Source: a bacterium
Lineage (GTDB): Bacteria > Patescibacteriota > Saccharimonadia > UBA4664
DNA: 64,000 nt
NCBI GenBank assembly: GCA_016699105.1
Contig: CP064960.1
Location: 1,223,436-1,287,435, forward strand
Direction of reading: 5' to 3'
Shown: positions 1 through 64,000 of the stretch, one piece after another
Numbering within the stretch: position 1 is the first letter of the stretch
How the letters are laid out: each line of letters starts with the position of its first letter
Translations under genes and position numbers: made by a program
The notes under the pieces: model-generated
The model's input: the letters and a program-made list of their open reading frames with translations, nothing else
Databases searched by the model: none
Told to the model about the DNA's origin: nothing

Positions 1-56
1 AAACCGTCAGGCGTGTAATCATTATCACCTATTGTATCAGGCTACTGGCAATCAAA

Positions 57-731
57 ATGATTTGGGAGTACCATGCAGCTATGAATCGTAAACTCACTGG
101 CACAGCGTTAGTCGTTCTTGGTTTGGTCTTATTATTGGCTAATCTCAATTTGTGGGGTATGCAAAGTTTGCTCAGCGATTGGTGGCCGATCATTGTGATT
201 GTGACTGGTCTACTGATGTATCTCAACGATAGCCGTAATTATGTCTGGTCGTTCCTGGTAACTGGCATTGGCACAGTTTTACTCTTAAAAACACTTGATA
301 TCACACAAGTAGATGTGGGCGATCTAATAGTACCCGGTATAATTATTGCAGTTGGTACCTCAATTTTGTTGCGTAACCGCTCACACGCCGCACAGGTGGA
401 ATCAGGCAATGAAGACATTACCGCGGTTTTGTCTGGCGTAACCCACCGCAATACCAGCAACGATTATCAGGGGTGCGAAGTGACGGCCGTCATGGGTGGT
501 GTCGAACTTGATTTGAGCAAAGTAACGATTGCCAAAGAGGCGGTCGTAGATGTGTTTATTTTGATGGGCGGGTTAGAGCTGCGGGTGCCCGATAATGTCA
601 TCGTTAAATCAAAAGCTGTGTGCATCTTGGGTGGGGTCGAAGACAAGACCAATCCCGCCGATGCCACTAAATCACCAGTATTGTACCTCGACGGTACCGT
701 AATAATGGGTGGCGTCGAAATTAAGCGCTAG
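57..731 (+). CDS. LiaF-like / DUF2154-type membrane protein (cell-wall stress response protein-like)
   Basis: N-terminal TM helices, then a repeated GGVE(L/I) beta-rich C-terminal module typical of LiaF/DUF2154 family. Confidence 0.45.
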   Translation: MIWEYHAAMNRKLTGTALVVLGLVLLLANLNLWGMQSLLSDWWPIIVIVTGLLMYLNDSRNYVWSFLVTGIGTVLLLKTLDITQVDVGDLIVPGIIIAVGTSILLRNRSHAAQVESGNEDITAVLSGVTHRNTSNDYQGCEVTAVMGGVELDLSKVTIAKEAVVDVFILMGGLELRVPDNVIVKSKAVCILGGVEDKTNPADATKSPVLYLDGTVIMGGVEIKR

Positions 732-1432
732 GTCGCGGTCTGGCGAATATGATCAAGTGCAGCAGCGGCAGCGGCTTGTTGGCCGGCTTGTTTGCTCGAG
801 CCGGTTCCAGTACCAAGCTGCTTGTCACCCACAAAGGCACCGATGGAAAACGTCTTGTCGTGGTCTGGGCCGTCTTCGGACAATACCCGATAGGCCGGCG
901 TGAGCCCAAATTGATCTTGAGCCATTTCTTGAAAACGACTCTTAGCATCCAGCCAAGTGCCATCGGCTAAGATAGCATCCAAACGCGATATGACACTCTG
1001 GGCAATAAAATTACGTGCTGCCTCATAGCCTTGGTCCAAATAGATAGCGCCGATCAGAGCTTCTACAGCATTGGCGGAAATGAGGGCATGGGAACGGGCA
1101 TTGCCTTTGGCTTCACCACGGGAAAGCTTGAAAAACTGGGCAATTTCGAGATTGATCGCAACTTCTGCTAAAGACTCAGTTTTGACGAGTGCCGAGCGCC
1201 AATTGGTGAGATCACCTTCGGGATTTGGAAAATTGCGGTAGAGGTGGTCGGTGACAGCAAGTTCAAGCACAGCATCGCCCAGGAATTCCAGGCGTTCATT
1301 GTGTTCGAGTCCGAGACCTGGATGCTCATTGAGATACGAACGATGAATAAAGGCTCGTTCGAGGAGCGAAGGATCGGCAAAGTTGAGACCGAGTTTAGCT
1401 TGAAAGTCTTGTAGTGGCGTGACAGTGGTCAT
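728..1432 (-). CDS. rnc: ribonuclease III
   Basis: RNase III signature ERLEFLGDAVLEL plus C-terminal dsRBD; 4-nt overlap with upstream ORF. Confidence 0.9.
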   Translation of the reverse strand: MTTVTPLQDFQAKLGLNFADPSLLERAFIHRSYLNEHPGLGLEHNERLEFLGDAVLELAVTDHLYRNFPNPEGDLTNWRSALVKTESLAEVAINLEIAQFFKLSRGEAKGNARSHALISANAVEALIGAIYLDQGYEAARNFIAQSVISRLDAILADGTWLDAKSRFQEMAQDQFGLTPAYRVLSEDGPDHDKTFSIGAFVGDKQLGTGTGSSKQAGQQAAAAAALDHIRQTAT

Positions 1433-1440
1433 ATTAATTC

Positions 1441-2100
1441 TTATGATACTCCAGTTTGGGGTTTAGACGCAGCCGAAATGGGCGGCTGGGCGGCATCTAA
1501 CCGGGCGAGTGCCATCCGGAAAAGCCGCTCAGTATCGCGATACTCGATCAAACCCAAGGCTTTACTGGCATCGAACCAGCGCGCATCAACGATGCCTTCT
1601 GAGTTTTCGGCGACGATTTTGTCGGTATCACCCACAGCTTCCATGAGGAATACATGCGTGGTCATAAAGATCAACTTGCCTTCCCGGCGATAGAAGAAGT
1701 GTAGTTTATCGAGTTTTTCGTCCAATCGTAAGTGACTCAAGCCCGTTTCTTCGGCAACTTCACGAACAGCTGTTTGTTCGATGGATTCTCCGGCTTCGAC
1801 ATGCCCTTTGGGTATACTCCAGCGGCCTTGACGATCCTGGATCATCAAGATTTCGACGCGACTGCCGAGAATACGATAAACTACTCCACCAGCGGTATAC
1901 TCCCTGGTCGCACGGATGCGGCCGGGAGCTTTGGTAGCTTTATTCCCTGAACGGTGGAACGACTTACGCCGTGCTGGTTTCTTGCGGTCTTCGGATTTTG
2001 GTTGGGGTTGGGGTTCTGACTCTGGTTCATAGAAATCGCTTGATCGGTAAATGGTGCCCAAAACACCGTTGATAAACTTACTTGGAGTTTTCGCCACCAA
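1441..2100 (-). CDS. NUDIX hydrolase
   Basis: Nudix box [22 protein letters not shown]; basic low-complexity N-terminus, start uncertain. Confidence 0.75.
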
Positions 2101-2455
2101 ACGTCTTAGCCAATTCGACGGCCTCGTTGATAGCTACTTTGGGCGGAACTTCGCGTTTGTTAATGAGTTCATAAACGCCAATACGCAAGATAATCTTGTC
2201 GATTTTGGCGATCTGATCTACTGGCCATTCGGGCGCTGCCGGTCCGATAATGGCATCTATATCAGGTAAATGAGATGATACACCATCGACGATATCTTGA
2301 ACGAAGTTGGTGTCGTCTATATTTGACCGGAATTCGTCGAGATTGCGCTCGAGAATTGGGGATAGCTCTAAACCTGACGTCTCACCGCCTCGAAAGTCAT
2401 GCTCATAGAGCGTTTGCATGGCTACGATGCGGCCGAGGTGGCGATTGCTAGCCAC
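2078..2455 (-). CDS. nusB: transcription antitermination factor NusB
   Basis: NusB-like N-terminus [17 protein letters not shown], ~125 aa all-helical. Confidence 0.75.
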
Positions 2456-2606
2456 GTTTGACGAGTCCTAGCTCGACCGCTTTCTTGAGGCGGCGGGGTA
2501 CGAGTCCGCCAGCAGTGGTACGGACCAGCTGGACGGCTTTGAGAGCCAGGTGAGACCGCCGTTGGCCTTGGGCGCCGCGGGTAGTGCGTTTTTTGGGAAC
2601 TGCCAT
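2448..2606 (-). CDS. rpmF: 50S ribosomal protein L32
   Basis: Unlisted small ORF translating [23 protein letters not shown]..., the canonical L32 N-terminus; sits downstream of the YceD-like gene as in many bacteria. Confidence 0.65.
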
Positions 2607-2612
2607 GATAGT

Positions 2613-3032
2613 TTACCTTTCGTTAGAACTTGTGGCGTTGTCTGACCAATCCAAGCCGGGGCAATCAGGTCGGTCGAGTAACTTGATGGGCAGACTCAAC
2701 AGTATTTCCTGTTGAATTATGTCATCGAGGCTAATTTCGTCTCTGATAATCGGTTGTTCATCTTCGGTCGGCCTTTGGGCAAAGGTCTGCCGGATGTGCA
2801 CCCGCACTGGGTGGTCAAAAGGGCGCAAGCAACGGTGACATTCGAGCTTGATGATAGCATTGATGGTGCCATCGATAGATACCGCTTTGGCTGCCGTCTT
2901 GGTGATGGTTACCGTTCCGTCGACCGGCTCGGTTAACTCAACCTCGTCCAAATCAGGATTTTCGTCTGATATGGTAAAGGCCCGGCGATATCCGGTATCT
3001 TGGGCTAAAATGTCTCGTACATTGATGTGCAT
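2613..3032 (-). CDS. yceD: YceD/DUF177 family protein (large-subunit rRNA accumulation protein)
   Basis: CHRC...C metal-binding-like motifs; conserved position immediately upstream of rpmF. Confidence 0.7.
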   Translation of the reverse strand: MHINVRDILAQDTGYRRAFTISDENPDLDEVELTEPVDGTVTITKTAAKAVSIDGTINAIIKLECHRCLRPFDHPVRVHIRQTFAQRPTEDEQPIIRDEISLDDIIQQEILLSLPIKLLDRPDCPGLDWSDNATSSNER

Positions 3033-3096
3033 CGCACTCTTGGCGCAGATTATAACAGATCCGGAGGCTGTTTGGCAAACAGGCCGCCTGAGTTGA

Positions 3097-4268
3097 TTAA
3101 TCGGCGCCTACTCCTTCCAACTCTTGATTAAATGATTGGTCATAATTGCCACTGCCATTGGCATCCCAATAATGATGGGCTTCGTAGCGGATATTGGCGT
3201 CGGGGTCCTGGATCCAGGCATGAGGATGATTGGTACGCCAACGTGCCAAACTGGACCAATCGTAGCCGGATACAGCAATCGTTTTGTGAAAACCTGAAGC
3301 CCGCAAGGCCGAGACCACAGATTGACTAGCGGCTTCCCAAGTTTGCGCGGCGCTACCCACAGCCGAAGCTGGTAAGTCATGTGGTTCATTCATGATGCCG
3401 ACTCCGATCACGGCTGAATGATTACCGAGAGCTGATGCCAGCTTGATCCAGACATCAGCTAATTGGTCCGAAGTAAGTTGCTCGGTACCCAAAATAAATT
3501 CTCCCGCATCCGTGCGATAACGACCATAATTATGCAATCGAGCACGACTCGTAGATGGGCGGCGGCGGCAAAATCTAATTGTTGACGCACCGCTACTACT
3601 TCGGCATCTTTGAGCGGTCCACCCAATTCGGGTTGCAATCGTTCCCAGCGCAATGGTAGGCGGATCAGTGTCAATCCTCGGCTGGCTACGTAATTATAAC
3701 TGGAAGCGGGCTCATAGAAATAATCCCGTCCGGGCTCACCAGGAATTTGAGCAGTCAATTGGGTGCCAAATTCCATACCGGCGACATTGACTCCATATAA
3801 ACCCAGGTGAGTATGGTTTAAGGCCGTTTCAAGACTGTTGGCGGTAGCCCGAGCCGTATCAATGCCTTGGCCTTGACTCGATCCGTACAGCGTCATGGGA
3901 TAGTCACCCCAATGACTGCCAGCCGCCCAGCCAGTTACCCAGAGATCTTGTTGACGGGCACTTTGGAACCAAACGTCAGCCACCGCGTTCCAGCGACTTT
4001 GATCAGCACCTAGGGGCCAGCCGAGCTCACCGACAAAACCGGGGGCTTGATTTTCGGCTAGCCAACTTTTGAAGTCGTCGAGTTGCGTAACCGCCCGTTC
4101 TTCGACCGCGTTACTGACGCGAGGATATACCGGAAGCGGCAACCAACCATTGGTATCGATTTGACTTTGGAGCAGTACAGTACCACAAACGGCCACGGTG
4201 GCTCCGAATACCCCCAGGCTCAACCAGACGCGGGACGGCCAGAGTTGCGGCCCTTTAGGCCAAGTCAT
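3097..4268 (-). CDS. glycoside hydrolase family 5-like (cellulase family), secreted; split by a 1-nt frameshift near 3534-3537
   Basis: Signal-peptide-like N-terminus. GH5 motifs present: RLPLRWE, LDC(H)NYG (restored by adding one C), IMNEPHD (acid/base Glu), HHYWD, GELGWP (nucleophile-like). Motif order looks permuted. Confidence 0.5.
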
Positions 4269-5604
4269 GCAGAATCTCCGCCGCTACGACCCGGCCATCA
4301 CGCACCGCATAGTTTGTGCCACGATCCTCAGGAAATATTTGACAAAAGTTTGATAGATAAACGCCAGGCAAGGGTGTGCGGCGAGCAGGTATCTTGGATT
4401 CATAATCGATACCCACAATGTGCTGGGCATTGGCAAATTTGAATACATAGCTTTCCTTAACCCACTCGGTAGAAAATTTGGGAAACAACTTCGACAGTCC
4501 AGTAAGCCATTTATCCTTAATTTGATCCTCGGTCAGTTTCAACAATGGGCTATCGGCGGATACATAATCGCCAATGTAATACACGTAATGCCCCCCGATA
4601 TTGGCTGGTCCGACAAGCGCATCAAGACTTAAAAATACCAAGAATGGCGCATCAATGTCATGGATCTGGTGCCAATAGCGGTCGGTAATGGGCTGGTCGG
4701 TCGTAAAGACCATGACCACTGCCGACAGATACGTGATGTCCTGAAGCTGGCGGCTGTAAGGTGTAGTCATAGCCGGATGGTTGGATGCCAATCGTGCGAG
4801 TACACCGGACGGCAGGGCTGCGAGAATCGCATCATAAACTTTGGTTTTACCCCCAAGAACTACGGCCGGGTGACCATTGGTTTCGGTGATTGCCGACAAT
4901 TGCGTCTGCGTCTGAATAGTTACACCCAAGCGACGGAGCTCGGTTTCCAGTTGACGGACGACTACTTGGAATCCACCTTCGTAGTAACCGAGTCGTTCGG
5001 ATTGTTCACCTTTGATTTTGGACGTCTGGCGGACGTGAATACGAGTCCACAGCCAAGCCATGGTTACTTGGTCCCAATACTTGTCGAACTTACCAACGAG
5101 CAATGGTTTCCAGATGAGATCGGCTGCCCGGCGACCATTCCAGCGACACAGCCATTGGTAGGCAGTGATCTGGGTGAGTGGTTGCCAACGCTTGAGGGTC
5201 AATAACCTCAACCCAGTCAGCCCTGTGCGGAATCGGTCGAGTAAACTCAATGGTCCAAAGCTGAGCAAATCTTTGGCCGTCGTAAACGGATACAGTTTGC
5301 CTCGGTAAAAAGCACCAATGGAACTGGGATAGAAGTGCAATTTGTCGGCCACACCCAATTCTTGGCTGAGTTCAATCATGTAATTGTCGGTGGTATAGAG
5401 AAAATGATACGCTCTCTCCAGCGGTGTACCGTCGGCTAGTTGAAAGCCGGCAGCCAGCCCGCCCAAGGTATTGCCGGCTTCGTAGATAGTTACATGACAG
5501 CCGGCTTTGGCAAGTTCATAGGCAGCTGTCAAACCGGTGAAACCGCCCCCAATTATGGCTACTGAGTGGCGAGTAGTCTTATTCATTGGTACCGCCAGTC
5601 GCAA
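4255..5604 (-). CDS. FAD/NAD(P)-binding oxidoreductase (amine oxidase / phytoene desaturase / HemY superfamily)
   Basis: N-terminal Rossmann dinucleotide motif VAIIGGGFTGLTAAYELAKAG...E; ~450 aa; 4-codon overlap with the GH5-like gene. Confidence 0.55.
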   Translation of the reverse strand: MRLAVPMNKTTRHSVAIIGGGFTGLTAAYELAKAGCHVTIYEAGNTLGGLAAGFQLADGTPLERAYHFLYTTDNYMIELSQELGVADKLHFYPSSIGAFYRGKLYPFTTAKDLLSFGPLSLLDRFRTGLTGLRLLTLKRWQPLTQITAYQWLCRWNGRRAADLIWKPLLVGKFDKYWDQVTMAWLWTRIHVRQTSKIKGEQSERLGYYEGGFQVVVRQLETELRRLGVTIQTQTQLSAITETNGHPAVVLGGKTKVYDAILAALPSGVLARLASNHPAMTTPYSRQLQDITYLSAVVMVFTTDQPITDRYWHQIHDIDAPFLVFLSLDALVGPANIGGHYVYYIGDYVSADSPLLKLTEDQIKDKWLTGLSKLFPKFSTEWVKESYVFKFANAQHIVGIDYESKIPARRTPLPGVYLSNFCQIFPEDRGTNYAVRDGRVVAAEILHDLA

Positions 5605-5959
5605 AGGTCAAGCGCGAATTTAGGTAGAATTGCAGCACAAAGACAAATGGTAGTGTGCCAATTTTGGCCCAGGTTTGATTGACACCGCTGGCCACCAAGC
5701 CGGCTAAAATAGCCGTGCTGAGCACATAGCCGGCACCGCTGACACCGGCAAAACTGGCGAATCGTTGTATCAAGCGGTTGCTCGTTTGAAAATTGTATCG
5801 AGCATTGAGAGCAAAGCTATACAACATGGCCAAGCCGATAGAAAGGGCGTTGGCCAATACAATCGGTAGACCAACGATTGAACCGAGCAGCCAGAATAGG
5901 GTGACATCAATAACGACCGCTCCCCCACCGATGACAGCATACCAAGCTAGGCGTTTCAC
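5579..5959 (-). CDS. GtrA family membrane protein (polysaccharide synthesis/translocation)
   Basis: ~126 aa, 4 TM helices, GtrA-like signature; overlaps neighbouring genes in an operon. Confidence 0.7.
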   Translation of the reverse strand: MKRLAWYAVIGGGAVVIDVTLFWLLGSIVGLPIVLANALSIGLAMLYSFALNARYNFQTSNRLIQRFASFAGVSGAGYVLSTAILAGLVASGVNQTWAKIGTLPFVFVLQFYLNSRLTFATGGTNE

Positions 5960-7179
5960 TATTTGAGCTCCATTCTGAGGCTGGCAGGAAGGTGCCTCTG
6001 AAAATTATGCCACTGCCAATACCAAACCTGGTCTAAATAACTACCGCCCTCACCCCAGTATCCATCCACATGGTACTGGTCATGTATCTCATATGTGTAG
6101 AGGGTTTGCAATTGCTCTGAGTCGACAATCTGGTTGGTTTGACCATACATCAGCCAGGCGATGTCGGCTGGTGGCGAGGCAATGCGGGAGCGGAAATCGC
6201 GCAGCAGTGGTTCAATTTGAGTCAAGGTAGAGCGGGCTGTCTGAGCTCGGGTCTTGTCTGGTGTAGTGTATTCCTCAACCAGATGATAGACCAGTAAGAG
6301 ACTATCGTAGCCAAAGCTGTCAGCTGCCGGACCCATGACACTGCGAGCAGATGTGACCTCGCCGGCGGCACTCACCAATACCCAATCAGGTAACTGGTCA
6401 GCAGCCAGCAATGAATTGATGGTCGTATAATTGTCCCGTACCAATTCTGCCCAAGCATATTGCGGTACTTTGGTTGCTAGATAGGCGTAGGTGTCGGGAT
6501 CAAAATATCCTGGATTGACCAAGTGCGGATTGCGGCTTCCATCAGCTGACGAATCGACAAACCACCGCCCGCCCGCCTTGAAGACACACTTGGACCACCA
6601 ATCGGCAGTGTGGCGGGAAGCAGTTGAGGCATAGCCTTGACCTGGCCATTTTTCATCGGCTCGAAACAGCGCTGCGGCGGTGAGCTGATCAGCCGAGCAA
6701 ACATTATTGGCGTCGGCCAAACCGTAGACGCCACTGGCGTTTTTGGCCCATTTCCAGGACAACAAACTGTCATTTTGACGGTGGCGTAAATGGTCTTGAG
6801 TCCATTGCCACAGACCAGCAAACATAGCTTTGTCATTTTCGGCAACCGCGCGGTTGAGCGCCTGAGCCTGGGAATACGATGTCGTCAATCCCTGATTGTT
6901 GGGGTCGACTACTTGGCCATAACTAATAATGTAATGGTCTTTGAAATATGCCCAGGAATCTTGGAGGACGATCTCATTGCGACTCTTAACCCGATAAACT
7001 TGAGCCCAGTCGCCATTGGTCGAAATATAATTCGGTAAATCGATGAAACTTGAGGCACCAGTCGTAAAATCGGCGACCAGTTCGGAGTGATCAATATGAG
7101 CTTCATCTTGGGAGTGGTGCCGGCTTTGATCTGGCTTACGATTTCGTGCGTCAGGATCAAATATTCGATATTGCGCCAA
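5959..7179 (-). CDS. glycoside hydrolase family 8-like (endo-beta-1,4-glucanase, BcsZ-like) domain
   Basis: GH8-like blocks: WAYFKDHYIISYGQVVD...TTSYSQAQA (cf. TSEGQ), AGLWQWTQDHL, ADANNV..DQ. No signal peptide. N-terminus overlaps the upstream GT-C ORF by 270 nt in another frame, so a frameshift-masked fusion is possible. Confidence 0.55.
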   Translation of the reverse strand: MAQYRIFDPDARNRKPDQSRHHSQDEAHIDHSELVADFTTGASSFIDLPNYISTNGDWAQVYRVKSRNEIVLQDSWAYFKDHYIISYGQVVDPNNQGLTTSYSQAQALNRAVAENDKAMFAGLWQWTQDHLRHRQNDSLLSWKWAKNASGVYGLADANNVCSADQLTAAALFRADEKWPGQGYASTASRHTADWWSKCVFKAGGRWFVDSSADGSRNPHLVNPGYFDPDTYAYLATKVPQYAWAELVRDNYTTINSLLAADQLPDWVLVSAAGEVTSARSVMGPAADSFGYDSLLLVYHLVEEYTTPDKTRAQTARSTLTQIEPLLRDFRSRIASPPADIAWLMYGQTNQIVDSEQLQTLYTYEIHDQYHVDGYWGEGGSYLDQVWYWQWHNFQRHLPASLRMELK

Positions 7180-8549
7180 TCATCATCATAGGTCTGTCGG
7201 ACCTCGGGATCGTATTCGGCGGTAAAGAAATAGCTCACATGTTGGTACGCGCGCTGTTGCACAAAATATGGATACACGTAGTTGTCTGCGACAATGTGGG
7301 CTGAAGTGGGAATATGGGTCTGAACCCAATCGAGGGCTGCTTGCTGGTTGGAAGTTTCGGATACAGTGTATGGCTTGGCTCCTAATACCGACAGCGTGAG
7401 CAATAATAATATAAATCCGGCGGCCAAATGCACCCGCCTAAACCAACGCCAGCGACGAGGCCAGAGTTCTTGACCCAGCACGACCCAAAAACTAGCGATA
7501 GTAGCCGCCAGAAGCGGAATGTAGGGCACAATATACAGATCTATCACTATTTTGCCGCGAGCCAAAAACAATAAATAGAGCCAACAAGCAACAGCAAGTA
7601 CGATTAGGTAGGGATACCGACGACGACGCCAGATCGCCATGGCGGTCAAGCCGATCAAGCCGATAGCACCCCCAAGCAAGATAAATGGATCTTTGAGCGC
7701 CCACGTATTTAGGTTTAGCCGAAAGCTACTACGTGCTTGCCACGGCCAGGCAAAGTCGCCTCGGCCTAATTGCAGCTGAAAAGTTTCAACCATGCTGACA
7801 TGGAGCGGTTGGCCCGAGGCGTCGCGGGGAGCGGGTAGAAGTTCGCCCTTGAGGGCAGCATATAAGAAAAACACCAGTATCATGGCGCCAACGACGAACG
7901 TCCAATACAACAAAGCGTGCAACCGGTGGCCGGGATCGGCTTTTTTCCAGATGAGATACCAAAATGCTGGTAAGAAGAAGATGGCGTTGAGTTTGGTGAG
8001 GACAGCTATGCCCAAGAAGACGGCGCTCCAGATATAGTGATGCAATTGATGAGCTGGGCGGCTGGCCCACCACAAACTGAGCAGAACCCAAAAGGTCATG
8101 AGATTGTCGAGCAAAATGCGGCGCTGAAAATAGATGCCCAACGGCGACAAACTAAAAATTAAAACCGCACCAAAACCAGCGGCTTTGCTACCGTGAGTGA
8201 GTCGTTTGGTAACAGCGTAAAGTAATACACACGAACTCAAATGAATGATCAGCATAAACACTCGGCCACTCGTGACGAATGATCCAAACAGATTGTCGGT
8301 GCCACCAGTCAGCCACAACCAGGCACCAATGGTGATCCAACCAAGCGGCGCATGGTCATAGCGGTAGGTATAAACATCAAGTTGGCCAGTAGTTATAAAC
8401 TGCCATCCCCGTGATATGTAGGTGGCTTCATCGTTTTCGATGTATGGATAACCGGTCATATTCCAGCCATGGGCTAAACCGGCAACCACGAGCAATCCGA
8501 CAACAAGCCAAGTTTCGGGACGTTTGAGAAATTTGATGAGACGGTTCAT
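6909..8549 (-). CDS. GT-C fold glycosyltransferase, ArnT/PMT (GT39/GT83)-like polyprenol-phosphate-sugar-dependent transferase
   Basis: Start at MNRLIKFLKRP (abuts upstream stop). >10 TM helices. Loop-1 YIENDEATYISRGWQF DE-motif typical of PMT_2/ArnT family. C-terminal ~90 codons are ambiguous: they overlap the GH8 ORF. Confidence 0.6.
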   Translation of the reverse strand: MNRLIKFLKRPETWLVVGLLVVAGLAHGWNMTGYPYIENDEATYISRGWQFITTGQLDVYTYRYDHAPLGWITIGAWLWLTGGTDNLFGSFVTSGRVFMLIIHLSSCVLLYAVTKRLTHGSKAAGFGAVLIFSLSPLGIYFQRRILLDNLMTFWVLLSLWWASRPAHQLHHYIWSAVFLGIAVLTKLNAIFFLPAFWYLIWKKADPGHRLHALLYWTFVVGAMILVFFLYAALKGELLPAPRDASGQPLHVSMVETFQLQLGRGDFAWPWQARSSFRLNLNTWALKDPFILLGGAIGLIGLTAMAIWRRRRYPYLIVLAVACWLYLLFLARGKIVIDLYIVPYIPLLAATIASFWVVLGQELWPRRWRWFRRVHLAAGFILLLLTLSVLGAKPYTVSETSNQQAALDWVQTHIPTSAHIVADNYVYPYFVQQRAYQHVSYFFTAEYDPEVRQTYDDDWRNIEYLILTHEIVSQIKAGTTPKMKLILITPNWSPILRLVPQVSSIYRIIFRPMATGLKFIGLRVAMRSSSKIPGHISKTITLLVMAK

Positions 8550-9817
8550 AGTACACTCCGGTTCGGTGGTCGGTGGGCGCCGAGGTGGGCAGTTTTTTCC
8601 CAGCCGTGATGGCCCCGGTGATGTCGCCAGAGAGCGCGCCAAGCAGCTGCTGACAGTAACAATTGGTATGGTAAGTAGGCTAACAAAAAGCGGACGTAAT
8701 GATACCAACGTACCGGACGTTGTTGCTCTTGCCCAAACTCATACAAGCCAACAAGACTGACTAAAATACTCAAAATACTGAGCAATAATGGCATAAACGA
8801 CAGTAAGCTGACAAATATATTGGCCTGCAAATACAGCCCCAGCAAGAGGGTAAGCGGCGCCAATGCTAATACCCAAGCCATAAAGCTGGGGCTTTGCAAA
8901 ATATAGAGTACGAGGCCAATTTGTTTGCCGTAGGACAACCGACGCCAGTCACCTTTGGAGGTGATCTGAAGAAATCCTTGATTCCACCTGGTGCGCTGTT
9001 TGATGAATGCCGAGACGGTAGCGGGCGTTTCTTCGCGGGTAACATGACTGGCGTCGTACATAACACCAAAACGCTTGCCAGCCAGACTGAGGCGGATACC
9101 GATATCGGCGTCTTCGGTCAGGCAGCTCTCATCCCAGCCCCCAACTCCGAGTACATCGGCTTTGCGGAAAAAGACCGTATTACCGCCGAGTGGCACGATG
9201 CCAGCTCGGGCGTAATAATGCATCCGGGACTTAAACCAAAAGAAATATTCTAAAACATTGGCGGCACTAAACCAGCGGCTGTCAAAATTCATCAGTTGAA
9301 CTCCGCCCTGCAAGATATCGATAGCTTGGTTGTGATAAAGGGTGTTGGCAATATTTAAAATATCGGGGCTGACATCGTCTTCGGCGTCAAAAATGGTCAC
9401 CAGCTCATGACGCGCAGCTGCCAGCCCGATGTTCATAGCCCGGGCTTTGCCACTGGGTGGGTCGAATACAATCACCCGGGCGTTGGTAATGTGGTTTTGG
9501 GCGATGCTATCGCGAGCAGCAGTGATAGTATCTTGGTCATCAGGTGTACAGAGCACGATTAATTCGAATTTGTGAACCGGATAATTGATGGCCGCCAAAG
9601 CCTTAAGTGTTTCGCCGATGACCTGGTGTTCGTGGCGGCTGGGTAACAAAATACTGAAGCCAAAGAGCGGCGGACGGTACGTTTTGGGTGCACGAGCGTG
9701 GTCAATGCGAGCCGGATCAGCCCAGGCATACAACGTGAGATACAGATTGACGAAGCCGTGAAGCGTCAAAGCGAGGGCAAAGCCGGCTAGTAGCCATGTC
9801 TGAACATCACTTAGCAT
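8546..9817 (-). CDS. processive family-2 glycosyltransferase (cellulose/chitin/PNAG-synthase-like), integral membrane
   Basis: GT-A motifs DAEDD and DxD, plus processive-GT signature QRTRW (QxxRW). Flanking TM helices. Confidence 0.7.
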   Translation of the reverse strand: MLSDVQTWLLAGFALALTLHGFVNLYLTLYAWADPARIDHARAPKTYRPPLFGFSILLPSRHEHQVIGETLKALAAINYPVHKFELIVLCTPDDQDTITAARDSIAQNHITNARVIVFDPPSGKARAMNIGLAAARHELVTIFDAEDDVSPDILNIANTLYHNQAIDILQGGVQLMNFDSRWFSAANVLEYFFWFKSRMHYYARAGIVPLGGNTVFFRKADVLGVGGWDESCLTEDADIGIRLSLAGKRFGVMYDASHVTREETPATVSAFIKQRTRWNQGFLQITSKGDWRRLSYGKQIGLVLYILQSPSFMAWVLALAPLTLLLGLYLQANIFVSLLSFMPLLLSILSILVSLVGLYEFGQEQQRPVRWYHYVRFLLAYLPYQLLLSAAAWRALWRHHRGHHGWEKTAHLGAHRPPNRSVL

Positions 9818-10952
9818 GGTGACGAGAGTGATTCCAGATATACTTTACAGACAGGTAATAATTGGCAATAAAAGCCGTCACGATACCGATTAACTGAGCT
9901 AATACGAAGTGGAGACCGCTCCAAGTGAGGAGACTATACGTGCCGAGCATAAGCGTTTGCGACAGCAGTACGGCGCCTTCGTACTTGAAAAACCGAAAGA
10001 TGACATTGTGCCGTTTTGGCCGGTTGGATGCGGCTGTTTCCCGAAAGGTAAAATAACTATGTAGCAGAAAGTTCCAGATCACACTGATTTGGATAGCCAT
10101 AAACGAGATATACGGCAAGGTACTGCCAGTCAGATGCTGAAAATACCACAGGGCAGCCAAATTGACGGCAGTACCACTGGCACCAACTGCCATAAACCGC
10201 ATTGCTTGTTTGGCCGGTGAATCGGAGTTAAGGTGGTAGGCAATTTTCAAAAATTCCACGATATCAGACAACCGAGCCTTCGAACGTCCACTGGCGCGGC
10301 TACGAAAGGTAATCGGCACTTCGGTCACGTGGTACAGGCCATCCGTAAAAGCATTCGCCAGAAATATTTGGATACCATACCCGTTTGCCTGGACATCGTT
10401 GTAAGGTATTTCGACCAGAACCTGGCGCCGCATGGCTCGAAAATTGGTCGTTAACTCGTGTAAATCTGAACTGACACCACCGAGCCAATGTGCTAGGGCT
10501 GTGGCTAGGCGCGTTCGAACTATGAGGTGAAGTGGCCAATTCCCTGGGATCATTCCGCCTTCGATATATCGCGACCCGATGGCTACGTCGGCACCAGCTG
10601 ATATGGCGTCCATGAGAGCGGGAATATCTTGAGGACTATGTGAAAAATCGGCATCCATGGTGAGAATGACATCATGATCGTAGGTCAAAGCGGCGTCGAA
10701 CGCTCGCTGCAACGCCCGGCCGAGTCCATCTTTTTGACCGGTATGTAAGAAAACACGGCCCACATATAGACTGTCTGCCAGGCGTTTGACCACGCGGGCA
10801 GTACCATCAGGAGATGTGTCGTCCATGACCAATACGTCGATCTGCCAGTCAGTGAGCTGATCGCTGACAGCAAATATCTCGGCAAGGAGCGGTTCGACAT
10901 TCCTGGCTTCGTTGTAGGTAGGAAGGATTACGAGGGCTTTGGAATGAGGCAT
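9807..10952 (-). CDS. polyprenol-phosphate sugar synthase (GT2, DPM1/GtrB-like) fused to C-terminal GtrA-like membrane domain
   Basis: ILPTYNE, DDTSPDGT, DAD motifs of Dpm1/GtrB-type GT2. C-terminal 4-TM GtrA-like domain. Confidence 0.75.
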   Translation of the reverse strand: MPHSKALVILPTYNEARNVEPLLAEIFAVSDQLTDWQIDVLVMDDTSPDGTARVVKRLADSLYVGRVFLHTGQKDGLGRALQRAFDAALTYDHDVILTMDADFSHSPQDIPALMDAISAGADVAIGSRYIEGGMIPGNWPLHLIVRTRLATALAHWLGGVSSDLHELTTNFRAMRRQVLVEIPYNDVQANGYGIQIFLANAFTDGLYHVTEVPITFRSRASGRSKARLSDIVEFLKIAYHLNSDSPAKQAMRFMAVGASGTAVNLAALWYFQHLTGSTLPYISFMAIQISVIWNFLLHSYFTFRETAASNRPKRHNVIFRFFKYEGAVLLSQTLMLGTYSLLTWSGLHFVLAQLIGIVTAFIANYYLSVKYIWNHSRHHAK

Positions 10953-11010
10953 AGGGTACCGACTGTATTTACACTGCCAGATGTACCCAAGATATGCAAC
11001 CCGCTAGGCT

Positions 11011-11694
11011 CTAAAAAATTGTTAGAGAGGCGTGGCGCAGTAACCACCAGCCAAAGATGCCGCCTAAGATGCAACCAGTCACTAACTGGGCCGTGAGGAT
11101 AAGCCACCAATCGCGACGCGGCCATTGGCGGTTTTGCCAAGAAAAATCGAGTAGTACTAATCGAAAATCGGGGTCGGTGATTGAGGTAATTCCAAAAACC
11201 AGTCCGAAACCGGCGCCTCCAAGAATCGACATAATTATCAATCGGGCAGCGAATGTATCAAGCATGCCGCCAAACAACCACGTCAGGGCTGCGAAGCCGG
11301 CGCCAGCTACCAGAGACCACCGGATGACTTCCAGGCCGGAGTGGCGGGCGTAGGCCACTCTGAGGCGGCGCAGTTCTTGGCGAGCAGCGTTGATTTGGGC
11401 TTCTGACTGGACCTGCGGAGAAGTAGCAGCTGAAGCTGCCGATTGCACCGGCGGTGGCGCGTAATGTTGGGTGCGCTCCTGGTCAAATATAGCCCGCTTG
11501 TCGGCATCCCCAAGTACTCCATAGGCGTCGTTGAGTCGGTCCATGGCGTCGGCACTACCACCAGCGTCAGGATGGGCTTTTTTAGCCGCTTGACGGTAGG
11601 CTTGCTTGATAACAGCGACAGTCGCAGTCGGGGTGACTCCAAGTACCTGATAATAGTCGATAAAGGATTCGCTTGGTTGATAAGCTGATGCCAT
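11011..11694 (-). CDS. J-domain (DnaJ-like) membrane protein
   Basis: N-terminal J domain DYYQVLGV...HPD. C-terminal TM helices. Confidence 0.7.
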   Translation of the reverse strand: MASAYQPSESFIDYYQVLGVTPTATVAVIKQAYRQAAKKAHPDAGGSADAMDRLNDAYGVLGDADKRAIFDQERTQHYAPPPVQSAASAATSPQVQSEAQINAARQELRRLRVAYARHSGLEVIRWSLVAGAGFAALTWLFGGMLDTFAARLIIMSILGGAGFGLVFGITSITDPDFRLVLLDFSWQNRQWPRRDWWLILTAQLVTGCILGGIFGWWLLRHASLTIF

Positions 11695-11724
11695 TATTTA
11701 GCATTATAACCGTTTTGGTTAAAG

Positions 11725-14684
11725 TTAGGCTTTAACCACAAAGTTAACGATTTTGTGTGGCACTAATATCGTCTTAACTATCGTTTTACCCTCTAGATGC
11801 GGCACTACCTTAGGATCGACCAGAGCGGCGGCTTTGACTTCTTCGTCGGTCGCGTCGGCGGCTACAACCAGTTCACCGCGCAATTTGCCGTTGACCTGAA
11901 GGATGATGGTTACAATGTCGTCTTTGATGAGTTCGGGATCGTACTTCGGCCAAGGCGCTTGATGGACGCTCCCCTCTTGATGCAAGTTTTGGTGCCAGAC
12001 TTCTTCGGCCAAGTGGGGCACAAAGGGAGCCAACATGAGTACCAAAGTGCGGACAGTTCGCTCGCGCAAATCGTGGGCGTTAGCTTGGCGCAGTTTTTGC
12101 TTAACTTCGGTAGTGGTTAGATAATTGACCAACTCCATCATGGCTGACACACCAGTATTGAAATGCATATCCTCGATGTCGTGGTGCACTTTTTTGAGCG
12201 TCTTATGGACGATGCGGTCGGTGGCCACTGTAAATGCGCCTAAGTCGTTTTCATAGCCGACTGAACCTGACAGTGTTTCGACACCGTCAGTAAGGTCGTC
12301 AAGCCAGGTCCAGACCCGATAGACGAAGCGGGAGACGCCGTTGAGATGATCTTCTGACCAAGCTTTAACTTCGTCGAACGGACCCATAAACATTTCGTAT
12401 AAGCGGATGGTATCAGCACCATACTCGGCGATGACGCTGTCGGGGTTGATAACGTTGCCTTTAGATTTGCTCATTTTTGACCGTCGGGTCCCAGGATCAT
12501 GCCATGGGAGCGACGACGCGCATAGGGTTCACTGGTGGGTACGAGGCCTTCGTCATATAGGAATTTGTGCCAAAAGCGACTGTAGAGCAAATGGAGGGTA
12601 GTGTGCTCCATGCCACCGTTGTAGAGGTCGACAGGGGTCCAGTATTTGAGGTTGGCGGCTGATGCAAATTCGTTGTTATTGTGTGGGTCGGCGTAGCGCA
12701 GGAAGTACCAACTGGATCCGGCCCAATTGGGCATGGTGTCGGTTTCGCGCTGCGCGGGTCCCCCACACTTGGGACATTCGGTATTGACCCAGTCGGTGAT
12801 GGCCGCCAGGGGAGACTTCCCGGTATCAGTGGGCTCATAGTGATCCACTTTGGGTAGTTCGATGGGTAGTTGGTCAACCGGCACGGGCACCACACCATCT
12901 TTGGCGCAATGAACTACCGGAATCGGCTCGCCCCAATAATGTTGGCGACTAAAGATCCAGTCGCGCAGGCGGTACTTGGTGGCACCTTTGCCGGCGCCCT
13001 TATCAAACAGAGCTTTGACGATAGCGCGCTTGGCCTCGACGCCGGACAGACCGTTGAACTGGGTGGAGTTGATGAGCGGCCCATTGGCAGCAAAGCTTGT
13101 GCCTTGTGTAAAAAAGCGAAGCCACAATGCGTGCATTTCGTCTTGTACGTTGGTTAATGCTTCGGTGACAGGCAACCAGACCGGCTCGACGTTGTTGTGC
13201 TTTTCGCTACTCGTCAGCTTTAGTTCATTCCTATTATCGCTCTTCAATCTGAATAGGAAACCGGTAGTGACCGCTAACCGGTTGATCTTTTTTTCGGCAG
13301 AGAAATAATGATGATGAATCCGAAATGGAGCTTGTTCGACCAGTTCAAAGTCGGTATACCCGGTTTCTTCATTGACTTCGCGCCTGGCTGTGTCTAATGG
13401 CTGCTCACCCTGGTCTATGCCTCCACCAACCAGCAGATGTCCGCCCCAATTATCATGGCGGCCGTAGTGATCCATACTCAGAACCTTTTTACCTGATTGA
13501 TCGAGCAGCACAGCCACAATACTAGGGCGCTCCTCGGGTGCTTCAGGGCCATTGCCAGTATAAGGTTCAACCACATATGTGATGGGCAGATTAAAGGCTT
13601 TGGCAAATTCATAGTCGCGCTCGTCGTGGGCAGGTACGGCCATGATGGCGCCGGTGCCATATGAACCGAGTACGTAATCGGCGACCCACACTGGGATTTT
13701 CTCGCCAGTAAGCGGATGGATTGCCTTAATGCCGGTGTCGACGCCAGTTTTGACTTTGGATTCTTCTTGGCGCGATAGTTCGGAGGCCTTGAGGGCGGCG
13801 TCGATATAATCGGCGGCCTCTTGGTTGGCTTTCCAGCCGTTATCTTGCCAGGTTTTGGCGACTTCAGGCGAGACCACCAGGAAGGTGGCGCCAAAGAGTG
13901 TGTCGGGGCGGGTGGTGTAGACGGTGACTGTTGGTGTTGATTGTTCTTTAAGATTGAGACCTGCTAATTCCCAAGTAATTTCGGCACCTTCGGAACGGCC
14001 GATCCAATTGATCTGCTGGGTGGCGATGCGGTCGAGATAATCGACGGTCTTGAGATCTTCGGCCAGACGATCGGCGTAGGCGGTGATTTTGAGCATCCAC
14101 TGGGTGAGCATTTTCTTTTCGACTGGTGTGCCACAGCGCTCATGCTTACCGCCTTCGACTTCTTCGTTGGCAAGGCCGGTTTTACAAAATGGGCACCAGT
14201 TGATGGGCAGTTCTGCCTGATAGGCGAGGCCTTTTTCGAGGAGCTTCAAAAAAATCCATTGGGTCCATCTGTAATAGTTGGGATCTGACGTGCGGACTTC
14301 ACGGTCCCAATCGAAACTCAAACCCAAGGCGCGCATTTGGAGACGGAAGTTGGCGACGTTGCGCTCGGTTGCTACTTGGGGGGCAATCTTGTTTTTGATG
14401 GCGTAGTTTTCGGTTGGTAAGCCAAACTCGTCAAAACCCATGGGGTAGAGCACGTTGTATCCCTGCATACGCTTATGGCGAGCCATGATATCTAAGGCGG
14501 TATAACTCAGTACGTGGCCGACGTGCAGACCGTCGCCGCTGGGATACGGGAATTCAACGAGATAAAAATACTTCGGCCGGGTGTGGTCATCATCGCGAGC
14601 GGCATACAGCTTGGTGTCGGCCCAGACGCCCTGCCATTTGGATTCGATTGCTTTGGGATCGTATTTGTTCATAGTTGGCCTCAA
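11725..14684 (-). CDS. leuS: leucyl-tRNA synthetase (single gene split by 1-nt homopolymer frameshift at 12474-12478; carries an inserted NUDIX domain)
   Basis: HVGH (HIGH) motif, editing-domain TTRPDT, C-terminal fragment begins inside KMSKS (..GQK|MSKSKGN). Adding one A to the A5 run restores GQKMSKS. ~135-aa insert with Nudix box [24 protein letters not shown]. Confidence 0.9.
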
Positions 14685-14778
14685 TTATAGCGCGGGATCA
14701 GATAGACGGCTAGAGTATTTGACTTACATATGCTTAAATGATAGCTCCGATTGCACTGTACCTTGAGAGGACGGCATC

Positions 14779-14937
14779 ATGGATATCGATGACTTTCTGA
14801 TCGGATTATTCGGATTGATGATGATTTTTCTCGGACCTCTTCTGTTTGCCGTGGGATTATTTATTGGCGGAAGGGGTTTGGTAATAACTTTCATCGGCCT
14901 GCTTTGGTGGCTATGGTCATGGGGACAGCTGGACTAG
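14779..14937 (+). CDS. small hydrophobic membrane protein (52 aa)
   Basis: Unlisted ORF MDIDDFLIGLFGLMMIFLGPLLFAVGLFIGG...; two predicted TM helices. Speculative. Confidence 0.2.
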   Translation: MDIDDFLIGLFGLMMIFLGPLLFAVGLFIGGRGLVITFIGLLWWLWSWGQLD

Positions 14938-15266
14938 CGATTGTGCTTATTGGGCTCAGGCATAGCGAGACTGTCGGCCGTCGCGCCAATAACAGCTATT
15001 AACCAATCCCGGTCTTCCCACATGTCTGGAGGAACCCGCAAGTAGGGCTTTGATCCGGGATATGCTTGGCCGTCGAATGACTCATCGAGATACTGTCGGC
15101 TAACTGGCGTGATTTTAATGAACAGCGTGTCGTCACAAATGAAGGCTGTCGGTTTGCTATCAACGTATAGGCAATACTCTCCAAACATCCGGCGAGTACT
15201 TAGACGATCCGACATCACTGCAAGCTGCTCTACGAGAAAATCGATCGTGTCTTGAGATGTTGCCAT
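14934..15266 (-). CDS. TfoX/Sxy N-terminal domain protein
   Basis: MFGEYCLYVDSKPTAFICDDTLFIK matches TfoX_N consensus (MFGgyglY..gk.FalvcddqLylK). Confidence 0.5.
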   Translation of the reverse strand: MATSQDTIDFLVEQLAVMSDRLSTRRMFGEYCLYVDSKPTAFICDDTLFIKITPVSRQYLDESFDGQAYPGSKPYLRVPPDMWEDRDWLIAVIGATADSLAMPEPNKHNR

Positions 15267-15321
15267 GTAGCTAGTATACCAACGGCATCCGAGATCCTAT
15301 ATACCGAGAGGAAGTGGAACC

Positions 15322-15510
15322 ATGCGAGGATGGAGGCCGGAACATGCACCCACCAACGAAGAGTATGGACTGGCAAGCCTACCCAAGGATGAGGGTAATG
15401 AGGTACTAGGGGAGGTGAGAGAGGCGCTCGATACGGGAGACCTGGGTGCAGCTGAAGATGTGATGGCTCACCTGAGGTATCTTGGCCGGAGAGCCAAGAA
15501 AAAGAAGTAG
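15322..15510 (+). CDS. hypothetical small acidic protein with Lys-rich tail
   Basis: 62-aa ORF followed by a terminator hairpin; no recognisable domain. Confidence 0.25.
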   Translation: MRGWRPEHAPTNEEYGLASLPKDEGNEVLGEVREALDTGDLGAAEDVMAHLRYLGRRAKKKK

Positions 15511-15527
15511 GATATGTAACGCAACGT

Positions 15528-15567
15528 CCGTTTCCCGGTCTATTCGACTGGGAAACGGGCACTTTTA
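15528..15567 (+). terminator. rho-independent terminator (9-bp GC stem CCGTTTCCC/GGGAAACGG plus T-run)
   Basis: Perfect inverted repeat followed by CACTTTTAT. Confidence 0.5.
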
Positions 15568-15570
15568 TAC

Positions 15571-16344
15571 CTAAATCTCGCCGCGTAAATAGCGTTGACG
15601 TTCGGTAGCGTCAAAGCGCTCGATGGCGTAGCGGAGCATGGTGCGCGGCATGCGATGATAGTTGGCATTTAGGAATTGACGTAGGACCGATATATCGCGT
15701 TTACCGATTTCACGAAGCATCCATCCAACGGCTTTATGAATGAGATCATGTGGGTCTTGCATCAATTGCTCGGCCAGCCGTAACGATAAGTCAAACTGAC
15801 CGGCTTTGATGTAATAAAAAGTGGCGAGGACGGCGATGCGGCGTTCCCAGATGAGCTTGGAGGCTGCTAATTTTTCAAGTGCCGGGCGACCATCAGTTTG
15901 GGAGTCTAACCATGGCCCCACAATGTAAGGTGCTGAGGAATCAACGAGGTCCCAATTATTGATGTGCTCCGTGTGTCCCAGATAGATTTTATAAATGGCT
16001 TTGCGGGTTTCCGGAGTGCCGTTTTCATATTGATACACCAGTAACAACAGTGCCGTTAATCGCTCTTCATGAATTTTGCTGACTAATAATTTCTTGATTT
16101 CTGGTAACGAAATATGGCGGAATTTCTGGACGATTGAGCGTTGCAATGGGACGGTGACGCCAATGAAACGATCACCATCGGCATATTGCCCGGGTCCGGT
16201 CTTGAAGTAGCGTTGTGACAGTGCAGCCCGCACCGGGTCGGCAAATCGTTTGAGTGATTGCTGGACTGATTTGGCGGTTTGGAGTGGTAATAGGTTCACG
16301 CTTGCCAGCATAGCAGATTTAGCCGGTGTGACCGAGACCACCAC
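15571..16344 (-). CDS. DNA alkylation repair protein (AlkD/AlkC-like HEAT-repeat glycosylase family)
   Basis: Family-typical NNWDLVD and WMLREIG blocks; ~257 aa. Confidence 0.6.
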
Positions 16345-16753
16345 TGCCTCTGGAAGTTGAGTCTAAGCTGTCGACTGCTGTAATGTCGGCTACGACGTAT
16401 GTGGCCAGGACGGCTTGGGCGATACGGTCACCGTCTTGGACTGTGTAGTCTTGGCTCGACAAGTTGACCAATATAACCATGAGCTCACCGCGGTAATCGG
16501 CATCAATCGTGCCCGGAGCATTGAGCACCGTAATGCCATGTTTAGCCGCCAAGCCACTGCGAGGGCGAATCTGGAGTTCGTGGCCGGAGGGAATAGCACT
16601 GTAGAGACCGGTGGGTACGATAGCTCGCTCGAGCGGCGCCAATTTAACTGCCTCGTCGATATTGGCTGTCAAATCAAAACCGGCGGCACCAGCAGTTTGA
16701 TAGGCGGGTAACGGATGGCGGCTGCGATTGATGAGTGGGAGTTGTATAGACAT
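16319..16753 (-). CDS. dut: dUTP diphosphatase
   Basis: dUTPase motifs [20 protein letters not shown]. Real start MSIQLPL at 16753 overlaps the murF stop (TAATG). Confidence 0.85.
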
Positions 16754-18051
16754 TATTTGGCGTTGAATTGTTGTCTTTTGAGGCGCAGCCAGGCTGATGA
16801 CTGGCGGACGAGCTGGGTGGCGTCTGCGGTATCGGCCAGGAGCAGCTTGGTACACTCTTCGGCGAAAACACCGTTTTGAGAACCTTTGATCAGCACGATA
16901 TCGCCGTCGTGGATCATCGATTTGAGAAAGGCTCCCGCAGCATATGGCGAGTCGGCTGGTTTGTAGCGGGTGGGGTCGAGACCGGCTCCCACGGCGGCAG
17001 GTCCGAGCCAACGATTGGCATCGGTGCCGATAGTCACCAGGAAATCAACTGCAGCAGCGAGCTGGCCGGCTGATTCGTGATAACTCTGGCTGGTGGCGCC
17101 TAATTCGTTCATGGAGCCCAAAACAGCAATACGACGACCGCCCTCAGCAATATCCATCGATTTGAGAAGTTCAAGCGCTTCGGCAACGGCTTGCGGACTG
17201 GAATTGTAGGTGTCGTCGATGAGTAAGCTATTGTTGGTGCCGGGTAACGGATTGAGACGACCTGCCACTGGCTTGATGTCAGATATTCCTTTGGTTAATT
17301 GATGGACAGTCAATCCGAGAGCGTCGCCAACCGCCCAGGCTGCAACCAATGATTGCGCGGCTGTTGACCCAAGCAATGCTACCGGCTGATCACGTAGCAC
17401 GACGTGGCCGTGTTGCTTGATCGTAAGTTCCGAACCAGCGGTTTTGACAGTCGAGCGGAAGCTGTAACCGCGCTCGATATCTTGACCATAATACAGATGG
17501 TGGGCTAAGCCATTGATGTATTGACGGCGGTATTTGTCGGGGATTTCGTCGTGAGCGGCTATGAGGGTACCGCAATGAGCCGAAATGGATAATTCTTCGG
17601 CAGCCACCTGATCGAGTCCGTCAGGGAAATTGGCCATATGCTCGGGTGCAATGGCCGTAACTACACCAATATCGGGTGTCAGATAGTTCCAAAAGATGGC
17701 TAAATCACCGGAACGGTCGGTGCCCAATTCGAGAACCAATACATCATATTGATAATGGCGCGACCGCCACCAGGCTTGGATCATTTTGCCGAGCCAGGCG
17801 AATGGGTTGTAGAGCGACTGCGGCACCGACTGCTCAAAGACTGATAGCGGCAGACCAACTTCGGAATTGTAATTGCCCTGATGTACTAGTACCCGGTATT
17901 TTTGGCCAAGCACGGTGGCAATAGCCATTTTGGTCGATGTTTTACCCACCGAGCCCACGACAGCCACGACCTTGAGGTTATAGCGCTTGATCGTGCGAGC
18001 AGTAAGGTGTTCGAAATAACTGGCGATAAACCGCCGAAACTGAGCTTTCAT
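16753..18051 (-). CDS. murF: UDP-N-acetylmuramoyl-tripeptide--D-alanyl-D-alanine ligase
   Basis: Mur ligase P-loop [11 protein letters not shown] and Mur ligase middle/C-terminal domains. Confidence 0.85.
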
Positions 18052-18065
18052 AGCCTCATTGTAGT

Positions 18066-19401
18066 ATGATGAAGGGCGAAACAGGAAATGTTATAACCAT
18101 GAGTTCTCAACTGGTTCGGATCCGTGGCGGCAAACCGTTGTCTGGAACCGTCAAAGTGGCTGGTGCTAAAAACGCCGCCTCCAAGATGATGATTGCCAGC
18201 CTCTTAACGGCCGAGGAAGTGGTACTCGAAAACTGCCCTGATATCGAAGAAATATCGATTACAACCGAGATTTGTGCAGCTGTTGGTGCCCACGTATCAA
18301 GAGATGGCACCAAGGTGCGATTAACGACCCCCACATTACTTCGACGCGCGTCAGTAAGCTGAGCCGGACGAACCGGATTTCGATCCTGGCCCTTGGTCCG
18401 CTGCTCCAGCGGCATGGTGAAGCCGAAGTACCACGAGTTGGTGGCGATGCCATCGGGCCACGTCCCGTTGATTTTCATATCCAAGCTTTAGAACAAATGG
18501 GCGCTAAGATTGTTGAACGTGACCATAGTTATGAGGCCACAGCGCCACACGGATTGCACGGTGCGCTCATTGCGCTGGCTTACCCCTCGGTTGGTGCTAC
18601 CGAAAACATCATTTTGCCGCCGTTATGGCCAAAGGCCGCACCCGCATCGAAAACGCCGCCACCGAGCCAGAGATCCAAGATATCGTCAAAATGCTCCAGC
18701 AAATGGGTGCCATTATTGAATTTGGCGCCAATCGGGTGATTACTATCGATGGTGTCGAGCGGCTGGGTGGAGTTCATTACCGCGTGATGCCTGACCGCAT
18801 GGAAGCCGCCTCGTGGGCCAATATGGCTTTGGCGACAAATGGTGAGATCAGGGTACAAGATGCCCGCCAACAAGATATGGGTACGTTTTTGAACACCGTG
18901 CGGCGGCTCGGTGGTGACTTTACGGCCGATGATGACGGCATCACGTTTCGACGGGGTGTGGCCGGTCTCAAAGGCATCGAGCTTGAAACTGATACCTACC
19001 CGGGGTTTATGACAGATTGGCAGCAACCGACGGTGGTGACTCTCACGCAAGCCAAAGGTATGTCGGTGGTGCACGAATCAGTCTACGAAGATCGTTTTGG
19101 ATATTGTGCCGACCTCAACCGTATGGGTGCCGACATTGGTGTCTTTAGTAAATGTCTCGGTGAGATTAACTGTCGCTGGCGTAATCGTAGTTTGCGACAC
19201 TCGGCCGTTATCAAAGGCCCGACCCCGCTGGAAGCCACTAAGATAGAAGTCCCGGACATACGGGCTGGAATGGCTCAAGTGATAGCGGCCTGTGTGGCCA
19301 ATGGCGAGAGTGTGCTGACGGGCGTCCATCATCTGGAACGTGGCTACGAAGGCTTGTGGCAAAAGCTGCGGGCGCTGGGTGCTGATTTTACGCTGGAATA
19401 G
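18066..19401 (+). CDS. murA: UDP-N-acetylglucosamine 1-carboxyvinyltransferase (split by two 1-nt frameshifts at ~18340-18360 and ~18625)
   Basis: Three consecutive frames cover full MurA (VAGAKNAASKMMIASLL.., RISILALGPLL.., GGDAIGPRPVDFHI, ..ENAATEPEIQDIV..). Second junction repaired by GG->GGG giving NIILAAVMAKGRT. Active-site residue is Asp (GGDAIG) not Cys. Confidence 0.85.
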
Positions 19402-19623
19402 ATGAGACAATGGCAGCTCTTTGCGCCGGAGCAGCAAATTGTTGTGAACTGACTCATGTGTCCCGGACTGCCCACTCCGCGAGCGGATGGTTCAGGACAT
19501 TCTATAATACATTCTGATAAATTGACTAAACTACATTAATATGTTATCCTATTTTTTGGACTGCGCCACCCTCGTGGTGAGCTCAGATTAGTACTTATCA
19601 CAAACTCTCCACACCTGAATGGG

Positions 19624-20999
19624 GTGACGGACGTGCCGGAAAAAACTCGTGTACTGCCTCGTCCGACCTGGACGATCTCAGAAAATAACCTGTTGCCGAA
19701 GTATGTCGAGATGAAGCGCAGGCAACTGCGTGAGCATTCTGATGCTCGACTCGTAGAGCTCGAACAAAACATTACCTGTTTGAACGACTCGATTGCGCAC
19801 TATCGCAAGGCACTCGTAAAAAGCAACAGCAAATCGCTGAGCGAGAGACTGAAATTCGCCAACTGCAGAGCCTGCCGACTGACCTCACCGACGAGGAAAT
19901 CCGCGAGCTGTTCGCCGAGTTTTGTACTTCTCCCGAAGTACTTGGCTCGCGCATCGGCATGGCTGGTGAGCTGATTCTGTTGGTTCGGCCGGTCATACCA
20001 GGTTACGAAGAGTTCGACTGGGGTACCTATGAGGTCGGTTTTGACAGTTACTCGAGCGGTACGTTTGTCGAATCCAGTCTTAACTACCATCTCTTGACTG
20101 GTGTATTGACTCGTCGGCTTGACTCAGCAAGGCTTGAGATCACGTACGAAAACCTCGGATACCGTGGTTTTAAAAGGCTTGACATTGGTTCCAGCTAATG
20201 ATCTGCTAAAGTACAATCTCAAATCACTGCTGGTCTGGCTGAGAAACACGCTCGCGGAAGCCGTGTACTACCCTCGTGATTACCTGCGCTTAGCCACAAA
20301 CCGGCCAGAGCTAGTTTGGTCGGGGCATCTTGCAGATCCTGTACCGGCACTCCGCCAGTTGAAAAATCTGGTCGGCGTCGGCAGTATCGGCGACGTGATC
20401 GATGATCTAAATAGGGTCAACAGGTTAGCCAAAGCAAATGCTGGCGAATATCGAGATGCCATCCGGAGGATGCAAGTTGAACTACGTGAAGCGGAAGCAT
20501 CACTAGGCGCGGCCCGCAGGATTCTGACGAACCAAGTGGAAGTGGATGTCGAGGAAGCTCGTCAGGAGCTCGCCATCATCACGGCTATGCCAGGTGTGAT
20601 TGCGGTGCACTTCGTAGACGGCTACCTTGAACTTCACGTGCGCAACTCTGCTGTGTACAGGGAACGCGGTACGACTTGGGTGACTTCACCGTGAGCGCTA
20701 AGCCGCACTACAAGTCAATCCTGACAATCGAACGTAGTCGTGAACCGTTAGGCGGCCACTACAACGCTGGCTGGCACGACACGTGGTTCTGCTTCGGCAA
20801 CCAGGCCACGTTCATCAGAGAGTCTCTGGAGCGAGGGGATCTCGTCCATGCCTTCAACGTGGCGCTCGGCGCCATGAACACGGTTTCGGAATATGATTTT
20901 GAAGCACTGGAAGCTGGCAGGCTATTGGCGCGAATCCCTGATGACGACGTTTGGACCCGTAAGGTCAGGCAGCGTCGTCGACGCAAGACTCGCAGGTGA
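19624..20999 (+). CDS. hypothetical ~458-aa protein with coiled-coil N-terminal half and C-terminal E2/UBC-like HxN...C motif (three homopolymer frameshifts)
   Basis: Four consecutive ORFs in alternating frames. Single-nt corrections at A5 (19817-21), ~20170-78 and GGG (~20676-80) give one continuous sensible protein. C-terminus has GGHYNAGWHDTWFCFGN (cf. UBC HPN-x8-C). GTG start; putative -35/-10 upstream. Confidence 0.4.
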
Positions 21000-21014
21000 G
21001 AGTACAATTGCTAC

Positions 21015-21070
21015 CGGCCCGTACAGATAACTCGTTATGAGTATTTGTACGGGCCGTCTCCATTTATAAT
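21015..21070 (+). terminator. GC-rich hairpin (11-bp stem CGGCCCGTACA/TGTACGGGCCG) followed by TCTCCATTTATAAT
   Basis: Immediately downstream of the 19624-20999 gene. Same 14-nt tail recurs after a second hairpin at 21743. Confidence 0.4.
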
Positions 21071-21099
21071 GATGTTCATACAATATTAACTAAAAAGAG

Positions 21100-21128
21100 T
21101 TGACAATACTGTATCGTTATGTTAATGT
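21100..21128 (+). promoter_or_regulatory. sigma70-like promoter (TTGACA-17-TAATGT) upstream of Ubl gene
   Basis: Consensus -35 and near-consensus -10 with 17-nt spacer ~60 nt upstream of the GGAGG RBS/ATG at 21191. Confidence 0.35.
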
Positions 21129-21190
21129 CGAATAGTTGCAGGAGCACAAGGCTCCCGCCGCTTTAACAAATTCGAGTCCTGGAGGACGCA

Positions 21191-21424
21191 ATGGGCAACA
21201 CGACGACCACCATCAAGCTGCCGGGGAAGAAGAACAAGATCAAGCTTGTGCTTGAAGGGATGACTGTCCGCGAAGCGCTCGTGGCCGCCGCCTCGGCGCT
21301 CGGAGTCGACTTCAACGTCGACAGCCACGTGGCTGTCGCTGACGGCGTGCCGGTCGAGGACGTCGACGAGACCGTCGGCCCCGTCACGGCGATCGACGCC
21401 ACCACCCGCGCCAAGCTCGGCTGA
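21191..21424 (+). CDS. ubiquitin-like beta-grasp protein with C-terminal Gly (BilA/ThiS-MoaD-like Ubl)
   Basis: 77 aa, alternating hydrophobic beta-strand pattern (KIKLVLEGMTVREAL...VAVADGVPV), ends ...AKLG-stop. Strong RBS. Adjacent to JAB and E1 genes. Confidence 0.5.
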   Translation: MGNTTTTIKLPGKKNKIKLVLEGMTVREALVAAASALGVDFNVDSHVAVADGVPVEDVDETVGPVTAIDATTRAKLG

Positions 21425-21742
21425 ACAACCCGCTCATCCAGAGCGGGGCAGTCATCCAGGACTAACAAATCTGTGAAGACAGCTGGGTAAGCAACCGTGA
21501 TGTTGCAGCGGTGCGCAAGCACTGTCTCCATCCACCCCAGCCAATTATGCTATTGGAGGATACACCGCAACGGCTATCACCAACGATGCCATCACAACCC
21601 ACGGCACGTATTTTAAAAAACTACTATAATAATTGCCGTGGGGCAAAGACTGGTGTGTTAGCATGTTGGCTACGGGGTGACCCACTGAGAGACCCAGGTG
21701 ATAATCCTGGCCAGAAACGTTTGTTCGAAGTTGGCTGCTTGG

Positions 21743-21786
21743 GCCCGCCGCACTTTAAAAGTGCGGCGGGCTCTCTCCATTTATAA
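21743..21786 (+). terminator. GC-rich hairpin (11-bp stem GCCCGCCGCAC/GTGCGGCGGGC) followed by TCTCTCCATTTATAAA
   Basis: Perfect inverted repeat with 7-nt loop ~320 nt downstream of the Ubl gene. Shares tail motif with hairpin at 21015. Confidence 0.4.
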
Positions 21787-21804
21787 ACATCTTGTCTCCA
21801 AAGA

Positions 21805-21865
21805 TTGACTTTCCATAGTATTTATGATATAAAGAAATGAGTGCTTATCTGTTGACATCGTCAAC
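21805..21865 (+). promoter_or_regulatory. promoter (TTGACT-17-TATAAA) followed by perfect palindrome GTTGACatcGTCAAC (candidate operator) upstream of JAB-E1 genes
   Basis: -35/-10 at 21805-21833; 6-3-6 palindrome at 21851-21865; second TTGACA at 21884; RBS GGAG before ATG 21918. Confidence 0.35.
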
Positions 21866-21917
21866 ACCCGAAAGCGCGCAAGCTTGACAATAATTACTCA
21901 AAAACCTGGAGCCCATC

Positions 21918-22526
21918 ATGGAGATGCTCATCCCGCTGTCCGGCACTGACCCTACGGCAACGGCACCAAATCTGGTGTATAGCGGACCGCAATACGATAC
22001 TATCTGTTGCTACGCTCAGACGGCCGGCCACAGAGAAGTGATGGGATACTCGTTTGCGGTACCTATGGAAGCGCCACGTGCATCACGTACTGAGTGGTTC
22101 CGGGTGCTACCGGATCTCATCATCCCTCGGCAGGTTGTGTCCGAAGCTGGCGTCGACGTCATGCCCGAAGGCGAAAGTGCCGTCGGACATATGGAAGATG
22201 CTCTTGATGAGCGATACGCCGAGGAATTCCCCGATGGCGTGACCCGAGTGATGTGGCATAGTCATATGGGAGGCCATGCAGGCTTTTCAGACAAAGACGT
22301 CAATACACATCACAACTTCGCGTTGTGGCCGTTCATGATGTTCGTGGTGGTCAACCGCTACGGTGAAGCGTCGGGCAACTTCGAGCAATACCAGCCCCGT
22401 CGCATGGGTGGTCCACTCAACTTGTGGGTAGCCCGGGAAGTCCCGGATGCACTAACCATCACAGCCACTATCAAGCAGCAATGCGTGATCAGGAAGTTAC
22501 CGGCGCGGAAGTCGCCTCGAGCCTAA
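21918..22526 (+). CDS. JAB/MPN (JAMM) metallopeptidase, deubiquitinase-like
   Basis: JAMM motif HSHMGGHAGFSDKD (H-x-H-x7-S-x2-D) with upstream Glu; ~200 aa. Confidence 0.7.
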   Translation: MEMLIPLSGTDPTATAPNLVYSGPQYDTICCYAQTAGHREVMGYSFAVPMEAPRASRTEWFRVLPDLIIPRQVVSEAGVDVMPEGESAVGHMEDALDERYAEEFPDGVTRVMWHSHMGGHAGFSDKDVNTHHNFALWPFMMFVVVNRYGEASGNFEQYQPRRMGGPLNLWVAREVPDALTITATIKQQCVIRKLPARKSPRA

Positions 22527-22535
22527 GGAGCTCTT

Positions 22536-23309
22536 GTGAACACGATCGTTGACCCGTTCAAGAACTGGCCCATCGTCTCCAATGTGACGGCGATAGACGA
22601 CGAGGAGCGCGGTTGCACCGTCTACACCGCCAGCCACGACGTGGAGATCGACTTCAGTCAACAGACTGGCTGGTTCGACCCGAACAAGTATGTGGGCGGC
22701 GTCACCATCATCGGCGCGGGTGGCATTGGTTGCAACGTGGCCTTCGAGCTCCTCACCATGGGGGTCAAGGACATCACGCTGTACGACCATGACGACGTAG
22801 AGCCGCACAACCTGGCGAGCCAGAAGGCCTACCGCCTGGTGGACCTGGGCAAACCCAAGGTTCGTGCGTTGGCTCGACTGTTGTTGGAGTACGGCGCCGA
22901 CACGGTAACGGTCTATCAGCGGCGCTTCACGGGCGATGACGTCATCACTACTCCGTTGGTGATTGGCGCCGTCGACTCCATGGCGTCTCGCCAGCTCATC
23001 TGGGATGCCATTACCAATTCTCCAAATGTTCAGTTCTACCTCGACGGCCGGCTGAACAAGCAGACAGCCCAGATCTGCGCTGTCGAACCGTTCGACCCAG
23101 ACTGGTACACCAAGACCTGGCTGTTCCCGGACGAGATGGCGCCTACCGACGCCACCTGCACCATGAGAACTGTCGTCTTTCCGGCGACCGCCATGGCTGC
23201 CATCATGTGCCGGCACATCAGCCGGTGGTTCCTTGGTCAGCCAGTCGTCCAGTTCGCGCAGTTCGATCTCGATGAGTTCGCCCTGACTGTGTATGGCGAC
23301 ATCGAGTAA
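22536..23309 (+). CDS. E1-like ubiquitin-activating enzyme (ThiF/MoeB/HesA family)
   Basis: Rossmann nucleotide motif VTIIGAGGIGCNVAFELLTMGVKDITLYDHDDVEPHNLASQ, conserved Arg/Asp of the adenylation site. GTG start with AAGGAG RBS, 10 nt after the JAB stop. Confidence 0.75.
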   Translation: MNTIVDPFKNWPIVSNVTAIDDEERGCTVYTASHDVEIDFSQQTGWFDPNKYVGGVTIIGAGGIGCNVAFELLTMGVKDITLYDHDDVEPHNLASQKAYRLVDLGKPKVRALARLLLEYGADTVTVYQRRFTGDDVITTPLVIGAVDSMASRQLIWDAITNSPNVQFYLDGRLNKQTAQICAVEPFDPDWYTKTWLFPDEMAPTDATCTMRTVVFPATAMAAIMCRHISRWFLGQPVVQFAQFDLDEFALTVYGDIE

Positions 23310-23607
23310 GTCAAGTACCGGCGGCGTCCATCCTCGTGATGGACGCCGCAACTCCTTTTATAATCAAACTATTAATTTCTATTATTTAGACTGACGGTGT
23401 AGTGGACTCAGATGGCTCAGGCGTACTTGAGCCATCTGGAACCGGAGTACCGAGCTTAAAAGCAGCATTGGCGGCGTCGGCGGCCAGTACTTGGCCACTA
23501 ATGCTGTCGGCAGCAGCACTCACTTCACCGTCAGCGGTGGTATCTTGCTCAGCAATATTGCTGGCAGTAGCCGCCAATCCGGCCGGACTCGAATCGGTTG
23601 TAGTCCG

Positions 23608-23721
23608 TCAATTGGTTACGCCATTATAAATAGCTCCTCCTATGACCGCGAGAATGATAGCGATTGCAATCAGCTCGAGAACAATCGCACCACCGTGTTG
23701 GTTGCGGATAATCTTCACCAA
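23608..23721 (-). CDS. Flp/Fap-like type IV pilin-type small protein (37 aa)
   Basis: Unlisted ORF (TTG/GTG start, AGGAA RBS) LVKIIRNQHGGAIVLELIAIAIILAVIGGAIYNGVTN. Gly followed by hydrophobic helix with Glu at +5, as in prepilin cleavage motifs. Its TGA stop is in frame with a downstream 63-aa A/S/T-rich ORF. Confidence 0.4.
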   Translation of the reverse strand: MVKIIRNQHGGAIVLELIAIAIILAVIGGAIYNGVTN

Positions 23722-23814
23722 TGAGAATTCCTATTTAACTTATGGTAATAATGTACCATTGCTGGGCTGAAGTAAAGCTGGTCATATCTGATATTTCCCC
23801 TGTATGATACATGT

Positions 23815-25950
23815 ATGAATACACTAGCTCTTTTAATCAACCGCTTACCTGTCTTCATTGTCGCATTGGGTCTCCTCCTCAGCGTGGGTGCTGGATATTA
23901 TGGCCTGCGAGTGTTCGATCATCTGAGTTCCGGTGGCTACGGCGATCCGGCTTCGGAGTCGTGGCGGGCTCAAGAGATACTCACTGAGCAATTCGATGGT
24001 CAGCGGACCGACGTTATATTGCTTCTCGAAACAACCGATGGTTCGGCTGTCACTACAGGTAATTTTACCAGTATCGCTCAGCGGATTTTGGCTGAAGCTG
24101 CAGCCACAGACGGTGTCGACAGGGTGACGAGCTACTATTCGACGGGTGCCGCGCAATTTGTTTCTAAGGACGGCCGGCAGACATTTGCCAGTTTGTCACT
24201 AGCGGGGAAAACTGATCAGGATCATCTCAAAGTCTACGAGCAGTTGACCGAACGTTGGCCAGATGAAGTCGATGGTCTCAAATTGAAATTTGGCGGATCG
24301 GTGGCCATCAATCAGCAGATCAGTAACCAGATTTCTGAGGATCTCAAACGCGCTGAAATGCTGAGCTTCCCTATTCTGGCCGTATTGCTGGTGTTGGTAT
24401 TTCGGAGCGTGGTGGCAGCGCTAGTGCCGCTGGGACTGGGGGCATTGAGCATTATAGTGGCCTTTGCACTCACCCGTTTGATTACGACAGTCACCGATGT
24501 GTCAGTGTATGCCATTAACGTTATTACCTTCATGGGACTGGGGCTGGCCATCGACTATAGTTTGTTTTTGGTCAGCCGATTTCGGGAAGAATTGGCCGCC
24601 GGTGCCACCTCCGATCAGGCGACGCGGATTACTTTGCGCACAGCTGGCCGGACGGTAGGATTTAGCGCCCTGACCGTAGTGCTGTGTTTGTTTGGATTGA
24701 CGATATTTCCGCAGCAATTCTTACAAAGTATGGGTTATGGCGGAGCGGCGGTAGTTGCAGCCACGGCACTGCTGGCTCTGACGGTACTGATGGCAGTATT
24801 GCGGCTACTGGGAGGACGGATTAACGCCTGGGCCTTACCGGGACTACATGCCCACGTCTCGCGGGAACCAGAACATGGATTTTGGTACCGTTATAGTCAT
24901 TTTGTGATGCGTCGGCCAGTCGCGATGTTGGTGTTGGCGCTCGGCTTGCTTTTGGCGGTCGGTTGGCCCTTCCTGAGAGCCCAATATACCCTGCCGGACG
25001 GCACATCGGTACCAACCAACTTGTCGAGCCGCTACGTGACTGATAGTTTGCAAAACAACTTTGCCAGCAGTGGAAGCGCTTTGAATGTAATACTTGAAGC
25101 TGATGGCCTGGTCACAGATGTGGCGCGGCAAACAGCCTTGCGCGCCTACACCGAGCGCTTGGCGGATGTCGAAGGAATTGGTGCTGCCCGAGTAACGGGT
25201 GTGAACGGCGCATTCGTCTTCGTTCAAGCCACCGAAAACAACCCCAGCCAGTCCGAGGCAGCCCGTGAGACCGTTGATCGCGTGCGGGCATTGGCGCCAC
25301 CAGATGCCTGGCAAGTCTATGTTGGCGGCCAATCAGCAGAGTTGGTCGATACATTGGATGGCATCGTACGGCAATTACCATGGGCACTACTCATCATCGC
25401 TGAAACGACATTTGTCCTGTTTGTACTTATGCTCGGAAGTGTGGTCATCCCGATTAAGGCGATGATCTTGAATATATTGTCGTTATCAGCAGCCTTCGGA
25501 TTGCTTGTATGGCTATTTCAAGACAGGCATTTGGCGGGTCTATTACACTTATCAGCCAATGGGAGTCTGGACGCCAACCAACCGGTGCTGATCTTTGCCA
25601 TAGCGTTTGGATTAGCGATGGATTATGAATTGTTTTTGTTGTCGCGAGTGAAAGAAGCCTATGACCGTACCGGCGACAATACGCTGGCGGTGGCTGAAGG
25701 CGTCGAGCGGACTGCGGGAATCATTACTTCCGCCGCCATTATGTTGGTGGTCGTAATCGGGCTATTTGCTACCAGTAAGATTTCCATCATTCAGCAAGTC
25801 GGGATAGGACTGGCAGCAGCGGTACTGATCGATGCGACCATCGTGCGTATGGTACTGGTGCCAGCAACTATGCAAATTCTGGGCAAGTACAATTGGTGGG
25901 CGCCAGCTTGGGTGAAACGGTTAGTTAATCGAGCAGGGTTACAGGATTAG
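23815..25950 (+). CDS. MMPL family RND-superfamily transporter
   Basis: 711 aa, two 6-TM bundles each followed by extracytoplasmic domains; MMPL signature blocks (..LSLLAAFGL.., ..AMDYELFLLSRVKE..). Confidence 0.8.
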   Translation: MNTLALLINRLPVFIVALGLLLSVGAGYYGLRVFDHLSSGGYGDPASESWRAQEILTEQFDGQRTDVILLLETTDGSAVTTGNFTSIAQRILAEAAATDGVDRVTSYYSTGAAQFVSKDGRQTFASLSLAGKTDQDHLKVYEQLTERWPDEVDGLKLKFGGSVAINQQISNQISEDLKRAEMLSFPILAVLLVLVFRSVVAALVPLGLGALSIIVAFALTRLITTVTDVSVYAINVITFMGLGLAIDYSLFLVSRFREELAAGATSDQATRITLRTAGRTVGFSALTVVLCLFGLTIFPQQFLQSMGYGGAAVVAATALLALTVLMAVLRLLGGRINAWALPGLHAHVSREPEHGFWYRYSHFVMRRPVAMLVLALGLLLAVGWPFLRAQYTLPDGTSVPTNLSSRYVTDSLQNNFASSGSALNVILEADGLVTDVARQTALRAYTERLADVEGIGAARVTGVNGAFVFVQATENNPSQSEAARETVDRVRALAPPDAWQVYVGGQSAELVDTLDGIVRQLPWALLIIAETTFVLFVLMLGSVVIPIKAMILNILSLSAAFGLLVWLFQDRHLAGLLHLSANGSLDANQPVLIFAIAFGLAMDYELFLLSRVKEAYDRTGDNTLAVAEGVERTAGIITSAAIMLVVVIGLFATSKISIIQQVGIGLAAAVLIDATIVRMVLVPATMQILGKYNWWAPAWVKRLVNRAGLQD

Positions 25951-26183
25951 TTAGTAGCGTGGAAACGACGCTGGATTTTCGAGCCATTCCCGATAAATAG
26001 AATCAACATTAGAATTATCAATATGTCTCTAGAATAGTGTTATATTGAGCATAATATATCTGGAATTAGCATGGAATCACTAAAAATTTATCGTTAAATT
26101 TACTTGGCCTTGCCATCCTCATAGGTTCAGTAGCACTAAGTTTACTATTATTAGTATTCGGCGGAACATTCGCGGTAGGATTA

Positions 26184-27101
26184 TTGCCATTCCTCATCAC
26201 TTCATCGGTTTGGGCAATAGTCGGCACTGTATTGATTTTGATTCCCTTATTGGTATTCCCATCTTTTCGCCATGGTATAGCGGCAATTATCTTGTTAGAA
26301 TCTTTGCTTTTTGGACTAAGCCTCTGGGTGTACAGCTTTCTGGTCACATATTCAAATTTTGGATTTATTGGTTTAATGATTGGTTTAATTTTCGCCGGTG
26401 TAGGGGTTACACCTTTGGCAATTATCGCTGTGCTGATACATAGTGATTGGTCTGTTTTCTGGAATCTAATTTATTTGTTTACTCTAACGATTGGTTCTAG
26501 AATAATCGCTTTTCAACTTGACGAATGGTCACTAAATACAACTTCAAGCGTTACTACCGACCGCGAACCAAAGATAGTCGCGGCGAATCGTGAACCAACT
26601 AGACCAAAGAATATCGCAGCCGTCAATAAGCTAAGTATTAAACGAAACCTAGATATAGGCTCAAAGCCACGGCATATAAACCAAGTTGTACTAGTCAATC
26701 AATTATCTGCTATAAAAACTGCTGATGCTTTGCCCCATCGATTACCGTCAAAGCCAGACTTACTTAAATCGAGATATGCGAGATTAGAAAGCCAAACGCT
26801 GTGGCGTGCCATCAAAGTTTTATATTGGCTATTAACTACCGTCGTATGCGTAACTTTTGTAATCGCTAGCATATCTGATAAAGCACATATGTACTCAGCG
26901 ATAATGACCAGTGCTATCACAATTCTTACAATGACATTTATCTACATTTTACTAAAAAAGATGGCAATATATGTTGCATATGGCTCCATTAGAGGCAAAT
27001 ATGAAATCGAAAGAATTCCATATGTATCTTTAGCAATCCTTTTAATGTTAGCTGCTGCCATAGCTGGCCTATACACCTATGTGCAAATGAACACAAATTA
27101 A
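26184..27101 (+). CDS. hypothetical polytopic membrane protein (AT-rich island)
   Basis: 305-aa ORF with multiple TM helices, AT-rich codon usage unlike flanks; no recognisable domain. Confidence 0.3.
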   Translation: MPFLITSSVWAIVGTVLILIPLLVFPSFRHGIAAIILLESLLFGLSLWVYSFLVTYSNFGFIGLMIGLIFAGVGVTPLAIIAVLIHSDWSVFWNLIYLFTLTIGSRIIAFQLDEWSLNTTSSVTTDREPKIVAANREPTRPKNIAAVNKLSIKRNLDIGSKPRHINQVVLVNQLSAIKTADALPHRLPSKPDLLKSRYARLESQTLWRAIKVLYWLLTTVVCVTFVIASISDKAHMYSAIMTSAITILTMTFIYILLKKMAIYVAYGSIRGKYEIERIPYVSLAILLMLAAAIAGLYTYVQMNTN

Positions 27102-27328
27102 ACAAACCTCTAGTGGTGCCATCTCGCTGGTCAGTCGCGCTGAGTTGGTTTTATCATGTCTTTTAAAAAGTTTCGTAAAATCGACATTCATTCGTCTACC
27201 GAACCCTGCTCTATGGGTTATCGGGCTCAGGTCCAGTGTTCTCCGATACAAACCTGACACAATGATCGGGATTTTGCATTGGAAGTCCTGTGTCGGCAGC
27301 CTCAGAACTTATCTTAGACCGATAACAT

Positions 27329-28751
27329 CTACATCATCAAGAAATAGTCCAAAGGTACGGCAACAACAGTATTTTGGGCTAGAAGTTGCAAAGGTCCGTC
27401 AGATACCGATAGGCCGTAATCACATTTTACGCGTTGCATTGTTGTAACGACCTGCCGAGAAGTTTTATCGCCGCGTCCAACCTCAATGGCAATTTGCCTT
27501 CGTGCGCCAATTTTTAAAATAAAATCCGCCCCTCCTTCTGCACTATCATATGTGATAGAACCTGCACCTTTTGACGCGAATTCTCTGTAAAGATGTAGAC
27601 CCGCTACGTCTTCTAGTAGACGTCCCTCACGGGTCATGGACGTACCTTGCGATCCAGCAACACTAAAGAATGCTGCACGGATTGTCGGGCTCATAAAAAG
27701 GAATTTTGATGGCTTTTTTGAAGCATTTAATGCCGATCCTTGCGGCATAACACGGACAAGCAGTTCAGCCTGCACTAAAGCATCCAGGACTGTGGCAATC
27801 GTAATATGGCTTATGCCAAGTACTCGCGAGAGCTTAATATTACTTATGGCGTCGCTCTCGGCCAAAATGAATAGAAGGCGTTTTACTGCAAGTACCGTAT
27901 CGGCGTCGAACTTTCCTAACTCTTGAATATCTCGAGATACGACTTTATCCACCGTAGCTAGGACTGCGTCATAAACGTCGGGTAAAGTACGTTCTGCGAG
28001 CGCAAAAGGTAGACTACCGGCTGCTAGGTAATGTCGGACATGCCTTTTATCTGCGCGCGCCCAATACTGGTTAACTCTAACTTCTAGCGTCTTAAGATTT
28101 TTGTAAACCTCACTGGCTGACGTTGACGAATACAGGGCATCTTTCACTGCCTGCTTGAGGCTTGGATTGCTCGAAGGGTAGATGTCTCTGGCTAGCATCT
28201 CGTATTCACAGAAGCTTAACGGGTAAAGTTTTTCAACACTAGCACGCCGACCCGATATATCTGCACTGGCCTGAATATGTACGGCCGATGATCCCGAACA
28301 TGCCAAGAAGACCCTTTTCGATCGATCATTGAGAGACTTGAGTACGGCAGCCCAGTTAGGGTCAGCCTGGACTTCATCGATGAGGATTATAGTTGGCTTA
28401 TTTTGGGCTTCATATGTCTCGCCCAATAGGCTTTCATACTCATTAAGTATCGCGTTAAGGTTGGCCCCAACTAGCTCTATCGCTTCATCCAGAGAGAAAT
28501 ATAGAAGATTAACACTATCTCCATACCGAGCAACTACATCATAATATGTCTGAGCAAGAATAGTCGTTTTGCCGGTACCACGAAGTCCCGATAATTACCC
28601 AATTTTTATGGTAGGGTGTCTCCTCCATAAATTGACGAATGTATTGCTCGGCTTTTACATAAATGTGACGTTTTGGGTAAAACTTTCCCTTTTGGATTAA
28701 AAACATACTTTTGTAGACGCTGCTTACCGGATGCAAGTTGGCGCTGCACAT
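27329..28751 (-). CDS. AAA+ ATPase of the COG1373 / AAA_14-DUF4143 family (homopolymer frameshift near the P-loop)
   Basis: Walker A GLRGTGKTT and Walker B IILIDEVQ; C-terminal DUF4143-like region. Adding one G in GGG joins NWVIIG|GLRGTGKTT. Start uncertain. Confidence 0.6.
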
Positions 28752-29072
28752 AATTTAATACATCTTGGTTCATATCTATTACTATACTCCATTTATATAA
28801 TAGGGCAAGTCTTTATATGATTACACTTTAGTAATATACTCTGATTATATTTAAGACCTTGACAAAAGCAAGGGCAGACCAAGCTTTCTATGGCTTACAA
28901 CTATAGACAAGCCAAAAAAACGGAACACAAGATTTCGCTTTTTTTGGAAAAAGGCTCTTTTTTGGCCAATAGCTCTGATAAGCCTCTACAGTGGCCGTCG
29001 TTTAAGTGACTTACCTCGTCGATGAAACTCTGCCTTGCAAGCTGACGGGTTCGGGTTCGGTGTTCTCAATAT

Positions 29073-29099
29073 AAAACCCCAAGACAAGCTTGGGGTTTT
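29073..29099 (-). terminator. bidirectional rho-independent terminator (AAAACCCCAAG-acaag-CTTGGGGTTTT) downstream of tRNA-Ala
   Basis: 7-bp GC stem flanked by A-run and T-run. Confidence 0.6.
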
Positions 29100-29103
29100 A
29101 TAT

Positions 29104-29179
<76 letters not shown>

Positions 29180-29269
29180 ACATATTCAACTAACAGGACA
29201 TAATCTAGCAAAAATGCACCTTTTACGCAAGGCTACGGCAGGTAACGCATCCCAAATACGACAGCAGCA

Positions 29270-29490
29270 GTGAGACCACCGAGGATAACAGCAATAAATA
29301 AAAAGCCCATTGTCATACCAACTCCGAGGCGAAACCATCTTGGTAGGTAAGGTGCTTGCGGGGCGCGGCGATGGCATCGGATAGAAAATTGTCTTCGGCT
29401 ACAAATTTGGGTTTGGGCTTGGATTTGGATTTATTATTGACCGGAACCGCTGTTTCTTCACTTTCTAGGAGCTCGCCTGAATCAGCCATG
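29270..29490 (-). CDS. small tail-anchored hypothetical protein (possible 1-nt frameshift)
   Basis: MADSGELLESEETAVPVNNKSKSKPKPKF... hydrophilic N-terminus. An ATG-initiated TM segment (MTMGFLFIAVILGGLTAAVVFGMRYLP) follows in the +1 frame after a TGA. Weak. Confidence 0.2.
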
Positions 29491-29510
29491 ATGTTTGTAT
29501 AGTCCTTATG

Positions 29511-31602
29511 CTAATCTTTCTTAGATGGTACCACAGCTCGTGCTAGTCGGGATGGCCACCAAATGAATTTGCCTAGATCGTAACTGAGAGCCGGGACTAA
29601 GAGCGAGCGTACCAGAATAGTATCAAGCAGCACCCCGAAGGCGACGATGAAGGCTAATTGCACCAAGAAGAGGATAGGAATCACGCCGAGCGCGGCAAAG
29701 GTAGCCGCTAGAACCACGCCAGCTGAGGTGATGACACCGCCGGTTTTACCGAGGCCACGGATAATACCAGTGGATGTGCCATGGATTTGGGCTTCTTCGC
29801 GGACACGAGTCATGAGGAAGATATTATAATCAATACCCAAGGCTACCAAGAAGACGAATCCATACAATGGTACAGTTGGGTCGGCACCGGGGTGACCGAG
29901 GAGATTATTGAAGACGAGGGCAGACACGCCCAGGGTCGCAAGATAGCTGATAACGACGGTTCCAATCAGCAATATGGGAGCGATGATGGCTCGGAGCAGA
30001 ATCATGAGGATGACTAGGATGACGATGAGCACGATGGGGATAATGATCTTGAGATCATGTTGCGCTGTGGTGTTGGTATCGACGGCAACGGCCGTGCGGC
30101 CGCCGACCAATACGGCAGAATCAACTGACTTGAGGTTGGTACGAAGCCGTTCGATGGTCGTTTTGGCGGTCGTGGAGTCCGGGGCATCAGCTAAGGTGGC
30201 GTTGATGAGCACCTGACTATCTTTGACTACTGGAAGGCCAGCGGAGTCTTTGTAGATGTCAGCTTGGGCGATACCGGCAGTACCCGCTGTCGCTACGCGG
30301 ACTACTTCGGCTTGACCTGACGGGGCGATGATTTGGACGGGAGTGCCGGTGCCAGCGTCAAAATGCCGACCAAGGGCGTCTTGCCCGGAGACGGCCTCAG
30401 AAGACGTGAGTAGCAATTCGGTTTCGGGCACACCTGATGCCTTAAACGAGGGGCTGCTGCAGCCGCCAAGAGCAGAACGCCTAACGTGATCATCCAGGTT
30501 GCCCGAGGGCGACGCGCTACTATGTGACCAACTTTTTGCCAGAACGGCGTAATACCATCAGTTTTCGTTGTGATACTAGTTAACTGCGGCCGCACTGGCC
30601 AAAAAGCTACCCGGCCAAGTAGGGCTAGGACTGCTGGCAAAAGCTTATGCTTGCCAACCACGCGGCCAATATGCCGATGGCGCCAACTGGGCCGAGCCCA
30701 CGGTTTGACTCTAGATCCGAGAACAGTAAGCATAACAACGCTGCGGCTACGGTCGCGGCCGAAGCCGTTACTGGTTCGAAAGCTGATTTCCAGGCAATGA
30801 CGGTGGCTTGCCAACGCGACGAGGTATGATGCAAGGCTTCACGGAAGCGAGCGACCATGAGTAGGGCGTAATCGGTAGCAGCACCAATGACTAAAATTGA
30901 TAATATGCCTTGGCTTTGCCCATTGAGTGTGATGATGCCAGCTTTGCCGAGCAGGTAAATAACGATTATGGCTGCAGATAGCGCAAATATGGCAGTCAGG
31001 AGCACCACAAACGGCAGCACGATGGATCGATACACCACGATCAGTATCACTAGTACTGCCAGCAATGACACCAACAACAGTAGACCATCGATCCCGCCGA
31101 ACGCTCCAGTTAGATCAGCTAGAAAGCCAGCCGGACCAGCTACATAAGCAGTCGTACCGGCGGGAGTATCGGCTTTGACTTCGGATCTGATCTCGTCAAC
31201 AACGGTGGCTACTTCGTCGGCGTTGGCTATGGGTACAATCAGTTGTATGGCCTTGCCATCCCGCGATGGGATGGGGCCAATGACACTGGTGGGGGCTGTC
31301 GCTGGCGCTGCCTCGACTCCAGGAATGCTCCCCAATTCGACAGTTAATCCGGCTAAACTACCAATAACGCTGGGGGCAATGGGGTCGTTTGATTCAAATA
31401 CGACAATGGCGGGTAGGGATTGTTCACCAACAAATTGGGTTTGAAGTGCTTGGACTTTGGTTGATTCGGCACTGCGAGGCAGGAAGGTGGCTTCATCATT
31501 GGAGGAAATGCTTTCCAGTTTGCCAAAGATTGGTCCACCATAGCCGGCCAGACCCAACCACAGGGCAACTAAGACAATAGGAGCAAACCAGCGTTTAATC
31601 AT
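29511..31602 (-). CDS. MMPL family transporter (second copy; split by two 1-nt frameshifts near ~30650 and ~30420)
   Basis: N-terminal half (start MIKRWFAP), middle fragment with MMPL motif LLPAVLALLGRVAFWP in a second frame, C-terminal 6-TM half in a third frame. Confidence 0.7.
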
Positions 31603-31647
31603 AGTGTAAGTATAGGGAGACGGGCCGAGTTTGGCTACAATGACAGC

Positions 31648-33054
31648 ATGACCAAAGCTATTGTCTGGTTTCGAAATGACATGCGACTCAATGATCACCC
31701 TGCATTGGTGGCAGCTTGCGAGGGAGCGGACGAAGTCTATCCGGTATTTATTGTGGACGAGCGCCTGGTCAACGGATCACGGGCAAGTGCCAATCGAAAC
31801 CGGTTTTTGCGCCAGTGTCTAATCGAACTGCAGACGGCGCTCGCGCAACGTGGCAGTGGTTTGCTCATTCGCGTCGGTAGACCAGAGGTTGTGTTGCCGG
31901 AATTGGCAAGTCAGATCGGTGCTCAGGTGGTATTGGCCTTGTCTGATCTGACGCCGTTCGCCCGGAGCCGGGATGAGCGGGTGACAACTGCACTGCGGAC
32001 AGTGGGTAAGGCGATGAAATGGTTACCGGGCCGAATAGTGATTGATACACCGGCGGAGTTACTGAGTGGAAGCGGCCGGCCGTATCAGGTATTTACCCCT
32101 TTTTATAAAAGCTGGCTGTTACAGCCACGGCGCCCTGTGCTCGATGAACCAGTAATACCAAAATTGCCTCTTACCTGGTCAAAAGCAGCCATAGCGAGCT
32201 TGAGTAAACTCGAGTTACTGTCGTCCCCTATTGCTGGGAGTACATTGGCACAACAGGCGGTCGCGGGTGGTCGACACGCAGCCCAAGAGCGTTTGCATCA
32301 ATTTGTGACAATAAAAGCTGACCAATATCAAGAGCTTCACGATGATTTGGCCGCCGACGGCACATCACATCTGTCAGCAGATTTGCACTTTGGTAGCTTG
32401 TCAGCGCGGGAAGTAGAAGTGGCAACTGAAGTATTTGATGCTTTCCGGCGGCAACTGGCCTGGCGCGATTTTTACCAATACGTACTGTGGCATTTTCCGG
32501 ATACGATTAAGATGGAATTTCAGGAACGATATCGGGGAATGACCTGGGTTGATGATGAGGGACTTGCGCACGCTTGGCGCCAGGGTCAAACTGGATACCC
32601 GGTCGTTGATGCGGCGATGCGGCAATTGTTGCATGAGGGTTATATGCATAACCGAGCCCGATTAATTGTCGGATCGTTTCTGACTAAGGATTTGGGGCTG
32701 GACTGGCGCATTGGGGAGGATCACTTCACGCGCCACTTGATAGATGGCGATACGGCAAATAATAATGGCAATTGGCAATGGATTGCCTCGGTAGGGGTCG
32801 ATTCGGCACCCATGTTCCGGCGCTTGTATAATCCTATGACGCAGCAAACGCGCTATGATCCAACTGGAGCATATGTACGGCGGTATGTGCCGGAGCTGGC
32901 CGCGGTGCCTTTGGAGTACTTGGCCCGGCCATGGGAGATGCCACTAGCGGTGCAGAAAACAGCACAGTGCGTCATTGGGCGCGATTATCCTGAGCCTGTT
33001 GTTGACCATGTAGAAGCACGCCAAGCGGCCATTGAACGATACCGAATACCTTAG
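31648..33054 (+). CDS. phr: deoxyribodipyrimidine photolyase / cryptochrome family FAD-binding protein
   Basis: N-terminal photolyase alpha/beta domain. C-terminal FAD-binding blocks TGYPVVDAAMRQL, NRARLIV, GNWQWIASVG. Confidence 0.9.
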   Translation: MTKAIVWFRNDMRLNDHPALVAACEGADEVYPVFIVDERLVNGSRASANRNRFLRQCLIELQTALAQRGSGLLIRVGRPEVVLPELASQIGAQVVLALSDLTPFARSRDERVTTALRTVGKAMKWLPGRIVIDTPAELLSGSGRPYQVFTPFYKSWLLQPRRPVLDEPVIPKLPLTWSKAAIASLSKLELLSSPIAGSTLAQQAVAGGRHAAQERLHQFVTIKADQYQELHDDLAADGTSHLSADLHFGSLSAREVEVATEVFDAFRRQLAWRDFYQYVLWHFPDTIKMEFQERYRGMTWVDDEGLAHAWRQGQTGYPVVDAAMRQLLHEGYMHNRARLIVGSFLTKDLGLDWRIGEDHFTRHLIDGDTANNNGNWQWIASVGVDSAPMFRRLYNPMTQQTRYDPTGAYVRRYVPELAAVPLEYLARPWEMPLAVQKTAQCVIGRDYPEPVVDHVEARQAAIERYRIP

Positions 33055-33121
33055 GCGAAATAAAGTTTGAGTGGCGCCGGTCATCACTGACCGGCGCCAC
33101 TTGGCAATTCCTCTGGAACGA

Positions 33122-34351
33122 CTACTCATTATCTTTGTAACGGATGGTTCTCTCGGGGAGCCCTAATACAATATTTATGACTGCCAGGATAATCCCCTCT
33201 TTCAATCCGACTGCCAGCAGTGCGCACATCATCGTCATGGTCCGGGGTACTGAGATCCAGAAGTGACCTGCTAAGGCGCTACCGCTCGAAGTCTTTACTA
33301 CACATAGTATGACGATAGCGACCGTAAATAGCCGGGCGGCTACATCATTGATTGCTACATCAGTCAACAGATACAGCCCCAGGACGATTACCGGGGTAAA
33401 GACTGACCAGAGCAAGTAGACCATGGGGCGCGCGGACTCTGAAGGGCGAGTGACATCATAGAGGAAAATGTCACCCAAAACAGTCAGTATGCAAGTCACA
33501 ATCAGCATGGCTGCAATATAGTCCTGCAACCGCCATCCCGGCAATGCAAATTGTCCATTAAAATGCAACCAGTTACGGAGGGCGCCTAGTTCAGGATGGA
33601 CAACTAGCCAGGCGATCAATGCAACTGCTGCGTTGTAGATGATGGAATAGATTTCGCCGCTATTAAACTTGTTGAGCTTGTGTAGGCAGGAGATGAGCAT
33701 GTCGTAGGCAATATGGACTAACAGTGCCGCCAAAAAGCCAAACAACAAATATACAATTGTCAGAAAAATACCAATGACGAATTGTGGTAATACACGCAGC
33801 AGTTGCTGGTCTGATGCAACTGGGTAATTGTACAAATGCAAGCCTGCCCAAATCGCATTACCAAGCAGAAAGTAGATGTAGTAAGCGATATGGCTGTCAT
33901 TAATGTGCGGCAACACTCCCAGAAACAACCAGCGCGCAAACACTTCTTCGGCAAACAACAAAACCATGATGAACATAAACACCGGCTTGGGTCTTTCAGT
34001 GTACTGTTCAAGATTATTGACAGCCTGAGGTATACCGCATATACGTAGTACCAGCATTCCAGTACCCAAGCCTACTGGCAGCATAATTACTAGTATCGAT
34101 GCCAAAAAGCCCAACGATGCGCTGTTGACCAAACCCCAGTTACGGATAGACGCAATGTCTCCCGAAAAAAAAGCCTGGAGTGCGCGGCCAACTGGCAGAA
34201 ATCCACCAAGGTACAAACCGAGTAGTATCATCATGGCCCAGGTTGCTGCCATGGACCAAATACCTTCGGGGCGGCTTTTTCGGAGCGGCCGATTACGCAC
34301 AATCGTGGCGTTTCCGTTCACGAGGCTCAACTCCTCTGAGAGTCGTTTCAA
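33122..34351 (-). CDS. CPBP (CAAX protease / Abi) family intramembrane metalloprotease
   Basis: Polytopic membrane protein with EExxxR (AEEVFARW) and H-containing helices (GLHLYN) typical of CPBP family. Confidence 0.55.
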   Translation of the reverse strand: MKRLSEELSLVNGNATIVRNRPLRKSRPEGIWSMAATWAMMILLGLYLGGFLPVGRALQAFFSGDIASIRNWGLVNSASLGFLASILVIMLPVGLGTGMLVLRICGIPQAVNNLEQYTERPKPVFMFIMVLLFAEEVFARWLFLGVLPHINDSHIAYYIYFLLGNAIWAGLHLYNYPVASDQQLLRVLPQFVIGIFLTIVYLLFGFLAALLVHIAYDMLISCLHKLNKFNSGEIYSIIYNAAVALIAWLVVHPELGALRNWLHFNGQFALPGWRLQDYIAAMLIVTCILTVLGDIFLYDVTRPSESARPMVYLLWSVFTPVIVLGLYLLTDVAINDVAARLFTVAIVILCVVKTSSGSALAGHFWISVPRTMTMMCALLAVGLKEGIILAVINIVLGLPERTIRYKDNE

Positions 34352-34400
34352 ATGATAAAGAACTACGTATAGTATATAACTATAGTTGTGCTATTGCAAC

Positions 34401-35150
34401 TTATATATAGTCTTCAAACGTAGCCGTAATCGGCAAATGGTTTGAATAAGGTGTTTCAAGTACTTCGGCGGCGGTTTGGCGCAGGTCAGGGGTACTGAAA
34501 AGGTAATCTAGGCGCCAGGCAAGTTCGTGGACGTCGTATTGATTTTGGCCAAAAGGCTTGGTCGTCCAGGTCGGTTCGACCGGATTTGGTCCCCGGGGTT
34601 CGAGTATTTGGCAAAAGTCTTCGTAGGTGTGGCTGGGCGGTGTGGCTCCGAGGTCGCCCCCGAAGATGTAGCGCTGTTGACGGGCACCAATCAACCCCAG
34701 TAACCGCTCGGTTTCGACATCTTTGGCCACCGAATTGGTGAAGTTTTCAGTATAACTGGCAGCGGCTGTCCCGACCGTGATTTCGGTGCCATCTGGTAAC
34801 TCGATGGTAGCTTCGACATAAGCCCGGTATTTGTCAGCAATAGCTTCGCTGGCGCCGGGTTGGCTAAACCAGATAGTTTTAGTGGTACCAATCGGATGTT
34901 TACTCAAGATCGTGCTTGCCAGGGTCAGGGTTGTGCCATCGGGGGCTTCGAAGGGCATATCTTTGTACTGCGCATGATAGCCCAAGGCAGCAGCAAGAAA
35001 ATCTGGTGAATTGGGCACGTCTTGGTGCGGATCACCGATGGTTAGCTCTTGAAGCGTCATAATATCGGCGGGATGCTCAGCTAAAAAGCCGGCTATGTGG
35101 TGGACGTTTTCTTGGTACCAGGTGTTCCATTGAAGTACGGTGATAGTCAT
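34401..35150 (-). CDS. endonuclease/exonuclease/phosphatase (EEP) family protein
   Basis: Start at MTITVLQWN; N-terminal QWN.W and C-terminal ..GGDLG..SH..D blocks typical of EEP fold. Confidence 0.55.
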   Translation of the reverse strand: MTITVLQWNTWYQENVHHIAGFLAEHPADIMTLQELTIGDPHQDVPNSPDFLAAALGYHAQYKDMPFEAPDGTTLTLASTILSKHPIGTTKTIWFSQPGASEAIADKYRAYVEATIELPDGTEITVGTAAASYTENFTNSVAKDVETERLLGLIGARQQRYIFGGDLGATPPSHTYEDFCQILEPRGPNPVEPTWTTKPFGQNQYDVHELAWRLDYLFSTPDLRQTAAEVLETPYSNHLPITATFEDYI

Positions 35151-35229
35151 GGCTCTATCATAGCAAACTAAAACCCGAAAAAATGCTATATTTAAGCATA
35201 AGAAATTATATTTAGAAGGGTTACCAGAC

Positions 35230-35817
35230 GTGGCAAAACGGGCTCCGAAAGGCAGTATGAATATCAATTGGTCTGTGCTCAAAGCGATGGGTATTGTTTG
35301 TTTGGTAATCGTCCAAATCCTAGAGTTTGTATTCTTGATGGAAGTTGCTAATAATTCGGCTAATCTCCAGACATATACCTTTCAAAATGTACTGATCGAC
35401 TCAATTCGCGGCTTAAATACTGAGCCCGCGCAAGACATTGCAACTGGCAAATTTTATATTCCGGCTTCGCGGTTGGTTTTGCCAGCAACAAGCACGAATG
35501 TTTATTATCGGAGTGCATCGACCGATGCGATTGCCTTGCTCGACCGTACCACTCAAGACCAAGCCATTACCGCTATTCGAAACACCCACGAAACGGCCGA
35601 CATTTACAAAGGCGTCGGTGCAGCTCAAGCATGCAGCAGGCAGGTTATCGGGGTTTTCAAAGGTGAACCGTCGGACTACTTTGGAAGCGACAATTATAGC
35701 GCTCAGCCGTCAAAGACCCTCAAGGATGGGCGTATTTTGCGTCTGTATGTCGACAATGAATGCCCCTTGCCAGCGGCGACGTTATTGAACGCTATTAATG
35801 AGATGAACTCATACTGA
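35230..35817 (+). CDS. hypothetical secreted/membrane-anchored protein
   Basis: N-terminal hydrophobic helix then soluble domain; no recognisable motif. Confidence 0.3.
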   Translation: MAKRAPKGSMNINWSVLKAMGIVCLVIVQILEFVFLMEVANNSANLQTYTFQNVLIDSIRGLNTEPAQDIATGKFYIPASRLVLPATSTNVYYRSASTDAIALLDRTTQDQAITAIRNTHETADIYKGVGAAQACSRQVIGVFKGEPSDYFGSDNYSAQPSKTLKDGRILRLYVDNECPLPAATLLNAINEMNSY

Positions 35818-35882
35818 TTCAGCTAAGCCTGTAGTGGTTGAGAATGCAGATAGCATTGATAGATGGCAATTTTCCGCACAGC

Positions 35883-36242
35883 TTATGAATTGACCATAAA
35901 ATCGGGCGGCAAGTCATGAACAGCATCTTTTGACGCCGTATCAGTTTGCACAACCCAACGGGCTAGTTTGACCATTGCCATCGGTTTAATCACAAGGCGA
36001 TGACCGTTTAATGCGAGGAATATTACCAAACATGTAACAGCCATCCGCTTATTCCCATTTTCGAGCGGGTGGTTCTTACTTATCATGTAGAAAAGGTTTG
36101 CAGACTTATTTAGTAAGGAGTCGTAATACGGCAATTTAATTTGCTGTAAGCAGCTGTCAAACCTTTTACGGGCTACTTCATTAAACTTTGGAATCGGTTC
36201 GGTATCGAGTTTACGCCCGATGACATCAGCAATATACTCCAC
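35883..36242 (-). CDS. doc: Doc (death-on-curing) / Fic family type II toxin
   Basis: Doc signature HPLENGNKRMAVT (cf. H-x-F-x-D/N-A/G-N-K-R); GTG start; ~119 aa. Confidence 0.65.
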   Translation of the reverse strand: MEYIADVIGRKLDTEPIPKFNEVARKRFDSCLQQIKLPYYDSLLNKSANLFYMISKNHPLENGNKRMAVTCLVIFLALNGHRLVIKPMAMVKLARWVVQTDTASKDAVHDLPPDFMVNS

Positions 36243-36262
36243 CTCTTCAACGGAGAGGTAGG

Positions 36263-36406
36263 TTATTCTTTGCTCAGTAATCGCAGGGTCTCCCCGTAAT
36301 CGGTAACGAGCAAATCTACATAGCGGTTAAGCTTATCCCGCTGCCCACCCGCAATTTGAGGGTTATCTCGCTTCTTAGTGAGAGCCCGTAAGAATTTCTT
36401 CAACAT
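36263..36406 (-). CDS. putative small antitoxin partner (47 aa) upstream of doc
   Basis: Unlisted ORF MLKKFLRALTKKRDNPQIAGGQRDKLNRYVDLLVTDYGETLRLLSKE immediately 5' of the toxin gene in the same orientation. Confidence 0.3.
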   Translation of the reverse strand: MLKKFLRALTKKRDNPQIAGGQRDKLNRYVDLLVTDYGETLRLLSKE

Positions 36407-36691
36407 AGGCCAATATTAATATCATAAGCGTTTTGGCACAAGCATAAGGGTGAAGACTAAGAGGATTTCTCCTAAAGTGCCCCCTGTCTCTCGTTTCCAG
36501 ACGAGAACAATTTGTGTTTTGTTATAAGTATGTTTTAAATGGTGGAGCTGGGGGATTGTCGCTAAAGCGACCTGCTCCTCCTCTTTTCTCACATATCCCG
36601 ATAAGCTTATGAGTCGGAGCTAGCCGAACCGGCGATGTTCGAATCAAACCCTTTCATTACAAAAACCCGACACGAGGTTGGGATTTTGTAA

Positions 36692-36764
36692 TGGTGGAGC
36701 TGGGGATTCGAACCCCCACCTCTGCAATGCGAATGCAGCGCTCTACCAAATGAGCTACAGCCCC
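36692..36764 (-). tRNA. tRNA-Ala (anticodon CGC), CCA encoded; T-arm/acceptor junction 2-3 nt short of canonical
   Basis: GGGGCTG acceptor with G3:U70, D-arm GCTC-ATTTGGTA-GAGC, anticodon loop TTCGCAT, T-loop TTCGAAT. Only 73 nt because the C/G run at the T-stem/acceptor junction is short. Confidence 0.8.
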
Positions 36765-36889
36765 ATGACTGATCCATTGTGCCAAGGTTCGCTACAAGCG
36801 TCAAGCAACAAATATAGCTTTTGTGTGATTATTGTGGTATAAATTTGTTTAGCGAATCGGCAATTTCCTTCGAGAGAAAAGAGAAAACG

Positions 36890-37354
36890 ATGCGCCGTAC
36901 TTACCATTGGGCAATGGTTGGATCCCTTCGGACAAGATTAGTGGGGCTAAGTGGTAGCCTCATTGTATTTTCCATGATCAACTGGGTTTGTATGCATAGC
37001 ATCCTGCCCCGAGCCGATATATTCATGGGAGTATTTCTGTGTTCAATCGTGTTCGTCTCACTAGTAAGTGCTTGGTTGATGGATGCTGCTGGAGGACTCA
37101 ACCCCGTCTTTATTACTCGCCATAAGGCACAGGGCTGTACTACACCGGTTGTATGTGGCTCCGAGCAAGGCTCGGCTACTACCATTCTGTCTGATTCGGT
37201 AGGCATTGGCATAATGCTAACCATGCTCATTACCGTGTATTTGTCGCACGACATTGCATTTAGCGGGCCGATCTGGGTAACCGTGGTGATTGAACTTGGA
37301 GCGCTGCTTATGCTGATGGTATTCTCGCATCGCCGAGTTTCGGTCATGACATAG
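36890..37354 (+). CDS. hypothetical membrane protein
   Basis: Start MRRTYHWAMVG; 4 predicted TM helices; no homolog recognised. Confidence 0.3.
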   Translation: MRRTYHWAMVGSLRTRLVGLSGSLIVFSMINWVCMHSILPRADIFMGVFLCSIVFVSLVSAWLMDAAGGLNPVFITRHKAQGCTTPVVCGSEQGSATTILSDSVGIGIMLTMLITVYLSHDIAFSGPIWVTVVIELGALLMLMVFSHRRVSVMT

Positions 37355-37387
37355 ATACGAGCTCGCTCAAGGTGGCCAGATTTTTGG

Positions 37388-39195
37388 CTACTTTGGGCGA
37401 GCCGCTTTGGTTTTGGCCTCAGCGATGAATCCGCCAGACTGATGCGCCCACAAACCAGCATAGACTCCACCCAAACTCAGAAGTTCGGCATGGCTACCCT
37501 GTTCGACGATATGACCAGCTTCCAGAACAACGATACGATCGAGACGCTGGATAGTACTGAGACGATGAGCAATAACGATGGCGGTTCGATCTTGCATCAG
37601 ATCCACCAACGCTGCTTGTATGAGCTTTTCTGATTCAGAATCTAGGGCACTCGTAGCCTCATCTAGCATCAAGATCGGCGCATCCTTGAGCATAGCCCGG
37701 GCAATCGCGATGCGTTGGCGCTGGCCGCCGGACAGCTTAATTCCCCGTTCACCCACCAAAGTCTGATAGCCATCCGGTAATTGTTCGATAAATTCGGCCG
37801 CATGTGCCCGGGCAGCAGCCTGTTTGATCTGACGAACGGTAGCGCCAGGTTTGCCATAGGCGATGTTGTCTTGAAGGCTGCGATGAAATAATAGCGGCTC
37901 TTGCGGTACATAACTGATTGCGCGGCGCACATCGGCTTGGCGCAATCGAGCAATATCGTGTCCGTCAATTAGAATGCGGCCGTCTTGAATGTCCATCAGC
38001 CGAAGCAAAAGTTTGGTAATCGTCGTTTTGCCACCACCAGAAGTGCCGACAAGGCCGATTTTCTCGCCCGGCTCAATATGCATATCTAACCCCTGGAACA
38101 CTTGGTGCCGTTTCTGACCGTCATATCCAAATACTACTTGTTCGAAATCGACTCTACCGGTGCGTATTGTAACGGCTGGGGCGTCTGGCTGGTCTTGCAC
38201 CTCGGCAGGTGTTGACATGATGGTAGTCATTTCGGCGGCATCGGCGAGCGAGCGTTCGATATTGCGGGCGATCCGGCCAATCCCCATAGCGCATCAAATA
38301 TAACCATCACATAAGACTGAATCAAAATGAATTGACCAAAGTTAATCTGCCCCTGGGACACCAGAAAGAGCGAACCGATGAAGAAACCGGCACTAAAGGC
38401 AATGAGTAATATCGCCTGGACGGCATTTATAATTTCCTGAGTAACCCAGTCACGCGTAAAAGCCTGCTTGGTTGAAGCGACCGTTTGACGATAACTGGCG
38501 ATTTCATCGGGTTCGCGGGCAAAGTACTTGATAGCTGATATGTTCGTCAGCTTGTCGGCTAGCTGACCGGTTTGGCGGCTGGAGGCGGCAGCTGCAGCGG
38601 CGCTGGCTGGCATTTTCCATAGTGCTAAGGCAACGGCAGCCACGGCATAGAGTGCAAAGAACACCAACAATGCTACCGCGATCATCGGTTGAATTGTAAA
38701 TAGTATCGTAGAGGTAAAACCAACTTTCAGGAATAGGGTAAGAATATCGAATGCTAAGACGTCATAGAGTCGCTCAAACGACCTGGCTAATCGGTTGGAT
38801 TGGTTGACTAGCGAGCCGGTGAAGGCACTGGTATAGAACCGATAGCTCAGACCGGCTAGATGTTCAAAGCTCAGTTGATCAAGCTTGGCCATAACACCAA
38901 TTTCGAATTTAACAACCGCCCACCCAGATAATCGCCAGGACGTCCAGGAGATCACTTGGGCTGCCAGATACCAACAAATGATTACTCCAAAGGTTGCCCA
39001 AAACGATACTTGAGAACGATGTACGGTCGTCGAAAGTAAGTTGATACCCTGAGAAACGAGATACGGCGACAAGATGCTTTGAGCCATTACCGCTGCAGCA
39101 ACGGTGACTATATGCATAGCCAGCCACCCTCGAAATCCGAGGGTGGCGCGCCAGTAGAGCGCCAGAGTTTGGCGAGGTGTTTTGGGTCTTTTCAT
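37388..39195 (-). CDS. ABC exporter, fused permease and ATPase (split by a 1-nt frameshift near 38270-38290)
   Basis: 6-TM permease fragment, then NBD with Walker A GTSGGGKTT, signature LSGGQRQR, Walker B ILMLDEATSALD. Frames overlap by 60 nt. Confidence 0.8.
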
Positions 39196-39210
39196 GATGA
39201 AGTGTTTCGT

Positions 39211-39750
39211 TTATTGCTTGGTGATACTACTGATCAGCCAAGTAGTGCCGGACTTTTGAAAGCTGAATTTGAAATTGGTAGTGCCAGTGCCACTGTATTT
39301 GAAACTGACTGTGACATCGGCAGCGGTTCCTTTGACTGACGGCGTACCATAGGTGTATCCCTGGTCGGGAGTATCCTGAATTCCGAGTAGTTTGCCCACC
39401 GAGCTCTGATGCTGGTCTTTATACGTTTTCTGGAAGGCTGTGGTAAATAGACTGTCGACCGCATCTTCACTCGCGGTACCCAACTTAGCCGTAAAGGCTT
39501 TGGCTTGATTGGTGATAATTGCGACGTCGGTGATCGGGGTCACAGTCGGGGTAGGAGAAGTTGACTTAGCCGGTGTCGGCGTAGCCCGAGCGTCTGACAA
39601 TTGTCGCCGCAAACTGGCAATAGTAGTCGACTGCTCATCTTGACTAGCGGTCGCTTTTTGCTGCATGACCCAATAGACGCTACCGCCAGCCAGGGCGGCG
39701 GCGACCACGGCGCTGACGGCCACAATTACGACTGTCCGGGAAGAAACCAT
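39211..39750 (-). CDS. hypothetical N-terminally anchored exported protein (Thr/Pro-rich linker)
   Basis: Single N-terminal TM, S/T/P linker, beta-rich C-terminal domain. Confidence 0.3.
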   Translation of the reverse strand: MVSSRTVVIVAVSAVVAAALAGGSVYWVMQQKATASQDEQSTTIASLRRQLSDARATPTPAKSTSPTPTVTPITDVAIITNQAKAFTAKLGTASEDAVDSLFTTAFQKTYKDQHQSSVGKLLGIQDTPDQGYTYGTPSVKGTAADVTVSFKYSGTGTTNFKFSFQKSGTTWLISSITKQ

Positions 39751-39786
39751 GGCTACTATTGTAAATTACTTATCTGAACGCGGCAA

Positions 39787-41057
39787 CTATTCGGACCACT
39801 TCAGCTGATGATCACCAACTACGATGATGTCGCCATCTTCAGCCCCAAGGCGGCGCAGTTGTTTGTCGACGCCAGTTTTGTGCAAAATGTCATGCAAACG
39901 ACGGACGGCATCATCTGATTCAAAATTGGTTCGTCGGGCAAAGCCTTCGATTTTTTCACCTTGGAGGAGCCACTTATGGTCTCCGGCTGCTTCTAGCGTC
40001 CAGCGTTCGGCAGCGTCGGGCAGATCGGCCATGGTCAAGCGGTCAGTGGACGCTTCGATGACAGCTGTCCGGGATTCACGTGTAGCTTGGACCAGCGGCC
40101 AGACGGCGTCTAATATCTCGTCAAGGCCGGTATGGGCGCTCGCACTCATGACAAATACCGGTTCGCCGGCAACAGCCGCCAGTGCTAAGCGTTTGGCCTC
40201 AATGTCAGCTGGGACTAACCCATCGCTCTTGGTGAGAACTGTCAATCGCGGCTTCGTGTCGAGCCCGTGGCCATAAGCTGCCAGCTCACCGACGATGGTT
40301 TGCCAGTCGGCTGCCGGATCATCAGAAATGCCATCAATCAGATGAATGAGGACGGCAGTGCGCTCAACATGACGCAAAAACTCGTCGCCCAAACCTTTAC
40401 CTTCATGCGCACCCTCGATGAGGCCTGGAATATCGGCTACCAGAAAACTGCGGTCGCGGTGATCAACGACACCAAGGTTGGGAATAATGGTAGTAAACGG
40501 ATAATCGCCTATATCTGGTTTGGCATTGGTAATCACCGATAGCAAGGTGGATTTACCAGCATTGGGCAGGCCAACCAAGCCGACTTCAGCGACAATCTTA
40601 AGCTCGAGTTTGAGTTTTTGGCGTCACCCGGTTCGCCCAGCTCGGCGGTGCGGGGTGCTTGACGGGTACTGGCGGTAAAGTGAGCATTGCCGAAGCCGCC
40701 ACGGCCACCCTTGGCGATAATGATCTGGCTATCTTCGGCAACTAGATCAGCCAATAATTGGTCGTCTTCATACACTTGGGTGCCTTGAGGTACGGCCACA
40801 AAGATATCTTCGCCGGATTTGCCGCGCATCCGGTTAGCCCCGCCAGACATACCGTCGGGGGCGGCTATTTTAGGGCTAGCGCGATAGGCCGATAGCGTGT
40901 TGAGATTATGGTCGACGCGCAAAATGACGTCGCCACCACGGCCACCATCGCCACCATCGGGGCCGCCCATGGCCCGGTATTTTTCGTGACGGAAACCGAG
41001 ACGGCCATCACCACCTTTGCCGGCTTTGACATCAATATTAGCGGTATCTGCAAACAT
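39787..41057 (-). CDS. obg: GTPase Obg (split by 1-nt homopolymer frameshift at 40615-40619)
   Basis: Glycine-rich Obg fold (GGDGGRGG, GGRGGFGN) in one frame; GTPase domain [20 protein letters not shown] in the other. Adding one A to the A5 run restores ..[27 protein letters not shown]. Confidence 0.9.
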
Positions 41058-41162
41058 AGTGGGCTTATTATAGCATGATTCGCCTATGTTAATTGACTTT
41101 TCATTCCTTTTATGCTAATATATGCAGGTTCATTTTGTCCCCCGACAATGAGGAGCTCGACC

Positions 41163-41408
41163 ATGGTTGTTTTATCAGTATTGGCCGCAGTGGTCGCAGC
41201 AGTGATGTACCTGGACGGCGACAAGTTGTCCTGGTTCATCGTTGCCCTTTTCACTGCTGCCCTGGGCACGGCTGTGTGGCTGTCTGACATGGCGTCAGCA
41301 CCACTGGCCTACGTCGGCACGTTCGACGGCTTGGGCCTGGTGGCACTGCTGGCCAGTTGGGCCGGTGCGCGCAACCGGGTTGCCGACGTCATTGAGGATG
41401 CGTGGTGA
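41163..41408 (+). CDS. small membrane protein
   Basis: GAGGAG RBS, 2 TM helices, GC-rich codons. Confidence 0.3.
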   Translation: MVVLSVLAAVVAAVMYLDGDKLSWFIVALFTAALGTAVWLSDMASAPLAYVGTFDGLGLVALLASWAGARNRVADVIEDAW

Positions 41409-41728
41409 TGAACCACCCGAATCCTCGTCGCCCCCAGCCGGTACAGGTGTGCCGCACCCTCCGCGGTAACTGGATCATCATGATGGCCGCTGTCTTTCTT
41501 GGTGTGTTCATCTGGTACCTGGTATCACTCCAGGAGACCAAGGTGAGAGACCAGTACAACATCGATCACCTGACGGATTCCAGCACCATCTTCATGATCG
41601 TCATCATACTTCTGTTGGTGACGCTGGTCATGTCGCTTGTTGCGATGATATGCCGCGACCGGTTGGAATGGGCACGGCAACGTGACAACAGCATTCGTGC
41701 TGCGCACCGACGCGATTCAATCCGCTAG
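41402..41728 (+). CDS. small membrane protein
   Basis: Overlaps previous ORF stop (GTGATGA); 2 TM helices; followed by a strong terminator. Confidence 0.3.
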   Translation: MVMNHPNPRRPQPVQVCRTLRGNWIIMMAAVFLGVFIWYLVSLQETKVRDQYNIDHLTDSSTIFMIVIILLLVTLVMSLVAMICRDRLEWARQRDNSIRAAHRRDSIR

Positions 41729-41747
41729 CTCTCCCGCGGGGACACAC

Positions 41748-41795
41748 GTGGCCCGGAACAGTTTCATCGTTCCGGGCCACGCCACACTTTTATTC
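41748..41795 (+). terminator. rho-independent terminator (12-bp stem GTGGCCCGGAAC/GTTCCGGGCCAC plus T-run)
   Basis: Perfect inverted repeat followed by CACTTTTATT. Confidence 0.6.
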
Positions 41796-41811
41796 ACATT
41801 TTGTTTTGAAA

Positions 41812-42956
41812 CTAATAAATATATCGGAAACTGGACGCCGAGACCGTCCGACTGGTCGCCCGATTCCAGCCACCGTTGTAGTTCATCTCGCTGATCGTAA
41901 CACTGTTGCCGGAGACACTTTCAACGTAAGCGACGTGACCGTAGTAGCCGGAACCGGTCCAGGCAATGGCACCTGGTACGGGTACTGAGCCAACTCTAAA
42001 CCCGGAAGCTTGCGCGTTGTAATACCAGGTATTGGCATTACCCCAACCACCAGGAACGCTGCGGCGCAAGGCTACGTAATACGTACAATAACCAAAGGCA
42101 TAGCCGCCACCAGAACCGCTGTAGCGCGTCAGGGTCGGTGCTGTGGCGCTGCGTGTAGTGCTAGCACCAGCTACAGATCCACGGGTGCTAGCCGAAGCTA
42201 GGTGGCGACAGGACGAGCTGGAGCAGGTTTAATGCCATCAGGTATGATAATTTGTTGACCAGCGGCTAAGCCTTTGAGTTCGGCATTGTTGTAGGACAAA
42301 ATTTGAGCGGCATTGGCCTGGTAGGCGTTGGCTAGGCTCTCGGGTGAGTCAGACCCACTGACGGTGTACAACAATCCACTGACGGGCAAAATGGTGAGTT
42401 GTTGGCCGGGACGCACAAAATCGGCGTCATCTAAGTCATTGGCCCATTTGATGGTGGCAGTAGTAATGCCGAACTTACTGGCAATCGTCGACAATGTATC
42501 ACCGGCGGTGACGCTGTATTTTTGAATATCACGCGTAGCGGTGCCAGCGGTACTAACGACCTGACGTTTGGCGAGGGTATCGTCGGCAGTCGACAATAAG
42601 GCGACTTGTTCGTTTTTCTTGGTAGCGGTGCGGGAGGCTTCGGTCACAATCATCAGCTGGTTGGAGGTAGCTACGTCTGCTGACAAGCTAGCGACAGTTG
42701 CGCCATCAAGCGAGCCACCAATTCCTGATTGAGATGACATCAATCTGACCGCTACCGAGTGAGAAGTTGCTGGATCATTGGCGGATACCACCAAGGCCGC
42801 CAACGTCACGAGCCCGGCGTGAGCCAGGAAGCGAGGGCGGTACCAGCGCTGGCTGGCAGCCAAAACTCTGGTAGTGGCGTTGATGAAGCTGCTCACCTGA
42901 CCGACGAGTCGGCTATTGAGCGGCCGGCGCTGGGCTGGCTGGGCGGTGGTGAACAA
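41812..42956 (-). CDS. LysM-CHAP peptidoglycan hydrolase (split by a 1-nt frameshift near 42200-42240)
   Basis: LysM motif YSVTAGDTLSTIASKFGI...VRPGQQLTILP. CHAP catalytic Cys block GYAFGYCTYYV and His block GHVAYVESV...EMNYNGG in the next frame, joined by an S/T/A linker. Confidence 0.7.
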
Positions 42957-43237
42957 TCCGATGTGCCCTGGGTTTATCAGGACGCTGAGGGTATCTCTAC
43001 TAATGGGGAAACTCCATACTGCTAAAGCTTAACGCTTACAGTTGCTAGTCTATGATTGGCGAAGAAAGCTGTCAACCTGGTCATCAGATACGAATTTCGG
43101 CGGTTGAAAACCGAAAATCGTGGTGTTTTATGACCCTGTTGCAGGTTAGCACATCTTTGGTATATGTCAAATACGAGCTTACGTTTATATTGCAGGCAAT
43201 TGATTGATATTGCTGTCAAACTAGGCTGACTGTTCGG

Positions 43238-44235
43238 TTAGCGTAAGTGCTTTACGATATTTTGTTGATGCTCAGCGTAGGTTTTGGCATAATAGGTTTT
43301 ACCGTCGTTACCAGATAGGAAATACAAGTAGTCAGTGGTGGCAGGTTTGGCCACCGCGTCCATAGCCGATGTTCCCGGGCTACAGATAGGTCCAGGGGGT
43401 AAGCCGGCAACTTTGCGGGTATTGTAGGGTGAGTCGAGATTTACATCAAAGCTGACACCCAGGAGTTTGGCGGCATATTCGGTAGTAACGTCTGATCCCA
43501 GGGTTTGACCAGTCCGTAGGCGTTTGAGGAATATTTGAGCTACAACTGGCCGGTCAGCGGGAATATTGACCTCTCGTTCGACAATACTAGCGAGCGTCAG
43601 TCCCTGATGGTACGACAATCCTTGAGCCGCAAAAGCCGCCGAATAAGTAGTACTGGTCTTGGCCGCCAAATTGTCGATCATGGTATCAACGAGTTGCGCC
43701 GCGGTGGTAGTGGCGCCTATTTCATAGGAATCGGGGAAGAGGTAGCCTTCAAGACTGACACCGGACGGACGACTACTCAATATACTTTGGCTATGAGGGC
43801 CGGCAAGGGCGGCATCGAAAGCTGCTCCACTCAAACCGCTACTGATGAATTCGGCCCTTATTTGGGCGAGAGTATAACCCTCAGGAATCACTAAGCGTTG
43901 TGTCAATGTGCGACCGCCGGCAATAGTTTCAGCCACTTGGCTGGCGGCCCATGATGGCGATAGTTCATACGTGCCCGCTTTGAGTTTGGGGCGCAGTCCA
44001 TGCAGATTGATATAGGTGACAAAAGCCTGGCGATTTTTGATGATGCCAGCGTCTTCTAGGTTTGAGCAATGGCCGGGGCGCTTTGACCGGCCGTTATTTG
44101 AAAGGTTTTGGTACTCGTATTGTCGGGAGCAGCTGGCTGCAATTGCAATCGGTATGACACATATAATAAGACAAGACCGGCGATGAGTCCAGCGGCCAGC
44201 ACACCAGCAACCAGTTGGTACTTCGACTTGGTCAT
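43238..44235 (-). CDS. mltG: endolytic murein transglycosylase MltG (YceG family) (split by a 1-nt frameshift near 44061)
   Basis: N-terminal TM MTKSKYQLVAGVLAAGLIAGLVLL then YceG blocks FQITAGQSAPAIAQ|NLEDAGIIKN.., ..YLFPDSYE.., ..GLPPGPI... Start overlaps ruvX stop (ATGA). Confidence 0.8.
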
Positions 44236-44619
44236 AGCGCGTCGACAAAGTCCTGCAAAATAATAGCTGCTGCCTGCGCATCGATGTCGGCTTTGGTGTA
44301 GGTACGGCCGCTGTCTCGAGCTCAGCTTCAGCTATGGCTGAGGTGGCAGCTTCATCTTGAAACACCGGGTCCAATTTCAGTTGCCGGGTCAGTGTATCGT
44401 CGCAAAAGCGGCGAACCGCCAGGGTTTGGGGGTATCGGAGCCGGCTAAATTGCGCGGTAACCCGACTACGATTGCAGCAAAGGGACCATGCTCCTGAATT
44501 GTGGCCACCAGCTGGCTCGGCGCCACGGTTTGCCAGGGTCGAGCCACTCGGGCATCGGGTTCGGCCACAGCTAAGCCAACCCGTTTGGTACCAACATCAA
44601 TACCAAGGTAATAACCGGA
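44232..44619 (-). CDS. ruvX: Holliday junction resolvase-like / pre-16S rRNA nuclease RuvX (YqgF) (split by two 1-nt frameshifts)
   Basis: YLGIDVGTKRVGLAVAE, IVVGLPRNLAGSDTP. C-terminus recovered across two frame changes ending ..IDAQAAAIILQDFVDAL. Confidence 0.7.
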
Positions 44620-44638
44620 GACTGATTCCCCCACTGGC

Positions 44639-46381
44639 TTAGTCACCCGAAGCAACCTTGATTTCGATAGTAATCTTGTTGGTTCGGCCCGGTATACTCG
44701 TAGCCCATACTGGTTTGAGCGTAATTTCAACGTGAGCGACGCTGGGTTGGCGGGCAGCTAAAGTGACTGCGTCACCAAAGCGCTTACCGGCTAGTTCTTC
44801 AGCCAGTTTAGTTGTATCGATTTTGGCGCCGGAGTAGGCGTCGGTCGTGAGGTGGAAGACTTGTTTACCTTGCGCATCGGCACTGTCGGCCGTCAGTTGA
44901 GCAGATTTGAGACCATCATCGTAGATCTGGTTGGCTGCACCAACTTGCTTGTTTTCTAGGTCACGAATCAGTGACTCATACTCACCTTTTTTGACCGCTA
45001 ACGCGCTATAGACGGCTTTGAATGTAATCGTGCCTGACGGTCCCTCGCCGTCGACTGCAGGAGATGGTACGACGTCATTGGTGGTTGTTTTGCGCGAAGC
45101 CGCCAATATTAAGAATTCGGCTGGGGTAACGCCTTCGAGGGCTTTACTGATGTTGTCTTTGTCTTTCTCGACGGCCGCCGCTACCGCCGCATCCACATCA
45201 GCTTGGGTGACTACGGTAATCGTCTTACTAGTGCCGCCGGACATTTGGCTGCCCTTGGACGAGATACTATTTTGGCCAGTTTGCTGATTGAGGGGCAATC
45301 CCGGCATGGTATAGGTTGCGGGTGCTTGATTGTAACTATCACCGTTTTGGTCGGCAATAACCGCCACCGTGGCTGTTCCCGGCGTTGTGCAACCAAAGAA
45401 ATTACCTTGCCCACCCGGGACGATCACCTCGGCGGTGGAGCGGAATATTTTGCCGTCGGGCGATTGAAAACGGGTACCTTCGACATAGGTGTGGTTGGCG
45501 GCGTCCATACAATTGCTAATGGTAATGGTGCCCGTAGCTTTGGTACCAATGTCTTTTTTGCCAGTTGGGGTGAAGGTGGTGTTTAGATCACGGCTGGCCG
45601 ATAAACTCTGGCCGGCAAGTATGGCTTTATCAGATTGAGTAGTGGTAGATTTGGGGTCGACGGTGAAAGCGGCATCAATGCTGGTTTTGGTGGCATTGGC
45701 GTACAGCGTCACCTGAGCGGTGCTAAACATATACATGTAACCGAAGTAACCGCCGACAGCAAAGACAGCCAGACCAACCCACAGCAGGCGGCGTTTGAGT
45801 TTGCCATAACTGGGCACCTTGACTGCCCGGCGAACGGGGCCAGCTGGGGTAGCGTCAGATGCATCCGCATCCGCAGAATCGTCAGCGTTATCGCCGGTTT
45901 TCACGGGTTGCGTAACTGGGGTGGCATCGGATGTTGGTTGTTCGTCTTCGGGGACTTCTCGGCGGCGGAATTTGAGAGCCTTGGTTACCTTGGACTGAGG
46001 CTGCGTTACATCGTCAGCGACAGCAGCGGCGGCTTCAACCGGACCAACTGGGTCGGCAGCAGTAATGACTTCGTCTTCGAGATCGACTTTGGGTGGTGGC
46101 GCCGACTCTAAGACTACAGCTTTAGCACCGACTGATGTCGCGACAGCCAAGCCGGTGCGAGCAGCTAAATCGGTGGCAATTTTGTCATTGGTGACGAGAA
46201 CCAGTGATTTACCCCCGGCTTCGGCGGCTTTTTTGAGCAATTTGAGATTGATGATGCTTTGGAGCAGGCTCGAACGCTTGGGCACCACGATATGCACAGA
46301 TTCAGATGTCGCGTGACGCAGTTTATCTATAGCCGAGGTAATGTCTTCGTCGGCTTCGAGGTACAGGGCCTGATCTTTCAT
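44639..46381 (-). CDS. hypothetical large membrane-anchored exported protein
   Basis: ~95-aa cytoplasmic N-domain, acidic linker, one TM (LLWVGLAVFAVGGYFGYMYMF), ~380-aa Thr/Gly/Ala-rich extracytoplasmic region. Confidence 0.35.
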   Translation of the reverse strand: MKDQALYLEADEDITSAIDKLRHATSESVHIVVPKRSSLLQSIINLKLLKKAAEAGGKSLVLVTNDKIATDLAARTGLAVATSVGAKAVVLESAPPPKVDLEDEVITAADPVGPVEAAAAVADDVTQPQSKVTKALKFRRREVPEDEQPTSDATPVTQPVKTGDNADDSADADASDATPAGPVRRAVKVPSYGKLKRRLLWVGLAVFAVGGYFGYMYMFSTAQVTLYANATKTSIDAAFTVDPKSTTTQSDKAILAGQSLSASRDLNTTFTPTGKKDIGTKATGTITISNCMDAANHTYVEGTRFQSPDGKIFRSTAEVIVPGGQGNFFGCTTPGTATVAVIADQNGDSYNQAPATYTMPGLPLNQQTGQNSISSKGSQMSGGTSKTITVVTQADVDAAVAAAVEKDKDNISKALEGVTPAEFLILAASRKTTTNDVVPSPAVDGEGPSGTITFKAVYSALAVKKGEYESLIRDLENKQVGAANQIYDDGLKSAQLTADSADAQGKQVFHLTTDAYSGAKIDTTKLAEELAGKRFGDAVTLAARQPSVAHVEITLKPVWATSIPGRTNKITIEIKVASGD

Positions 46382-46509
46382 ACTATCTAGATTATCATAC
46401 TTGTTGTGCTGGAGGGTACCGTTTCACGTGGCTGTTGATTAATTACGAGTTTTAGTGTTTAATTTGATCGTTCAGAACCCTGAACAGCGGATCGACGAGA
46501 GGAGCCTCC

Positions 46510-46884
46510 ATGGCTCGCAAGGAAACTATCATCTTGGTCGACGATGTGGACGGTAGTGAAGCTGTCGAGTCGATCGAATTCGCCCTCGATGGCGTGACCT
46601 ACGAGATCGACGTATCGGCTGTGAACGCTCTTCAGCTGCGCGCTGCGATCGGCCATTGGGCGCATCATGCTCGGACAGTCAAGATGAGCAAGGCCAAGCG
46701 CTTTGCGGGGCGTAAGTCTCCCAAGCCCAAGACTGTGGTGGAACCTGACACTGCCACCGTGCGCGCCTGGGCGAACTCGAACGGTTATAACGTTGGTAAG
46801 AGTGGTCGTATCTCCAAGGCCGTGCGCGAAGCTTTTAGCGCTGCCCAGCAGAAGGTAGCACCGACGAAGAAGCATAAGCGCTAG
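46510..46884 (+). CDS. lsr2: Lsr2-like nucleoid-associated protein (H-NS-like xenogeneic silencer)
   Basis: N-terminal dimerisation domain (ETIILVDDVDGSEAVESIEFALDGVTYEIDVSAVNA), C-terminal DNA-binding domain (VRAWANSNGYNVGKSGRISKAVREAF) with RGR-like clamp. Confidence 0.7.
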   Translation: MARKETIILVDDVDGSEAVESIEFALDGVTYEIDVSAVNALQLRAAIGHWAHHARTVKMSKAKRFAGRKSPKPKTVVEPDTATVRAWANSNGYNVGKSGRISKAVREAFSAAQQKVAPTKKHKR

Positions 46885-47207
46885 TCTTTCGGGAGGAATT
46901 CATGCGGTTTTCAGATCTGATTGCCACCGTGGTACTGCGTTTTTGCCATTAAGTCAGTTAGTCAACTGGCTCGGTCTCGGAGACGTGACCGAAGATGGTC
47001 TACCATGGGCTTGGCAAGATGACCACTGGGGCGATGACGCGCCTAACGCGCAACGGCGTCAGCGGCATACTTTCAAGCGCCGAACCCGGCTCTACCCCAT
47101 TGTGGCAGGCTTGGCTGCCGGCGTCACCGGATACACCGTACTTGGTTGGAGATCCAAAGGCTAGAATATGGGCCCGTCGCCACCTGGTGACGGGCCCATA
47201 ACCATAT

Positions 47208-47950
47208 TCAGGGACGTGATGACAGCGCAATATTATCAGTCATACCAATATATTTGGCCGGGCGAAAAGCTGATGGTACGACATCAATGTTTATAAATGT
47301 TCGAATACCGTGGGCTAATAAAGTATTCATAGCAGCCATTGGTGGAGCTTGTCCGCCCGGTAAATTCCAATTTATAGCTGTGGCAAAGCTGCCGACCGTG
47401 GAAATCATGTGTTGAGTTATTTCATCAACTTCAGTAGCCAGGCGATGCGGGTAAGTCCGTGCCGAGCAAATTGTTGTCACTCCAGTTTGGTGGTGAAGAT
47501 CTTTGACGACTGATACTGGCAAATCTTCATATGGCCAGTGTGGTTCAATCGTTATTTCTGGAGGGTATGGTTTGAATAAAAGTGTATCTACCCATGAGTG
47601 AAATACGACCCGGTGGGATCCAAATTGATTTATTATTTCGGCAATTCTAGGAATGGCACGGACATCTTTGCAATCGATGACCAGATACATACTGCCTTGT
47701 TTATACACAGCAGCGATGACTTCTTCGAGCGCAACATTTTTGGGCAATGGTAAATCTTTAAATTTGTAAAACTTTCGGGATGACCGACATAAAGCTCATC
47801 ATTTTGATTTACCGAAACATCCATTTCAAGGCTTCTGCCAGATTGCACTGCCGACTCAAGGATAGACTGTGTAATTACATGCGTATGAAAATATGTGAAT
47901 TGGGAGTGGTGTTTCAAGAAGAAATAGCTCGAGATTGCTAGTTTGCGCAT
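47208..47950 (-). CDS. glycerophosphodiester phosphodiesterase (GDPD/PI-PLC-like) family protein, frameshifted (~47640-47740)
   Basis: N-terminal FHTHV...LEMDVSVNQNDELYVGHP matches GDPD catalytic-His/Glu-Asp block; C-terminal half in second frame. Weak. Confidence 0.4.
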
Positions 47951-49212
47951 GAGGGTATCGGTCGTAGATTCGCCGCCGACGAGATCGAGGCCCAGATTGG
48001 CTAGACCCATGGGCGTAATGTCAGCGAAGCTCGTGAGTTTGCCAGTGGTATCTTTGACCCGACTGACTTCGGCGGGACTGATGTGGCTGACGCTAGGCCG
48101 ACGGGCAAAGGGCAAGTTTTTGTACCAGTCTTTGCCTTTAAGGGCTTCGGTGATTTGAGGCAAACCAGTGCCACCGCCACAGAGTAAGATCTTGCTGGGC
48201 AAATGGTCAACTTTATCGAATTCTCCGAGCGACAGTTCAACGCCAGATAACCACACTTCGATGTCACCGCTGACGGCTTCTTCGACGGCGGCCTTGGATT
48301 TGGGTCCAAGTTGACCCTGACTATAGGCAATTTTCATGGCTTCGGCTTTTCGAAACTCAAATTGGCGGTTTGAGCGAGACGCTTGGTGAAACTGCGGCCG
48401 CCAATGGCAAACATTTTGGTGCCTTCGACTCCCCCATTATTGACTAAAGCAATATCGGTCGTGCCACCACCGATATCGATGAAAATAGCGCTGAATTCAC
48501 CAGAATCTTGGCCGCCAACTGACTTGGCAACGGCGAAGGGCTCGGCGGCAATATTGATGAGGTTGAGGTCTAGATCTTGGGCTACCGATTGGAGGGCACC
48601 CAGGTGAACCATGGGCGCAAAAGCATTAAAGAGCTGAATAGCCACATCTTTACCCTGAAACCGATGGGGTTGGTGACGCGATAGCCATCAATATGTACAT
48701 CGACAATAGCCGTGTTGACCAGTTTGACTTCGAGTTCTTTGTAGCCAGTCTCCCAAGTAAGCTGCTCGCGAGCCGCTCGAAAGCCCGGTATTGCACCCGG
48801 TCGAGAATCTTACGCAATTCGGTCATGTCGATGGGATCGGTCGATTTGTTGCGTTGGTAGCGCACCGTGGTAGTGGCACCTTTGACGAGTTCTCCAGCGA
48901 TACCAATGACCGTGGGCACTTTGGCGACTGAAGTACCAGCCATTTTTCGGCAATCTTGAGGGCGGCGTCGCAGTTTTCGACTACGCCGGCGATATCAGTG
49001 ACCGTACCAGATTGCATATCGGTTAACCGTTGGCGTTGGCGGCCAACACCAGTGATATTGACCGAGGCCGGAGCCCCCGACGACGGGTCCATGACCACTT
49101 CACCGATGAGGGCTTTGACGAATTCGGTACCAATATCTAAAGCCACAAGCTTACGCGGCCCGGTGTCTTTGGACCGGAACTTGGGAATTTTGGCGAGGAG
49201 TTGGCCTTTCAT
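47951..49212 (-). CDS. ftsA: cell division protein FtsA (actin-like ATPase), fragmented over four frames
   Basis: LVALDIGTEFVKALIGEV (phosphate-1), IDIGGGTTDIALV (phosphate-2), ILLCGGGTGLPQITEAL (adenosine motif) on consecutive ORFs. 3' end uncertain. Confidence 0.6.
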
Positions 49213-49231
49213 CTGTCCTTGATTTTAGCGC

Positions 49232-50260
49232 TTATGCTACTGCTTGCCAAACGATTGCTGTTTGGGGCTTATGGCTCAATGGTTGGTAGCGGTGTGGGAG
49301 TGGGGTTTTGGGAATTTGGAGCTTGGCTTGGCGGAGTTGTTCTTTGAGTGAATTAGCATTGCCCGTGAGCCGGTTGTTCTCCGACAATGTGCTATTAAGC
49401 TTGCCCACCATGAGCCAACCAGCGGTAATGGCGCCCATGACGAGTACGGCTATGACTACCCATTGTAAGATGATGACTTTGCCGCTGTGGTCGACGGGTT
49501 CAGGTAGGACTTCGGCGATGGGATCGGCTTCATATTCTTCGTAATATTGCGGCTCCGGTGACGGACGACGGCGTTGGGTGGCCGGTCGCTGAGACGGCTG
49601 CCGGACCGGTTGGCGGTGTTGGACAGGGCGGGCTTGATTGGTAGGCTGGCGATTGGTCATATGCTTTAGGCTCGGTACTACAAAGTTTTCGACATAGGTG
49701 CGGGCGGCGTCAATGGTCGTGCGACCAGTACCTGCATCGGTACAATAGCCAGTTGGTTTGAGATAAAAGTAATAGTAATCGCCAATTTTCTTGATTAAAG
49801 CGCCAGTAGATTGGCTGATGTCTTTGCGTACGATTTGGCCGAGCACGTTGTTGGTTTTGCTGCCGTTACAAGCGGGATAATCAGTTTTGATCTTGGTCGA
49901 GATGAGAGCCGCGACCTGATATTGACCTGAAGCCGTCATGTAATAAGTAAGATCGGCCACGGGATCACTGGTCGAGACTTTGGCACCAATTTCGGGAATA
50001 TTAAGTACCGTCGCTCCAGCCACTGAAGGCGCGGGGGTAGGTGTGACCGCTGTGGGTGTCGGAGTATTGAGCGAGCCCGTTGGTGCATCAGTGTCCGCTC
50101 CGTCAGCTTGCTGATTGAGCTCATAGCGCAAATCGGTGATCTCGCCTTTGAGTAGTTTCTGAGTGTTTTGGGCACGCTGATATTGGATGACATTTAAGCC
50201 GGCGGCGGCCACAAATCCAATGGTGAGCGTGATGACGATTGTGGTAGAAAGCTTAGACAT
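49232..50260 (-). CDS. hypothetical membrane protein upstream of ftsA (FtsQ/DivIB position)
   Basis: N-terminal TM, coiled-coil, Pro/Gln-rich low-complexity stretch, second TM. No POTRA recognisable; may itself be frameshifted. Confidence 0.3.
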   Translation of the reverse strand: MSKLSTTIVITLTIGFVAAAGLNVIQYQRAQNTQKLLKGEITDLRYELNQQADGADTDAPTGSLNTPTPTAVTPTPAPSVAGATVLNIPEIGAKVSTSDPVADLTYYMTASGQYQVAALISTKIKTDYPACNGSKTNNVLGQIVRKDISQSTGALIKKIGDYYYFYLKPTGYCTDAGTGRTTIDAARTYVENFVVPSLKHMTNRQPTNQARPVQHRQPVRQPSQRPATQRRRPSPEPQYYEEYEADPIAEVLPEPVDHSGKVIILQWVVIAVLVMGAITAGWLMVGKLNSTLSENNRLTGNANSLKEQLRQAKLQIPKTPLPHRYQPLSHKPQTAIVWQAVA

Positions 50261-50360
50261 AGGTATGCTTATAAAGTATAGCAGCTATCTGGGGGCACAT
50301 GGTATAGTGTGGCAAGTTCCTTTGACAAAATTGACGATATCCGAAAGGAAGTGAACCGGT

Positions 50361-51287
50361 ATGAACCGGCATGATTCGATGGATCGACCGCTCATGAAGC
50401 TGGCGCCCATGAAAGCATGGGTCGAGTGGATTGTGGCGCATCGTGATGATTCACGTTGGCCGATCCGGACCGCCGCCAGACAATCCGCCAATGGCGTGAC
50501 TGTCTGGCGGGCAATTTTGATTTACCCAGTGATTATGGGGCTTGGTCAGGCAATGATCGTTTGGCATTTCCAGCCGTCGCTTAGTCATGGCTTACTGGTT
50601 ACTGGGTGGCTCTTGGCTGCGTCAATGGTGTACTCGATGGATGCCGTTGATGGTACTCTAGCCAGTCAAGGCGGAATTGAAAGTCGATTCGGTCAGTATT
50701 TCGATCCTTTGGGCGATAAATGGACCATTGTTTGCACGTTGTACAGTCTCTGGCAGGTGGCAAATGTGGTTTTGACGCCCGGCTGGCTGCAGCTGGTCAC
50801 AACGCTCATGATCTGCGATGTAGTTATCAATAGCCTGATTGGAGCTATTGGTTTGGCTCGTGGTGTGCGCGCGATCGGGCGGCCGTTGGCAGCTGCTCCC
50901 AAAGCAGAGACCTGGGGCAAACGCAAAATGTACTGCCAATCGTGGAGTGTGCTGGCACTGGTTGCCGGGCTCCTGATCTTTGGTATCGCCCAATGGCTGG
51001 CCAGCGCAATCTTAACCTTGACTGTAGGGTTGATGATTTTGGCGATTGGGCTCGGGCTGCTGAGTATGCGCCGACACTGGCAAATGCTCATCAATTCTGG
51101 TGACGAAAGTTGGCGAATTGGAATCCGATTCCGGGCCGCGATTTGCATGATAATAGCGGCGATCAGTTGGAATTACGGTAAAGACGCCAGCTACATCGAA
51201 CCGCCAATCTGGCTGCTAGTCTCGCTGATCGTCGGAGCCCTATGCTTTACACTGATGAGCATCAAGCTCAGTTCTGATGCCGCCTAG
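50361..51287 (+). CDS. CDP-alcohol phosphatidyltransferase family protein
   Basis: Signature DAVDGTLASQGGIESRFGQYFDPLGDK (D-G-x2-A-R...G-x3-D-x3-D); polytopic membrane protein. Confidence 0.65.
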   Translation: MNRHDSMDRPLMKLAPMKAWVEWIVAHRDDSRWPIRTAARQSANGVTVWRAILIYPVIMGLGQAMIVWHFQPSLSHGLLVTGWLLAASMVYSMDAVDGTLASQGGIESRFGQYFDPLGDKWTIVCTLYSLWQVANVVLTPGWLQLVTTLMICDVVINSLIGAIGLARGVRAIGRPLAAAPKAETWGKRKMYCQSWSVLALVAGLLIFGIAQWLASAILTLTVGLMILAIGLGLLSMRRHWQMLINSGDESWRIGIRFRAAICMIIAAISWNYGKDASYIEPPIWLLVSLIVGALCFTLMSIKLSSDAA

Positions 51288-51428
51288 CGGAACGCACGAG
51301 CGTCCGGCTGGGCGGCTCGTGTGTGTATAACATGAATTATTTAGCTATTTTACTTGACTTTTGAGTACTTTTGTAGTTATATATAAATGGTCCTTTTAAA
51401 CTCAGCCCCCTACCAAACGGGAGTTTCC

Positions 51429-51986
51429 ATGCGATCCATGATCGTTAAGTTTCGAAACAGCCGGATTGAATTCTGGCTGAGTTTGGCAACGCTGGCACTA
51501 TTTGTATACACGTTTATCGCCCAGCGACGAACGAACATCTACGCATTGTGCCGCATTGACCCGATCAATACGATGTACGGCAGCGGATATTACAAGAGGT
51601 CGATGGCAGCGGAAGACGTCGAACGCTGCATCGGTGCTCGTCAAAACGACCTGCTGGCGGCTTGGGCAGGACCCTTTGCCTGGGCCTTGATCGTGACGGT
51701 TGTAGTCATGAGTTCGTTGCTGGGCATGCTCTACGTCCTGGCCAGATACACCAATTGGCTGGGAAATGCGGCCGGTTTGCGGCCGGTTATTTTCTTCAAC
51801 TGCGGATGCGGTCTGAACAGCTGTGCGCACTGTCGGACTGGGCTGCATAAGCTGAGTACGAAGCAGTACAATCTGTTGCTGGAAGCTCCAGCAAATGAGC
51901 CGGAAGTCAGTACGTCAACCGGCCCGCGTCGGAAGAAGCCACTGACCTTTTTGCGCTTTTTCCCTCGCGGCAAGGTCATGAGGTAA
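51429..51986 (+). CDS. hypothetical membrane protein with Cys-rich C-terminal segment
   Basis: GGGAG RBS before MRSMIVKF; 2-3 TM helices; CGCGLNSCAHC cluster. Confidence 0.3.
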   Translation: MRSMIVKFRNSRIEFWLSLATLALFVYTFIAQRRTNIYALCRIDPINTMYGSGYYKRSMAAEDVERCIGARQNDLLAAWAGPFAWALIVTVVVMSSLLGMLYVLARYTNWLGNAAGLRPVIFFNCGCGLNSCAHCRTGLHKLSTKQYNLLLEAPANEPEVSTSTGPRRKKPLTFLRFFPRGKVMR

Positions 51987-52009
51987 CAACTGAACCTGCC
52001 TTCAGAATC

Positions 52010-52051
52010 GGGCACCTGGACTACAAAGTCCAGGTGCCCGTAATGCTTTTT
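52010..52051 (+). terminator. rho-independent terminator (13-bp stem GGGCACCTGGACT/GTCCAGGTGCCC plus T-run) between convergent genes
   Basis: Perfect inverted repeat with 5-nt loop followed by GTAATGCTTTTTACTC. Confidence 0.6.
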
Positions 52052-53984
52052 ACTCTAACACGGCTTTGATGCGCCGGATGCCGGCGGAGCTTGATTCTTC
52101 TTTTTTAATCTTATAGCGCTTGCCGGCTTCGCCCAAAAGACCTGTGTGTTCAACATGTGGTCCACCACAAATTTCTTTGCTAAACCATTCACCATCGGGG
52201 TCACCAGCGGTATAGACTTTGACGGTGTCACCGTATTTGTCGCCGAATGCACCTAGAGCGCCTTCTTTAAAAGCTTGGTCGGTCGGGATTTCGCGGTAGC
52301 TCATGGGATAATCGGCGACAATGGCGTCGTTGACGATTTGCTCAACTTGAGCTATTTGCTCCGGAGTCATTTTCTCGGGATGGCTAAAATCAAACCTGAG
52401 GCGCTCGGGCGTTATGTTTGATCCACGCTGAATGACATGATCACCGAGTACCATTCGCAAGGCTTTGTAACCAAGGTGTGTAGCGGTATGATATTTGATC
52501 GAGACGTCTGAATGGTCGGCCAAACCGCCTTTGAACTGACCGGCAAAAGCGGTGCGAGAGCGCTCTTTTTGCTCGGCCATAAGTTGATTTGCCTTATCAA
52601 CTGCGTCGGGCGCTAAATCAATCTGTCGATTGTGTGCTTCTTCTATTGCTAGTTCAAAAGGATAGCCATAGGTATCAAATAATGTAAACAAAATTTCGCC
52701 GGTGATTGTCGACTCTTTGGGATCGGAATAGGACACTTTGCGCCTATTATTTTGGGCAGTGAATCTATCAAATTCGCGCAATCCCCTTTCCAGGGTACTA
52801 CGGAACTGCTTTTCTTCACGAACGAGTGTTTCGATGACAGTTGCCTTGTGTTCGCGGACCTCGGGGTAGTCGTCGCGGTATAAGTCGGCGATGACTGGAA
52901 TGGCTTTGCCTAAAAAGTCGTCCTTGAGTCCGAGAGCGTGTGCCTGGCGGATGGCTCGGCGTAAGAATCGCCGGAGGACATAACCTTGGGCGGTGTTTGA
53001 GGGCACGACACCATCGACGGCTAAGAACGTGGCCGCCCGTAAGTGGTCGGCTATGACGCGCATGGCGAACGCATTGTCGTTATAAGACTTGCCAGAGAGT
53101 TTTTCCAGAGTTTCGACGATTGGCCAGAGCAAGCTAATCTTAAACATGTCTCCACTACCCTCGACAGCTTGAGCGATGCGTTCAAGGCCGCCACCGAAAT
53201 CAACTTCGGGTTTGGCTAACGGTTCGAGTCCGCCATCCTCAGTTTTACGAAATTGCATAAATACGGAATTGCCCACTTCGACAAAGCGGCCACAGTCGCA
53301 ATTGGGATGACACTTCTCGCCCCATTTTGGATCGTGCTCGATGTGGGGAAATTCATAGAACACTTCGGCACAAGGCCCACAGGGATCGCCGGCGGGCGTG
53401 GTCGCCGGGCCTTTTTCGCCGCGATTCCACCAATTTTTCTTGCCATCATAGAGGAATATCCGTTCACCGGGGTTCATACCACGGGCGGCACCAGCATCAC
53501 CGGATCCCATTTCAACTACTTGAGGGTCGGCAATACCAGATTGCCGGTATAGTTTCTGCCATAATTCGATCGATTCGGTGTCGGGACCGATGCCAAATTC
53601 GGCGTCGCCGATGAAAGCCGTGACATACAACCGTTGCGGATCAATTTTGATTTCCTCGGTGAGAAATTTCCAGAACCACGGCAACTGTTCTTGCTTGAAG
53701 TAACTACCGAGACTCCAATTACCCAGCATCTCGAAGAAGGTGGTGTGACGATTATCGCCGACTTCATCAATGTCTTCGGCTCGAAAACATGTTTGCGAGT
53801 CGGCTAACTTGTCACCATCAGGATGGGGCTCGCCGAGCAGATACGGCACGAGAGGTTGCATACCGGATCCGGTAAACAAGGTGGTGGGATCTTCTTTGGG
53901 AACTAAATTAGCTCGTGGAATAATGGCATGGCCATTTTTGGCCATAAACTCAAGATAAGCACGGCGGATGTCGTTAGCATTCAT
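52050..53984 (-). CDS. alaS: alanyl-tRNA synthetase (short form, 644 aa, lacking C-Ala domain)
   Basis: Class II motifs (FTGSGMQP, ..FEMLGNWS..), tRNA-recognition region and editing-domain HxxxH...C (HTATHLGYKALR..., ..GGPHV). Confidence 0.9.
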   Translation of the reverse strand: MNANDIRRAYLEFMAKNGHAIIPRANLVPKEDPTTLFTGSGMQPLVPYLLGEPHPDGDKLADSQTCFRAEDIDEVGDNRHTTFFEMLGNWSLGSYFKQEQLPWFWKFLTEEIKIDPQRLYVTAFIGDAEFGIGPDTESIELWQKLYRQSGIADPQVVEMGSGDAGAARGMNPGERIFLYDGKKNWWNRGEKGPATTPAGDPCGPCAEVFYEFPHIEHDPKWGEKCHPNCDCGRFVEVGNSVFMQFRKTEDGGLEPLAKPEVDFGGGLERIAQAVEGSGDMFKISLLWPIVETLEKLSGKSYNDNAFAMRVIADHLRAATFLAVDGVVPSNTAQGYVLRRFLRRAIRQAHALGLKDDFLGKAIPVIADLYRDDYPEVREHKATVIETLVREEKQFRSTLERGLREFDRFTAQNNRRKVSYSDPKESTITGEILFTLFDTYGYPFELAIEEAHNRQIDLAPDAVDKANQLMAEQKERSRTAFAGQFKGGLADHSDVSIKYHTATHLGYKALRMVLGDHVIQRGSNITPERLRFDFSHPEKMTPEQIAQVEQIVNDAIVADYPMSYREIPTDQAFKEGALGAFGDKYGDTVKVYTAGDPDGEWFSKEICGGPHVEHTGLLGEAGKRYKIKKEESSSAGIRRIKAVLE

Positions 53985-54004
53985 GGGACTTCTCTGATAG
54001 GGAT

Positions 54005-54577
54005 TTACGATTGGGGGGTCGTTGGGGGAGTCTCGGCTGCAGGAGCTTCAGGAGCAGGGGTTTCCGGTGCCGGTGTAGTTTCGGGGGTAGCCACGGGAAC
54101 GGCTGGGGTTTCGACGACCGGCGCTTCAACTGGAGCTACTGGTGCCTCAACTGGGGCTACGGGCATCTCAACGGCTGGAGCTGGTGCCTCAGGCGCGGCG
54201 GGAGCGGCGGCACCGGCAGCCATGGCGGCATTGGCGGCATCGAGGGCTTTTTGGGCCAACTGGTCGTCGGCTTCACCGGGGATTTTGTCGGTCACTGTAT
54301 TAACGGCGGTTTCGACTTTATCCATAACGGCCGGAGCAGCTTGTTGCACGCTGTCGACTGCGTTGGTCACAGCAGCCTGAACAGGTGCCGGTGCAGCTTC
54401 GACGACTTTTTGGGCTGTGTCTTGGACGGCGTTGGTGACATTACCCGCTGCGTTCTGAACATTATTAACAGCAGATTGAACGGGAGCTGGAGCAGCAGCT
54501 GCAGCCGATTGGGCGACGTCGGCAGCCTTTTTACCACCACCCATCACTGCATTTTTAATGTCATCAAAGATACCCAT
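54005..54577 (-). CDS. Ala/Pro/Val-rich low-complexity repeat protein
   Basis: 190 aa, (A/V)P(V/A)E and APxPE repeats, helical AxxA(V/Q) repeats N-terminally. DNA shows imperfect tandem repeats 54090-54200. Confidence 0.4.
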   Translation of the reverse strand: MGIFDDIKNAVMGGGKKAADVAQSAAAAAPAPVQSAVNNVQNAAGNVTNAVQDTAQKVVEAAPAPVQAAVTNAVDSVQQAAPAVMDKVETAVNTVTDKIPGEADDQLAQKALDAANAAMAAGAAAPAAPEAPAPAVEMPVAPVEAPVAPVEAPVVETPAVPVATPETTPAPETPAPEAPAAETPPTTPQS

Positions 54578-54732
54578 AGAGAAATTCCTTGTAGCTAATA
54601 CTTTGTCCGCATTGTAACTGATGAAGGGTGAAAAAAGAAGAGAGCGGCTCCTTGCTTTTCGGCGTCAGTTCTTACTTCAATAGCCGACCCACCATAAAAG
54701 CGATCGGGTATTGAAGTGCACCTACCAAAGCC

Positions 54733-55800
54733 TTGATAGCAATTAGATAGTAATGACGCCGCCACCGATGACTTCATCGCCCTCATAGACGACAGCTGAT
54801 TGGCCGGCAGCGACAGCTCGCTCGGGTGTGGCGAGTGTGACCCGAAAATTATCGGAGGATCTGGGAGAAATTTTCCGGGTATCAGTTGGCCGCGGTGGCG
54901 CAGGCGGAATTCATATGTTTGGTCTGACTCTGGCACCTGATTAACGAGCCAGTTACAATCAGAGATTTCAAAGGTCGTAGTGTCGAGAAGTAAGTCGGCC
55001 GGGTCGATGGTAACAAACACGGCATTGGTTGCCATGTCTTTGCCTGTGACAAAATATGGCTGACCGCCGCCGACACCCAAACCATGGCGCTGCCCGATGG
55101 TGTAATAAACGGCACCAGCGTGTTGGCCAACTGTTTGCCCGGTGGCCGCTTCGATAATTGGTCCGGGTTGTGCCTGGACATGCTGAGATAAGAAATCTCG
55201 AATGCCAACCTGACCGACAAAGCAGATGCCCTGAGAATCGGGTTTGGTTGCATTTGGTAAGTGCAATTTAGCGGCCTCAGCCCGGACCTGCGGCTTGGTT
55301 AAATTGCCAATTGGAAAGAGGGTGTATTTCAAGACGTCGGCTTGAACCCGATATAAAAAGTAGGTCTGGTCTTTGGCCGGATCGGCTGCTTTAAGTAAAT
55401 GTCCGCTGTGAGTGCGGGCATAATGGCCAGTAGCTATTAAATCGGCACCGTCAGTTCGGGCTGCCTCGGCAAAGAGTTGAAATTTGATGTACTGGTTACA
55501 CAAAACATCGGGATTTGGGGTACGCCCGGCTTGATATTCGGCGATCATAACGTCGACAACCAATTGCCGATAGGAGTCCTGGAAATCAAAAACTTTGACC
55601 GGAATACCGAGGCTGGCGCCCACAGCTCGGGCATCGGCTAGATCCTGCTGCCAAGGGCAAGCAACTCCACCGACATCTTGGGTCCAGTTTTGCATATAGA
55701 CGCCAACGACCCGGTAACCCTGCTGCTGAAGCAAAGCTGCTGATACGGCTGAATCGACTCCGCCGCTCAAGCCGACATAAACTGTTTGTGGCGATGGCAT
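54733..55800 (-). CDS. mnmA: tRNA 2-thiouridine(34) synthase MnmA (1-nt frameshift near 54850; true stop at 54733)
   Basis: PP-loop SGGVDSAV, catalytic Cys blocks. C-terminus ..RVTLATPERAVAAGQSAVVYEGDEVIGGGVI recovered in +1 frame after a T3/T4 run. Confidence 0.85.
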
Positions 55801-55853
55801 AATGACCGTTATTTTACGGTAATGTCACTTTTTGTTCAACTGTCAAGCTAATA

Positions 55854-56830
55854 TTAATCAGTGAATAGCTGAACGACCATCAGGCCATAGGGACCACCAT
55901 CGATAATGCCGATGCCGACTTTGCGAAAATTTTCATTGAGAATATTAGCCCGGTGACCAGGCGAGTTCATGAGACCTTGGTGCGCTTCGGCCAGATTACT
56001 GGCTAAGGCTAGGTTTTCTCCAGCAGCTGAGTATTTGACGCCAGCGTCATCGAGACGGTTGAAGGGCCCTTTGCCGTTGGAATCGTTGTGTGAGAAAAAT
56101 CCTTCACCAAACATGCGATTGGCGTAAGACCGAGCCACTGCCCGAGCTGGTTCATTGGCAGTCAGCTTGGGTAACCCTTGATTGGACCGTTCTTTGTTGA
56201 CCAGCTCAAGCATCGCTGATTCGTCATATGGGCTGGCGATACCAGTGGTTGTAAAACCAAGTTCAATGTACTCGGTTTTGGTCGGGGTGATGTTCAGCGT
56301 GAAGAGATTGAGACTATTGCCAAGATCTTGACTCAATCCAGCTGCAAATTCTTTTTGGGCAACCCGCCCCATACTCACGAGCTGTTGGGCAAGTACCGAT
56401 TCGCGAATAGCTGACTTAGCTACAACGGGGATAGGAAGGGCTAACGCAATGACTATAGCTAACGTCGTCAGAACGGCAAACTTGCAGGCATTGAGGACAA
56501 CGCCACCGAGCTGATTGGGCCACGATAGCTGCAGATCTTGATGTAAATGTTTGAGCAAACTAAATCGGATAGCCAGGGCAAGTCCAATCTCAATGAGTAT
56601 CCAGATAATAGTGACGGCTATCAGATTCGATAAGGCGGGAATGGTGCCGAAGAGTTTTCGACCATGTCGCCTAAGGGTGCGTAAAATAACAGGGCACCGG
56701 CGGTTGCAGCCGTAAAACACAACAGCTCCATACCTAGGAGCACAGCACCACGACGACGGCCCGCCCAGCCTGCCGCCAGAAGAATTAATACAATACCAAC
56801 ATCAACCCCTAGGCCAATGTTTGGGCTCAT
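55854..56830 (-). CDS. CAP (SCP/PR-1-like) domain exported protein, frameshifted N-terminus
   Basis: C-terminal CAP motifs GHYTQVVW-like (SPGHRANILNENFRKVGIG) and HNDSN. N-terminal TM fragment in a separate frame. Confidence 0.55.
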
Positions 56831-57386
56831 GGATTTGCTCCAGCTAGATGCTCATAGAGGACTTTTTGCAATTCCGACAGTGTGAGCGCCAGGGACTTGG
56901 GTGTATCCCACCAGTTTGACCGACGCCACTGAGTATCTAGACCGGAATGGTTGATTATTGGAAAATCGTTGCCCAATTCCCGGTGAAATAGTAAATTGGC
57001 GCGGCGTTGATGGTAGGGTGATGTGACGAGAATTATGGATTGGTAACGGTTGTTTTGACAAGCTTGGCGACGCCAGCAGCGTTGGCACGCGTGTCGGTGG
57101 CTGCTTCGTCCAGGAGAATAGCTGTTACCGGTACGCCGGCGTCGGCTGCGGCTTGCGCCATAGCGGCCGCATTCGACGGACTATTGGGATCAAGTGCAGC
57201 GCCTGAAAAGATGAGGATTGGAGCCCAACCGTCTTGATATAGTTTAACGGCTTCGGTAGTACGGGCAGCTGTGTCGCCACCGGAAATAGCGACGATCGCG
57301 TCAACTTTGGCGAGTTGATCCTGGGGCGACAAATAAAAGCCTATACCATAGACTACGCCACTGACGACCAATACCAGGACTGACAC
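56827..57386 (-). CDS. DUF218 / YdcF-SanA-ElyC family protein (1-nt frameshift ~57040-57090)
   Basis: N-frame AIVAISGGDTAARTTEAVKLYQDGWAPILIFSG. C-terminal ILVTSPYHQRRANLLFHRELG recovered in another frame. Stop overlaps CAP gene start. Confidence 0.5.
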
Positions 57387-57455
57387 GGTGAGTCAATCCG
57401 GTGAGAAACCGCTTCATGCTTGTTATTGTAGCACTTACGTTAGCAACTGGAGTGG

Positions 57456-58655
57456 CTAACCTAAGTTGCGGACTGCCTTGACGACGGCCGGTAGGGTTTG
57501 GGCGACATAGGCTATATCTGAGGCTAGGGTGTGACGGCCGAGCGTCAGTCGTAAACTTGATCGGGCATCGTCAGCCGTACAGCCAATGGCTGTGAGGACA
57601 TGAGATGGTAGTTGATTGCCGATCGAGCATGCTGATCCTGTAGACACTTGGATTCCGGCTTGGTCGAGATGTAAAACGAGTGTTTCACCGTCAATCTCAG
57701 GGATGCTAAAGTTGAGATTTCCCGGCAATCGTCGGCGGGCATGGCCGTTTAAGCGGGTTCCCGGTAGCGCCTTCAGAATTTGCTGAGCTAATTGATCACG
57801 CAATTGCTCCAGGCGTTTAGCTTCGGTCGAACGGTGAGCAACAGCCAGCTTGACAGCCGATCCCAGTCCAACGATGGTAGCGACGTTTTCGGTACCACTG
57901 CGGCGGCCACGTTCTTGGCCACCACCAAACATGAGCGGATCGAGCATAGTACCCGTGCGCACATACAAAACGCCGGCGCCTTTGGGACCATATAATTTGG
58001 AGCCATTAAAGGTCAAAAGATGTACCCCCAACCGATTAACGTGAAGGTTGATATAGGCAGCGGCCTGAGCAGCATCGGTATGGAGATAAAGTGGTCGATC
58101 TAGCCCGCGGGCAGTTCGATCAGCCCGAATAGCCACCAATTGTTTAGCGATTTCAGCCAATGGTTGAATGGTGCCAATTTCATTATTGGCCAACATGACA
58201 CTGACCAGTACCGTCGTATCGGTCACTGCCGCTGCCACCACGGCGGCATCAACAATTCCGTCCGCGCCAATTGGGACGATCGTAACAGGATGACCGGAGG
58301 CTGTGAGTGGCTGCTCAAGCGCCAGTACCGAGTCATGCTCAATGGCTGTGGTGACCCAGTGGGACCCAGGATGAGCTTTGAGCGTACCTTGGATTGCTAA
58401 GTTGTTTGATTCGGTGGCACACGATGTAAAAACAATTTCAGTCGGTTTGGCCGCCAGTGAGTTCGCGATAGTTTGGCGGGCATCTTCAATAGCTGATCGC
58501 GCATTTCGTCCTAATTGATATAGTGCCGACGGATTGGCATATTCGGTCGTCAGATAGGGCTGCATCACTTCGAGCACCGCCTGATCGAGCGGTGTGGCGG
58601 CAGCGTTATCGAGATAAATTGGGTGAATCGGTTTCGTCATGGGTGTTCCTCTCAA
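57456..58655 (-). CDS. cysteine desulfurase (class V aminotransferase, IscS/NifS-like)
   Basis: PLP-Lys region and conserved SGTEN..GLG catalytic-Cys loop (..GSACS..); N-terminal YLDNAATTP. Confidence 0.85.
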   Translation of the reverse strand: MRGTPMTKPIHPIYLDNAAATPLDQAVLEVMQPYLTTEYANPSALYQLGRNARSAIEDARQTIANSLAAKPTEIVFTSCATESNNLAIQGTLKAHPGSHWVTTAIEHDSVLALEQPLTASGHPVTIVPIGADGIVDAAVVAAAVTDTTVLVSVMLANNEIGTIQPLAEIAKQLVAIRADRTARGLDRPLYLHTDAAQAAAYINLHVNRLGVHLLTFNGSKLYGPKGAGVLYVRTGTMLDPLMFGGGQERGRRSGTENVATIVGLGSAVKLAVAHRSTEAKRLEQLRDQLAQQILKALPGTRLNGHARRRLPGNLNFSIPEIDGETLVLHLDQAGIQVSTGSACSIGNQLPSHVLTAIGCTADDARSSLRLTLGRHTLASDIAYVAQTLPAVVKAVRNLG

Positions 58656-58916
58656 GTTGGCGTAGATGGCGATAGCAATCGGCGGCAGGAGGCAATGGAC
58701 CCGCCTGCATATGTACCCCTAAGAGTTGTTGGTTGGAATCAACGGGTTGTGTGGGACTGAGACTTGATTCGGCCATAGTTGACTAGGGCTTCCCCGACGT
58801 ACGCACCAGCAGAACGCGTGAAGATCTGTTGCCATAAGGGTAGTCTCATGGCTATATCATACCATGATTGGCTGGGAAACCTGATTATACCGTACATTTT
58901 ACGAACGTGCAAACCG

Positions 58917-59675
58917 TTACCAGTCACCAAATAATTTCTTGGCATTGGCGGTCGAGCTTAATGCTAAGTCAGCAACCGCTTCGCCGCGCAGACGAGCTAA
59001 TATTTTGGCAGTATCGGCCAGAAACGCCGGTTCATTCCGGTGGCCGCGGTGCGGTGGTGGGGCCAAAAAGGGGCAGTCGGTTTCGAGTAGAATCCGGTCT
59101 GGCGGTACCTGCCTCGCGGCTGATAATTGGTCAGGATCTTTGGTAAACGTCATGATGCCCCCGAGGGCAATATATAGCCCGCGCTGAAGCGACCCTTCCA
59201 TTTCCGCTACGCCCGCGCTGAAGCAATGCACCAGCCCCCGAGTGCCTGGATAATCATCCAATATCCGCCAAAAATCCGGAAACGCCTGGCGCACATGGAA
59301 GATAAGTGGCTTATCGAGCTGGTTGGCTAATTCAATCTGGAAACGCAAGGTCGATTCCTGGTCTTTGGGCGAAGTTTGCGACTTGTACTGATCAAGACCA
59401 CATTCGCCAATTGCTACTACCAATGGATCGGCAGCTAGCTTGGCAATTACCGCGAGAGCAGCCTGTCCAGCATCGGCGTCATGTGGGTGCAGCCCGACCG
59501 CTGCTCGTAGTACTTTTGGATATTGGCGAGCGAGCTCAAGAGCTGCTGCAGAGTCGGCAGCTTCGACACCAACCACTATTTGCTTATTGACTCCAGCGGC
59601 ATTGGCGCGATCAAGTACATCTGCTACATCATCAGCAAAATCGGAGAAATGAATATGTGAATGGGTATCGATCAT
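58917..59675 (-). CDS. tatD: TatD family metal-dependent DNase/hydrolase
   Basis: MIDTHSHI N-terminus, HxH...E...H...H...D metal ligands. Confidence 0.85.
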   Translation of the reverse strand: MIDTHSHIHFSDFADDVADVLDRANAAGVNKQIVVGVEAADSAAALELARQYPKVLRAAVGLHPHDADAGQAALAVIAKLAADPLVVAIGECGLDQYKSQTSPKDQESTLRFQIELANQLDKPLIFHVRQAFPDFWRILDDYPGTRGLVHCFSAGVAEMEGSLQRGLYIALGGIMTFTKDPDQLSAARQVPPDRILLETDCPFLAPPPHRGHRNEPAFLADTAKILARLRGEAVADLALSSTANAKKLFGDW

Positions 59676-59677
59676 TT

Positions 59678-61179
<1,502 letters not shown>

Positions 61180-61578
61180 TCAGATGGTCGGCGCCGGAGC
61201 AGATATGCCGACGTATTTATCTGAGCCAAACCCGAGGATCATGAACCCTATGGCTGAGAATAGTACGAGTCCGAATAATCCAAAAGTACTGGATCGGCCA
61301 AAGGCTTTGGCTAGATCGAGACAGACCACGATGACGGCATAAATATTGACTATCGGCACGAACATCAGTAGTAACCACCAGCCGGAGTGCCCCGACATTT
61401 TAACCAAGTCGTAACTATTGAGGATAGGCACGAGTACATGCCAGCCTGGGCGTCCGGCTTTGGCAAACATTTTCCACTCAGCCACAATCAAAACGATGGT
61501 CATTATCGTCACCAAAAGGGCAAAGAATAACAAGATACCGAAACCGACAACTGATTCAACTTGCGACGCGCTATCCAT
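61180..61578 (-). CDS. hypothetical small membrane protein
   Basis: 132 aa, 3-4 TM helices; no recognisable domain. Confidence 0.3.
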   Translation of the reverse strand: MDSASQVESVVGFGILLFFALLVTIMTIVLIVAEWKMFAKAGRPGWHVLVPILNSYDLVKMSGHSGWWLLLMFVPIVNIYAVIVVCLDLAKAFGRSSTFGLFGLVLFSAIGFMILGFGSDKYVGISAPAPTI

Positions 61579-61647
61579 AAAAATACCTTTACATGAATTT
61601 AATGAGGTCAGTGTAACACGAATTGACCGTCATGATAACAGTTGTGC

Positions 61648-62487
61648 TTAGATATACTGGCGGTCTAATGCACCTTGATACAAGCGTTGCCACGACGCCA
61701 CGTCGAGCTCTTGAGCCCGAGCCAGAGGTACGATATTGGCAGTCTCCAATAACGCTATGACCAGATCAGGTGACAGATTGAGACCACCGGAGAGGGCATT
61801 TTTGAGCGTTTTGCGCTTCTCGCCAAAGCCTGCCTTGACCAATCGAAATAGCTTGGCGGTATCAGCGGCAAACGCCGGCCCTTTCAACGAGATGCGTAAC
61901 ACAGCCGAATCTACATCGGGCGATGGCCAAAACTTATGCCGTTCGACCATGGCCACAATTTCCGGACGACCATAATATTGTACACTAAAGGCGAGTACTG
62001 ACATTTTACCCGGACTGGCCGTAATGCGTTCGGCGACCTCTTTTTGAACTAGCACACTCATGACCGAAGGTGGATTGGAACTTTCGAGTAGAAGCCGCAT
62101 AATTTTACTCGTTAGGTAATAAGGTAGGTTAGCAATTACTTTGTAGCCTGATGGTAACGCTGTTAGATCAAAAAGAAGAAAGTCTTGTTCGACCACTTTG
62201 AGATTAGCGGGAGCGTCGCGGCGGAGTAAATCCGCTAAAATGGGGTCGGTTTCAACGGCTACGACCTGGCCAGCTTGTCGGGTGAGTGGTTGAGTCATCA
62301 CTCCAAGACCGGGACCAATTTCCAGGACAGTGTCATTCTTATCAGGTTTGGCGGCAGCCATAATTGATTCGAGACTGGCAGCATCAACTAAAAAATGTTG
62401 GCCGAGAGCTTTATTTGGCCGGATACCGGCAAGCTTAAGAGCTGTTCTGACGTCTTCGATGCGAGATAAATCCATTGCATGAGCCAT
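61648..62487 (-). CDS. rsmA: 16S rRNA (adenine1518/1519-N6)-dimethyltransferase
   Basis: KsgA motifs LGQHFL, SAM-binding VLEIGPGLGVMT, NLPY. Confidence 0.85.
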   Translation of the reverse strand: MAHAMDLSRIEDVRTALKLAGIRPNKALGQHFLVDAASLESIMAAAKPDKNDTVLEIGPGLGVMTQPLTRQAGQVVAVETDPILADLLRRDAPANLKVVEQDFLLFDLTALPSGYKVIANLPYYLTSKIMRLLLESSNPPSVMSVLVQKEVAERITASPGKMSVLAFSVQYYGRPEIVAMVERHKFWPSPDVDSAVLRISLKGPAFAADTAKLFRLVKAGFGEKRKTLKNALSGGLNLSPDLVIALLETANIVPLARAQELDVASWQRLYQGALDRQYI

Positions 62488-62585
62488 TATAGTTGGGATT
62501 AGCTAGTGGGGTCTACCCAAATTGGCCTGATGGAGGATGGGGGTGTCCCCATCCTCCATCAGAATGACTGGTGGTCGAATTGCCA

Positions 62586-63110
62586 TCACTGATGATGAGT
62601 ACTGCAGTTGATCAGGCAGAGTTTGTCGCCGAGTGGCTGGCGCAAATAGCCAAATACAACAGGTATGCCACAGACTTTGAGCCCGACAAGCTCCAAAATG
62701 TGCACGACTTCGGCTGCGGGAAGCAAAGAGCAGTACGTGTAGCGATCGCCGAAGTTGACCCGGCCGTCGTTGTAGTAAGCCACCAATCGGGCGGGTAGTT
62801 GGGCCAGTAGCAGCGAATCCGGGAAATCACCGAGACGTCCAGCATAGACAGCGCCCCGCACACCGGTTTGGTAGAAATCACCAAGGGTGGGTGCTTGGGG
62901 CTCGTCGAGCCGTTCAGATCCGGCAACGCGCATGATTTGACGCAAGCTATGTAGTTGCGCGTCAGTCATTCCTAGAGTTGATGCCACTGATGGCGACGGG
63001 GTGATGGCGTCGAGGATGGGCACAACGAGATTGCGGGGCACGCCAAGGTCGCTCAAGAATTGGGCTGGTAGACCGGTGACGACGGCTTGACGGACAGCTA
63101 CAGAAAGCAT
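62586..63110 (-). CDS. hypothetical protein
   Basis: 174-aa ORF with coding-like composition; no motif recognised. Confidence 0.3.
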   Translation of the reverse strand: MLSVAVRQAVVTGLPAQFLSDLGVPRNLVVPILDAITPSPSVASTLGMTDAQLHSLRQIMRVAGSERLDEPQAPTLGDFYQTGVRGAVYAGRLGDFPDSLLLAQLPARLVAYYNDGRVNFGDRYTYCSLLPAAEVVHILELVGLKVCGIPVVFGYLRQPLGDKLCLINCSTHHQ

Positions 63111-63205
63111 GACCGATCATTCCTTTGGGTTGTGAGAGGACTTCTGTCGACTAATTCTTAGTATGACTGAGTGTCACGATAAGGTCGAGCGTTTTGAAGA
63201 TAATA

Positions 63206-63961
63206 TTATTTATCGAGACAACTGCCAGTATCGACACTAGTAGCACCGGCGAGTTGGATAGCTTTGGTGATTTCGGGCGCTGTCAGGGCGTAGGCGATGC
63301 CCTCATTGGCCGTCGACTTGGCGAAGATCATTCCGAGAACGGTGCCATTGGGAGCGACTAAAGGTCCGCTGGAGCTACCTGGCATGACTTCAGCTTGTAG
63401 TTCGTAGATTTGGCGGGTCACGAGTCCCGAACCGTAAATATCGCGTCCAACAGCTCGAGCCACACCCAACACAGCCGCCGGTTTCACCGTCAAATCTCCA
63501 CCTCCCGGATATCCAAGAACGGCGCCGATAGTTCCGCGCAATGACGTGGTGGTACCAACACTTAAGGGGGCGGTTGCTAGTTCGGGTACCCGGATGACGG
63601 CAATATCTAAGCGCGGGTCGAAATAGACGGTGGTGCCACGATGGCCACCATCCCAGTCTTGGACGACCGGCGTTTTGATGCCAGCTACCACGTGTGCGTT
63701 CGTAACCACCGTTTCGGGTGCGGCCACAAAGCCAGAACCCTCAAGCAGCCCACCGCAACCCAGGCTTTCGAGCCTGACGGTCGCGGGCGCGGCAATGGCG
63801 GCGGCGGCGTTGACAGCTTCGGCATTGGGGCCAGTGACTGGTGGCGGCGCCTCAGGTTCAAGACCAGCAAAGACCCGGGGTAAACCAGTAGCGGTCATGG
63901 AGTTTTCAAGCTTGGTTATAATGTCTGGAGCCGGCGGCAAGTTGGCATCGAGTGATCTCAA
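63206..63961 (-). CDS. trypsin-like serine protease (S1 family; possibly N-terminally longer, may run past window end)
   Basis: Catalytic triad blocks TNAHVV (His), DIAVIRV (Asp), GSSGPLV (Ser). Confidence 0.65.
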   Translation of the reverse strand: MRSLDANLPPAPDIITKLENSMTATGLPRVFAGLEPEAPPPVTGPNAEAVNAAAAIAAPATVRLESLGCGGLLEGSGFVAAPETVVTNAHVVAGIKTPVVQDWDGGHRGTTVYFDPRLDIAVIRVPELATAPLSVGTTTSLRGTIGAVLGYPGGGDLTVKPAAVLGVARAVGRDIYGSGLVTRQIYELQAEVMPGSSSGPLVAPNGTVLGMIFAKSTANEGIAYALTAPEITKAIQLAGATSVDTGSCLDK

Positions 63962-64000
63962 GATGCGTGATGTCTGGATTTCAGCGGTAAGGTATGGTCC

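Follow-up and report, generated by a model that had tools for sequence, protein, structure and literature searches.

A conserved gene set linking a BcsA-like glycosyltransferase, a GT-C–GH8 fusion protein and a permuted GH5 enzyme in a Saccharimonadia genome, and its possible role in forming a cell-surface beta-glucan

Gene content and reading frames

The window analyzed here, a 64,000-nt stretch of contig CP064960.1 (assembly GCA_016699105.1) from a bacterium of the Saccharimonadia lineage UBA4664, contains six minus-strand genes in a row, each overlapping its neighbor by 1–14 nt in the gene calls. Pfam confirmed, strand and position included, every protein family that the first-pass annotation had named in this region. 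The features, with the open reading frames as originally called in the window, are:

9807–10952, minus strand: polyprenyl-phosphate hexose (probably mannose) synthase, 381 aa (Pfam, alignment to PDB 5mlz); called as Glycos_transf_2 plus GtrA/DPMS_TM, same coordinates
8546–9817, minus strand: BcsA-like membrane-embedded GT2 "synthase", 423 aa (Pfam, PDB profile, AlphaFold/Foldseek); called as Glyco_tranf_2_3 with QRTRW, same coordinates
5959–8549, minus strand: GT-C glycosyltransferase with GH8-like domain, 863 aa after frame repair (PMT_2 and Glyco_hydro_8; 1-nt deletion at 7092/7093); called as PMT_2 at 6909–8708 and Glyco_hydro_8 at 5959–7179
6976–8549, minus strand: GT-C module of this protein, about aa 1–525 (PMT_2, Foldseek, motif alignment)
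5959–6975, minus strand: GH8-like (alpha/alpha)6 domain of the BcsZ type, about aa 526–863 (Pfam Glyco_hydro_8, 7e-25)
6874–6876, minus strand: TAT codon (Tyr559) in place of the GH8 general-acid Glu, read directly from the sequence
5579–5959, minus strand: stand-alone GtrA-family small membrane protein, 126 aa (Pfam GtrA_DPMS_TM, 4.9e-19, full length); called as GtrA, same coordinates
4255–5586, minus strand: cytoplasmic FAD-dependent oxidoreductase, 443 aa (Pfam Amino_oxidase, 1.8e-29, and NAD_binding_8; gene call in the near-identical contig L001); called as Amino_oxidase/NAD_binding_8 at 4255–5604
3097–4268, minus strand: circularly permuted, membrane-anchored GH5 (GH5_5-like) endoglucanase/transglycosylase, 390 aa when repaired (PDB 4ee9; 1-nt deletion at 3537/3538); called as Cellulase (GH5), same coordinates
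4026–4028, minus strand: GH5 nucleophile Glu81, codon checked
3385–3387, minus strand: GH5 acid/base Glu295, codon checked

Seven adjacent, overlapping minus-strand genes had been counted previously; adjacency, strand and overlaps hold, but the number drops to six, because single-base deletions create split and overlapping reading frames. Relatives that are 99% identical to the window carry six genes. The deletion at 7092/7093 accounts for the 270-nt overlap between the GT-C and GH8 frames, and the one at 3537/3538 for the split of the GH5 gene (3097–3537 and 3459–4268); six independent contigs of 98–99% identity all encode one 863-aa GT-C–GH8 protein, and both of those that reach far enough (L001 and L002) encode a single 390-aa GH5. 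The GH8, earlier listed as a gene of its own, is the C-terminal domain of the GT-C protein, the common frame being broken in the window. Measured against two mutually concordant assemblies, the window has eight single-base indels in 19.8 kb. Deletions make up seven of the eight and sit for the most part in homopolymers; one indel falls within the KMSKS motif of LeuRS. They are most likely assembly errors and not pseudogenes. The term "island" does not fit this region: GC content is unremarkable (about 0.49–0.53 both within it and beside it), and housekeeping genes lie on either side of it (upstream LeuRS and a DnaJ-domain protein, downstream yceD/rpmF/nusB). Pattern scans bearing on co-transcription returned background levels only.

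The encoded proteins and their relatives

The polyprenyl-phosphate hexose synthase combines a GT-A catalytic domain (Glycos_transf_2, residues 8–178) with a GtrA-like four-helix membrane domain (GtrA_DPMS_TM, residues 252–373), the architecture of type-III DPMS. It is collinear over its full length with the Pyrococcus furiosus enzyme (5mlz, residues 5–373 against chain 24–372, E = 1.2e-47; PMC12992685), retaining the DAD motif and the type-III membrane-pocket residues (N and F at the Asn248 and Phe338 positions, N at that of Arg341). The previously proposed fusion to a GtrA domain is upheld, but not the GtrB-type assignment, given a full-length archaeal type-III homolog at E 1e-47. Unlike the P. 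furiosus protein, it belongs to a bacterium, and its carrier is presumably bacterial polyprenyl phosphate and not dolichyl phosphate; strictly defined, type III DPMS is confined to archaea (PMC12992685). The hexose placed on the lipid is most likely mannose, an assignment by DPMS homology; related enzymes use UDP-Glc and other donors. The stop codon of this gene overlaps the GT2 start by 11 nt.

The GT2 consists of one N-terminal transmembrane helix, a GT-A domain with FDAEDD, TED and QRTRW motifs, and a C-terminal helix bundle; its C-terminal motif W-E-K-T-x-H-x-G-x-H-R is invariant in the alignment of homologs (A2), and a PilZ domain is absent from the protein. Pfam assigns it to Glyco_tranf_2_3 (1.9e-36) and Glyco_trans_2_3 (2.4e-25), with weak matches to Glyco_transf_21. 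Its best NCBIfam match, PgaC/IcaA (2.3e-22), lies far below the cutoff, as does a full-length match to the XrtP-associated glycosyltransferase family; some sources name the protein XagB. The best solved relative by sequence is BcsA (4e-7 with the single protein, 4e-16 with a family profile), and the AlphaFold model (pLDDT 90.4) is matched by Foldseek first to the BcsA proteins of Escherichia coli and Rhodobacter sphaeroides (E 1e-15, TMq 0.68–0.70), then to PcManGT and hyaluronan synthases; the minimal GT2 fold also occurs in PcManGT, a mannosyltransferase. Taken by itself, the GT2 does not settle which polymer is made.

The ATG of the GT-C–GH8 gene overlaps the GT2 stop codon (ATGA, 8546–8549). 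Its product (AlphaFold model pLDDT 86) starts with a multi-helix membrane domain that carries a DE motif (D40, E41) in the first outside loop and a YDHAPLGW motif; residues D40, E41, Y44, Y62, Y64, D65, H66, P68, G70, W71 and R143 are invariant among 16 diverse homologs. Foldseek matches AglB, Stt3 and ArnT, and Pfam places PMT_2 above its cutoff (4.5e-10) and PMT just below (2e-4; 21.5 vs 22.7 bits). The membrane domain is followed by an extracytoplasmic alpha/beta domain at about aa 400–525; from sequence and model, the C-terminal part is predicted to lie outside the membrane, given the Arg-rich loops at 308–314 and 363–374. More than 100 fused homologs of 840–930 aa occur in Saccharibacteria, other Patescibacteria, Chloroflexota and Actinobacteria.

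The GH8-like domain matches BcsZ in NCBIfam (5.8e-24, below cutoff), and its family profile finds BcsZ (2e-44) ahead of chitosanase (1e-19) and xylanase (1e-17) in the PDB; Foldseek likewise retrieves BcsZ-type enzymes (TMt 0.77). In the window, two motifs are altered, TSEGQ to TSYSQ and DADxD to SADQL. Alignment and tree show Glu at the general-acid position in nearly all deeper Patescibacteria and Chloroflexota homologs, whereas the position is variable (Y/A/S/T/G/L/M/Q and others) throughout the clade to which the window belongs, formed by Saccharibacteria and some of the Actinobacteria. Despite the loss of the acid in this one old clade, the domain has kept many invariant Trp and Asp residues, and it is probably a non-catalytic beta-glucan-binding module. 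A GH5 neighbor was found in five of nine acid-lost loci versus one of 37 acid-kept loci (Fisher p = 5e-4, a value that ignores shared ancestry); the other four acid-lost loci have no GH5 within their flanks.

The GH5 protein bears a single N-terminal hydrophobic segment (residues 14–32), and its barrel is circularly permuted: strands beta7–beta8, with the nucleophile, precede beta1–beta6, such that residues 156–385 align with chain 3–219 of RBcel1 (4ee9) and residues 60–127 with chain 224–289. The order swap was reproduced against a canonical database homolog, and Glu81 and Glu295 are invariant in 24 permuted homologs. The nearest structures are the GH5_5 endo-beta-1,4-glucanases RBcel1 and Ps_Cel5A (4lx4; E 1e-43 to 1e-38), with which it has both catalytic glutamates and the His/Asn/Tyr signature in common, but from which it differs in the permuted barrel and the membrane anchor. 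Both of these enzymes transglycosylate and have been suggested as stand-ins for BcsZ. The literature searched yielded no report of a naturally permuted GH5. What had been called a secreted GH5 keeps its family but is a membrane-anchored, permuted enzyme; the proposed trimming may apply to this protein, with both catalytic glutamates intact, and is unlikely for the GH8 domain because its general-acid Glu is missing (Tyr559).

The stand-alone GtrA protein is a candidate flippase for polyprenyl-phosphate sugar. Wherever such a stand-alone copy was detected (L007, L020, L023, L025, L031, L033 and L039), the FAD gene follows it directly. The FAD enzyme has an amine-oxidase/phytoene-desaturase fold and no transmembrane segment; it scores 410 bits against a cutoff of 252 with NCBIfam NF005560 (PRK07233, "hypothetical protein"), followed by HpnE (5e-29, full length), and its PDB relatives are weak (e.g., protoporphyrinogen oxidase, 2e-7). 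To our knowledge, DprE1 is the only well-known FAD enzyme that acts on a polyprenyl-phosphate sugar, and its fold is unlike that found here.

Gene neighborhood and comparison with known systems

Flanks of up to 10 kb on each side were fetched for 80 GT-C loci from Patescibacteria, Chloroflexota, Actinobacteria and Dormibacterota. The GT2 gene lies at most 1 kb upstream of the GT-C gene, on the same strand, in 75 of them, often with overlapping stop and start codons, and this pairing recurs in single-membrane bacterial phyla; a DPMS-like gene occurs within the fetched flanks in 43. A Saccharibacteria chromosome (L031), L007 and the cultured Marisediminicola senii (L039) carry the complete six-gene set as well. 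The gene set is far beyond chance because it recurs in many genomes; the lipid-linked-sugar branch (synthase, GtrA and GT-C), the processive-type GT2 and the GH8 and GH5 modules form one co-oriented, overlapping set, as had been proposed. The literature searched contained no study of this GT2/GT-C system and no experiment on any member.

The locus resembles Bcs cellulose operons in its membrane GT2 with DxD/TED/QxxRW motifs and BcsA as best structural match, and in joining a BcsZ-type GH8 fold and a GH5_5-type endoglucanase within one operon; replacement of BcsZ by a GH5_5 enzyme is a variant proposed for Pseudomonas stutzeri. In contrast to Bcs operons, the locus lacks a PilZ domain as well as BcsB, BcsC and BcsD, its GT2 reaches only about half of BcsA's size, its GH8 is joined to a GT-C and has lost the general acid, and its GH5 is permuted. 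Classical cellulose synthases also work without a lipid-linked sugar, the branch that is present here, so the acceptor of the GT-C could be a protein or a lipid. With three-component systems for extracytoplasmic glycosylation (GtrA/GtrB/GtrC; CsbB-GtcA-YfhO; GacI-GacL; the pentofuranose systems of Kelly et al., 2024, PMC11127046/PMC11194591), the locus shares a GT2 polyprenyl-phosphate sugar synthase, a small GtrA-family protein and a GT-C, and some described examples also carry FAD oxidoreductases. It differs from them in the type-III DPMS architecture of the synthase in place of GtrB, in the GH8-like domain of the GT-C, in the amine-oxidase fold of the FAD enzyme, and in its linkage to a processive-type GT2 instead of an O-antigen or teichoic-acid pathway.

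By description, the locus is also similar to the apical glucan system CslA-GlxA-CslZ of Streptomyces, where a cellulose-synthase-like GT2 and an endoglucanase serve a single-membrane bacterium; the cslA locus as published is made up of cslA, glxA and a gene for an endoglucanase, and neither a GT-C nor a DPMS-like gene is mentioned (PMC11022532, PMC3543389). In the Streptomyces version of the GT2/GT-C system, the DPMS-like gene directly follows the GT-C and a GlxA-like copper radical oxidase comes next downstream; a copper oxidase is absent from the window. Mycobacterial EmbC, a GT-C that uses a polyprenyl-phosphate sugar, ends in an extracytoplasmic domain that binds glycan and is believed to keep hold of the acceptor polymer (PMC3044687). 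The likeness to the present GT-C, which is also predicted to have an extracytoplasmic C-terminal domain, would be one of function and not of homology; here a GH8 (alpha/alpha)6 barrel takes the place of the lectin-like CBM.

Proposed function and alternative readings

We give about an even chance to the reading that a single operon of this single-membrane bacterium makes and finishes a beta-1,4-glucan-type polymer of the cell surface. The BcsA-like GT2 would polymerize the backbone from a nucleotide sugar and thread it through the membrane; in parallel, the type-III-DPMS-like enzyme would charge polyprenyl phosphate with a hexose (most likely mannose), and the synthase's own GtrA-like domain or the separate GtrA protein would bring the lipid-linked sugar to the outer face. 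The FAD enzyme, travelling with GtrA, probably alters either the sugar or the polyprenyl chain of this donor ahead of flipping. Outside, the GT-C may transfer the sugar onto the emerging glucan or its anchor, with the GH8-like domain serving as an arm that binds glucan and offers the acceptor, like the C-terminal carbohydrate-binding module of EmbC, and the permuted GH5_5-like enzyme may cut or transglycosylate the product, the role of BcsZ in classical cellulose operons. Of the beta-glycans suggested by the first-pass annotation, a cellulose-like polymer is best supported (BcsA, BcsZ and GH5_5 relatives); a PNAG-like one is poorly supported, as a deacetylase is missing and the two hydrolase modules belong to the cellulase type. 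That the locus takes part in host interaction is pure speculation.

The PMT_2 match, the weaker PMT match, the DE and HxPL-like motifs that typify protein O-mannosyltransferases and the DPMS-like synthase would suit two unrelated systems lying side by side, protein O-mannosylation as in Actinobacteria (Ppm1-like synthase, GtrA and Pmt-like GT-C) and a small exopolysaccharide synthase with glucanases. Such an arrangement is unlikely: the PMT model stays below its cutoff, and neither the covalent fusion to a BcsZ-like glucan-recognizing domain, in all those homologs, nor the linkage to GT2 across phyla is expected of a general protein-glycosylation enzyme. The pairing of DPMS and GT-C elongates lipomannan in mycobacteria and corynebacteria (cf. 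PMC2440535). This parallel, the weak Glyco_transf_21 matches and the occurrence in single-membrane phyla would agree with a GT2 that builds a glycolipid anchor, extended by the GT-C from polyprenyl-phosphate-mannose into a lipoglycan like the lipomannans of Actinobacteria; yet the GT2 has BcsA-like interface helices, a C-terminal helix bundle and QxxRW, its best fold matches are polymer synthases, and a mannan hardly accounts for two cellulase-type modules, which makes this reading a little less probable again.

It is improbable by a further shade that the GT2 product is a GlcNAc-based (PNAG- or chitin-like) or other non-glucose polymer on which the GH modules act. The PgaC/IcaA and XrtP-associated matches, the XagB naming and the occurrence of chitosanases in both GH8 and GH5 point that way, but these family matches fall far short of the cutoffs, the cluster holds no deacetylase, profiles favor BcsA over other solved GT2s and, by about 25 orders of magnitude, BcsZ over chitosanases, and the nearest GH5 relatives are all endo-beta-1,4-glucanases. 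Beta-glucan synthesis and finishing must also be set against a degradative cellulase locus that feeds on host or plant beta-glucans, the transferases being unrelated. GH5 and GH8 are classical cellulase families, and Saccharibacteria rely on external carbon sources; this is nevertheless a very remote prospect, considering that the cluster contains no sugar transporter or downstream catabolic gene, that both GH modules are membrane-tethered, and that the GH8 domain, lacking its general acid, is fused to a biosynthetic GT-C and accompanies a synthase.

Gene content after frame repair

The protein families that the first-pass annotation had named on the minus strand between positions 3097 and 10952 were all found by ORF listing and Pfam searches, as follows.

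Features of the locus in the window (ORF listing and Pfam)
9807-10952, minus strand: Glycos_transf_2 with GtrA/DPMS_TM (DPMS-like synthase)
8546-9817, minus strand: Glyco_tranf_2_3 / Glyco_trans_2_3 with QRTRW (GT2)
6909-8708, minus strand: PMT_2 (GT-C), part of the repaired GT-C–GH8 fusion at 5959-8549
5959-7179, minus strand: Glyco_hydro_8, part of the same repaired fusion (5959-8549)
5579-5959, minus strand: GtrA
4255-5604, minus strand (gene 4255-5586): Amino_oxidase / NAD_binding_8 (FAD oxidoreductase)
3097-3537 and 3459-4268, minus strand: Cellulase (GH5), two ORFs

Two irregularities looked wrong and, from the reading of the DNA, raised the suspicion of single-base deletions: the GT-C and GH8 ORFs overlap by 270 nt, with no export signal at the N-terminus of the GH8 ORF, and the GH5 is split. 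An exact-protein look-up with the GT2 led to six independent metagenome contigs with 98-99% identity to the window; on all six of these near-identical contigs the GT-C and GH8 form a single 863-aa protein, and on both contigs that reach far enough the GH5 is a single 390-aa protein and the LeuRS is intact. Base-level alignment located deletions in the window at 7092/7093, 3537/3538 and 12478, the last of which shortens A6 to A5 within the KMSKS of the LeuRS, and an insertion at 2083 in nusB that truncates the product (125 aa vs. 163 aa). Across window positions 1-19813 (19.8 kb), eight single-base indels (1984, 2083, 3537, 7092, 12478, 15566, 18333 and 18615) separate the window from two mutually concordant, 98-99% identical assemblies; in seven of the eight the window lacks a base, mostly within a homopolymer. 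Since the indels are mostly homopolymer deletions and both reference assemblies agree, we attribute both the additional gene and the broken GH5 frame to errors of the assembly and count six genes in the operon, not the seven claimed at first. True pseudogenes were rejected as the main reading, given the like deletion in the KMSKS of the LeuRS and the frequency of eight indels per 19.8 kb. As a warning for annotation, both anomalies stem from the assembly, and more false frameshifts are to be expected elsewhere in the window. The term "island" is not apt either, since the GC profile is flat within and beside the region and the flanks are housekeeping genes; a genomic island was accordingly discarded.

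Predicted functions of the encoded proteins

In the AlphaFold model of the GT2 (8546-9817; pLDDT 90.4), a GT-A domain is flanked by a single helix at the N-terminus and a helix bundle at the C-terminus. By fold it comes closest to the BcsA proteins of E. coli and R. sphaeroides (TMq 0.68-0.70), followed by the minimal cellulose-synthase-like PcManGT and the hyaluronan synthases. BcsA is also the first PDB match (4e-16) of a GT2 family profile built from 30 sequences, and the Bcs catalytic motifs (D, DxD, TED and QxxRW), here FDAEDD, LTEDAD and QRTRW, are invariant among the 30 homologues. The protein (423 aa) contains GT2-type Pfam domains alone, without PilZ, and gene calls and Pfam found no BcsB-like gene in the cluster or its flanks; the locus differs in both respects from the Bcs operon, of which a C-terminal PilZ domain on BcsA, for c-di-GMP control, and a BcsB partner are features. 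At the C-terminal end of the GT2 (window 8546-8620), the motif W-E-K-T-x-H-x-G-x-H-R is invariant in 30/30 aligned homologues and possibly corresponds to the gating-loop motifs in cellulose and hyaluronan synthases.

The AlphaFold model of the GT-C–GH8 fusion (5959-8549) has a pLDDT of 86. Its membrane part gives generic GT-C fold matches in Foldseek (AglB, Stt3 and ArnT), scores 40.4 bits against Pfam PMT_2 (cutoff 26.1) and 21.5 bits against PMT (cutoff 22.7), and carries the DE motif as an invariant D40-E41 pair, together with a YDHAPLGW motif; no solved relative was found by sequence in the PDB at E < 0.1. Given its invariant DE motif and the glucan-type domain attached to it, we infer that the GT-C would pass a single sugar from the lipid donor to a finished or nascent glycan outside the membrane. 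The Arg-rich loops would place the C-terminal 460 residues of the fusion on the extracellular side. The C-terminal domain matches Pfam Glyco_hydro_8 above cutoff (7e-25) and adopts in the model the BcsZ-type GH8 (alpha/alpha)6 fold (Foldseek TMt 0.77 to BcsZ); the family profile prefers BcsZ (2e-44) over chitosanases (1e-19) and xylanases (1e-17). The GH8 initially annotated is therefore borne out in fold and family signature, but it is not a separate gene, and its catalytic acid is missing, in contrast to BcsZ-type GH8 enzymes: the general-acid motif T-S-E-G-Q reads T-S-Y-S-Q in the window (Tyr559, codon 6874-6876), and SADQL stands in place of DADxD. In a neighbor-joining tree of 87 fusion proteins, Saccharibacteria and Actinobacteria form one clade as sister groups; within it, Glu hardly ever occupies the general-acid position, where the residue varies widely (Y, A, S, T, G, L, M, Q and others), whereas Glu is kept in nearly all deeper Patescibacteria and in both Chloroflexota sequences. 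Numerous Trp and Asp positions of this domain are invariant across the acid-lost and acid-kept groups alike, and this speaks for retention of a sugar-binding cleft. For protein evolution, the fusion presents a GH8 domain long retained after the loss of its catalytic acid.

The GH5 (3097-4268), with one N-terminal hydrophobic segment, finds its closest solved relatives in the GH5_5 endo-beta-1,4-glucanases RBcel1 and Ps_Cel5A. The order of the alignment is swapped: query residues 156-385 correspond to chain residues 3-219, and query residues 60-127 to chain residues 224-289; the same swap appears against a canonical database homolog. Judged by these alignments, the enzyme is a predicted circular permutation, in which strands beta7-beta8 with the nucleophile precede beta1-beta6; its strand order thus differs from the canonical beta1-beta8 order, with the nucleophile segment ahead of the acid/base segment. 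The GH5_5 catalytic Glu pair is present together with the conserved His, Asn and Tyr, and E295 (IMNEPH, acid/base) and E81 (FVGELG, nucleophile) are invariant in 24 permuted homologs. Approximately 100 of the best 120 database matches are collinear with the permuted form, among them proteins of Demequina, Microcella, Mycobacteriales and Motilibacteraceae. The searched literature, with incomplete coverage, yielded no report of a natural GH5 circular permutation; this would be a naturally permuted GH5 barrel with its active-site residues intact. The nearest characterized GH5_5 enzymes transglycosylate cello-oligosaccharides; a role as substitutes for BcsZ has been proposed for them in a Pseudomonas without GH8.

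The remaining three genes encode the DPMS-like synthase, the stand-alone GtrA and the FAD oxidoreductase. The DPMS-like synthase (9807-10952) aligns over its full length with the type-III DPMS of Pyrococcus furiosus (5mlz; E 1.2e-47), whereas ArnC and GtrB-type enzymes score only ~1e-7; of the Dpm1/GtrB-type synthase with GtrA domain described at first, the DPMS assignment and the GtrA-like domain hold, and the likeness to GtrB does not. The DAD motif is kept, the GT-A domain is followed by a GtrA-like 4-TM domain, and the polar-pocket positions Asn248, Phe338 and Arg/Asn341 of 5mlz are occupied by N, F and N. Type-III DPMS takes GDP-mannose as donor and dolichyl phosphate as acceptor. In type-III DPMS these membrane-pocket residues have been tied to possible self-flipping of the product (2026 study, PMC12992685). 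The same study reports the class from archaea only; the window's homolog, with the full architecture and pocket residues retained, sits in a bacterial host. With a polyprenyl-phosphate sugar synthase, a GtrA-family protein and a GT-C encoded by overlapping genes (Pfam, PDB), the locus fits the definition of three-component glycosylation systems at the gene level. The FAD oxidoreductase (4255-5586) has no membrane segment and belongs to NCBIfam NF005560 (PRK07233; 410 bits vs. cutoff 252), a family annotated as hypothetical protein, with residues 8-440 matching profile positions 2-430 of 435. Second to this family comes HpnE, an enzyme of the squalene type, and its PDB relatives are weak ones only. 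The mycobacterial decaprenyl-phosphate-arabinose pathway has an FAD oxidoreductase of a different fold. FAD oxidoreductases also occur in other three-component systems, again with a fold different from that of the window's enzyme (PMC11127046; PMC11194591).

Distribution and proposed role of the cassette

Full-length homologs of the fusion number more than 100, from Saccharibacteria, many other Patescibacteria, Chloroflexota and a few Actinobacteria; the closest matches of the window proteins lie in Saccharibacteria/Saccharimonadia genomes. One genome per species was scanned with the alignment of fusion homologs, and 80 loci were taken and searched with the six proteins. The gene set recurs: the GT2 lies at most 1 kb upstream of the GT-C on the same strand in 75/80 loci, and the pair persists where the GT-C has no GH8, in loci of Streptomyces, Mycolicibacterium, Solirubrobacterales and Chloroflexota. 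A DPMS-like gene occurs in the flanks of 43/80 loci. GH8 matches were found in 46 loci and are contiguous with the GT-C match in 41; in at least three loci (L025, L029 and L041) a separate GH8 match lies 2-3 kb downstream. Wherever a stand-alone GtrA and the FAD gene were both detected in the 80 loci, they adjoin (7/7). The complete six-gene set is present in a Saccharibacteria chromosome (L031), in a further homologous locus (L007) and in the cultured Marisediminicola senii (L039). Among seven cluster-linked GH5s, five are permuted (L007, L027, L031, L039 and L067) and two canonical (L026 and L040). Within the 46 loci with a GH8 match, a GH5 neighbor accompanies 5/9 acid-lost vs. 1/37 acid-kept loci (Fisher p = 5e-4, with loci treated as independent and shared ancestry uncorrected).

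Saccharibacteria and Actinobacteria share the lost acid, the permuted GH5 and the GtrA-FAD pair as derived features; together with their position as sister groups in the fusion tree, this suggests that the cassette moved between them, in either direction. Where hosts of Saccharibacteria are known, they are Actinobacteria.

In its workings the locus resembles a cross between a Bcs operon and a three-component glycosylation system of the Gtr type. The overall picture, which we consider about evenly balanced between right and wrong, is that of a cellulose-synthase-like machine of single-membrane bacteria; in it we infer the polymer, the lipid-linked sugar, the acceptor and the substrate of the FAD enzyme. 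A beta-1,4-glucan made from UDP-glucose, as in Bcs systems, would be the best-supported product, indirectly, by what the closest GH8 and GH5 relatives act on. The GT2 would make and export a beta-1,4-glucan-type chain, and a polyprenyl-phosphate hexose, probably mannose, would be delivered to the outer face by the DPMS-like enzyme, by way of either the GtrA-like domain within that enzyme or the stand-alone GtrA. The GT-C would then move the hexose onto the glucan or the glucan's anchor, while the GH8-like domain, predicted to be catalytically dead in this clade, would grip the glucan, a role for which EmbC's carbohydrate-binding module offers a functional parallel; the permuted GH5 would cut or transglycosylate the glucan, and the lipid-linked donor is the probable target of the FAD enzyme, which travels with GtrA.

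Other readings of the same genes are weakened by this evidence. Two unrelated adjacent systems, one of them for protein O-mannosylation, would have to account for the GT-C–GH8 fusion and the conserved GT2/GT-C order. A GlcNAc-based polymer fits poorly with the BcsZ and GH5_5 affinities and with a cluster that has no deacetylase; a glycolipid-anchored mannan, in turn, is hard to square with cellulase modules and a GT2 of BcsA-like fold. The cellulase modules could belong to a catabolic locus, but the GH8 is predicted to be dead, both GH modules are predicted to be membrane-tethered, and the link to a synthase is constant.

Beyond the cellulose-synthase-like machine itself, we regard a wider reading as tentative and rather unlikely: that the cassette represents a widespread, unrecognized type of glucan synthase in single-membrane bacteria (Patescibacteria, Chloroflexota and Actinobacteria including Streptomyces), with GH8 loss, GH5 takeover and cassette transfer. 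A minimal BcsA-like synthase would be obligatorily paired with a polyprenyl-phosphate-sugar-dependent GT-C bearing a BcsZ-like domain, and this obligate pairing would make the lipid-linked sugar integral to beta-glucan assembly, as branch, primer or anchor. The GH8 of Saccharibacteria and Actinobacteria would have become a pseudo-enzyme, with the permuted GH5 taking over catalysis, and the whole cassette would have been exchanged between Saccharibacteria and the phylum that includes their known hosts. 

To our knowledge, cellulose-type synthesis is currently thought to require no lipid-linked step; a functional GT2/GT-C partnership would add one. Saccharibacteria and other Patescibacteria live attached to host bacteria, and we know of little work on their surface polymers; the operon is a concrete candidate for such a polymer, and among the few with relatives in cultured bacteria. 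The cassette occurs in cultured Actinobacteria (Demequina, Marisediminicola and Microcella) and, in simpler form, in Streptomyces, so that its predictions are open to genetics and biochemistry now. The searched literature, incomplete in coverage, yielded no paper on the GT-C–GH8 fusion, the GT2/GT-C pairing or NF005560, and was silent on the operon under Saccharibacteria cellulose synthase, Patescibacteria GT-C, GT39/GH8/GT2 and cslA/glxA/GT-C.

The Streptomyces order is GT2, GT-C without GH8, and a DPMS-like GT2 with a GtrA-like domain (8628-15137 in L079, Streptomyces thinghirensis; similar in L074-L086). In L079, the one locus searched for it with Pfam, the DPMS-like gene is succeeded, with a 4-nt overlap at its stop codon, by the gene for an 805-aa GlxA-like copper radical oxidase; this order parallels the Streptomyces cslA-glxA locus, a parallel for which no description was found in the searched literature. 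A reading of the 900-aa ORF of L079 (10021-12723) as a GT-C–DPMS fusion was dismissed, since the GT-C runs in a different frame and stops at 11536; the long ORF is an artifact of high-GC DNA, and the GT-C and DPMS-like genes are adjacent and unfused.

Flanks of the operon

A scan for promoters and terminators gave counts at shuffle level. Its lone strong promoter-like site, a sigma-70-like sequence at 3078-3049 on the minus strand (11/12 matches, extended -10 TG), falls within the 64 nt that separate the GH5 stop from yceD. It may mark the start of a yceD-rpmF-nusB unit and, with that, the downstream limit of the operon. On the upstream side, 58 nt from the operon, lies a gene for a membrane protein with an N-terminal DnaJ (J) domain and three predicted TM helices (11011-11694, minus strand); it was discarded as a seventh member, its homolog being found in one other locus only and on the opposite strand, and it does not adjoin the operon in other phyla. 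In the adjacent LeuRS (11725-14684, minus strand), an inserted NUDIX hydrolase domain separates the editing region from KMSKS; this NUDIX-bearing LeuRS measures 982 aa in the near-identical contigs L001 and L002 and 1150 aa in the comparison contig L003, and is split in the window by the deletion at 12478.

Follow-up and report, generated by a model that had tools for sequence, protein, structure and literature searches.

The stretch of DNA analysed here (hereafter, the window) comprises 64,000 nucleotides, and all genes at the locus of interest are encoded on its minus strand. The locus consists of six tightly overlapping genes, the third of which is the subject of this analysis. The six genes are listed below in the order of transcription, with the evidence for each assignment in brackets.

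9807..10952, minus strand: GT2 with a GtrA membrane domain, candidate polyprenyl-phosphate-sugar synthase (Pfam Glycos_transf_2 and GtrA_DPMS_TM)
8546..9817, minus strand: processive-type membrane GT2 of 423 aa, Glyco_tranf_2_3, carrying FDAEDD, TED, and QRTRW (Pfam, motifs)
5959..8549, minus strand: very probably a single GT-C–GH8 fusion gene, 863 aa with a missing G restored (homologues, intact relatives, AF2)
5579..5959, minus strand: small membrane protein of the GtrA family, possibly a flippase or a partner of the synthase (PF04138, 69 bits)
4255..5604, minus strand: FAD-dependent oxidoreductase of the amine-oxidase/phytoene-desaturase fold (NCBIfam PRK07233, 407 bits)
3097..4268, minus strand: terminal gene of the operon, GH5 and endo-beta-1,4-glucanase-like, with a one-base deletion at 3537 (relatives, PDB match)

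In the window, the third gene appears as two ORFs in different frames: a PMT_2/GT-C ORF at 6909..8708 (minus strand; 599 aa as listed) and a GH8 ORF at 5959..7179 (minus strand; 406 aa). Their overlap measured 271 nt, in agreement with the 270 nt of the initial annotation. The former ORF matched Pfam PMT_2 with 40.4 bits (cutoff, 26.1) and fell slightly under the cutoff of Pfam PMT (21.5 vs. 22.7), and the latter matched Pfam Glyco_hydro_8 (PF01270) with 88.1 bits (cutoff, 24). The GH8 ORF had been described as devoid of a signal peptide, and no hydrophobic N-terminus was found in it, the maximum 19-residue hydropathy being 0.91 beyond residue 470 of the fused protein. Its sole start had been given as an ATG at 7179; the codon at this position is TTG, located immediately 3' of the TGA at 7182..7180, but the next start-type codon in the GH8 frame does fall within the GH8 fold.

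Comparison with close relatives located the lesion. All relatives read CTCATATTGGATCACT where the window reads CTCATATTG-ATCACT, such that one G is missing from TTGGATC, and GG was present at this site in all seven independent short-read assemblies with 98.0–99.4% identity, each of which encodes the PMT_2 and GH8 parts as one uninterrupted protein of 863 aa. The missing G was the sole indel within the fusion gene, and the sole indel across 7.4 kb relative to the 99.44% identical L082. Owing to the loss of this base at 7091/7092, the GT-C ORF ends in a nonsense tail and the GH8 ORF begins with a nonsense head. An intact 863-aa gene was called in six independent assemblies within the same operon, and the database protein P0001 (863 aa) showed 97% identity over 100% of the repaired query. 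The claim that the two ORFs are one gene carrying a one-base deletion was thus confirmed, as the gene is intact in relatives and the homologues are fused. The repaired gene is divided as follows.

8549..7092, minus strand: fusion residues 1–486
7091..7092 junction, minus strand: fusion residue 487, Asp (GAT), the G of which is absent
7089..5959, minus strand: fusion residues 488–863 and the stop codon
Between 7092 and 7091, minus strand: one-base deletion, the G missing from TTGGATC (alignment to relatives)
6909..7090, minus strand: spurious end of the GT-C ORF, read out of frame 3' of the deletion and noncoding in that frame (substitution pattern)
7092..7179, minus strand: false head of the GH8 ORF, where the real coding frame is that of GT-C (substitution pattern, sequence)

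The most likely start of the fusion is ATG 8549, which overlaps the stop codon of the upstream GT2 gene as ATGA and gives a product of 863 aa, shorter than the ~1000 aa anticipated in the initial annotation. The AF2 model of the fusion as a single chain reached a pLDDT of 95.7 and a pTM of 0.91. The repaired junction peptide is ...THEIVSQIKAGTTPKMKLIL-D-HSELVADF... (also ...KMKLIL-D-HSELVADF...), in place of the ..THE-NRKPDQSRHH.. junction put forward before. The repair proposed with that junction, an expansion of A3 to A4 in CACGAAATC, was rejected: NRKPDQSRHH matches no homologue, L001, a relative with 98.5% identity, carries this AAA without leaving the frame, and the missing G lies ~51 nt downstream of CACGAAATC. 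A junction after SQIKAG was likewise wrong, the true junction being located 12 codons further on.

The substitution pattern relative to L001 identified the coding frame on each side of the deletion. In 7092..7179, six of seven substitutions were synonymous in the GT-C frame and one of seven in the GH8 frame, whereas in 6909..7090 five of six were synonymous in the GH8 frame and none of six in the GT-C frame; the frame of synonymous substitutions therefore switches exactly at the deletion site. The whole fusion gene contained 61 synonymous and 12 nonsynonymous substitutions, with ratios of 44:8 before and 17:4 after the site indicating purifying selection on both sides. The 271-nt overlap and the TTG available at 7179 could in principle reflect two authentic genes that overlap, or reading frames linked by a programmed -1 frameshift of the ribosome. 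However, the overlap lacks the signature of dual-frame selection, every relative codes through the region in a single frame, and a stand-alone GH8 protein would be without a signal peptide, such that we give this explanation next to no credence. The programmed frameshift in particular was ruled out, because no slippery heptamer occurs at CTCATATTGATC and the relatives need none.

Similar lesions were found elsewhere in the assembly, as had been noted before. Over 18.5 kb aligned with L001, six of seven indels were single-base deletions in the window, three of which fell in G or A runs. The LeuRS gene was broken by a contraction of A6 to A5 at 12473, the MurA-like gene and the operon GH5 gene were likewise broken by single-base deletions, and the MMPL gene at 29511..31698 was split into three ORFs. 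In view of these cases, the deletion at 7091/7092 most likely is an error of assembly or consensus calling, of a kind typical for this sequence, rather than a biological event. The deletion at this site lies within a GG dinucleotide and not in a long homopolymer. The non-homopolymer deletions coincide with GATC at 7091 and TCGA at 3537, for which an effect of methylation motifs is a candidate explanation.

Alternatively, the deletion could be a real and very recent mutation in one strain, leaving a truncated GT-C enzyme and an unexpressed or unexported GH8 domain, that is, a young pseudogene. The GG dinucleotide, rather than a long homopolymer, at the site is in keeping with such an event, and the loss of envelope genes does occur in small genomes of host-dependent organisms. 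Nevertheless, the GG is retained in each of the seven relatives, purifying selection flanks the site, and the equivalent one-base deletions affect LeuRS and the MurA-like gene, which are hardly dispensable to a cell; we therefore consider a real mutation improbable. The reading of 5959..8549 as one GT-C–GH8 gene, split by a one-base error of assembly or consensus, is very probable. The two-ORF picture is an artefact, and an assembly so rich in one-base deletions, in which even essential genes such as LeuRS are split, calls for frameshift-aware gene calling.

The repaired protein is composed of three domains, which are listed below together with two functional positions.

7377..8549, minus strand: GT-C membrane module, residues 1–391, ~11 helices (Pfam PMT_2, hydropathy, DSSP, Foldseek)
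8427..8432, minus strand: Asp40-Glu41 of loop 1 (invariant in homologues)
6991..7376, minus strand: small soluble alpha/beta domain, residues 392 to ~520, holding the deletion site (AF2 secondary structure)
5962..6990, minus strand: GH8-like (alpha/alpha)6 domain, residues ~521–863 (PF01270, alignments to 5czl, 5gy3, 1wzz, and 1cem, Foldseek)
6874..6876, minus strand: codon of Tyr559, the catalytic-acid position (alignment)

Hydropathy and DSSP analysis of the AF2 model placed the ~11 helices of the GT-C module in residues 11–391. Foldseek matched the membrane part to AglB, ArnT, STT3, Pmt4, and PglB (E = 3e-8 to 2e-6, probability 1.0), while a sequence-profile search of the PDB with the GT-C part returned GH8 chains only; the GT-C kinship was thus recognised by fold comparison alone. 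D40, E41, and Y44 were invariant in 114 of 114 aligned homologues, and Asp40-Glu41 is part of an N-D-E-(G/A)-T-Y motif in the first extracytoplasmic loop. The small alpha/beta domain forms the C-terminal end of GT-C relatives lacking GH8 (~500–540 aa). According to the positive-inside pattern of the loops, the C-terminal 470 residues, including both soluble domains, are predicted to reside outside the cell. Given the GT2–GtrA and GtrA proteins of the operon, a polyprenyl-phosphate-linked sugar is a candidate donor for the GT-C module.

The GH8-like domain gave target-normalised Foldseek TM-scores of 0.77–0.79 to BcsZ-type structures, CMCax, and 4q2b. To name the active-site residues, we used the CelA numbering (Glu95, Asp152, and Asp278), mapped onto the alignments by chain index. 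Alignments to 5czl, 5gy3, 1wzz, and 1cem, free of gaps and of high confidence, placed Tyr559 at the catalytic acid Glu, and Ser619 was the equivalent of CelA Asp152. The catalytic base, Asp278 in CelA and Asp243 in BcsZ, is kept as Asp749, and Asp621 is also conserved. The acid position was occupied by a residue other than Glu in 49 of 50 full-length homologues at >=42% identity (P0001–P0053), and across the clade it was found as Y, A, S, T, M, L, Q, G, V, I, N, H, or D. A more distant clade, comprising about half of the family, retains E-D-D-D, which indicates that hydrolysis is relevant to some members of the family at least.

The loss of the catalytic Glu suggests that, in the clade of the present protein, the GH8-like domain probably binds glycan without cutting it. 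Were it still an active BcsZ-like endoglucanase with an alternative acid residue, the protein would be a bifunctional transferase-hydrolase; the conserved fold, Asp749, and Asp621, the complete catalytic set in the distant half of the family, and the purifying selection on the domain are compatible with this idea. However, an essential catalytic residue would not be expected to vary within the clade as the acid position does, being Tyr in the present protein, and the counterpart of CelA Asp152 is lost as well. In addition, Glu55Ala and Asp243Ala variants of BcsZ have been constructed and employed as forms without catalytic activity (PMC11379886). Retained hydrolytic activity is therefore unlikely, and glycan binding is the preferred reading for this domain.

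The genomic context points to a role in the synthesis of an envelope glycan. In 76 of 80 related loci, the gene immediately upstream, in the same orientation, encoded a GT2 homologue, and the start of the GtrA gene shares one base with the stop codon of the fusion, a gene order that is the same in relatives. The GT2 enzymes scored far under every NCBIfam family cutoff; for GT2–GtrA, similarity below cutoff was seen to AglJ, dolichyl-P-hexose transferase, ArnC, and PpgS. The GH5 gene matched the solved endoglucanases 4ee9 and 4lx4 (E = 1e-43). GH5 was present in 3 of 10 loci without the GH8 Glu vs. 1 of 39 loci with it, these loci being few and not phylogenetically independent, and a tie between GH5 presence and Glu loss is suggestive only.

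Based on these features, we propose the following scheme. The upstream GT2 with QRTRW and TED would polymerise and export a beta-linked, probably beta-1,4-glucan-like chain. A polyprenyl-phosphate sugar would be synthesised and translocated through the membrane by GT2–GtrA and the separate GtrA protein, and the GT-C module would attach the flipped sugar to the exported chain. Devoid of the catalytic Glu, the GH8-like domain may serve as an acceptor-binding module that holds this chain, and trimming, if any, might be performed by the operon GH5 endoglucanase. More broadly, GT2 and GT-C may constitute a conserved, translationally coupled envelope-glycan machine of monoderms (Patescibacteria, Chloroflexota, and Actinomycetota), with a GH8 module in many lineages; in the clade of Saccharibacteria and Actinomycetota, an ancestral fused BcsZ-like cellulase may have become a non-catalytic acceptor holder while GH5 took over trimming. 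We regard this broader scenario as possible rather than probable. The invariant GT-C motif, the GT2 linkage, and the clade-wise loss of the GH8 acid provide a concrete lead, open to experiment, on the synthesis or decoration of a beta-glucan-like surface polymer in ultra-small Saccharibacteria and in some Actinomycetota, and Demequina, Marisediminicola, and Microcella are culturable carriers.

The domain architecture had been described as unusual, but PF13231 and PF01270 were found in one chain in more than 110 protein clusters of 840–940 aa from Patescibacteria, Chloroflexota, and Actinomycetota. The fusion is already known to databases, where several members are named by NCBI ('glycosyl hydrolase family 8') and JGI ('endo-1,4-beta-D-glucanase Y/4-amino-4-deoxy-L-arabinose transferase-like glycosyltransferase'), and it is experimentally uncharacterised; our literature search found nothing relevant on the GT-C–GH8 architecture, and the proteins are without published function. 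Members from Marisediminicola senii, Demequina spp., and Microcella daejeonensis share the domain order, a length of ~860–890 aa, and the neighbouring genes. Identity to the named members was 45–54%, as against 97% to P0001. The one-base deletion is the sole feature setting the window copy apart from this family, and the finding at this locus is thus mostly an assembly artefact.

We also compared the locus with cellulose synthase operons. BcsZ, CMCax, and CelA have the same (alpha/alpha)6 fold as the GH8-like domain (profile E down to 1e-47), are likewise encoded beside a membrane GT2 synthase, and share the base Asp, whereas BcsZ Glu55/CelA Glu95 is Tyr and the CelA Asp152 equivalent is Ser in the fusion. 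BcsZ-type enzymes are free secreted proteins, while the GH8 domain of the fusion is joined to a GT-C enzyme; its score for NCBIfam BcsZ was 84 (cutoff, 299). The 423-aa GT2 contains TED and QRTRW and matched BcsA in the PDB (E = 4e-7), but it scored 40 against the NCBIfam CelA cutoff of 699, and Pfam returned no PilZ hit in it. All six operon genes were assigned to families other than BcsB.

The proposed acceptor-binding role has a parallel in the arabinosyltransferases EmbC and EmbB, in which a C-terminal lectin-like extracytoplasmic module binds the glycan acceptor (PMC3044687). Both these enzymes and the fusion are GT-C enzymes with an extracytoplasmic C-terminal domain, and by analogy the GH8-like domain may act similarly. 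The resemblance is functional only, as EmbC and EmbB belong to another GT-C subfamily and carry a CBM-like fold instead of an (alpha/alpha)6 pseudo-glycosidase.

A parallel in operon composition is provided by GtrABC, CsbB/GtcA/YfhO, GtlA/GtcA/GtlB, and PpgS/Rv3632/Rv3779; each has a membrane GT-A, a GtrA protein, and a multi-spanning GT-C in one operon. The GT-C module of the fusion exhibits no sequence kinship to YfhO or GtrC-type enzymes. A transmembrane glycosylation scheme of GT-A, GtrA, and GT-C has been described, and the three domain types occur together within the single overlapping operon reported here, as in that system (PMC8035078). What the present operon has beyond GtrABC-type systems is a processive-type GT2, in strict linkage, along with glucanase-like modules.

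Every gene in the part of the window around the fusion locus was encoded on the minus strand. Two ORFs lay there in different frames and, in line with the overrun described in the initial annotation, overlapped by 271 nt:

6909..8708, minus strand, GT-C ORF, Pfam PMT_2 (GT-C family), 40.4 bits (cutoff 26.1)
5959..7179, minus strand, GH8 ORF, Pfam Glyco_hydro_8, 88.1 bits (cutoff 24)

The first codon of the GH8 ORF, previously read as ATG 7179, was a TTG with a TGA immediately 5' of it (7182..7180). Hydropathy analysis showed a hydrophilic N-terminus on this ORF, in agreement with its proposed lack of a signal peptide, and no hydrophobic stretch beyond residue 470 of the fused protein. The GT-C ORF as listed began with TTG 8708; the start consistent with all relatives was ATG 8549, which shares an ATGA with the stop codon of the GT2 gene upstream.

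A homologue search with the two ORFs provisionally joined as the query retrieved more than 110 homologues of 840–940 aa carrying PF13231 and PF01270 in a single chain (query coverage, 95–100%). The best match, P0001 (863 aa; 97% identity), had the junction sequence ...EYLILTHEILSQIKAGTTPKMKLIL-DHSELVADFTTGASSFIDL..., and the window matched it in the GT-C frame through KMKLIL and in the GH8 frame from HSELVADF on. Alignment of L001, the contig coding for P0001, with window positions 1..18546 showed 98.48% identity and seven one-base indels; the sole indel within the fusion gene left TTGGATC short of one G, between window positions 7092 and 7091. The initial annotation had instead repaired the frame from A3 to A4 at CACGAAATC (7149..7141), where L001 carries the same AAA, and had expected a product of ~1000 aa, which P0001 and the intact relatives correct to 863 aa. 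The comparison with orthologs that it had proposed drew on 21 contigs from independent samples sharing an identical upstream GT2 protein. Seven of them spanned the lesion; at 98.0–99.4% identity with the window, every one of the seven read CTCATATTGGATCACT. Gene calls in six of these assemblies gave the 863-aa PMT_2+GH8 gene intact. In contig L082 (99.44% identical to the window), the missing G was the only indel across 7.4 kb. The single-chain homologues and the intact gene in relatives demonstrated that the two ORFs are one frameshifted gene, as previously suspected.

Substitutions between the window and L001 were then sorted as synonymous or not, frame by frame:

7092..7179, minus strand, overlap upstream of the deletion, synonymous in the GT-C frame 6/7, in the GH8 frame 1/7
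6909..7090, minus strand, overlap downstream of the deletion, synonymous in the GT-C frame 0/6, in the GH8 frame 5/6

This pattern shows that the frame of the GT-C ORF is noncoding in its tail, and that of the GH8 ORF in its head. The whole repaired gene showed 61 synonymous and 12 nonsynonymous substitutions, and these comparisons indicate that purifying selection has acted on both halves of a real fusion gene.

Six of the seven indels relative to L001 were deletions in the window, three of them within G or A runs. The lesions in the window were as follows:

11725..14684, minus strand, LeuRS-like gene, A6 to A5 at 12473, giving ORFs 12471..14684 and 11725..12474
18333, MurA-like gene, broken by a one-base indel in a G run (versus L001)
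3537, minus strand, GH5 gene of the fusion operon, broken by a one-base deletion (CGACTTG to CGATTG)
nusB, +1/-1 indel pair 98 nt apart, frame restored (versus L001)
15562, 2082 and 1983, one-base indel sites versus L001, made up of an intergenic A5 to A4 and the nusB pair just listed
29511..31698, minus strand, MMPL-family transporter, three ORFs in different frames

The split transporter implies two or more additional frameshifts; its MMPL paralogue at 23815..25950 (plus strand; 711 aa) was intact. An AAA_14/DUF4143 ATPase (27329..28426, minus strand) lacked its N-terminus, the match beginning at profile position 61 of 129, and this loss may be another frameshift. The broken LeuRS-like, MurA-like, and GH5 genes bore out the single-base deletions described elsewhere in this assembly. 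The missing G could possibly be a real mutation private to the window's strain; because a cell could hardly carry all these broken genes, an assembly error is very probably the cause. The intact counterpart of the LeuRS-like gene (L001 3877..6825; 982 aa) contained a NUDIX match (PF00293) inside the synthetase, an unusual insertion. Elsewhere in the window (21918..23309, plus strand), a ThiF/E1-like protein (22536..23309; PF00899) was encoded directly behind an ORF with an HSHMGGH...S..D pattern, which appeared JAB/MPN-like by eye and had no Pfam match; the two may work as a pair in ubiquitin-like conjugation or in defence.

Structural prediction of P0001 by AF2 from 114 homologues gave a pLDDT of 95.7 and a pTM of 0.91. 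Hydropathy and the model placed ~11 membrane helices in fusion residues 11–391, with positively charged loops (KKADPGHR, RRRR, and PRRWRWFRR) alternating as cytoplasmic-side loops would; these charges suggest an extracellular location for loop 1 as well as for the C-terminal 470 residues. The fold of the membrane part resembled AglB, ArnT, STT3, Pmt4, and PglB (Foldseek); a sequence search for GT-C structures gave no match, the likeness coming from the fold only. The loop 1 motif N-D40-E41-(G/A)-T-Y44 was invariant in 114/114 homologues. Residues 392 to ~520 folded into a small alpha/beta domain that GT-C-only relatives likewise have as their C-terminus, and residues ~521–863 adopted a GH8 fold nearest to BcsZ-type endoglucanases (TM-score normalised to target, 0.77–0.79).

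Alignment of the GH8 domain with 5czl, 5gy3, 1wzz, and CelA (1cem) placed Tyr559 where the catalytic acid lies, Ser619 where CelA has Asp152, and Asp749 where the catalytic base lies; CelA residue numbers are those of the literature, mapped by chain index. Among full-length homologues of 42% identity or more (P0001–P0053; Saccharibacteria, Demequina, Microcella, and Marisediminicola), the acid position was a variable non-Glu residue in 49 of 50. E-D-D-D was kept in most of the more distant homologues (other Patescibacteria and Chloroflexota), the split in catalytic residues tracking clades across the family. Because the acid is non-Glu across the clade, the GH8 domain of the window's clade is probably a non-hydrolytic glycan binder. 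For BcsZ, Glu55 and Asp243 are named as the catalytic residues, and each was substituted by Ala to give an inactive variant (PMC11379886).

The fusion gene was third in a run of six overlapping genes:

9807..10952, minus strand, GT2 fused to GtrA, first gene
8546..9817, minus strand, processive-type GT2 with FDAEDD, TED, and QRTRW motifs; weak best matches BcsA and PgaC
5959..8549, minus strand, GT-C-GH8 fusion, third gene
5579..5959, minus strand, GtrA, fourth gene
4255..5604, minus strand, FAD oxidoreductase, NCBIfam PRK07233 'hypothetical protein' (407 bits)
3097..4268, minus strand, GH5 enzyme, last gene; E = 1e-43 to solved endo-beta-1,4-glucanases (intact relative, 390 aa)

The FAD oxidoreductase was similar to protoporphyrinogen oxidase and phytoene desaturase, and accompanies GtrA in several Patescibacteria loci. 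Of 80 related loci surveyed in species-representative genomes, 76 had a processive GT2 homologue immediately upstream in the same orientation, among them loci of GT-C-only relatives from Streptomyces, Solirubrobacterales, and Anaerolineae; about half of the 80 carried the GT2-GtrA gene. Adjacent same-strand pairs of processive-type GT2 and GT-C without the GH8 module occurred at L043, L045, L048, L055, L057, and L059–L078 (Streptomyces, Streptacidiphilus, Actinomadura, Solirubrobacterales, and Anaerolineae); in Streptomyces loci, the GT2-GtrA gene lay downstream of the pair.

The PMT_2+GH8 architecture, regarded as unusual in the initial annotation, was already present in NCBI, UniRef, and JGI under automatic names, and the window copy is an ordinary family member with one base missing. 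A literature search for the GT-C-GH8 fusion family found no paper. Biologically, the frameshift itself is of no interest; leads of modest interest are the GT2/GT-C(-GH8) module, which is conserved, and the loss of the GH8 acid throughout the clade.

We propose that the GT2 synthesises a beta-linked chain, probably glucan-like, and exports it, while the GT2-GtrA and GtrA proteins would deliver a polyprenyl-phosphate sugar to the outer face of the membrane, after the model that multi-component transmembrane glycosylation systems provide (review, PMC8035078). The GT-C module would attach this sugar to the exported chain, and the GH5 enzyme may cut the chain back. The GH8-like domain would keep the chain in place for the GT-C module, a putative role analogous to that of EmbC's C-terminal lectin-like module (PMC3044687).

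Follow-up and report, generated by a model that had tools for sequence, protein, structure and literature searches.

The leucyl-tRNA synthetase (LeuRS) encoded in the window, by which we mean the whole 64 000-nt stretch of DNA that was analysed, is of the canonical bacterial type and belongs to a Saccharimonadia (TM7) genome; a Nudix hydrolase domain is nested in its CP1 editing domain. Near-identical strains carry quite different versions of this Nudix domain, and an essential enzyme thus appears to host an exchangeable accessory module. That a Nudix domain lies inside LeuS had been proposed in a preliminary description of this DNA, and the proposal was borne out by a Pfam match, by alignment to a solved LeuRS, by a confident fold model and by the occurrence of the architecture in many independent assemblies. 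The explanation that we favour for the locus as a whole, with a probability of about 0.6, is an editing-competent LeuRS carrying a swappable Nudix cassette that would serve as an accessory house-cleaning enzyme.

The Nudix insert and its host enzyme

The gene, its editing domain and the insert comprise the following features:

11725..14672, minus strand: leuS, leucyl-tRNA synthetase (open reading frames, Pfam, 1H3N alignment); 982 amino acids after restoring a 1-nt homopolymer deletion
13551..14009, minus strand: part of the CP1 editing domain before the insert (PF13603, residues 226-378, E 2.6e-55)
13899-13916, minus strand: T-rich TTRPDT motif (sequence motif in CP1)
13605-13628, minus strand: HDERDYEF with the catalytic Asp (sequence motif in CP1)
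13092..13556, minus strand: insert relative to canonical bacterial LeuRS, ORF residues 377-531 (~155 residues; alignment to 1H3N)
13149..13529, minus strand: Nudix hydrolase domain, Pfam envelope, ORF residues 386-512 (PF00293, E 2.1e-16 in context)
13356..13424, minus strand: Nudix box, fitting G-x5-E-x7-R-E-U-x-E-E-x-G-U
13302-13316, minus strand: HHHYF with an aromatic residue at box+17 (sequence reading)
12957..13091, minus strand: C-terminal part of CP1 after the insert (NSTQFNG ... RLRDW), leading back to the catalytic core; aligns to T. thermophilus LeuRS from residue 378 onward
12474..12478, minus strand: A5 run inside the KMSKS codons (caaaaatgagc), with 1 A fewer than in three other assemblies

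In the window assembly leuS is read as two open reading frames, 12471-14672 and 11725-12474; the real start within the ORF 12471..14684 (minus strand) is the ATG at 14672. The ORFs match the Pfam families tRNA-synt_1, tRNA-synt_1_2, tRNA-synt_1g and Anticodon_1, and outside the insert the protein aligned to the LeuRS of T. thermophilus (1H3N) with an E-value of 2.4e-187. The elements expected of a bacterial class Ia LeuRS were all found, namely the HIGH (here HVGH) and KMSKS motifs, a CP1 domain with T-rich region and catalytic Asp, and an anticodon-binding domain. Across 41 Nudix-bearing LeuRS the T-rich, GTG and Asp motifs were invariant, and T253/T254/R255/D257/T258 and H349/D350/R352/D353 did not vary at all. 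An Rfam search near leuS found neither a T-box nor any other RNA family.

The A5 run splits the window leuS into the two ORFs, which overlap by ATGA, and because of this overlap a programmed frameshift was considered. A programmed frameshift and a genuinely split LeuRS at KMSKS were both judged unlikely: three other assemblies have A6 at this place, and each of the five indels that separate the window from those assemblies lies in a homopolymer, where the window lacks 1 nt. In L002 and L086 the DNA around the extra A is otherwise identical. Sequence comparison indicates that the frameshift is most likely a homopolymer error of the assembly. GenBank entry QQR52418.1 annotates only the 733-aa N-terminal part of the split LeuRS, and this truncated entry, together with the split itself, could point to a chimeric assembly or a pseudogene. 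We find such an artefact hardly credible and rejected it because independent assemblies agree. The window allele is also present in an independent short-read assembly (ERZ23795167, L086; two mismatches in the cassette), where it has the intact 982-aa form (P0387/L086). The architecture is moreover common to many other genomes, and the reading frame is open across both insert junctions.

In the alignment to 1H3N, query residues 377-531 stand opposite only 11 reference residues (367-377), and the window protein therefore has about 145 extra residues. The preliminary description had proposed an insert of ~135 residues, at a point where canonical LeuS has only ~20, and both estimates were about right; the insert had been placed, however, between HDERDYEF and the catalytic core, and this position did not hold. 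The segment that follows the insert (NSTQFNG ... RLRDW) is still CP1, so the Nudix domain is nested in the editing domain rather than lying between the editing domain and the catalytic core. Many LeuRS of Patescibacteria have a Nudix domain at the same position.

The segment 13110-13526 matched the Pfam NUDIX family with an E-value of 2e-17 and 63.9 bits (gathering threshold 21.1). The isolated insert was predicted to fold confidently on its own (pLDDT 93.8), and the Nudix part reached pLDDT values of 82-96 within the 733-aa model; the predicted structure has the alpha/beta/alpha Nudix fold. The Nudix box is complete, as had been claimed, with Tyr in place of Ile, Leu or Val at the last position, where 86% of the LeuRS-embedded homologs likewise have Tyr. 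On the evidence of the model, the insert is an independently folding domain of the Nudix superfamily (PF00293). An intein was rejected, as the junctions lack the HN[CST] motif and no Hint domain was matched in Pfam. A transposon-like insertion was rejected as well, since the matches at the cassette borders are short and no more than chance would produce.

In the AF2 model the Nudix domain is preceded by helix 351-359 and followed by helix 544-557. The I4b element, which includes T373 of the S. pneumoniae enzyme, is found between alpha2 and alpha3 in the editing core and close to the editing pocket (PMC3747510). S. pneumoniae residues T247, D344, D347 and T373 correspond, with a constant offset of +6, to T253, D350, D353 and ~379 of the window protein, which puts T373 at the start of the insert. 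In the modelled structure the insert occupies the variable I4b loop of CP1, at the rim of the editing pocket. The I4 position is already known to differ among lineages, with I4b in bacteria and I4ae in archaea and eukaryotes (PMC3747510), and the window insert shares with them the location between alpha2 and alpha3 bordering the pocket. In known LeuRS this site is a loop (I4b) or a helix (I4ae), whereas here it holds a complete 155-residue predicted catalytic domain, with up to three such domains in relatives, and its content, unlike that of I4b or I4ae, differs between near-identical strains. Because the insert has a confident fold of its own, and is not a loop without own fold or activity, we treat it as something new at the I4 site and not as I4b. 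In a survey of domain insertions the LeuRS editing domain was recorded solely in the role of insert and in no case in that of host (PMC13114784).

Conservation and candidate substrates of the embedded Nudix domain

Conservation was assessed in 113 LeuRS-embedded inserts, which are 20-40% identical to each other and 18-43% identical to the window insert. G47, E62, E65 and E66 (insert numbering) were conserved in all of them and G48, E53 and R61 in 90-92%, while a strict Nudix box was found in 98 of the 113. K91 and W129 are invariant and specific to the LeuRS-Nudix clade. In LeuRS with several copies, most of the Nudix copies checked keep the strict box. The pattern of substitution points to purifying selection on the catalytic residues. 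Metal-dependent hydrolysis is predicted because E62, E65 and E66 are invariant and E53 and R61 so widely conserved; judged by its sequence, the window Nudix is very probably a catalytically active pyrophosphohydrolase.

When 1.84 billion proteins were searched, 79 of the 146 best representatives were LeuRS. With the A1 profile the embedded Nudix domains scored 105-164 bits and free-standing ones at most 55 bits, with one exception (L012); by sequence, the LeuRS-embedded domains group into a LeuRS-specific clade. L012 is a free-standing member of this clade. The genome scan for phyletic spread used the narrower alignment A3 and its count is a lower bound; the Nudix-in-LeuRS architecture occurs in at least Saccharibacteria, Parcubacteria, Moraniibacteriota, Liptonbacteria and 'Bacilli' MAGs. 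About a quarter of the close relatives (30 of 115) have no insert. The product name given at JGI by automated annotation to such an architecture is 'leucyl-tRNA synthetase/8-oxo-dGTP pyrophosphatase MutT'. A full-text literature search found no paper describing a Nudix-bearing aminoacyl-tRNA synthetase (aaRS).

The stand-alone Nudix gene noticed earlier at 1441-2100 is real (PF00293, E 1.9e-19); it is one of the genes of a conserved NusB-Nudix-RNase III group. It was rejected as a donor or paralog of the insert, to which it is 25% identical; on the LeuRS-Nudix profile it scored 50 bits versus 159 for the insert.

The structures nearest to the insert were 2AZW (an uncharacterised E. faecalis protein, and the closest of all), RppH, the ApnA hydrolases of Aquifex, Thermus and Mycobacterium, DIPP, AvrM14 and the lupin Ap4A hydrolase. 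ApnA hydrolases (3I7U, 1VC8, 9CXX, 1JKN, 1KT9) and RppH with Ap4A (7SP3) were among them, and the nearest characterised structures also included polyphosphate hydrolases and decapping effectors. Used as a single query, the insert matched only one PDB sequence, the lupin Ap4A hydrolase (E 1.7e-6). With RppH, ApnA hydrolases and decapping effectors as the closest characterised structures, Ap4A or cap-like substrates would suit, although a similar structure is a poor guide to the substrate among Nudix enzymes. The insert is only 14-25% identical in sequence to this group (RppH, ApnA hydrolases, DIPP, decapping effectors) and to 2AZW, and differs from the RppH/ApnA/DIPP group in being embedded in another enzyme and in its clade-specific K91 and W129. 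None of the NCBIfam equivalogs was reached: the best, a NudB-like model, gave 36.2 bits against a cut-off of 103, and the RppH equivalog (NCBIfam PRK00714 models) 31.6 bits against 118. A Tyr 16-18 positions after the box is what we take, from the Nudix literature of the Bessman laboratory, to be a marker of ApnA hydrolases; the window insert has Tyr at box+17, which is a lead rather than proof, and Tyr or Phe occupies this position in 96% of the 113 inserts. The preliminary description had suggested Ap4A, aminoacyl-adenylate or decapping-like chemistry; we know of no precedent in Nudix chemistry for acyl-adenylates as substrates.

A comparable combination of a Nudix domain and an ATP-using enzyme in one polypeptide is NadM-Nudix (NMN adenylyltransferase/Nudix). 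The insert had weak NCBIfam matches to NadM-Nudix-type families, and 2QJO and 2QJT were among its structure matches. NadM-Nudix proteins are, however, end-to-end fusions with a known metabolic logic, whereas the window Nudix is doubly nested, since its host CP1 is in turn inserted into the Rossmann fold.

The window cassette had no match to a defence system in PADLOC-DB; L012 and P0123 matched weakly, with the Nudix part only, the candidate family PDC-S07. Membership in a defence system was rejected on the basis that PADLOC gave no specific match and PHROGs only generic Nudix families.

Exchange of cassettes between strains

Comparison of alleles revealed three further features of leuS:

13055..13595, minus strand: exchangeable cassette of 541 nt, with no nucleotide homology to the corresponding 1045 nt of L002/L003
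12995..14024, minus strand: recombination tract, comprising approximately the whole CP1 editing domain and the cassette, diverged from the sister allele between flanks that are 100% identical
13929..13955, minus strand: site A, a beta-hairpin loop just before the T-rich region, which varies between two alleles

The contigs L002 and L003 match the window at 96-99% overall. Their blastn matches to the window break exactly at 13596 and 13054, and the 1045-nt counterpart encodes two Nudix domains that are unrelated to the window Nudix at the nucleotide level. Identity between the window and the sister allele is 100% at 14654-14025 and from 12994 on, but 70-97% in 14024-13605. Codons 1-216 of leuS show no difference from the sister allele, and 50 of codons 217-358 differ, 36 of them synonymously. 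In the protein alignment with L002/L003 the LeuRS body shows no difference beyond the editing tract, whereas the inserts are ~32% identical. GC3 is 0.517 in the cassette versus 0.633 in the rest of leuS.

A second pair of strains, L084 and L085, has flanks that are 99.86% identical, different Nudix domains, and an alpha/beta hydrolase present in one and absent from the other; in further strain pairs, too, the identity of the LeuRS body and that of the insert are decoupled. These sequence comparisons indicate that cassettes are exchanged among strains through homologous recombination replacing a segment of the editing domain. Local hypermutation and a diversity-generating retroelement were rejected: most changes in the tract are synonymous, and the cassette lacks any homology to its counterpart. 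The locus resembles recombining variable loci, such as specificity or immunity cassettes, in the abrupt fall of nucleotide identity from 100% to none, in the mostly synonymous divergence of the flanking sequence and in the presence of several deeply diverged alleles at one locus. It differs from them in lying inside an essential cytosolic housekeeping enzyme.

The non-synonymous differences cluster at residues 240-248, i.e. at site A. Six related LeuRS (P0124, P0130, P0181, P0158, L018, L039) carry an ASCH, alpha/beta-hydrolase or Nudix domain at this site, and the number of such domains in related LeuRS, counted over two sites that adjoin the editing pocket, ranges from zero to three. These kinds of domain seem to be interchangeable at the two sites.

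Possible roles of the cassette

In the explanation that we favour, aminoacylation and editing by LeuRS would proceed as usual despite the Nudix domain, which would be an accessory enzyme for house-cleaning that is produced within an essential protein. Its substrate may be of the (di)nucleoside polyphosphate type, e.g. Ap4A or another ApnA, or a damaged or capped nucleotide. The LeuRS of Patescibacteria would draw on interchangeable hydrolase cassettes (one to three Nudix domains, an alpha/beta serine hydrolase or ASCH), which would occupy two loops flanking the editing pocket and be swapped by homologous recombination of the editing-domain segment. We lean to house-cleaning because relatives of this Nudix domain occur as fusions elsewhere too: within RNA polymerase beta', within ProRS and in a Ham1(ITPase)+Nudix+class I aaRS protein. 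Plain house-cleaning explains poorly why it is exactly the two rims of the editing pocket that bear the cassettes, why cassette alleles of ~32-36% identity replace each other in near-identical genomes and why Nudix, alpha/beta-hydrolase and ASCH domains apparently interchange.

A tentative alternative, already raised in the preliminary description and to which we concede a minor share of the probability, couples the Nudix domain to the synthetase through Ap4A or other ApnA: it would remove, or sense and regulate, the dinucleoside polyphosphates that arise as aaRS by-products. The lupin Ap4A hydrolase as the sole PDB sequence match, the ApnA hydrolases and Ap4A-bound RppH among the nearest structures and the aromatic residue at box+17 are in line with such a role. 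LeuRS is, however, a weak producer of Ap4A, the insert adjoins the editing site whereas Ap4A would arise at the synthetic site, and no curated family threshold was reached; the interchange with alpha/beta-hydrolase and ASCH cassettes would also be left unexplained. That the domain is mainly structural or regulatory is very unlikely. A bulky I4 lid gating the editing pocket, like I4ae in archaeal and eukaryotic LeuRS, with Nudix catalysis irrelevant, could accommodate different folds at the same site, but the metal-binding glutamates are invariant in 113 highly diverged inserts, most copies in multi-copy LeuRS retain the strict box, and about a quarter of the close relatives lack an insert altogether.

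An improbable but more specific reading makes the editing domain a platform for repair or detoxification of tRNA 3' ends. CP1 would position the CCA end while the rim cassettes strip toxic modifications from tRNA-Leu or Leu-tRNA (the 3'-pyrophosphate added by toxSAS enzymes, N-acylation, ADP-ribosylation) or, alternatively, destroy adenylate-mimic inhibitors of LeuRS, and an arms race with phages, hosts or competitors would keep the cassettes polymorphic. This reading would fit the position of both insertion sites, which flank the A76-binding editing pocket, the swapping of deeply diverged cassettes in identical backgrounds, which resembles loci under diversifying selection, and the copy number of 0 to 3 with different hydrolase folds at the same sites. 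According to PMC11559606 and bioRxiv 10.1101/2021.04.30.441581, toxSAS enzymes pyrophosphorylate the tRNA CCA end; 3'-pyrophosphorylated alarmones are degraded by Nudix enzymes (PMC9293644), in line with the platform. It is opposed by the PADLOC results, blank for the window cassette and weak for L012 and P0123, by the related Nudix domains in RNA polymerase and ProRS, both of which lack a CP1 pocket, and by the free-standing L012; the exchange could also be neutral recombination in naturally transformable bacteria. In its general form, in which CP1 of Patescibacteria LeuRS is a docking platform for exchangeable hydrolases that repair attacked tRNA 3' ends or aminoacyl-tRNA, or destroy adenylate-mimic inhibitors, and stay polymorphic through an arms race, we hold the idea to be a long shot. 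If it were true, a housekeeping synthetase would join the defence repertoire of the cell.

The editing domains of aaRS are held to be conserved and self-contained, and here CP1 hosts complete domains at both rims of the editing pocket. The cassettes turn over at the strain level, a kind of polymorphism that one would look for in surface or immunity loci and not within an essential cytosolic enzyme. Should the Nudix domain act on a by-product of the synthetase or on the tRNA 3' end, the much-reduced Patescibacteria would possess an additional, novel tier of quality control or repair in translation. If it is only a house-cleaning enzyme carried in an essential gene, as in the explanation that we favour, it would mark the I1 and I4 loops of CP1 as tolerating whole-domain insertions, which would be useful for engineering, and would show how streamlined genomes package accessory functions.

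Position of the Nudix domain in LeuRS

The product of leuS could be aligned with the LeuRS of T. thermophilus (E 2.4e-187) with a single interruption, in which residues 377-531 face 11 reference residues; this fixes the insertion point.

Features of the leuS region
11725-14672, minus strand: leuS, bacterial-type leucyl-tRNA synthetase (ORFs and Pfam)
13092-13556, minus strand: the insert, residues 377-531 of the 737-aa ORF (T. thermophilus LeuRS alignment)
13356-13424, minus strand: complete Nudix box, [23 protein letters not shown], read from the sequence

The preliminary description had proposed a Nudix domain inside LeuS. The alignment gap, the complete box and the Pfam NUDIX match of the insert (E 2e-17, 63.9 bits against a cut-off of 21.1, with the borders originally proposed, 13110-13526) bear this out. 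The domain does follow HDERDYEF, but the next segment had been mistaken for the catalytic core: NSTQFNG...RLRDW still belongs to the CP1 editing domain. The Nudix domain is therefore nested within the editing domain, and CP1 in turn interrupts the catalytic Rossmann fold.

The numbering of the S. pneumoniae LeuRS (T-rich region 247-252, D344, D347) and that of the window LeuRS differ by a constant offset of +6, so that T373 of the S. pneumoniae enzyme, an I4b residue, maps to the start of the insert. In bacteria I4b, including T373, is a long loop (alpha2-alpha3) lying ~4 Å from the inhibitor bound in the editing pocket, and it is not conserved among bacterial LeuRSs (PMC3747510). This position fits the AF2 model of the 733-aa N-terminal part, in which helix 351-359 leads into the Nudix strands and helices, followed by helix 544-557. 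Modelled alone with 44 homologs, the insert gave a confident Nudix fold (pLDDT 93.8, pTM 0.89), and its residues had pLDDT values of 82-96 inside the larger model; as predicted by these models it is an independent lobe. The window LeuRS keeps its synthetic signatures (HVGH, KMSKS) and its editing signatures (TTRPDT, GTG, HDERD) intact, the latter being invariant across 41 Nudix-bearing LeuRSs.

The gene is split at an A5 run within the KMSKS codons (12474-12478), creating an ATGA overlap; the N-terminal ORF is an exact match to GenBank QQR52418.1, encoded on a 1.32-Mb contig of a Saccharimonadia (TM7) genome. Three short-read assemblies of the same species have A6 at this run in otherwise identical sequence, and all five indels between them and the window (12474-12478, 7092, 15566, 18332 and 18615) are 1-nt homopolymer deletions in the window. 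The frameshift is therefore most likely an assembly error, not biology, and the pattern suggests that this assembly systematically under-calls homopolymers. Because of the deletion at 7092, a PMT_2/GH8 gene reads as two ORFs (5959-7179 and 6909-8708).

The stand-alone Nudix gene noted earlier at 1441-2100 is real. It directly adjoins RNase III (728-1432), and L001, L084 and L085, three related loci, keep the order NusB-Nudix-RNase III. This setting suggests a Nudix enzyme of RNA processing, perhaps similar to RppH and different from the one in LeuRS. We rejected it as donor or close paralog of the insert, since the two are only 25% identical and the stand-alone gene belongs to this conserved group.

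Conservation and spread of the embedded domain

We excised 113 single inserts, all from the same LeuRS site. Their identity to the window insert was 18-43% (104 measured), and on this diverged background Gly47, Glu62, Glu65, Glu66 and Trp129 (insert numbering) were invariant in 113/113. Gly48, Glu53, Arg61 and Lys91 were at least 90% conserved, Tyr or Phe occupied box+17 in 96%, and the strict Nudix box was matched by 98 inserts. In the two- and three-copy LeuRSs checked, most copies kept the strict box. Conservation of catalytic residues on so diverged a background argues for retained catalysis. LeuRS contains, where the editing pocket has its rim, a nested domain with its own predicted fold and conserved catalytic residues. 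A recurrent subclass has the box G-x5-Q...[A/T]-E-x2-EE (E53Q, R61A/T; P0011, P0023, P0158 at site A, the middle copy of P0241/P0242, P0246 and P0167); judged from these replacements, its members may have altered chemistry or be inactive.

The nearest structures included RppH, ApnA hydrolases (Aquifex, Thermus, Mycobacterium, lupin, C. elegans), diphosphoinositol polyphosphate phosphohydrolases, and effectors of fungi or oomycetes (decapping or PP-InsP), AvrM14 among them. The scores of the insert did not approach any curated NCBIfam family. Its substrates probably belong to the polyphosphate-linked nucleotides or to the RNA-end caps.

Motif spacing allowed classification of 115 of the 120 nearest LeuRSs. 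Thirty lack any insert, and 68 carry a single ~150-aa module at the I4b position (site B), 12 of them with a further insert at site A and two with one at site C. Site B holds an alpha/beta serine hydrolase in 10 LeuRSs and two or three tandem modules in five, which on examination were Nudix. Site A, the hairpin loop directly before the T-rich region, is occupied in 17 of the 115, by ASCH, alpha/beta hydrolase or Nudix where examined. At a third site, which lies around the leucine-specific domain between RLRDW and KMSKS, P0153 and P0174 have ~130 extra residues.

Searched alone against 1.84 billion representative proteins, the insert found only 380 matches, and LeuRSs made up 79 of the best 146. 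On a profile of the embedded domain, embedded Nudix domains scored 105-164 bits, whereas free-standing ones reached at most 55 bits with one exception, a 181-aa gene in a Saccharibacteria MAG (L012, 2420-2965; 136 bits). This gene is an escaped or ancestral form of the cassette; it retains a linker-like N-terminal segment. The architecture also occurs in Parcubacteria, Moraniibacteriota, Liptonbacteria and a genome with a UGA=Gly signature, as well as in 'Bacilli' MAG fragments with cassettes 46-49% identical to that of the window. The embedded domains form a LeuRS-specific Nudix clade, which is distributed across Patescibacteria.

A 356-aa LeuRS fragment (P0014) has Trp at a universally conserved Gly ([19 protein letters not shown]); its sequence points to an organism with UGA=Gly (genetic code 25) whose gene was translated by an unsuitable table, and would extend Nudix-LeuRS to Gracilibacteria- or Absconditabacteria-like genomes. 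The cassettes most similar to that of the window (43-49%, linker included) are in the low-GC-looking LeuRS fragments P0008, P0012, P0016, P0020 and P0021. P0020 is labelled 'Bacilli bacterium' at NCBI, a hint that the cassette, or leuS, may have moved between phyla. Among ~64 non-embedded loci, those of two Acidimicrobiia genomes (L028, L044) have a generic Nudix gene divergent to leuS at ~1.1 kb; this may be a conserved neighbourhood or coincidence within one class.

Exchange of the cassette between strains

L002 and L003 (LeuRS protein P0121), which are contigs of other samples, are syntenic with the window at 96-99% DNA identity over ~12 kb. The homology ends exactly at 13596 and restarts at 13054, leaving a gap of 541 nt in the window and 1045 nt in L002/L003, where the cassette encodes two Nudix domains ~32% identical to that of the window. 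Outside a ~1-kb tract (14024-12995, essentially CP1) leuS is 100% identical at the nucleotide level. Codons 1-216 show zero differences; within the tract, 50 of codons 217-358 differ, 36 of them synonymously. Since the differences are largely synonymous and stand beside difference-free codons, the tract reads as an allele that diverged long ago and was imported, not as the outcome of local mutation. Both break points fall within conserved motifs, HDERD|YEF and FNG|LSGVEAK, and GC3 is lower in the cassette (0.517) than in the rest of leuS (0.633). A contig from a third sample (L086, protein P0387) carries the single-Nudix allele of the window with two mismatches in the cassette, so each allele was seen in two assemblies. 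This recurrence, and the occurrence of the architecture in many other genomes, exclude an artefact.

Other pairs show a similar pattern. L084 and L085, with flanks 99.86% identical over 6.4 kb, have different Nudix domains of equal length (36% amino acid identity), and only one of the two has an alpha/beta hydrolase at site A. Body and insert identity are decoupled in further pairs: where bodies are ~90% identical, one member has the Nudix and the other lacks it, or Nudix in one faces alpha/beta hydrolase in the other, and where bodies are 88% identical the inserts are 92% identical. Close strains thus exchange a segment of the editing domain with its cassette by recombination. A search for repeats marking the cassette borders found none, and an intein was rejected because splicing motifs are absent.

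The direct upstream neighbour of leuS, which the sister contigs share, is a gene for a TfoX_N domain (competence regulator N-terminal domain; 14934-15266); it fits natural transformation as DNA supply for the allele exchange. Against L002, L003 and L086, divergence patches (93-96%) in near-identical surroundings were also found at 8055-8554 and 16096-18812, in glycosyltransferase and MurF-region genes. The genome is mosaic at several places, leuS being one.

Possible roles of the cassette

Most likely the insert would be an accessory pyrophosphohydrolase that is active and housed in an essential enzyme, which the streamlined genome expresses constitutively; it would act on a small (di)nucleoside polyphosphate-type substrate, with LeuRS working normally despite the cassette. 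In agreement with this, NTP-using core enzymes other than LeuRS are also fused to Nudix domains of this kind or to a Ham1 ITPase. The non-LeuRS fusions from the representative search (P0319, P0298, P0272, P0341 and P0245) place related Nudix domains in an RNA polymerase beta' fragment, which has two copies, in a ProRS, in a Ham1(ITPase)+Nudix+class I aaRS N-terminus protein, in an APH kinase and in an M17 peptidase that also has GNAT domains. A purely structural role as a lid is unlikely, since the catalytic residues are invariant.

An accessory hydrolase leaves unexplained why the cassettes are placed exactly at the two rims of the pocket for the tRNA 3' end, why unrelated hydrolase folds replace each other, and why deeply diverged alleles are swapped among near-identical genomes. 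These three features keep alive an improbable alternative, in which the cassettes would repair or detoxify tRNA 3' ends or LeuRS inhibitors under an arms race. ToxSAS toxins pyrophosphorylate the tRNA CCA end (PMC11559606; bioRxiv 10.1101/2021.04.30.441581), and Nudix enzymes degrade 3'-pyrophosphorylated alarmones (PMC9293644); against such a role, PADLOC gave no specific match to a known defence protein.

Full-text searches of the literature turned up no paper that describes an aaRS with a Nudix domain or a synthetase with exchanged cassettes, and in a 2026 survey the LeuRS editing domain was never the host of insertions (PMC13114784). The Nudix-LeuRS architecture has already been picked up by automated annotation. 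A known enzyme and a known domain are combined here in a new nested and exchangeable arrangement, and what would surprise a specialist is the position of the insert and its swapping at the strain level.

Follow-up and report, generated by a model that had tools for sequence, protein, structure and literature searches.

A diverged Lsr2-family protein in a Saccharimonadia genome, most likely acquired from Actinomycetota or their phages

The lsr2 locus and its host lineage

The window analysed here, a stretch of 64,000 nucleotides from contig CP064960.1, carries an lsr2 gene on its forward strand at 46510..46884 (ATG start, stop codon counted in the coordinates) that encodes a protein of 124 aa. 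A Shine-Dalgarno sequence, GAGAGGAG (46497..46504, forward strand), ends 5 nt before the ATG, and a putative promoter (TTGATT - 17 nt - TTTAAT; 46435..46463, forward strand) was read by eye within a 128-bp AT-rich (GC 0.44) divergent intergenic region. A scan of 46200-47400 for consensus sigma-70 promoters and intrinsic terminators called nothing, the putative promoter going unflagged because its -10 element has no A at position 2. Overlapping this promoter, an A/T-run scan found two runs of at least 8 bp that contain AATT (46438-46445 and 46458-46465, together spanning 46438..46465); AATT is the preferred Lsr2 core (PMC8476142), and these runs are candidate autoregulatory sites to which the protein would bind. 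Downstream, an 87-aa orphan gene in the same orientation (46902..47164, forward strand) starts 17 nt beyond lsr2, is preceded by a Shine-Dalgarno of its own (GGGAGG) and is probably co-transcribed with lsr2; its product has a single predicted C-terminal TM helix, its GC3 is 0.625, and its reading frame, which a 1-nt indel in a homopolymer interrupts in the window, is intact in three Illumina contigs (L001, L002 and L004). Between this gene and a convergent 237-aa gene lies a GC-rich hairpin (inverted repeat I6, 47167..47200; 16-nt arms, 94% complementary, 2-nt loop), which the terminator scan did not call because it has no T-run, and which is terminator-like and would end the lsr2 transcription unit. 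The 237-aa gene (47208..47920, reverse strand), an AT-rich (GC 0.42) orphan that is frameshifted in the window and intact in L001, fills the remainder of a variable slot bounded by an FtsA-like gene and a conserved ~580-aa gene. The annotated flanks are core genes (GlxA-barrel protein, YceG, FtsA-like protein and AlaRS), an arrangement unlike the panC/lysS/clpC-type neighbourhood of an actinobacterial lsr2 (P0003 in L006). Neither the 87-aa nor the 237-aa gene matched a Pfam or PHROG family, and the ~580-aa neighbour had no PHROG match.

Structurally, the product of 46510-46884 is a genuine two-domain Lsr2-family nucleoid-associated protein. It matches PHROG 1223 ('nucleoid associated Lsr2-like', E=5.6e-27) and two Pfam models, with residues 1-57 (46510..46680, forward strand) forming the N-terminal dimerisation/oligomerisation domain (PF11774, E=4e-22, 78 bits against a cut-off of 29.6), and residues 79-112 (46744..46845, forward strand) forming a helix-loop-helix C-terminal DNA-binding domain (PF23359, E=6.9e-14, 51.4 bits against a cut-off of 26.9). 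A sequence search of the PDB recovered the N-domain of Mtb Lsr2 (4e1p, E=7e-13) and its C-domain (2kng/6qkp, E ~2e-3), while a search of NCBIfam with the 124-aa protein found no matching Lsr2 model. The AlphaFold model (pLDDT 78.5) shows a beta-beta-alpha fold in the N-domain and two helices (residues 81-90 and 103-116) in the C-domain, with a disordered linker between the domains, and in Foldseek comparisons the modelled N-domain aligned to 4e1p with a TM score of 0.82, an rmsd of 1.6 Å and 55% identity, and the modelled C-domain to 2kng with an rmsd of 0.9 Å over 32 columns; C-domain identity to Mtb is 36-47%, below that of the N-domain. In alignments, the N-domain keeps all of the family-invariant residues D11/D12, F24, D27, Y31-E32-I33-D34 and R44, and the C-domain keeps the invariant columns R85 (the Mtb R84 phosphate contact), W87, G92, G99 and R100, so that both the Gly-Arg core and the phosphate-contacting Arg are present (G99, R100 and R85 being invariant in two alignments). 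The first-pass annotation had read Lsr2 in both the dimerisation and the DNA-binding domain and had tied that call to a significant HMM hit; it is borne out by strong matches to both Pfam models and by the PDB sequence and predicted-fold matches. An identical protein is deposited as QQR52449.1 ('MAG: Lsr2 family protein [bacterium]') on a 1,322,297-bp contig.

Lsr2 is regarded as the Actinobacteria-specific counterpart of H-NS, found also in actinophages. The contig described here is not actinobacterial and its host is a member of Saccharimonadia (Saccharibacteria/TM7, CPR), which places the protein outside the described distribution of the family, a matter of residence and not of structure. 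The named close homologs of its AlaRS (65-77% identity) all belong to Ca. Saccharimonadia, Saccharibacteria or Patescibacteria, and the gene order AlaRS ... FtsA-like ... 580-aa protein, RuvX, YceG is common to two Saccharimonadia contigs (L009 and L010), which answers the caution, raised when the gene was first noticed, that an actinobacterial contig would take away the novelty. The genome is at least 1.32 Mb long, and the window has a GC content of 0.514 (48.6% AT). A mis-assembly or mis-binning that brought an actinobacterial fragment into a CPR MAG might be suspected from the error-prone long-read assembly (10 gap openings per 4 kb relative to an Illumina contig) and from the elevated GC3 of lsr2, but Saccharimonadia core genes lie on both sides of the gene in the 1.32-Mb contig, lsr2 with the same neighbours and junctions recurs on four independent short-read contigs from two SRA series, the GC content of lsr2 (57.6%) lies below that of actinobacterial loci (61.5-76%), and actinobacterial sequences among the cluster representatives all show at most about 51% identity. 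Contamination was therefore rejected on AlaRS, synteny, the four short-read assemblies and gene GC, and we consider such an artefact effectively refuted. To our knowledge, every known host of cultivated Saccharibacteria belongs to Actinomycetota. Saccharibacteria are epibionts of Actinobacteria and naturally competent (PMC10633639), and by analogy with the cultivated members (PMC10633639, PMC11659515) this organism would also live on Actinobacteria.

A one-arginine hook, a lysine-rich linker and a basic tail

The AT-hook-like loop of the protein, K97-S98-G99-R100 (46798..46809, forward strand), departs from the canonical T-R-G-R in that the first Arg of the hook is replaced by Ser (S98) and a Lys (K97) stands one position earlier, giving the context V-G-K-S-G-R-I-S where Mtb has V-S-T-R-G-R-I-P. 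The 'RGR-like' clamp of the first-pass annotation thus holds for the Gly-Arg core, in which G99 and R100 are invariant, and fails for the first Arg; with S-G-R, the protein falls outside the both-arginine R-G-R type, which defines the canonical subtype and not the whole family. Arg occupies the first hook position in 105/109 sequences, with Lys in 3/109 and Ser in 1/109, and in a count comprising the window protein and its 149 nearest 50%-cluster representatives the tripeptide is RGR in 123/150, deviates in 27/150 and is SGR in 2/150.

Between the two domains, residues 58-78 (46681..46743, forward strand) form a disordered, Lys-rich basic linker, in which residues 63-76 have a pLDDT <50 and the segment SKAKRFAGRKSPKPK is rich in K/R. 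The whole protein contains 13 K and 9 R, whereas its actinobacterial-type homologs (P0003-P0011, P0013 and P0014) have 1-5 K and 10-20 R. Alignments also delimit a basic C-terminal tail, QQKVAPTKKHKR (residues 113-124; 46846..46881, forward strand), which canonical Lsr2 lacks and which has a comparable counterpart only in two phage- or prophage-borne relatives (P0189 and P0012). In architecture, length class and both Pfam domains, the protein resembles Mtb Lsr2 (Rv3597c; 4E1P/4E1R, 2KNG/6QKP) and the Lsr2 of Actinomycetota, and with Mtb Lsr2 it likewise shares the two-helix C-domain, the Gly-Arg loop, the R84-equivalent and a basic disordered linker; it differs from them in its S-G-R rather than R-G-R hook, its Lys-rich rather than Arg/Gly-rich linker, and its extra basic tail.

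Judging by analogy with characterized proteins, a one-Arg hook can still function. CgpS, whose motif is RGI, is a silencer of AT-rich DNA in C. glutamicum; single Arg-to-Ala substitutions in Lsr2 and in H-NS reduce binding but do not remove it, and Ler has VGR (PMC5137423). CgpS shares with the window protein an Lsr2-type, one-Arg, horizontally acquired character (PMC5137423), but it is only 21-26% identical to Lsr2, prophage-located and actinobacterial, whereas the window protein is of canonical type with no prophage context; the CgpS hook (RGI) is also missing its second Arg, and that of the window protein (SGR) its first. A functional analogy extends to the H-NS (QGR) and Bv3F (RGR) proteins of Proteobacteria, whose AT-hook-like loops enter the minor groove, although their fold and ancestry are unrelated to those of Lsr2. 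QGR-type H-NS proteins occur in genomes of 42-59% AT and RGR types in GC-rich genomes (PMC8476142), and the Q of H-NS and the S described here would be parallel cases of an uncharged polar first hook residue in a moderately AT-rich genome (PMC8476142). On the other hand, an SGR hook might bind too weakly for silencing, because the double substitution RGR-to-AGA abolishes binding (PMC8476142).

Origin of the gene

Evolutionarily, lsr2 most likely entered this lineage by horizontal transfer, with Actinomycetota, their phages or their mobile elements as the source. A tblastn search detected no Lsr2 (E>0.1) at the syntenic position in the Saccharimonadia relatives L009 and L010, and a divergent copy hidden in that slot was considered and rejected, as its small genes (114, 90 and 143 aa in L009; 127 and 79 aa in L010) lack similarity. 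The GC3 of lsr2, 0.672, is the highest among 49 window genes (z=2.7) and is reached by 0.7% of equal-length in-frame segments. All of its Lys codons are AAG (13/13), compared with 32% AAG in 37 other genes (P ~4e-7), a signal that may partly reflect expression-linked codon choice; S16 and LeuRS on the L106 contig described below favour AAG too, and the window lacks ribosomal protein genes against which codon usage could be checked. Among 6,610 Lsr2-like matches in 1.84e9 cluster representatives, only the protein itself scored below 1e-30; its best non-self match is 49-51% identical, and it stands as a singleton at 50% identity. The GTDB loci among the matches listed (at least 600), the best 80 included, are all from Actinomycetota, the window's own genome not being among them; all named top profile matches are likewise from Actinomycetota, and every phage record with Lsr2 (393/393) is an actinophage. 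More generally, all relatives that are named or identifiable by context belong to Actinomycetota or lie on a phage-like or mobile contig, though other non-actinobacterial carriers of Lsr2, including CPR, may exist. The foreign-origin part of the gene transfer initially proposed for this gene is thus upheld by its absence from the slot in relatives, its top-ranking GC3, its singleton status at the 50% level and its actinobacterial or phage-borne relatives; an ancient Saccharimonadia Lsr2 with many losses would be a conceivable, less probable alternative. Natural competence and the binding of prophage are plausible routes of transfer, and a host prophage has been reported to bind TM7x and to infect it to a limited degree (PMC13578794).

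The donor could be either the host chromosome or an actinophage or mobile element. In neighbor-joining trees with few bootstraps, which place the protein with neither, it sits on a long branch (4th longest of 103) whose sister is unstable, the commonest bootstrap sisters being phage-borne (P0016, P0012 and L102). In raw identity, cellular actinobacterial Lsr2s (up to 50-57%) are closer than cultured-phage copies (at most 42%), and 13 relatives found in an IMG/VR scan are each at most 44% identical. The window protein belongs to the same family as the actinophage 'Lsr2-like DNA bridging proteins' (PHROG 1223; PMC8612146), and phage and mobile copies commonly have variant hooks (K/T/V/A-GR), Lys-richness and tails, as it does.

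These resemblances also bear on the possibility that lsr2 is the cargo or leftover of a phage or mobile element, serving (or having served) that element rather than the host chromosome and perhaps decaying; in that service it might silence the element's lytic genes or hamper resident silencers. Relatives with its unusual traits (an X-G-R hook, Lys-richness and a basic tail) lie mostly on phage-like or mobile contigs (L092, L091, L107, L108, L109 and L005), one of which (L092) encodes a tape measure, a tail protein and an excisionase-like HTH, and with CgpS an Lsr2-like silencer encoded by a prophage is already on record (PMC5137423). The tree sisters named above and the variable slot itself, with its two orphan genes of mixed composition, point the same way. 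In contrast to actinophage copies, however, no phage genes were seen around lsr2: no integrase, phage structural gene or other PHROG match was found in the slot, its flanks are core genes, and no convincing att-like or direct repeats flank it. By these neighbours the gene falls outside the phage- or prophage-encoded class, for which structural, integration or replication genes would be expected nearby. A co-transfer of the 87-aa and 237-aa genes with lsr2 was likewise rejected, neither neighbour having a tblastn match in the 100 fetched loci or a Pfam or PHROG family. The lsr2 ORF, moreover, is intact and 100% identical in five assemblies, cellular actinobacterial Lsr2s are nearer than those of cultured phages, and DNA of phage origin would be compatible with present domestication as a host nucleoid protein. 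We regard such a cargo or leftover as unlikely.

A second Lsr2 was found on L106, a Logan contig (SRR26188675) from a Patescibacteria-like, distantly related chromosome of 47.8% GC that is collinear with the window. NusB is 60%, RNase III 53% and LeuRS, over three aligned segments, 40-49% identical between the two; LeuRS was discarded as a taxonomic yardstick, as a Thermus LeuRS scores about equal to the NUDIX-interrupted LeuRS of the window, and relatedness was judged by NusB, RNase III and synteny instead. The L106 Lsr2 (P0286/P0184/P0287) is also Lys-rich with a one-Arg hook, R-G-P, and has TTGATT-N17-TATAAT upstream. Its GC3 is 0.68, against 0.39-0.59 in 18 neighbouring genes, and since ribosomal protein S16 has a GC3 of 0.42 in L106, high GC3 is not an expression signature there. 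The gene lies between khpA and rpsP, a locus other than that in the window, and the two Lsr2s are 40-44% identical, each being nearer to actinobacterial sequences than to the other. A separate acquisition is therefore likely on the grounds of locus, hook and identity, and together the two genes suggest repeated capture.

AT-rich targets and the proposed role

The AT-rich islands that the first-pass annotation placed at 26-29 kb are real, and the strongest candidate binding or silencing target in the window is the island at 25901..29100, adjoining tRNA-Ala(GGC), where GC falls to 0.34-0.45 from 0.514 for the window and A/T runs of at least 7 bp number 14-15 per kb (mean 4.2). A second AT-rich patch, adjoining tRNA-Ala(CGC) at 35101..36700, is also a candidate target, as is the neighbouring 237-aa gene, a candidate xenogene in a bin (47-48 kb) that is among the densest for A/T runs. 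AT-rich islands are 2-3.5 times enriched in A/T runs over the window mean. The background is itself dense: the window has 8.1 A/T runs of at least 6 bp per kb, whereas 80 actinobacterial loci have a median of 0.16 per kb. The host, a CPR Saccharimonadia genome with 49% AT in this window, differs from published Lsr2 hosts, which have 27-35% AT (median 29.5% AT; PMC8476142). These counts describe the substrate landscape for a possible member of the xenogeneic silencers (H-NS, MvaT, Rok, Lsr2), a functional class that prefers DNA richer in AT than its resident genome, oligomerises along DNA or bridges it, and silences acquired genes.

From these features, we consider it probable that the window encodes an Actinomycetota- or phage-derived Lsr2 that has diverged in Saccharimonadia, with a weakened hook, into an AT-tract nucleoid protein or silencer suited to a genome of 51% GC. 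After landing, the gene would have gained its Lys-rich linker and basic tail, with S-G-R replacing R-G-R. Mechanistically, the N-domain would dimerise and then oligomerise, the Gly-Arg loop of the C-domain would enter the narrow minor groove of A/T tracts with help from R85, K97 and the basic linker and tail, and the oligomers would stiffen or bridge DNA and occlude promoters. Because A/T tracts are ~50 times denser than in actinobacterial DNA, a full RGR clamp would bind almost everywhere; a one-Arg hook should cut per-site affinity, so that stable filaments would form only where tracts cluster, namely at the islands at 26-29 kb and 35-36 kb, at the neighbouring AT-rich gene and at the lsr2 promoter itself. 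On this model, the protein would be a general component of chromatin that also silences AT-rich accessory DNA, and selective 'xenogeneic' discrimination is doubtful because an A/T tract occurs roughly every 125 bp. Of the steps in this account, family identity, host lineage, foreign composition and patchy distribution were observed, and the donor, expression, DNA binding and targets are inferred.

The uneven conservation of the two domains (55% identity and TM 0.82 for the N-domain, 36-47% identity for the C-domain) would also fit a host-directed mimic or counter-silencer that hetero-oligomerises with the Lsr2 of the actinobacterial host or of a shared phage, de-repressing host genes and prophages or blunting phage infection in the manner of dominant-negative N-terminal fragments of CgpS and H-NS. 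Both CPR-resident Lsr2s lack one clamp Arg (SGR in the window, RGP in L106), lone N-terminal domains can counter-silence even across species (PMC5137423), a host prophage is induced by association with TM7x (PMC13578794), and productive phage infection is reported to need mycobacterial Lsr2 (PMC10066036). Such a mimic would need to reach the host cytoplasm, but the sequence has no signal peptide or obvious secretion signal, no secretion-system genes are among the neighbours examined, and delivery of such cargo from a Saccharibacterium is hypothetical, the whole idea being inferential; the DNA-binding domain is otherwise intact (R85, W87, G99 and R100 conserved), which argues for continued use in DNA binding. 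We consider both this role and its effects on the host very unlikely. A bolder scenario, speculative and improbable in our judgement, is that Saccharibacteria have repeatedly captured Lsr2 from their hosts or their hosts' phages and that the copies double as mimics engaging the host-actinophage Lsr2 network, where they would hetero-oligomerise with host or phage Lsr2 and tune the silencing of host genes and prophages or resist shared actinophages. In a weaker version, the convergent degeneration of the hook could be adaptive, a silencer of GC-rich genomes having been retuned to mid-GC ones.

With the probable reading of a nucleoid protein or silencer with a weakened hook in mind, this is a known family in an unexpected phylum, and neither a new mechanism nor a new family; our literature search found nothing linking Lsr2 with Saccharibacteria, Patescibacteria, CPR or TM7. 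The label 'Lsr2 family protein' is already present in the NCBI record. For the organism, the gene would be a molecular trace of gene flow from Actinomycetota or their viruses to CPR epibionts, could serve as a host-association marker for uncultured Saccharibacteria, and adds a candidate for a chromatin or silencing role in a phylum where very little is known of how genomes are regulated. Because Saccharibacteria can now be manipulated genetically (PMC10633639), these ideas are testable. For the Lsr2 family, it would represent a natural experiment in which an AT-hook silencer tuned to GC-rich DNA has been retuned in a mid-GC genome, with RGR giving way to SGR or RGP and Arg to Lys, in parallel with QGR versus RGR in H-NS proteins and RGI in CgpS.

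Domains and DNA-binding hook of the Lsr2 protein

The lsr2 ORF occupies positions 46510-46884 of the forward strand, exactly as the first-pass annotation had placed it, and encodes 124 aa from an ATG start, with a Shine-Dalgarno sequence (GAGAGGAG) 5 nt 5' of the ATG. Its reading as an Lsr2 in both domains was borne out by significant hits to two curated Pfam models, PF11774 for the dimerisation domain (residues 1-57, E=4e-22, 78 bits, cut-off 29.6 bits) and PF23359 for the DNA-binding domain (residues 79-112, E=6.9e-14, 51.4 bits, cut-off 26.9 bits), and by a PHROGs match to 'nucleoid associated Lsr2-like' (E=5.6e-27). Sequence comparison against solved structures matched the N-domain (4e1p, E=7e-13) and C-domain (2kng/6qkp, E ~2e-3) of Mycobacterium tuberculosis Lsr2. 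An AlphaFold2 model built from 15 homologs (mean pLDDT 78.5) predicted an N-domain of beta-beta-alpha fold, a linker disordered over residues 63-76, and two C-terminal helices with a connecting loop, and in Foldseek the modeled domains superposed on 4e1p (TM 0.82, 1.6 Å, 55% identity) and 2kng (0.9 Å across 32 columns). Every homology criterion places the protein in the Lsr2 family, from which it departs in two respects only, the canonical RGR tripeptide and the described host range, given in the literature as Actinobacteria (median AT 29.5%; PMC8476142).

The AT-hook-like tripeptide had been annotated as RGR-like; aligned with M. tuberculosis Lsr2 (V-S-T-R-G-R-I-P), however, the window protein reads V-G-K-S-G-R-I-S, making its hook S-G-R. 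Of the 109 sequences in a first sample, 105 had R at the first hook position, three had K, and one had S. In a second, comprising the window protein and its 149 nearest 50%-cluster representatives, 123 of 150 carried RGR and 27 deviated, two of them with SGR; the canonical tripeptide defines a subtype. The hook glycine and second arginine are near-invariant in these samples, and the window protein retains both (G99, R100) together with R85 and every invariant N-domain residue in the alignments. It also has K97, a lysine-rich linker, and a basic tail; the whole protein contains 13 K and 9 R, whereas homologs of the actinobacterial type have 1-5 K and 10-20 R. Experimentally, an RGR-to-AGA double mutation abolished binding (PMC8476142), whereas single Arg-to-Ala mutants bound less but were still able to bind, and the proven silencer CgpS also has a one-arginine hook (RGI), with VGR in Ler (PMC5137423).

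Genomic setting and composition of lsr2

That this Lsr2 lies outside an actinobacterial context, as first proposed, held up. All named close homologs of the window alanyl-tRNA synthetase (AlaRS, 52050-53984; 65-77% identical) belong to Ca. Saccharimonadia, Ca. Saccharibacteria, Ca. Saccharimonas, or the 'Patescibacteria group', and relatives' contigs have a common gene order of TatD, NifS-like, DUF218, CvpA/CAP, MnmA, NUDIX, and AlaRS, followed farther along by FtsA-like, the ~580-aa protein, RuvX, and YceG. The window also holds many housekeeping genes, and its GC is 51.4% versus 61.5-76% at 80 actinobacterial lsr2 loci. An identical protein, QQR52449.1 ('MAG: Lsr2 family protein [bacterium]'), is on a contig of 1,322,297 bp, and at 1.32 Mb or more this contig belongs to the upper part of the reported Saccharibacteria size range, that of larger genomes from natural and engineered environments (PMC11659515). 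These homologs, gene order, GC, and size show that the contig belongs to the CPR and not to the actinobacteria. Four short Logan contigs carry the identical Lsr2 with the same neighbors. Contamination or mis-assembly is effectively excluded, because the junctions recur in four independent assemblies and the intermediate GC of lsr2 is unlike actinobacterial DNA.

The window derives from an indel-prone long-read assembly: between 43000 and 50000 it differs from L001, an Illumina contig of the same organism, by homopolymer-type indels (10 gap openings in 4 kb), with lsr2 unbroken and neighboring ORFs broken. Because of these indels, apparent frameshifts in the Obg, LeuRS, FtsA-like, 87-aa, and 237-aa genes (split ORFs at 39787-41057, 11725-14684, 47633-48645, and 46902-47164) are probably assembly errors, not pseudogenes. 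LeuRS (11725-14684, reverse strand), in two ORFs probably split by a sequencing indel, carries a NUDIX hydrolase domain (PF00293, E=2e-16) directly after the editing (CP1) domain, at residues 386-512 of its 737-aa N-terminal ORF; the 812-aa LeuRS of the related Patescibacteria-like contig L106 is without this insert.

Between the FtsA-like and 580-aa genes, the window holds three genes, lsr2 and two orphans of 87 and 237 aa. Two related Saccharimonadia contigs (L009 and L010; AlaRS 72% and 70% identical) carry other small genes there, with nothing resembling Lsr2 in that interval (tblastn E>0.1). Compositionally, lsr2 (GC 0.576) has the highest GC3 of the 49 window genes (0.672, z=2.7; mean 0.532, sd 0.052), a value reached by 0.7% of equal-length in-frame gene segments, and all 13 of its lysine codons are AAG, versus 68% AAA in 37 other genes (P ~4e-7). 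Expression could account for part of the AAG signal, since the highly expressed rpsP of L106 also prefers AAG, but not for the GC3 signal, since that rpsP has a low GC3 (0.42).

The 87-aa gene (46902-47164, forward strand; GC3 0.625), predicted to encode a single-pass membrane protein, starts 17 nt 3' of lsr2 with its own Shine-Dalgarno, and the two are probably co-transcribed, with a GC-rich hairpin (47167-47200, 16-nt arms) ending the 87-aa unit ahead of the AT-rich 237-aa gene (47208-47920, reverse strand; GC 0.42). No Pfam or PHROG family was found for either orphan. The divergent neighbor of lsr2, the 580-aa protein (44639-46381, reverse strand), is conserved in Saccharimonadia relatives, always followed by RuvX and YceG, its sole Pfam match being a marginal GlxA beta-barrel (27.2 bits, cut-off 27). 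Elsewhere, at 21918-23309 (forward strand), an ORF of 202 aa containing a metalloprotease motif of the JAMM/MPN-like type (WHSHMGGHAGFSDKD) precedes a ThiF/E1-like protein (PF00899, E=8e-25) in a local high-GC patch (22-23 kb, GC 0.584); they may form a gene pair of the ubiquitin-like conjugation or defence type and might represent a further foreign insert.

Relatives, donor, and a second CPR Lsr2

An exhaustive HMMER scan of 1.84 billion representatives, standing for ~15 billion proteins, returned 6,610 Lsr2-like proteins; the query alone scored below 1e-30, and the top non-self matches were 49-51% identical. Among the GTDB species-representative matches listed, the best 80 loci (no more than 50% identical) came without exception from Actinomycetota, including Brachybacterium, Kineosporiaceae, Cellulomonas, Nocardioides, Arthrobacter, and Nocardia, and the named top matches of a profile search likewise all belonged to this phylum. 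All 393 cultured-phage Lsr2 records were from actinophages (≤42% identical), and 13 IMG/VR contigs carried relatives (≤44%). The near relative P0003 is encoded beside panC, QRPTase, and a class-II aaRS (Lys/Asp type by Pfam) on a contig of 71.5% GC, a neighborhood that we take to resemble the mycobacterial lsr2 region. Because synteny, composition, distribution, and the identity of the relatives' hosts combine, the window lsr2 is best read as acquired horizontally from the gene pool of actinobacteria.

To this extent the suggested host-derived transfer stands; the donor may have been either a host chromosome or an actinophage. In neighbor-joining trees with few bootstraps, the window protein sat on a long branch (4th longest of 103) with an unstable, most often phage-borne sister (P0016, P0012, L102). 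By raw identity, the closest sequences were cellular actinobacterial Lsr2s, which reached 0.50-0.57 on conserved columns. Most relatives with an X-G-R hook, lysine-richness, and a basic tail come from contigs of phage-like or mobile character (L092, which encodes tape-measure and tail proteins, L091, L107, L108, L109, and L005). All but the last are metagenomic phage- or prophage-like, with non-canonical hooks (K/T/A-GR), high lysine, and some long basic tails; L108 is a prophage-like stretch of an actinobacterial MAG that includes SsgA, and L092, a siphovirus-like fragment (52% GC), encodes an Lsr2 that has RAWANSNGYNV in common with the window protein. Either route is plausible: cultivated Saccharibacteria, which live as epibionts on Actinobacteria, have natural competence (PMC10633639), and a Schaalia host prophage binds TM7x, with limited infection (PMC13578794). 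A phage or mobile-element leftover serving the element and not the cell would also fit the variable slot and the affinity that similar variants show to phages, but the locus yielded no phage gene, integrase, or repeat and lsr2 is intact across assemblies, so we consider this unlikely.

Another Lsr2, the lysine-rich P0286, is encoded at 7362-7745 of L106, a 135-kb Logan contig (SRR26188675; GC 47.8%), in a chromosomal context of trmD, khpA, lsr2, rpsP, rnc, NUDIX, and nusB, with leuS and murF farther on. The L106 backbone is collinear with window 728-18051 (NusB 60%, RNase III 53%, LeuRS 40-49% over three aligned segments, MurF 45% identical), and its NusB scores 153 bits against window NusB, versus 62 against that of M. 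tuberculosis and at most 81 against any solved NusB; this sequence evidence places L106 outside the actinobacteria, as a more distant relation of the window organism. The lsr2 of L106, with an upstream promoter-like TTGATT-N17-TATAAT, is the GC3 outlier of its locus (0.68 versus 0.39-0.59 in 18 neighboring genes), and the cluster to which its protein belongs at 90% identity comprises three members, each on a contig of its own. The L106 protein has an R-G-P hook and lies between khpA and rpsP, whereas the window protein has S-G-R and lies in the FtsA-like/580-aa slot; they are only 40-44% identical, the L106 copy ranking 211th among 253 in similarity to that of the window, and each is nearer to actinobacterial sequences than to the other. 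Over only ~100 alignable columns, the simplest reading would be independent capture in two CPR lineages. The weakened hooks of both copies, the better conserved oligomerisation half of the window protein, and the fact that N-domains alone work as counter-silencers (PMC5137423) could suggest a host-directed mimic or counter-silencer; with an otherwise intact DNA-binding domain and no secretion signal or delivery system found, we regard this as very improbable.

Candidate targets and biological meaning

A/T runs of at least 6 bp occur at 8.1 per kb in the window versus a median of 0.16 per kb in the 80 actinobacterial loci, and AATT at 4.9 versus 0.32 per kb. Because a full-strength RGR clamp would here meet a site roughly every 125 bp, we propose that the one-arginine hook may lower per-site affinity, such that stable Lsr2 oligomers would form only on clustered A/T tracts. 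This would parallel the finding that H-NS of the QGR type occurs in genomes of 42-59% AT, with RGR-type proteins in GC-rich genomes (PMC8476142), and the suggestion that hook variation adjusts a silencer to its host (PMC5137423).

The AT-rich islands noted at 26-29 kb were recovered. A/T runs cluster in two candidate target islands, 25.9-29.1 kb and 35.1-36.7 kb, corresponding to AT-rich patches (25901-29179 and 35101-36765; GC down to 0.34) that adjoin tRNA-Ala genes (GGC, 29104-29179; CGC, 36693-36765). Both patches resemble accessory islands that have integrated, but no integrase was found among the ORFs scanned; genes in the first code for an AAA_14/DUF4143 ATPase and for a membrane protein of 305 aa that is an orphan. 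Further candidate targets are the 237-aa gene (47208-47920, reverse strand) and the lsr2 promoter region itself, where two AATT-containing W8 tracts overlap a putative TTGATT-N17-TTTAAT.

The NCBI pipeline already labels the protein 'Lsr2 family protein', and our literature search found no paper linking Lsr2 to Saccharibacteria or other CPR. For an Lsr2 in an unexpected phylum, host-to-epibiont (or phage-mediated) transfer followed by hook retuning offers a plausible and testable story.
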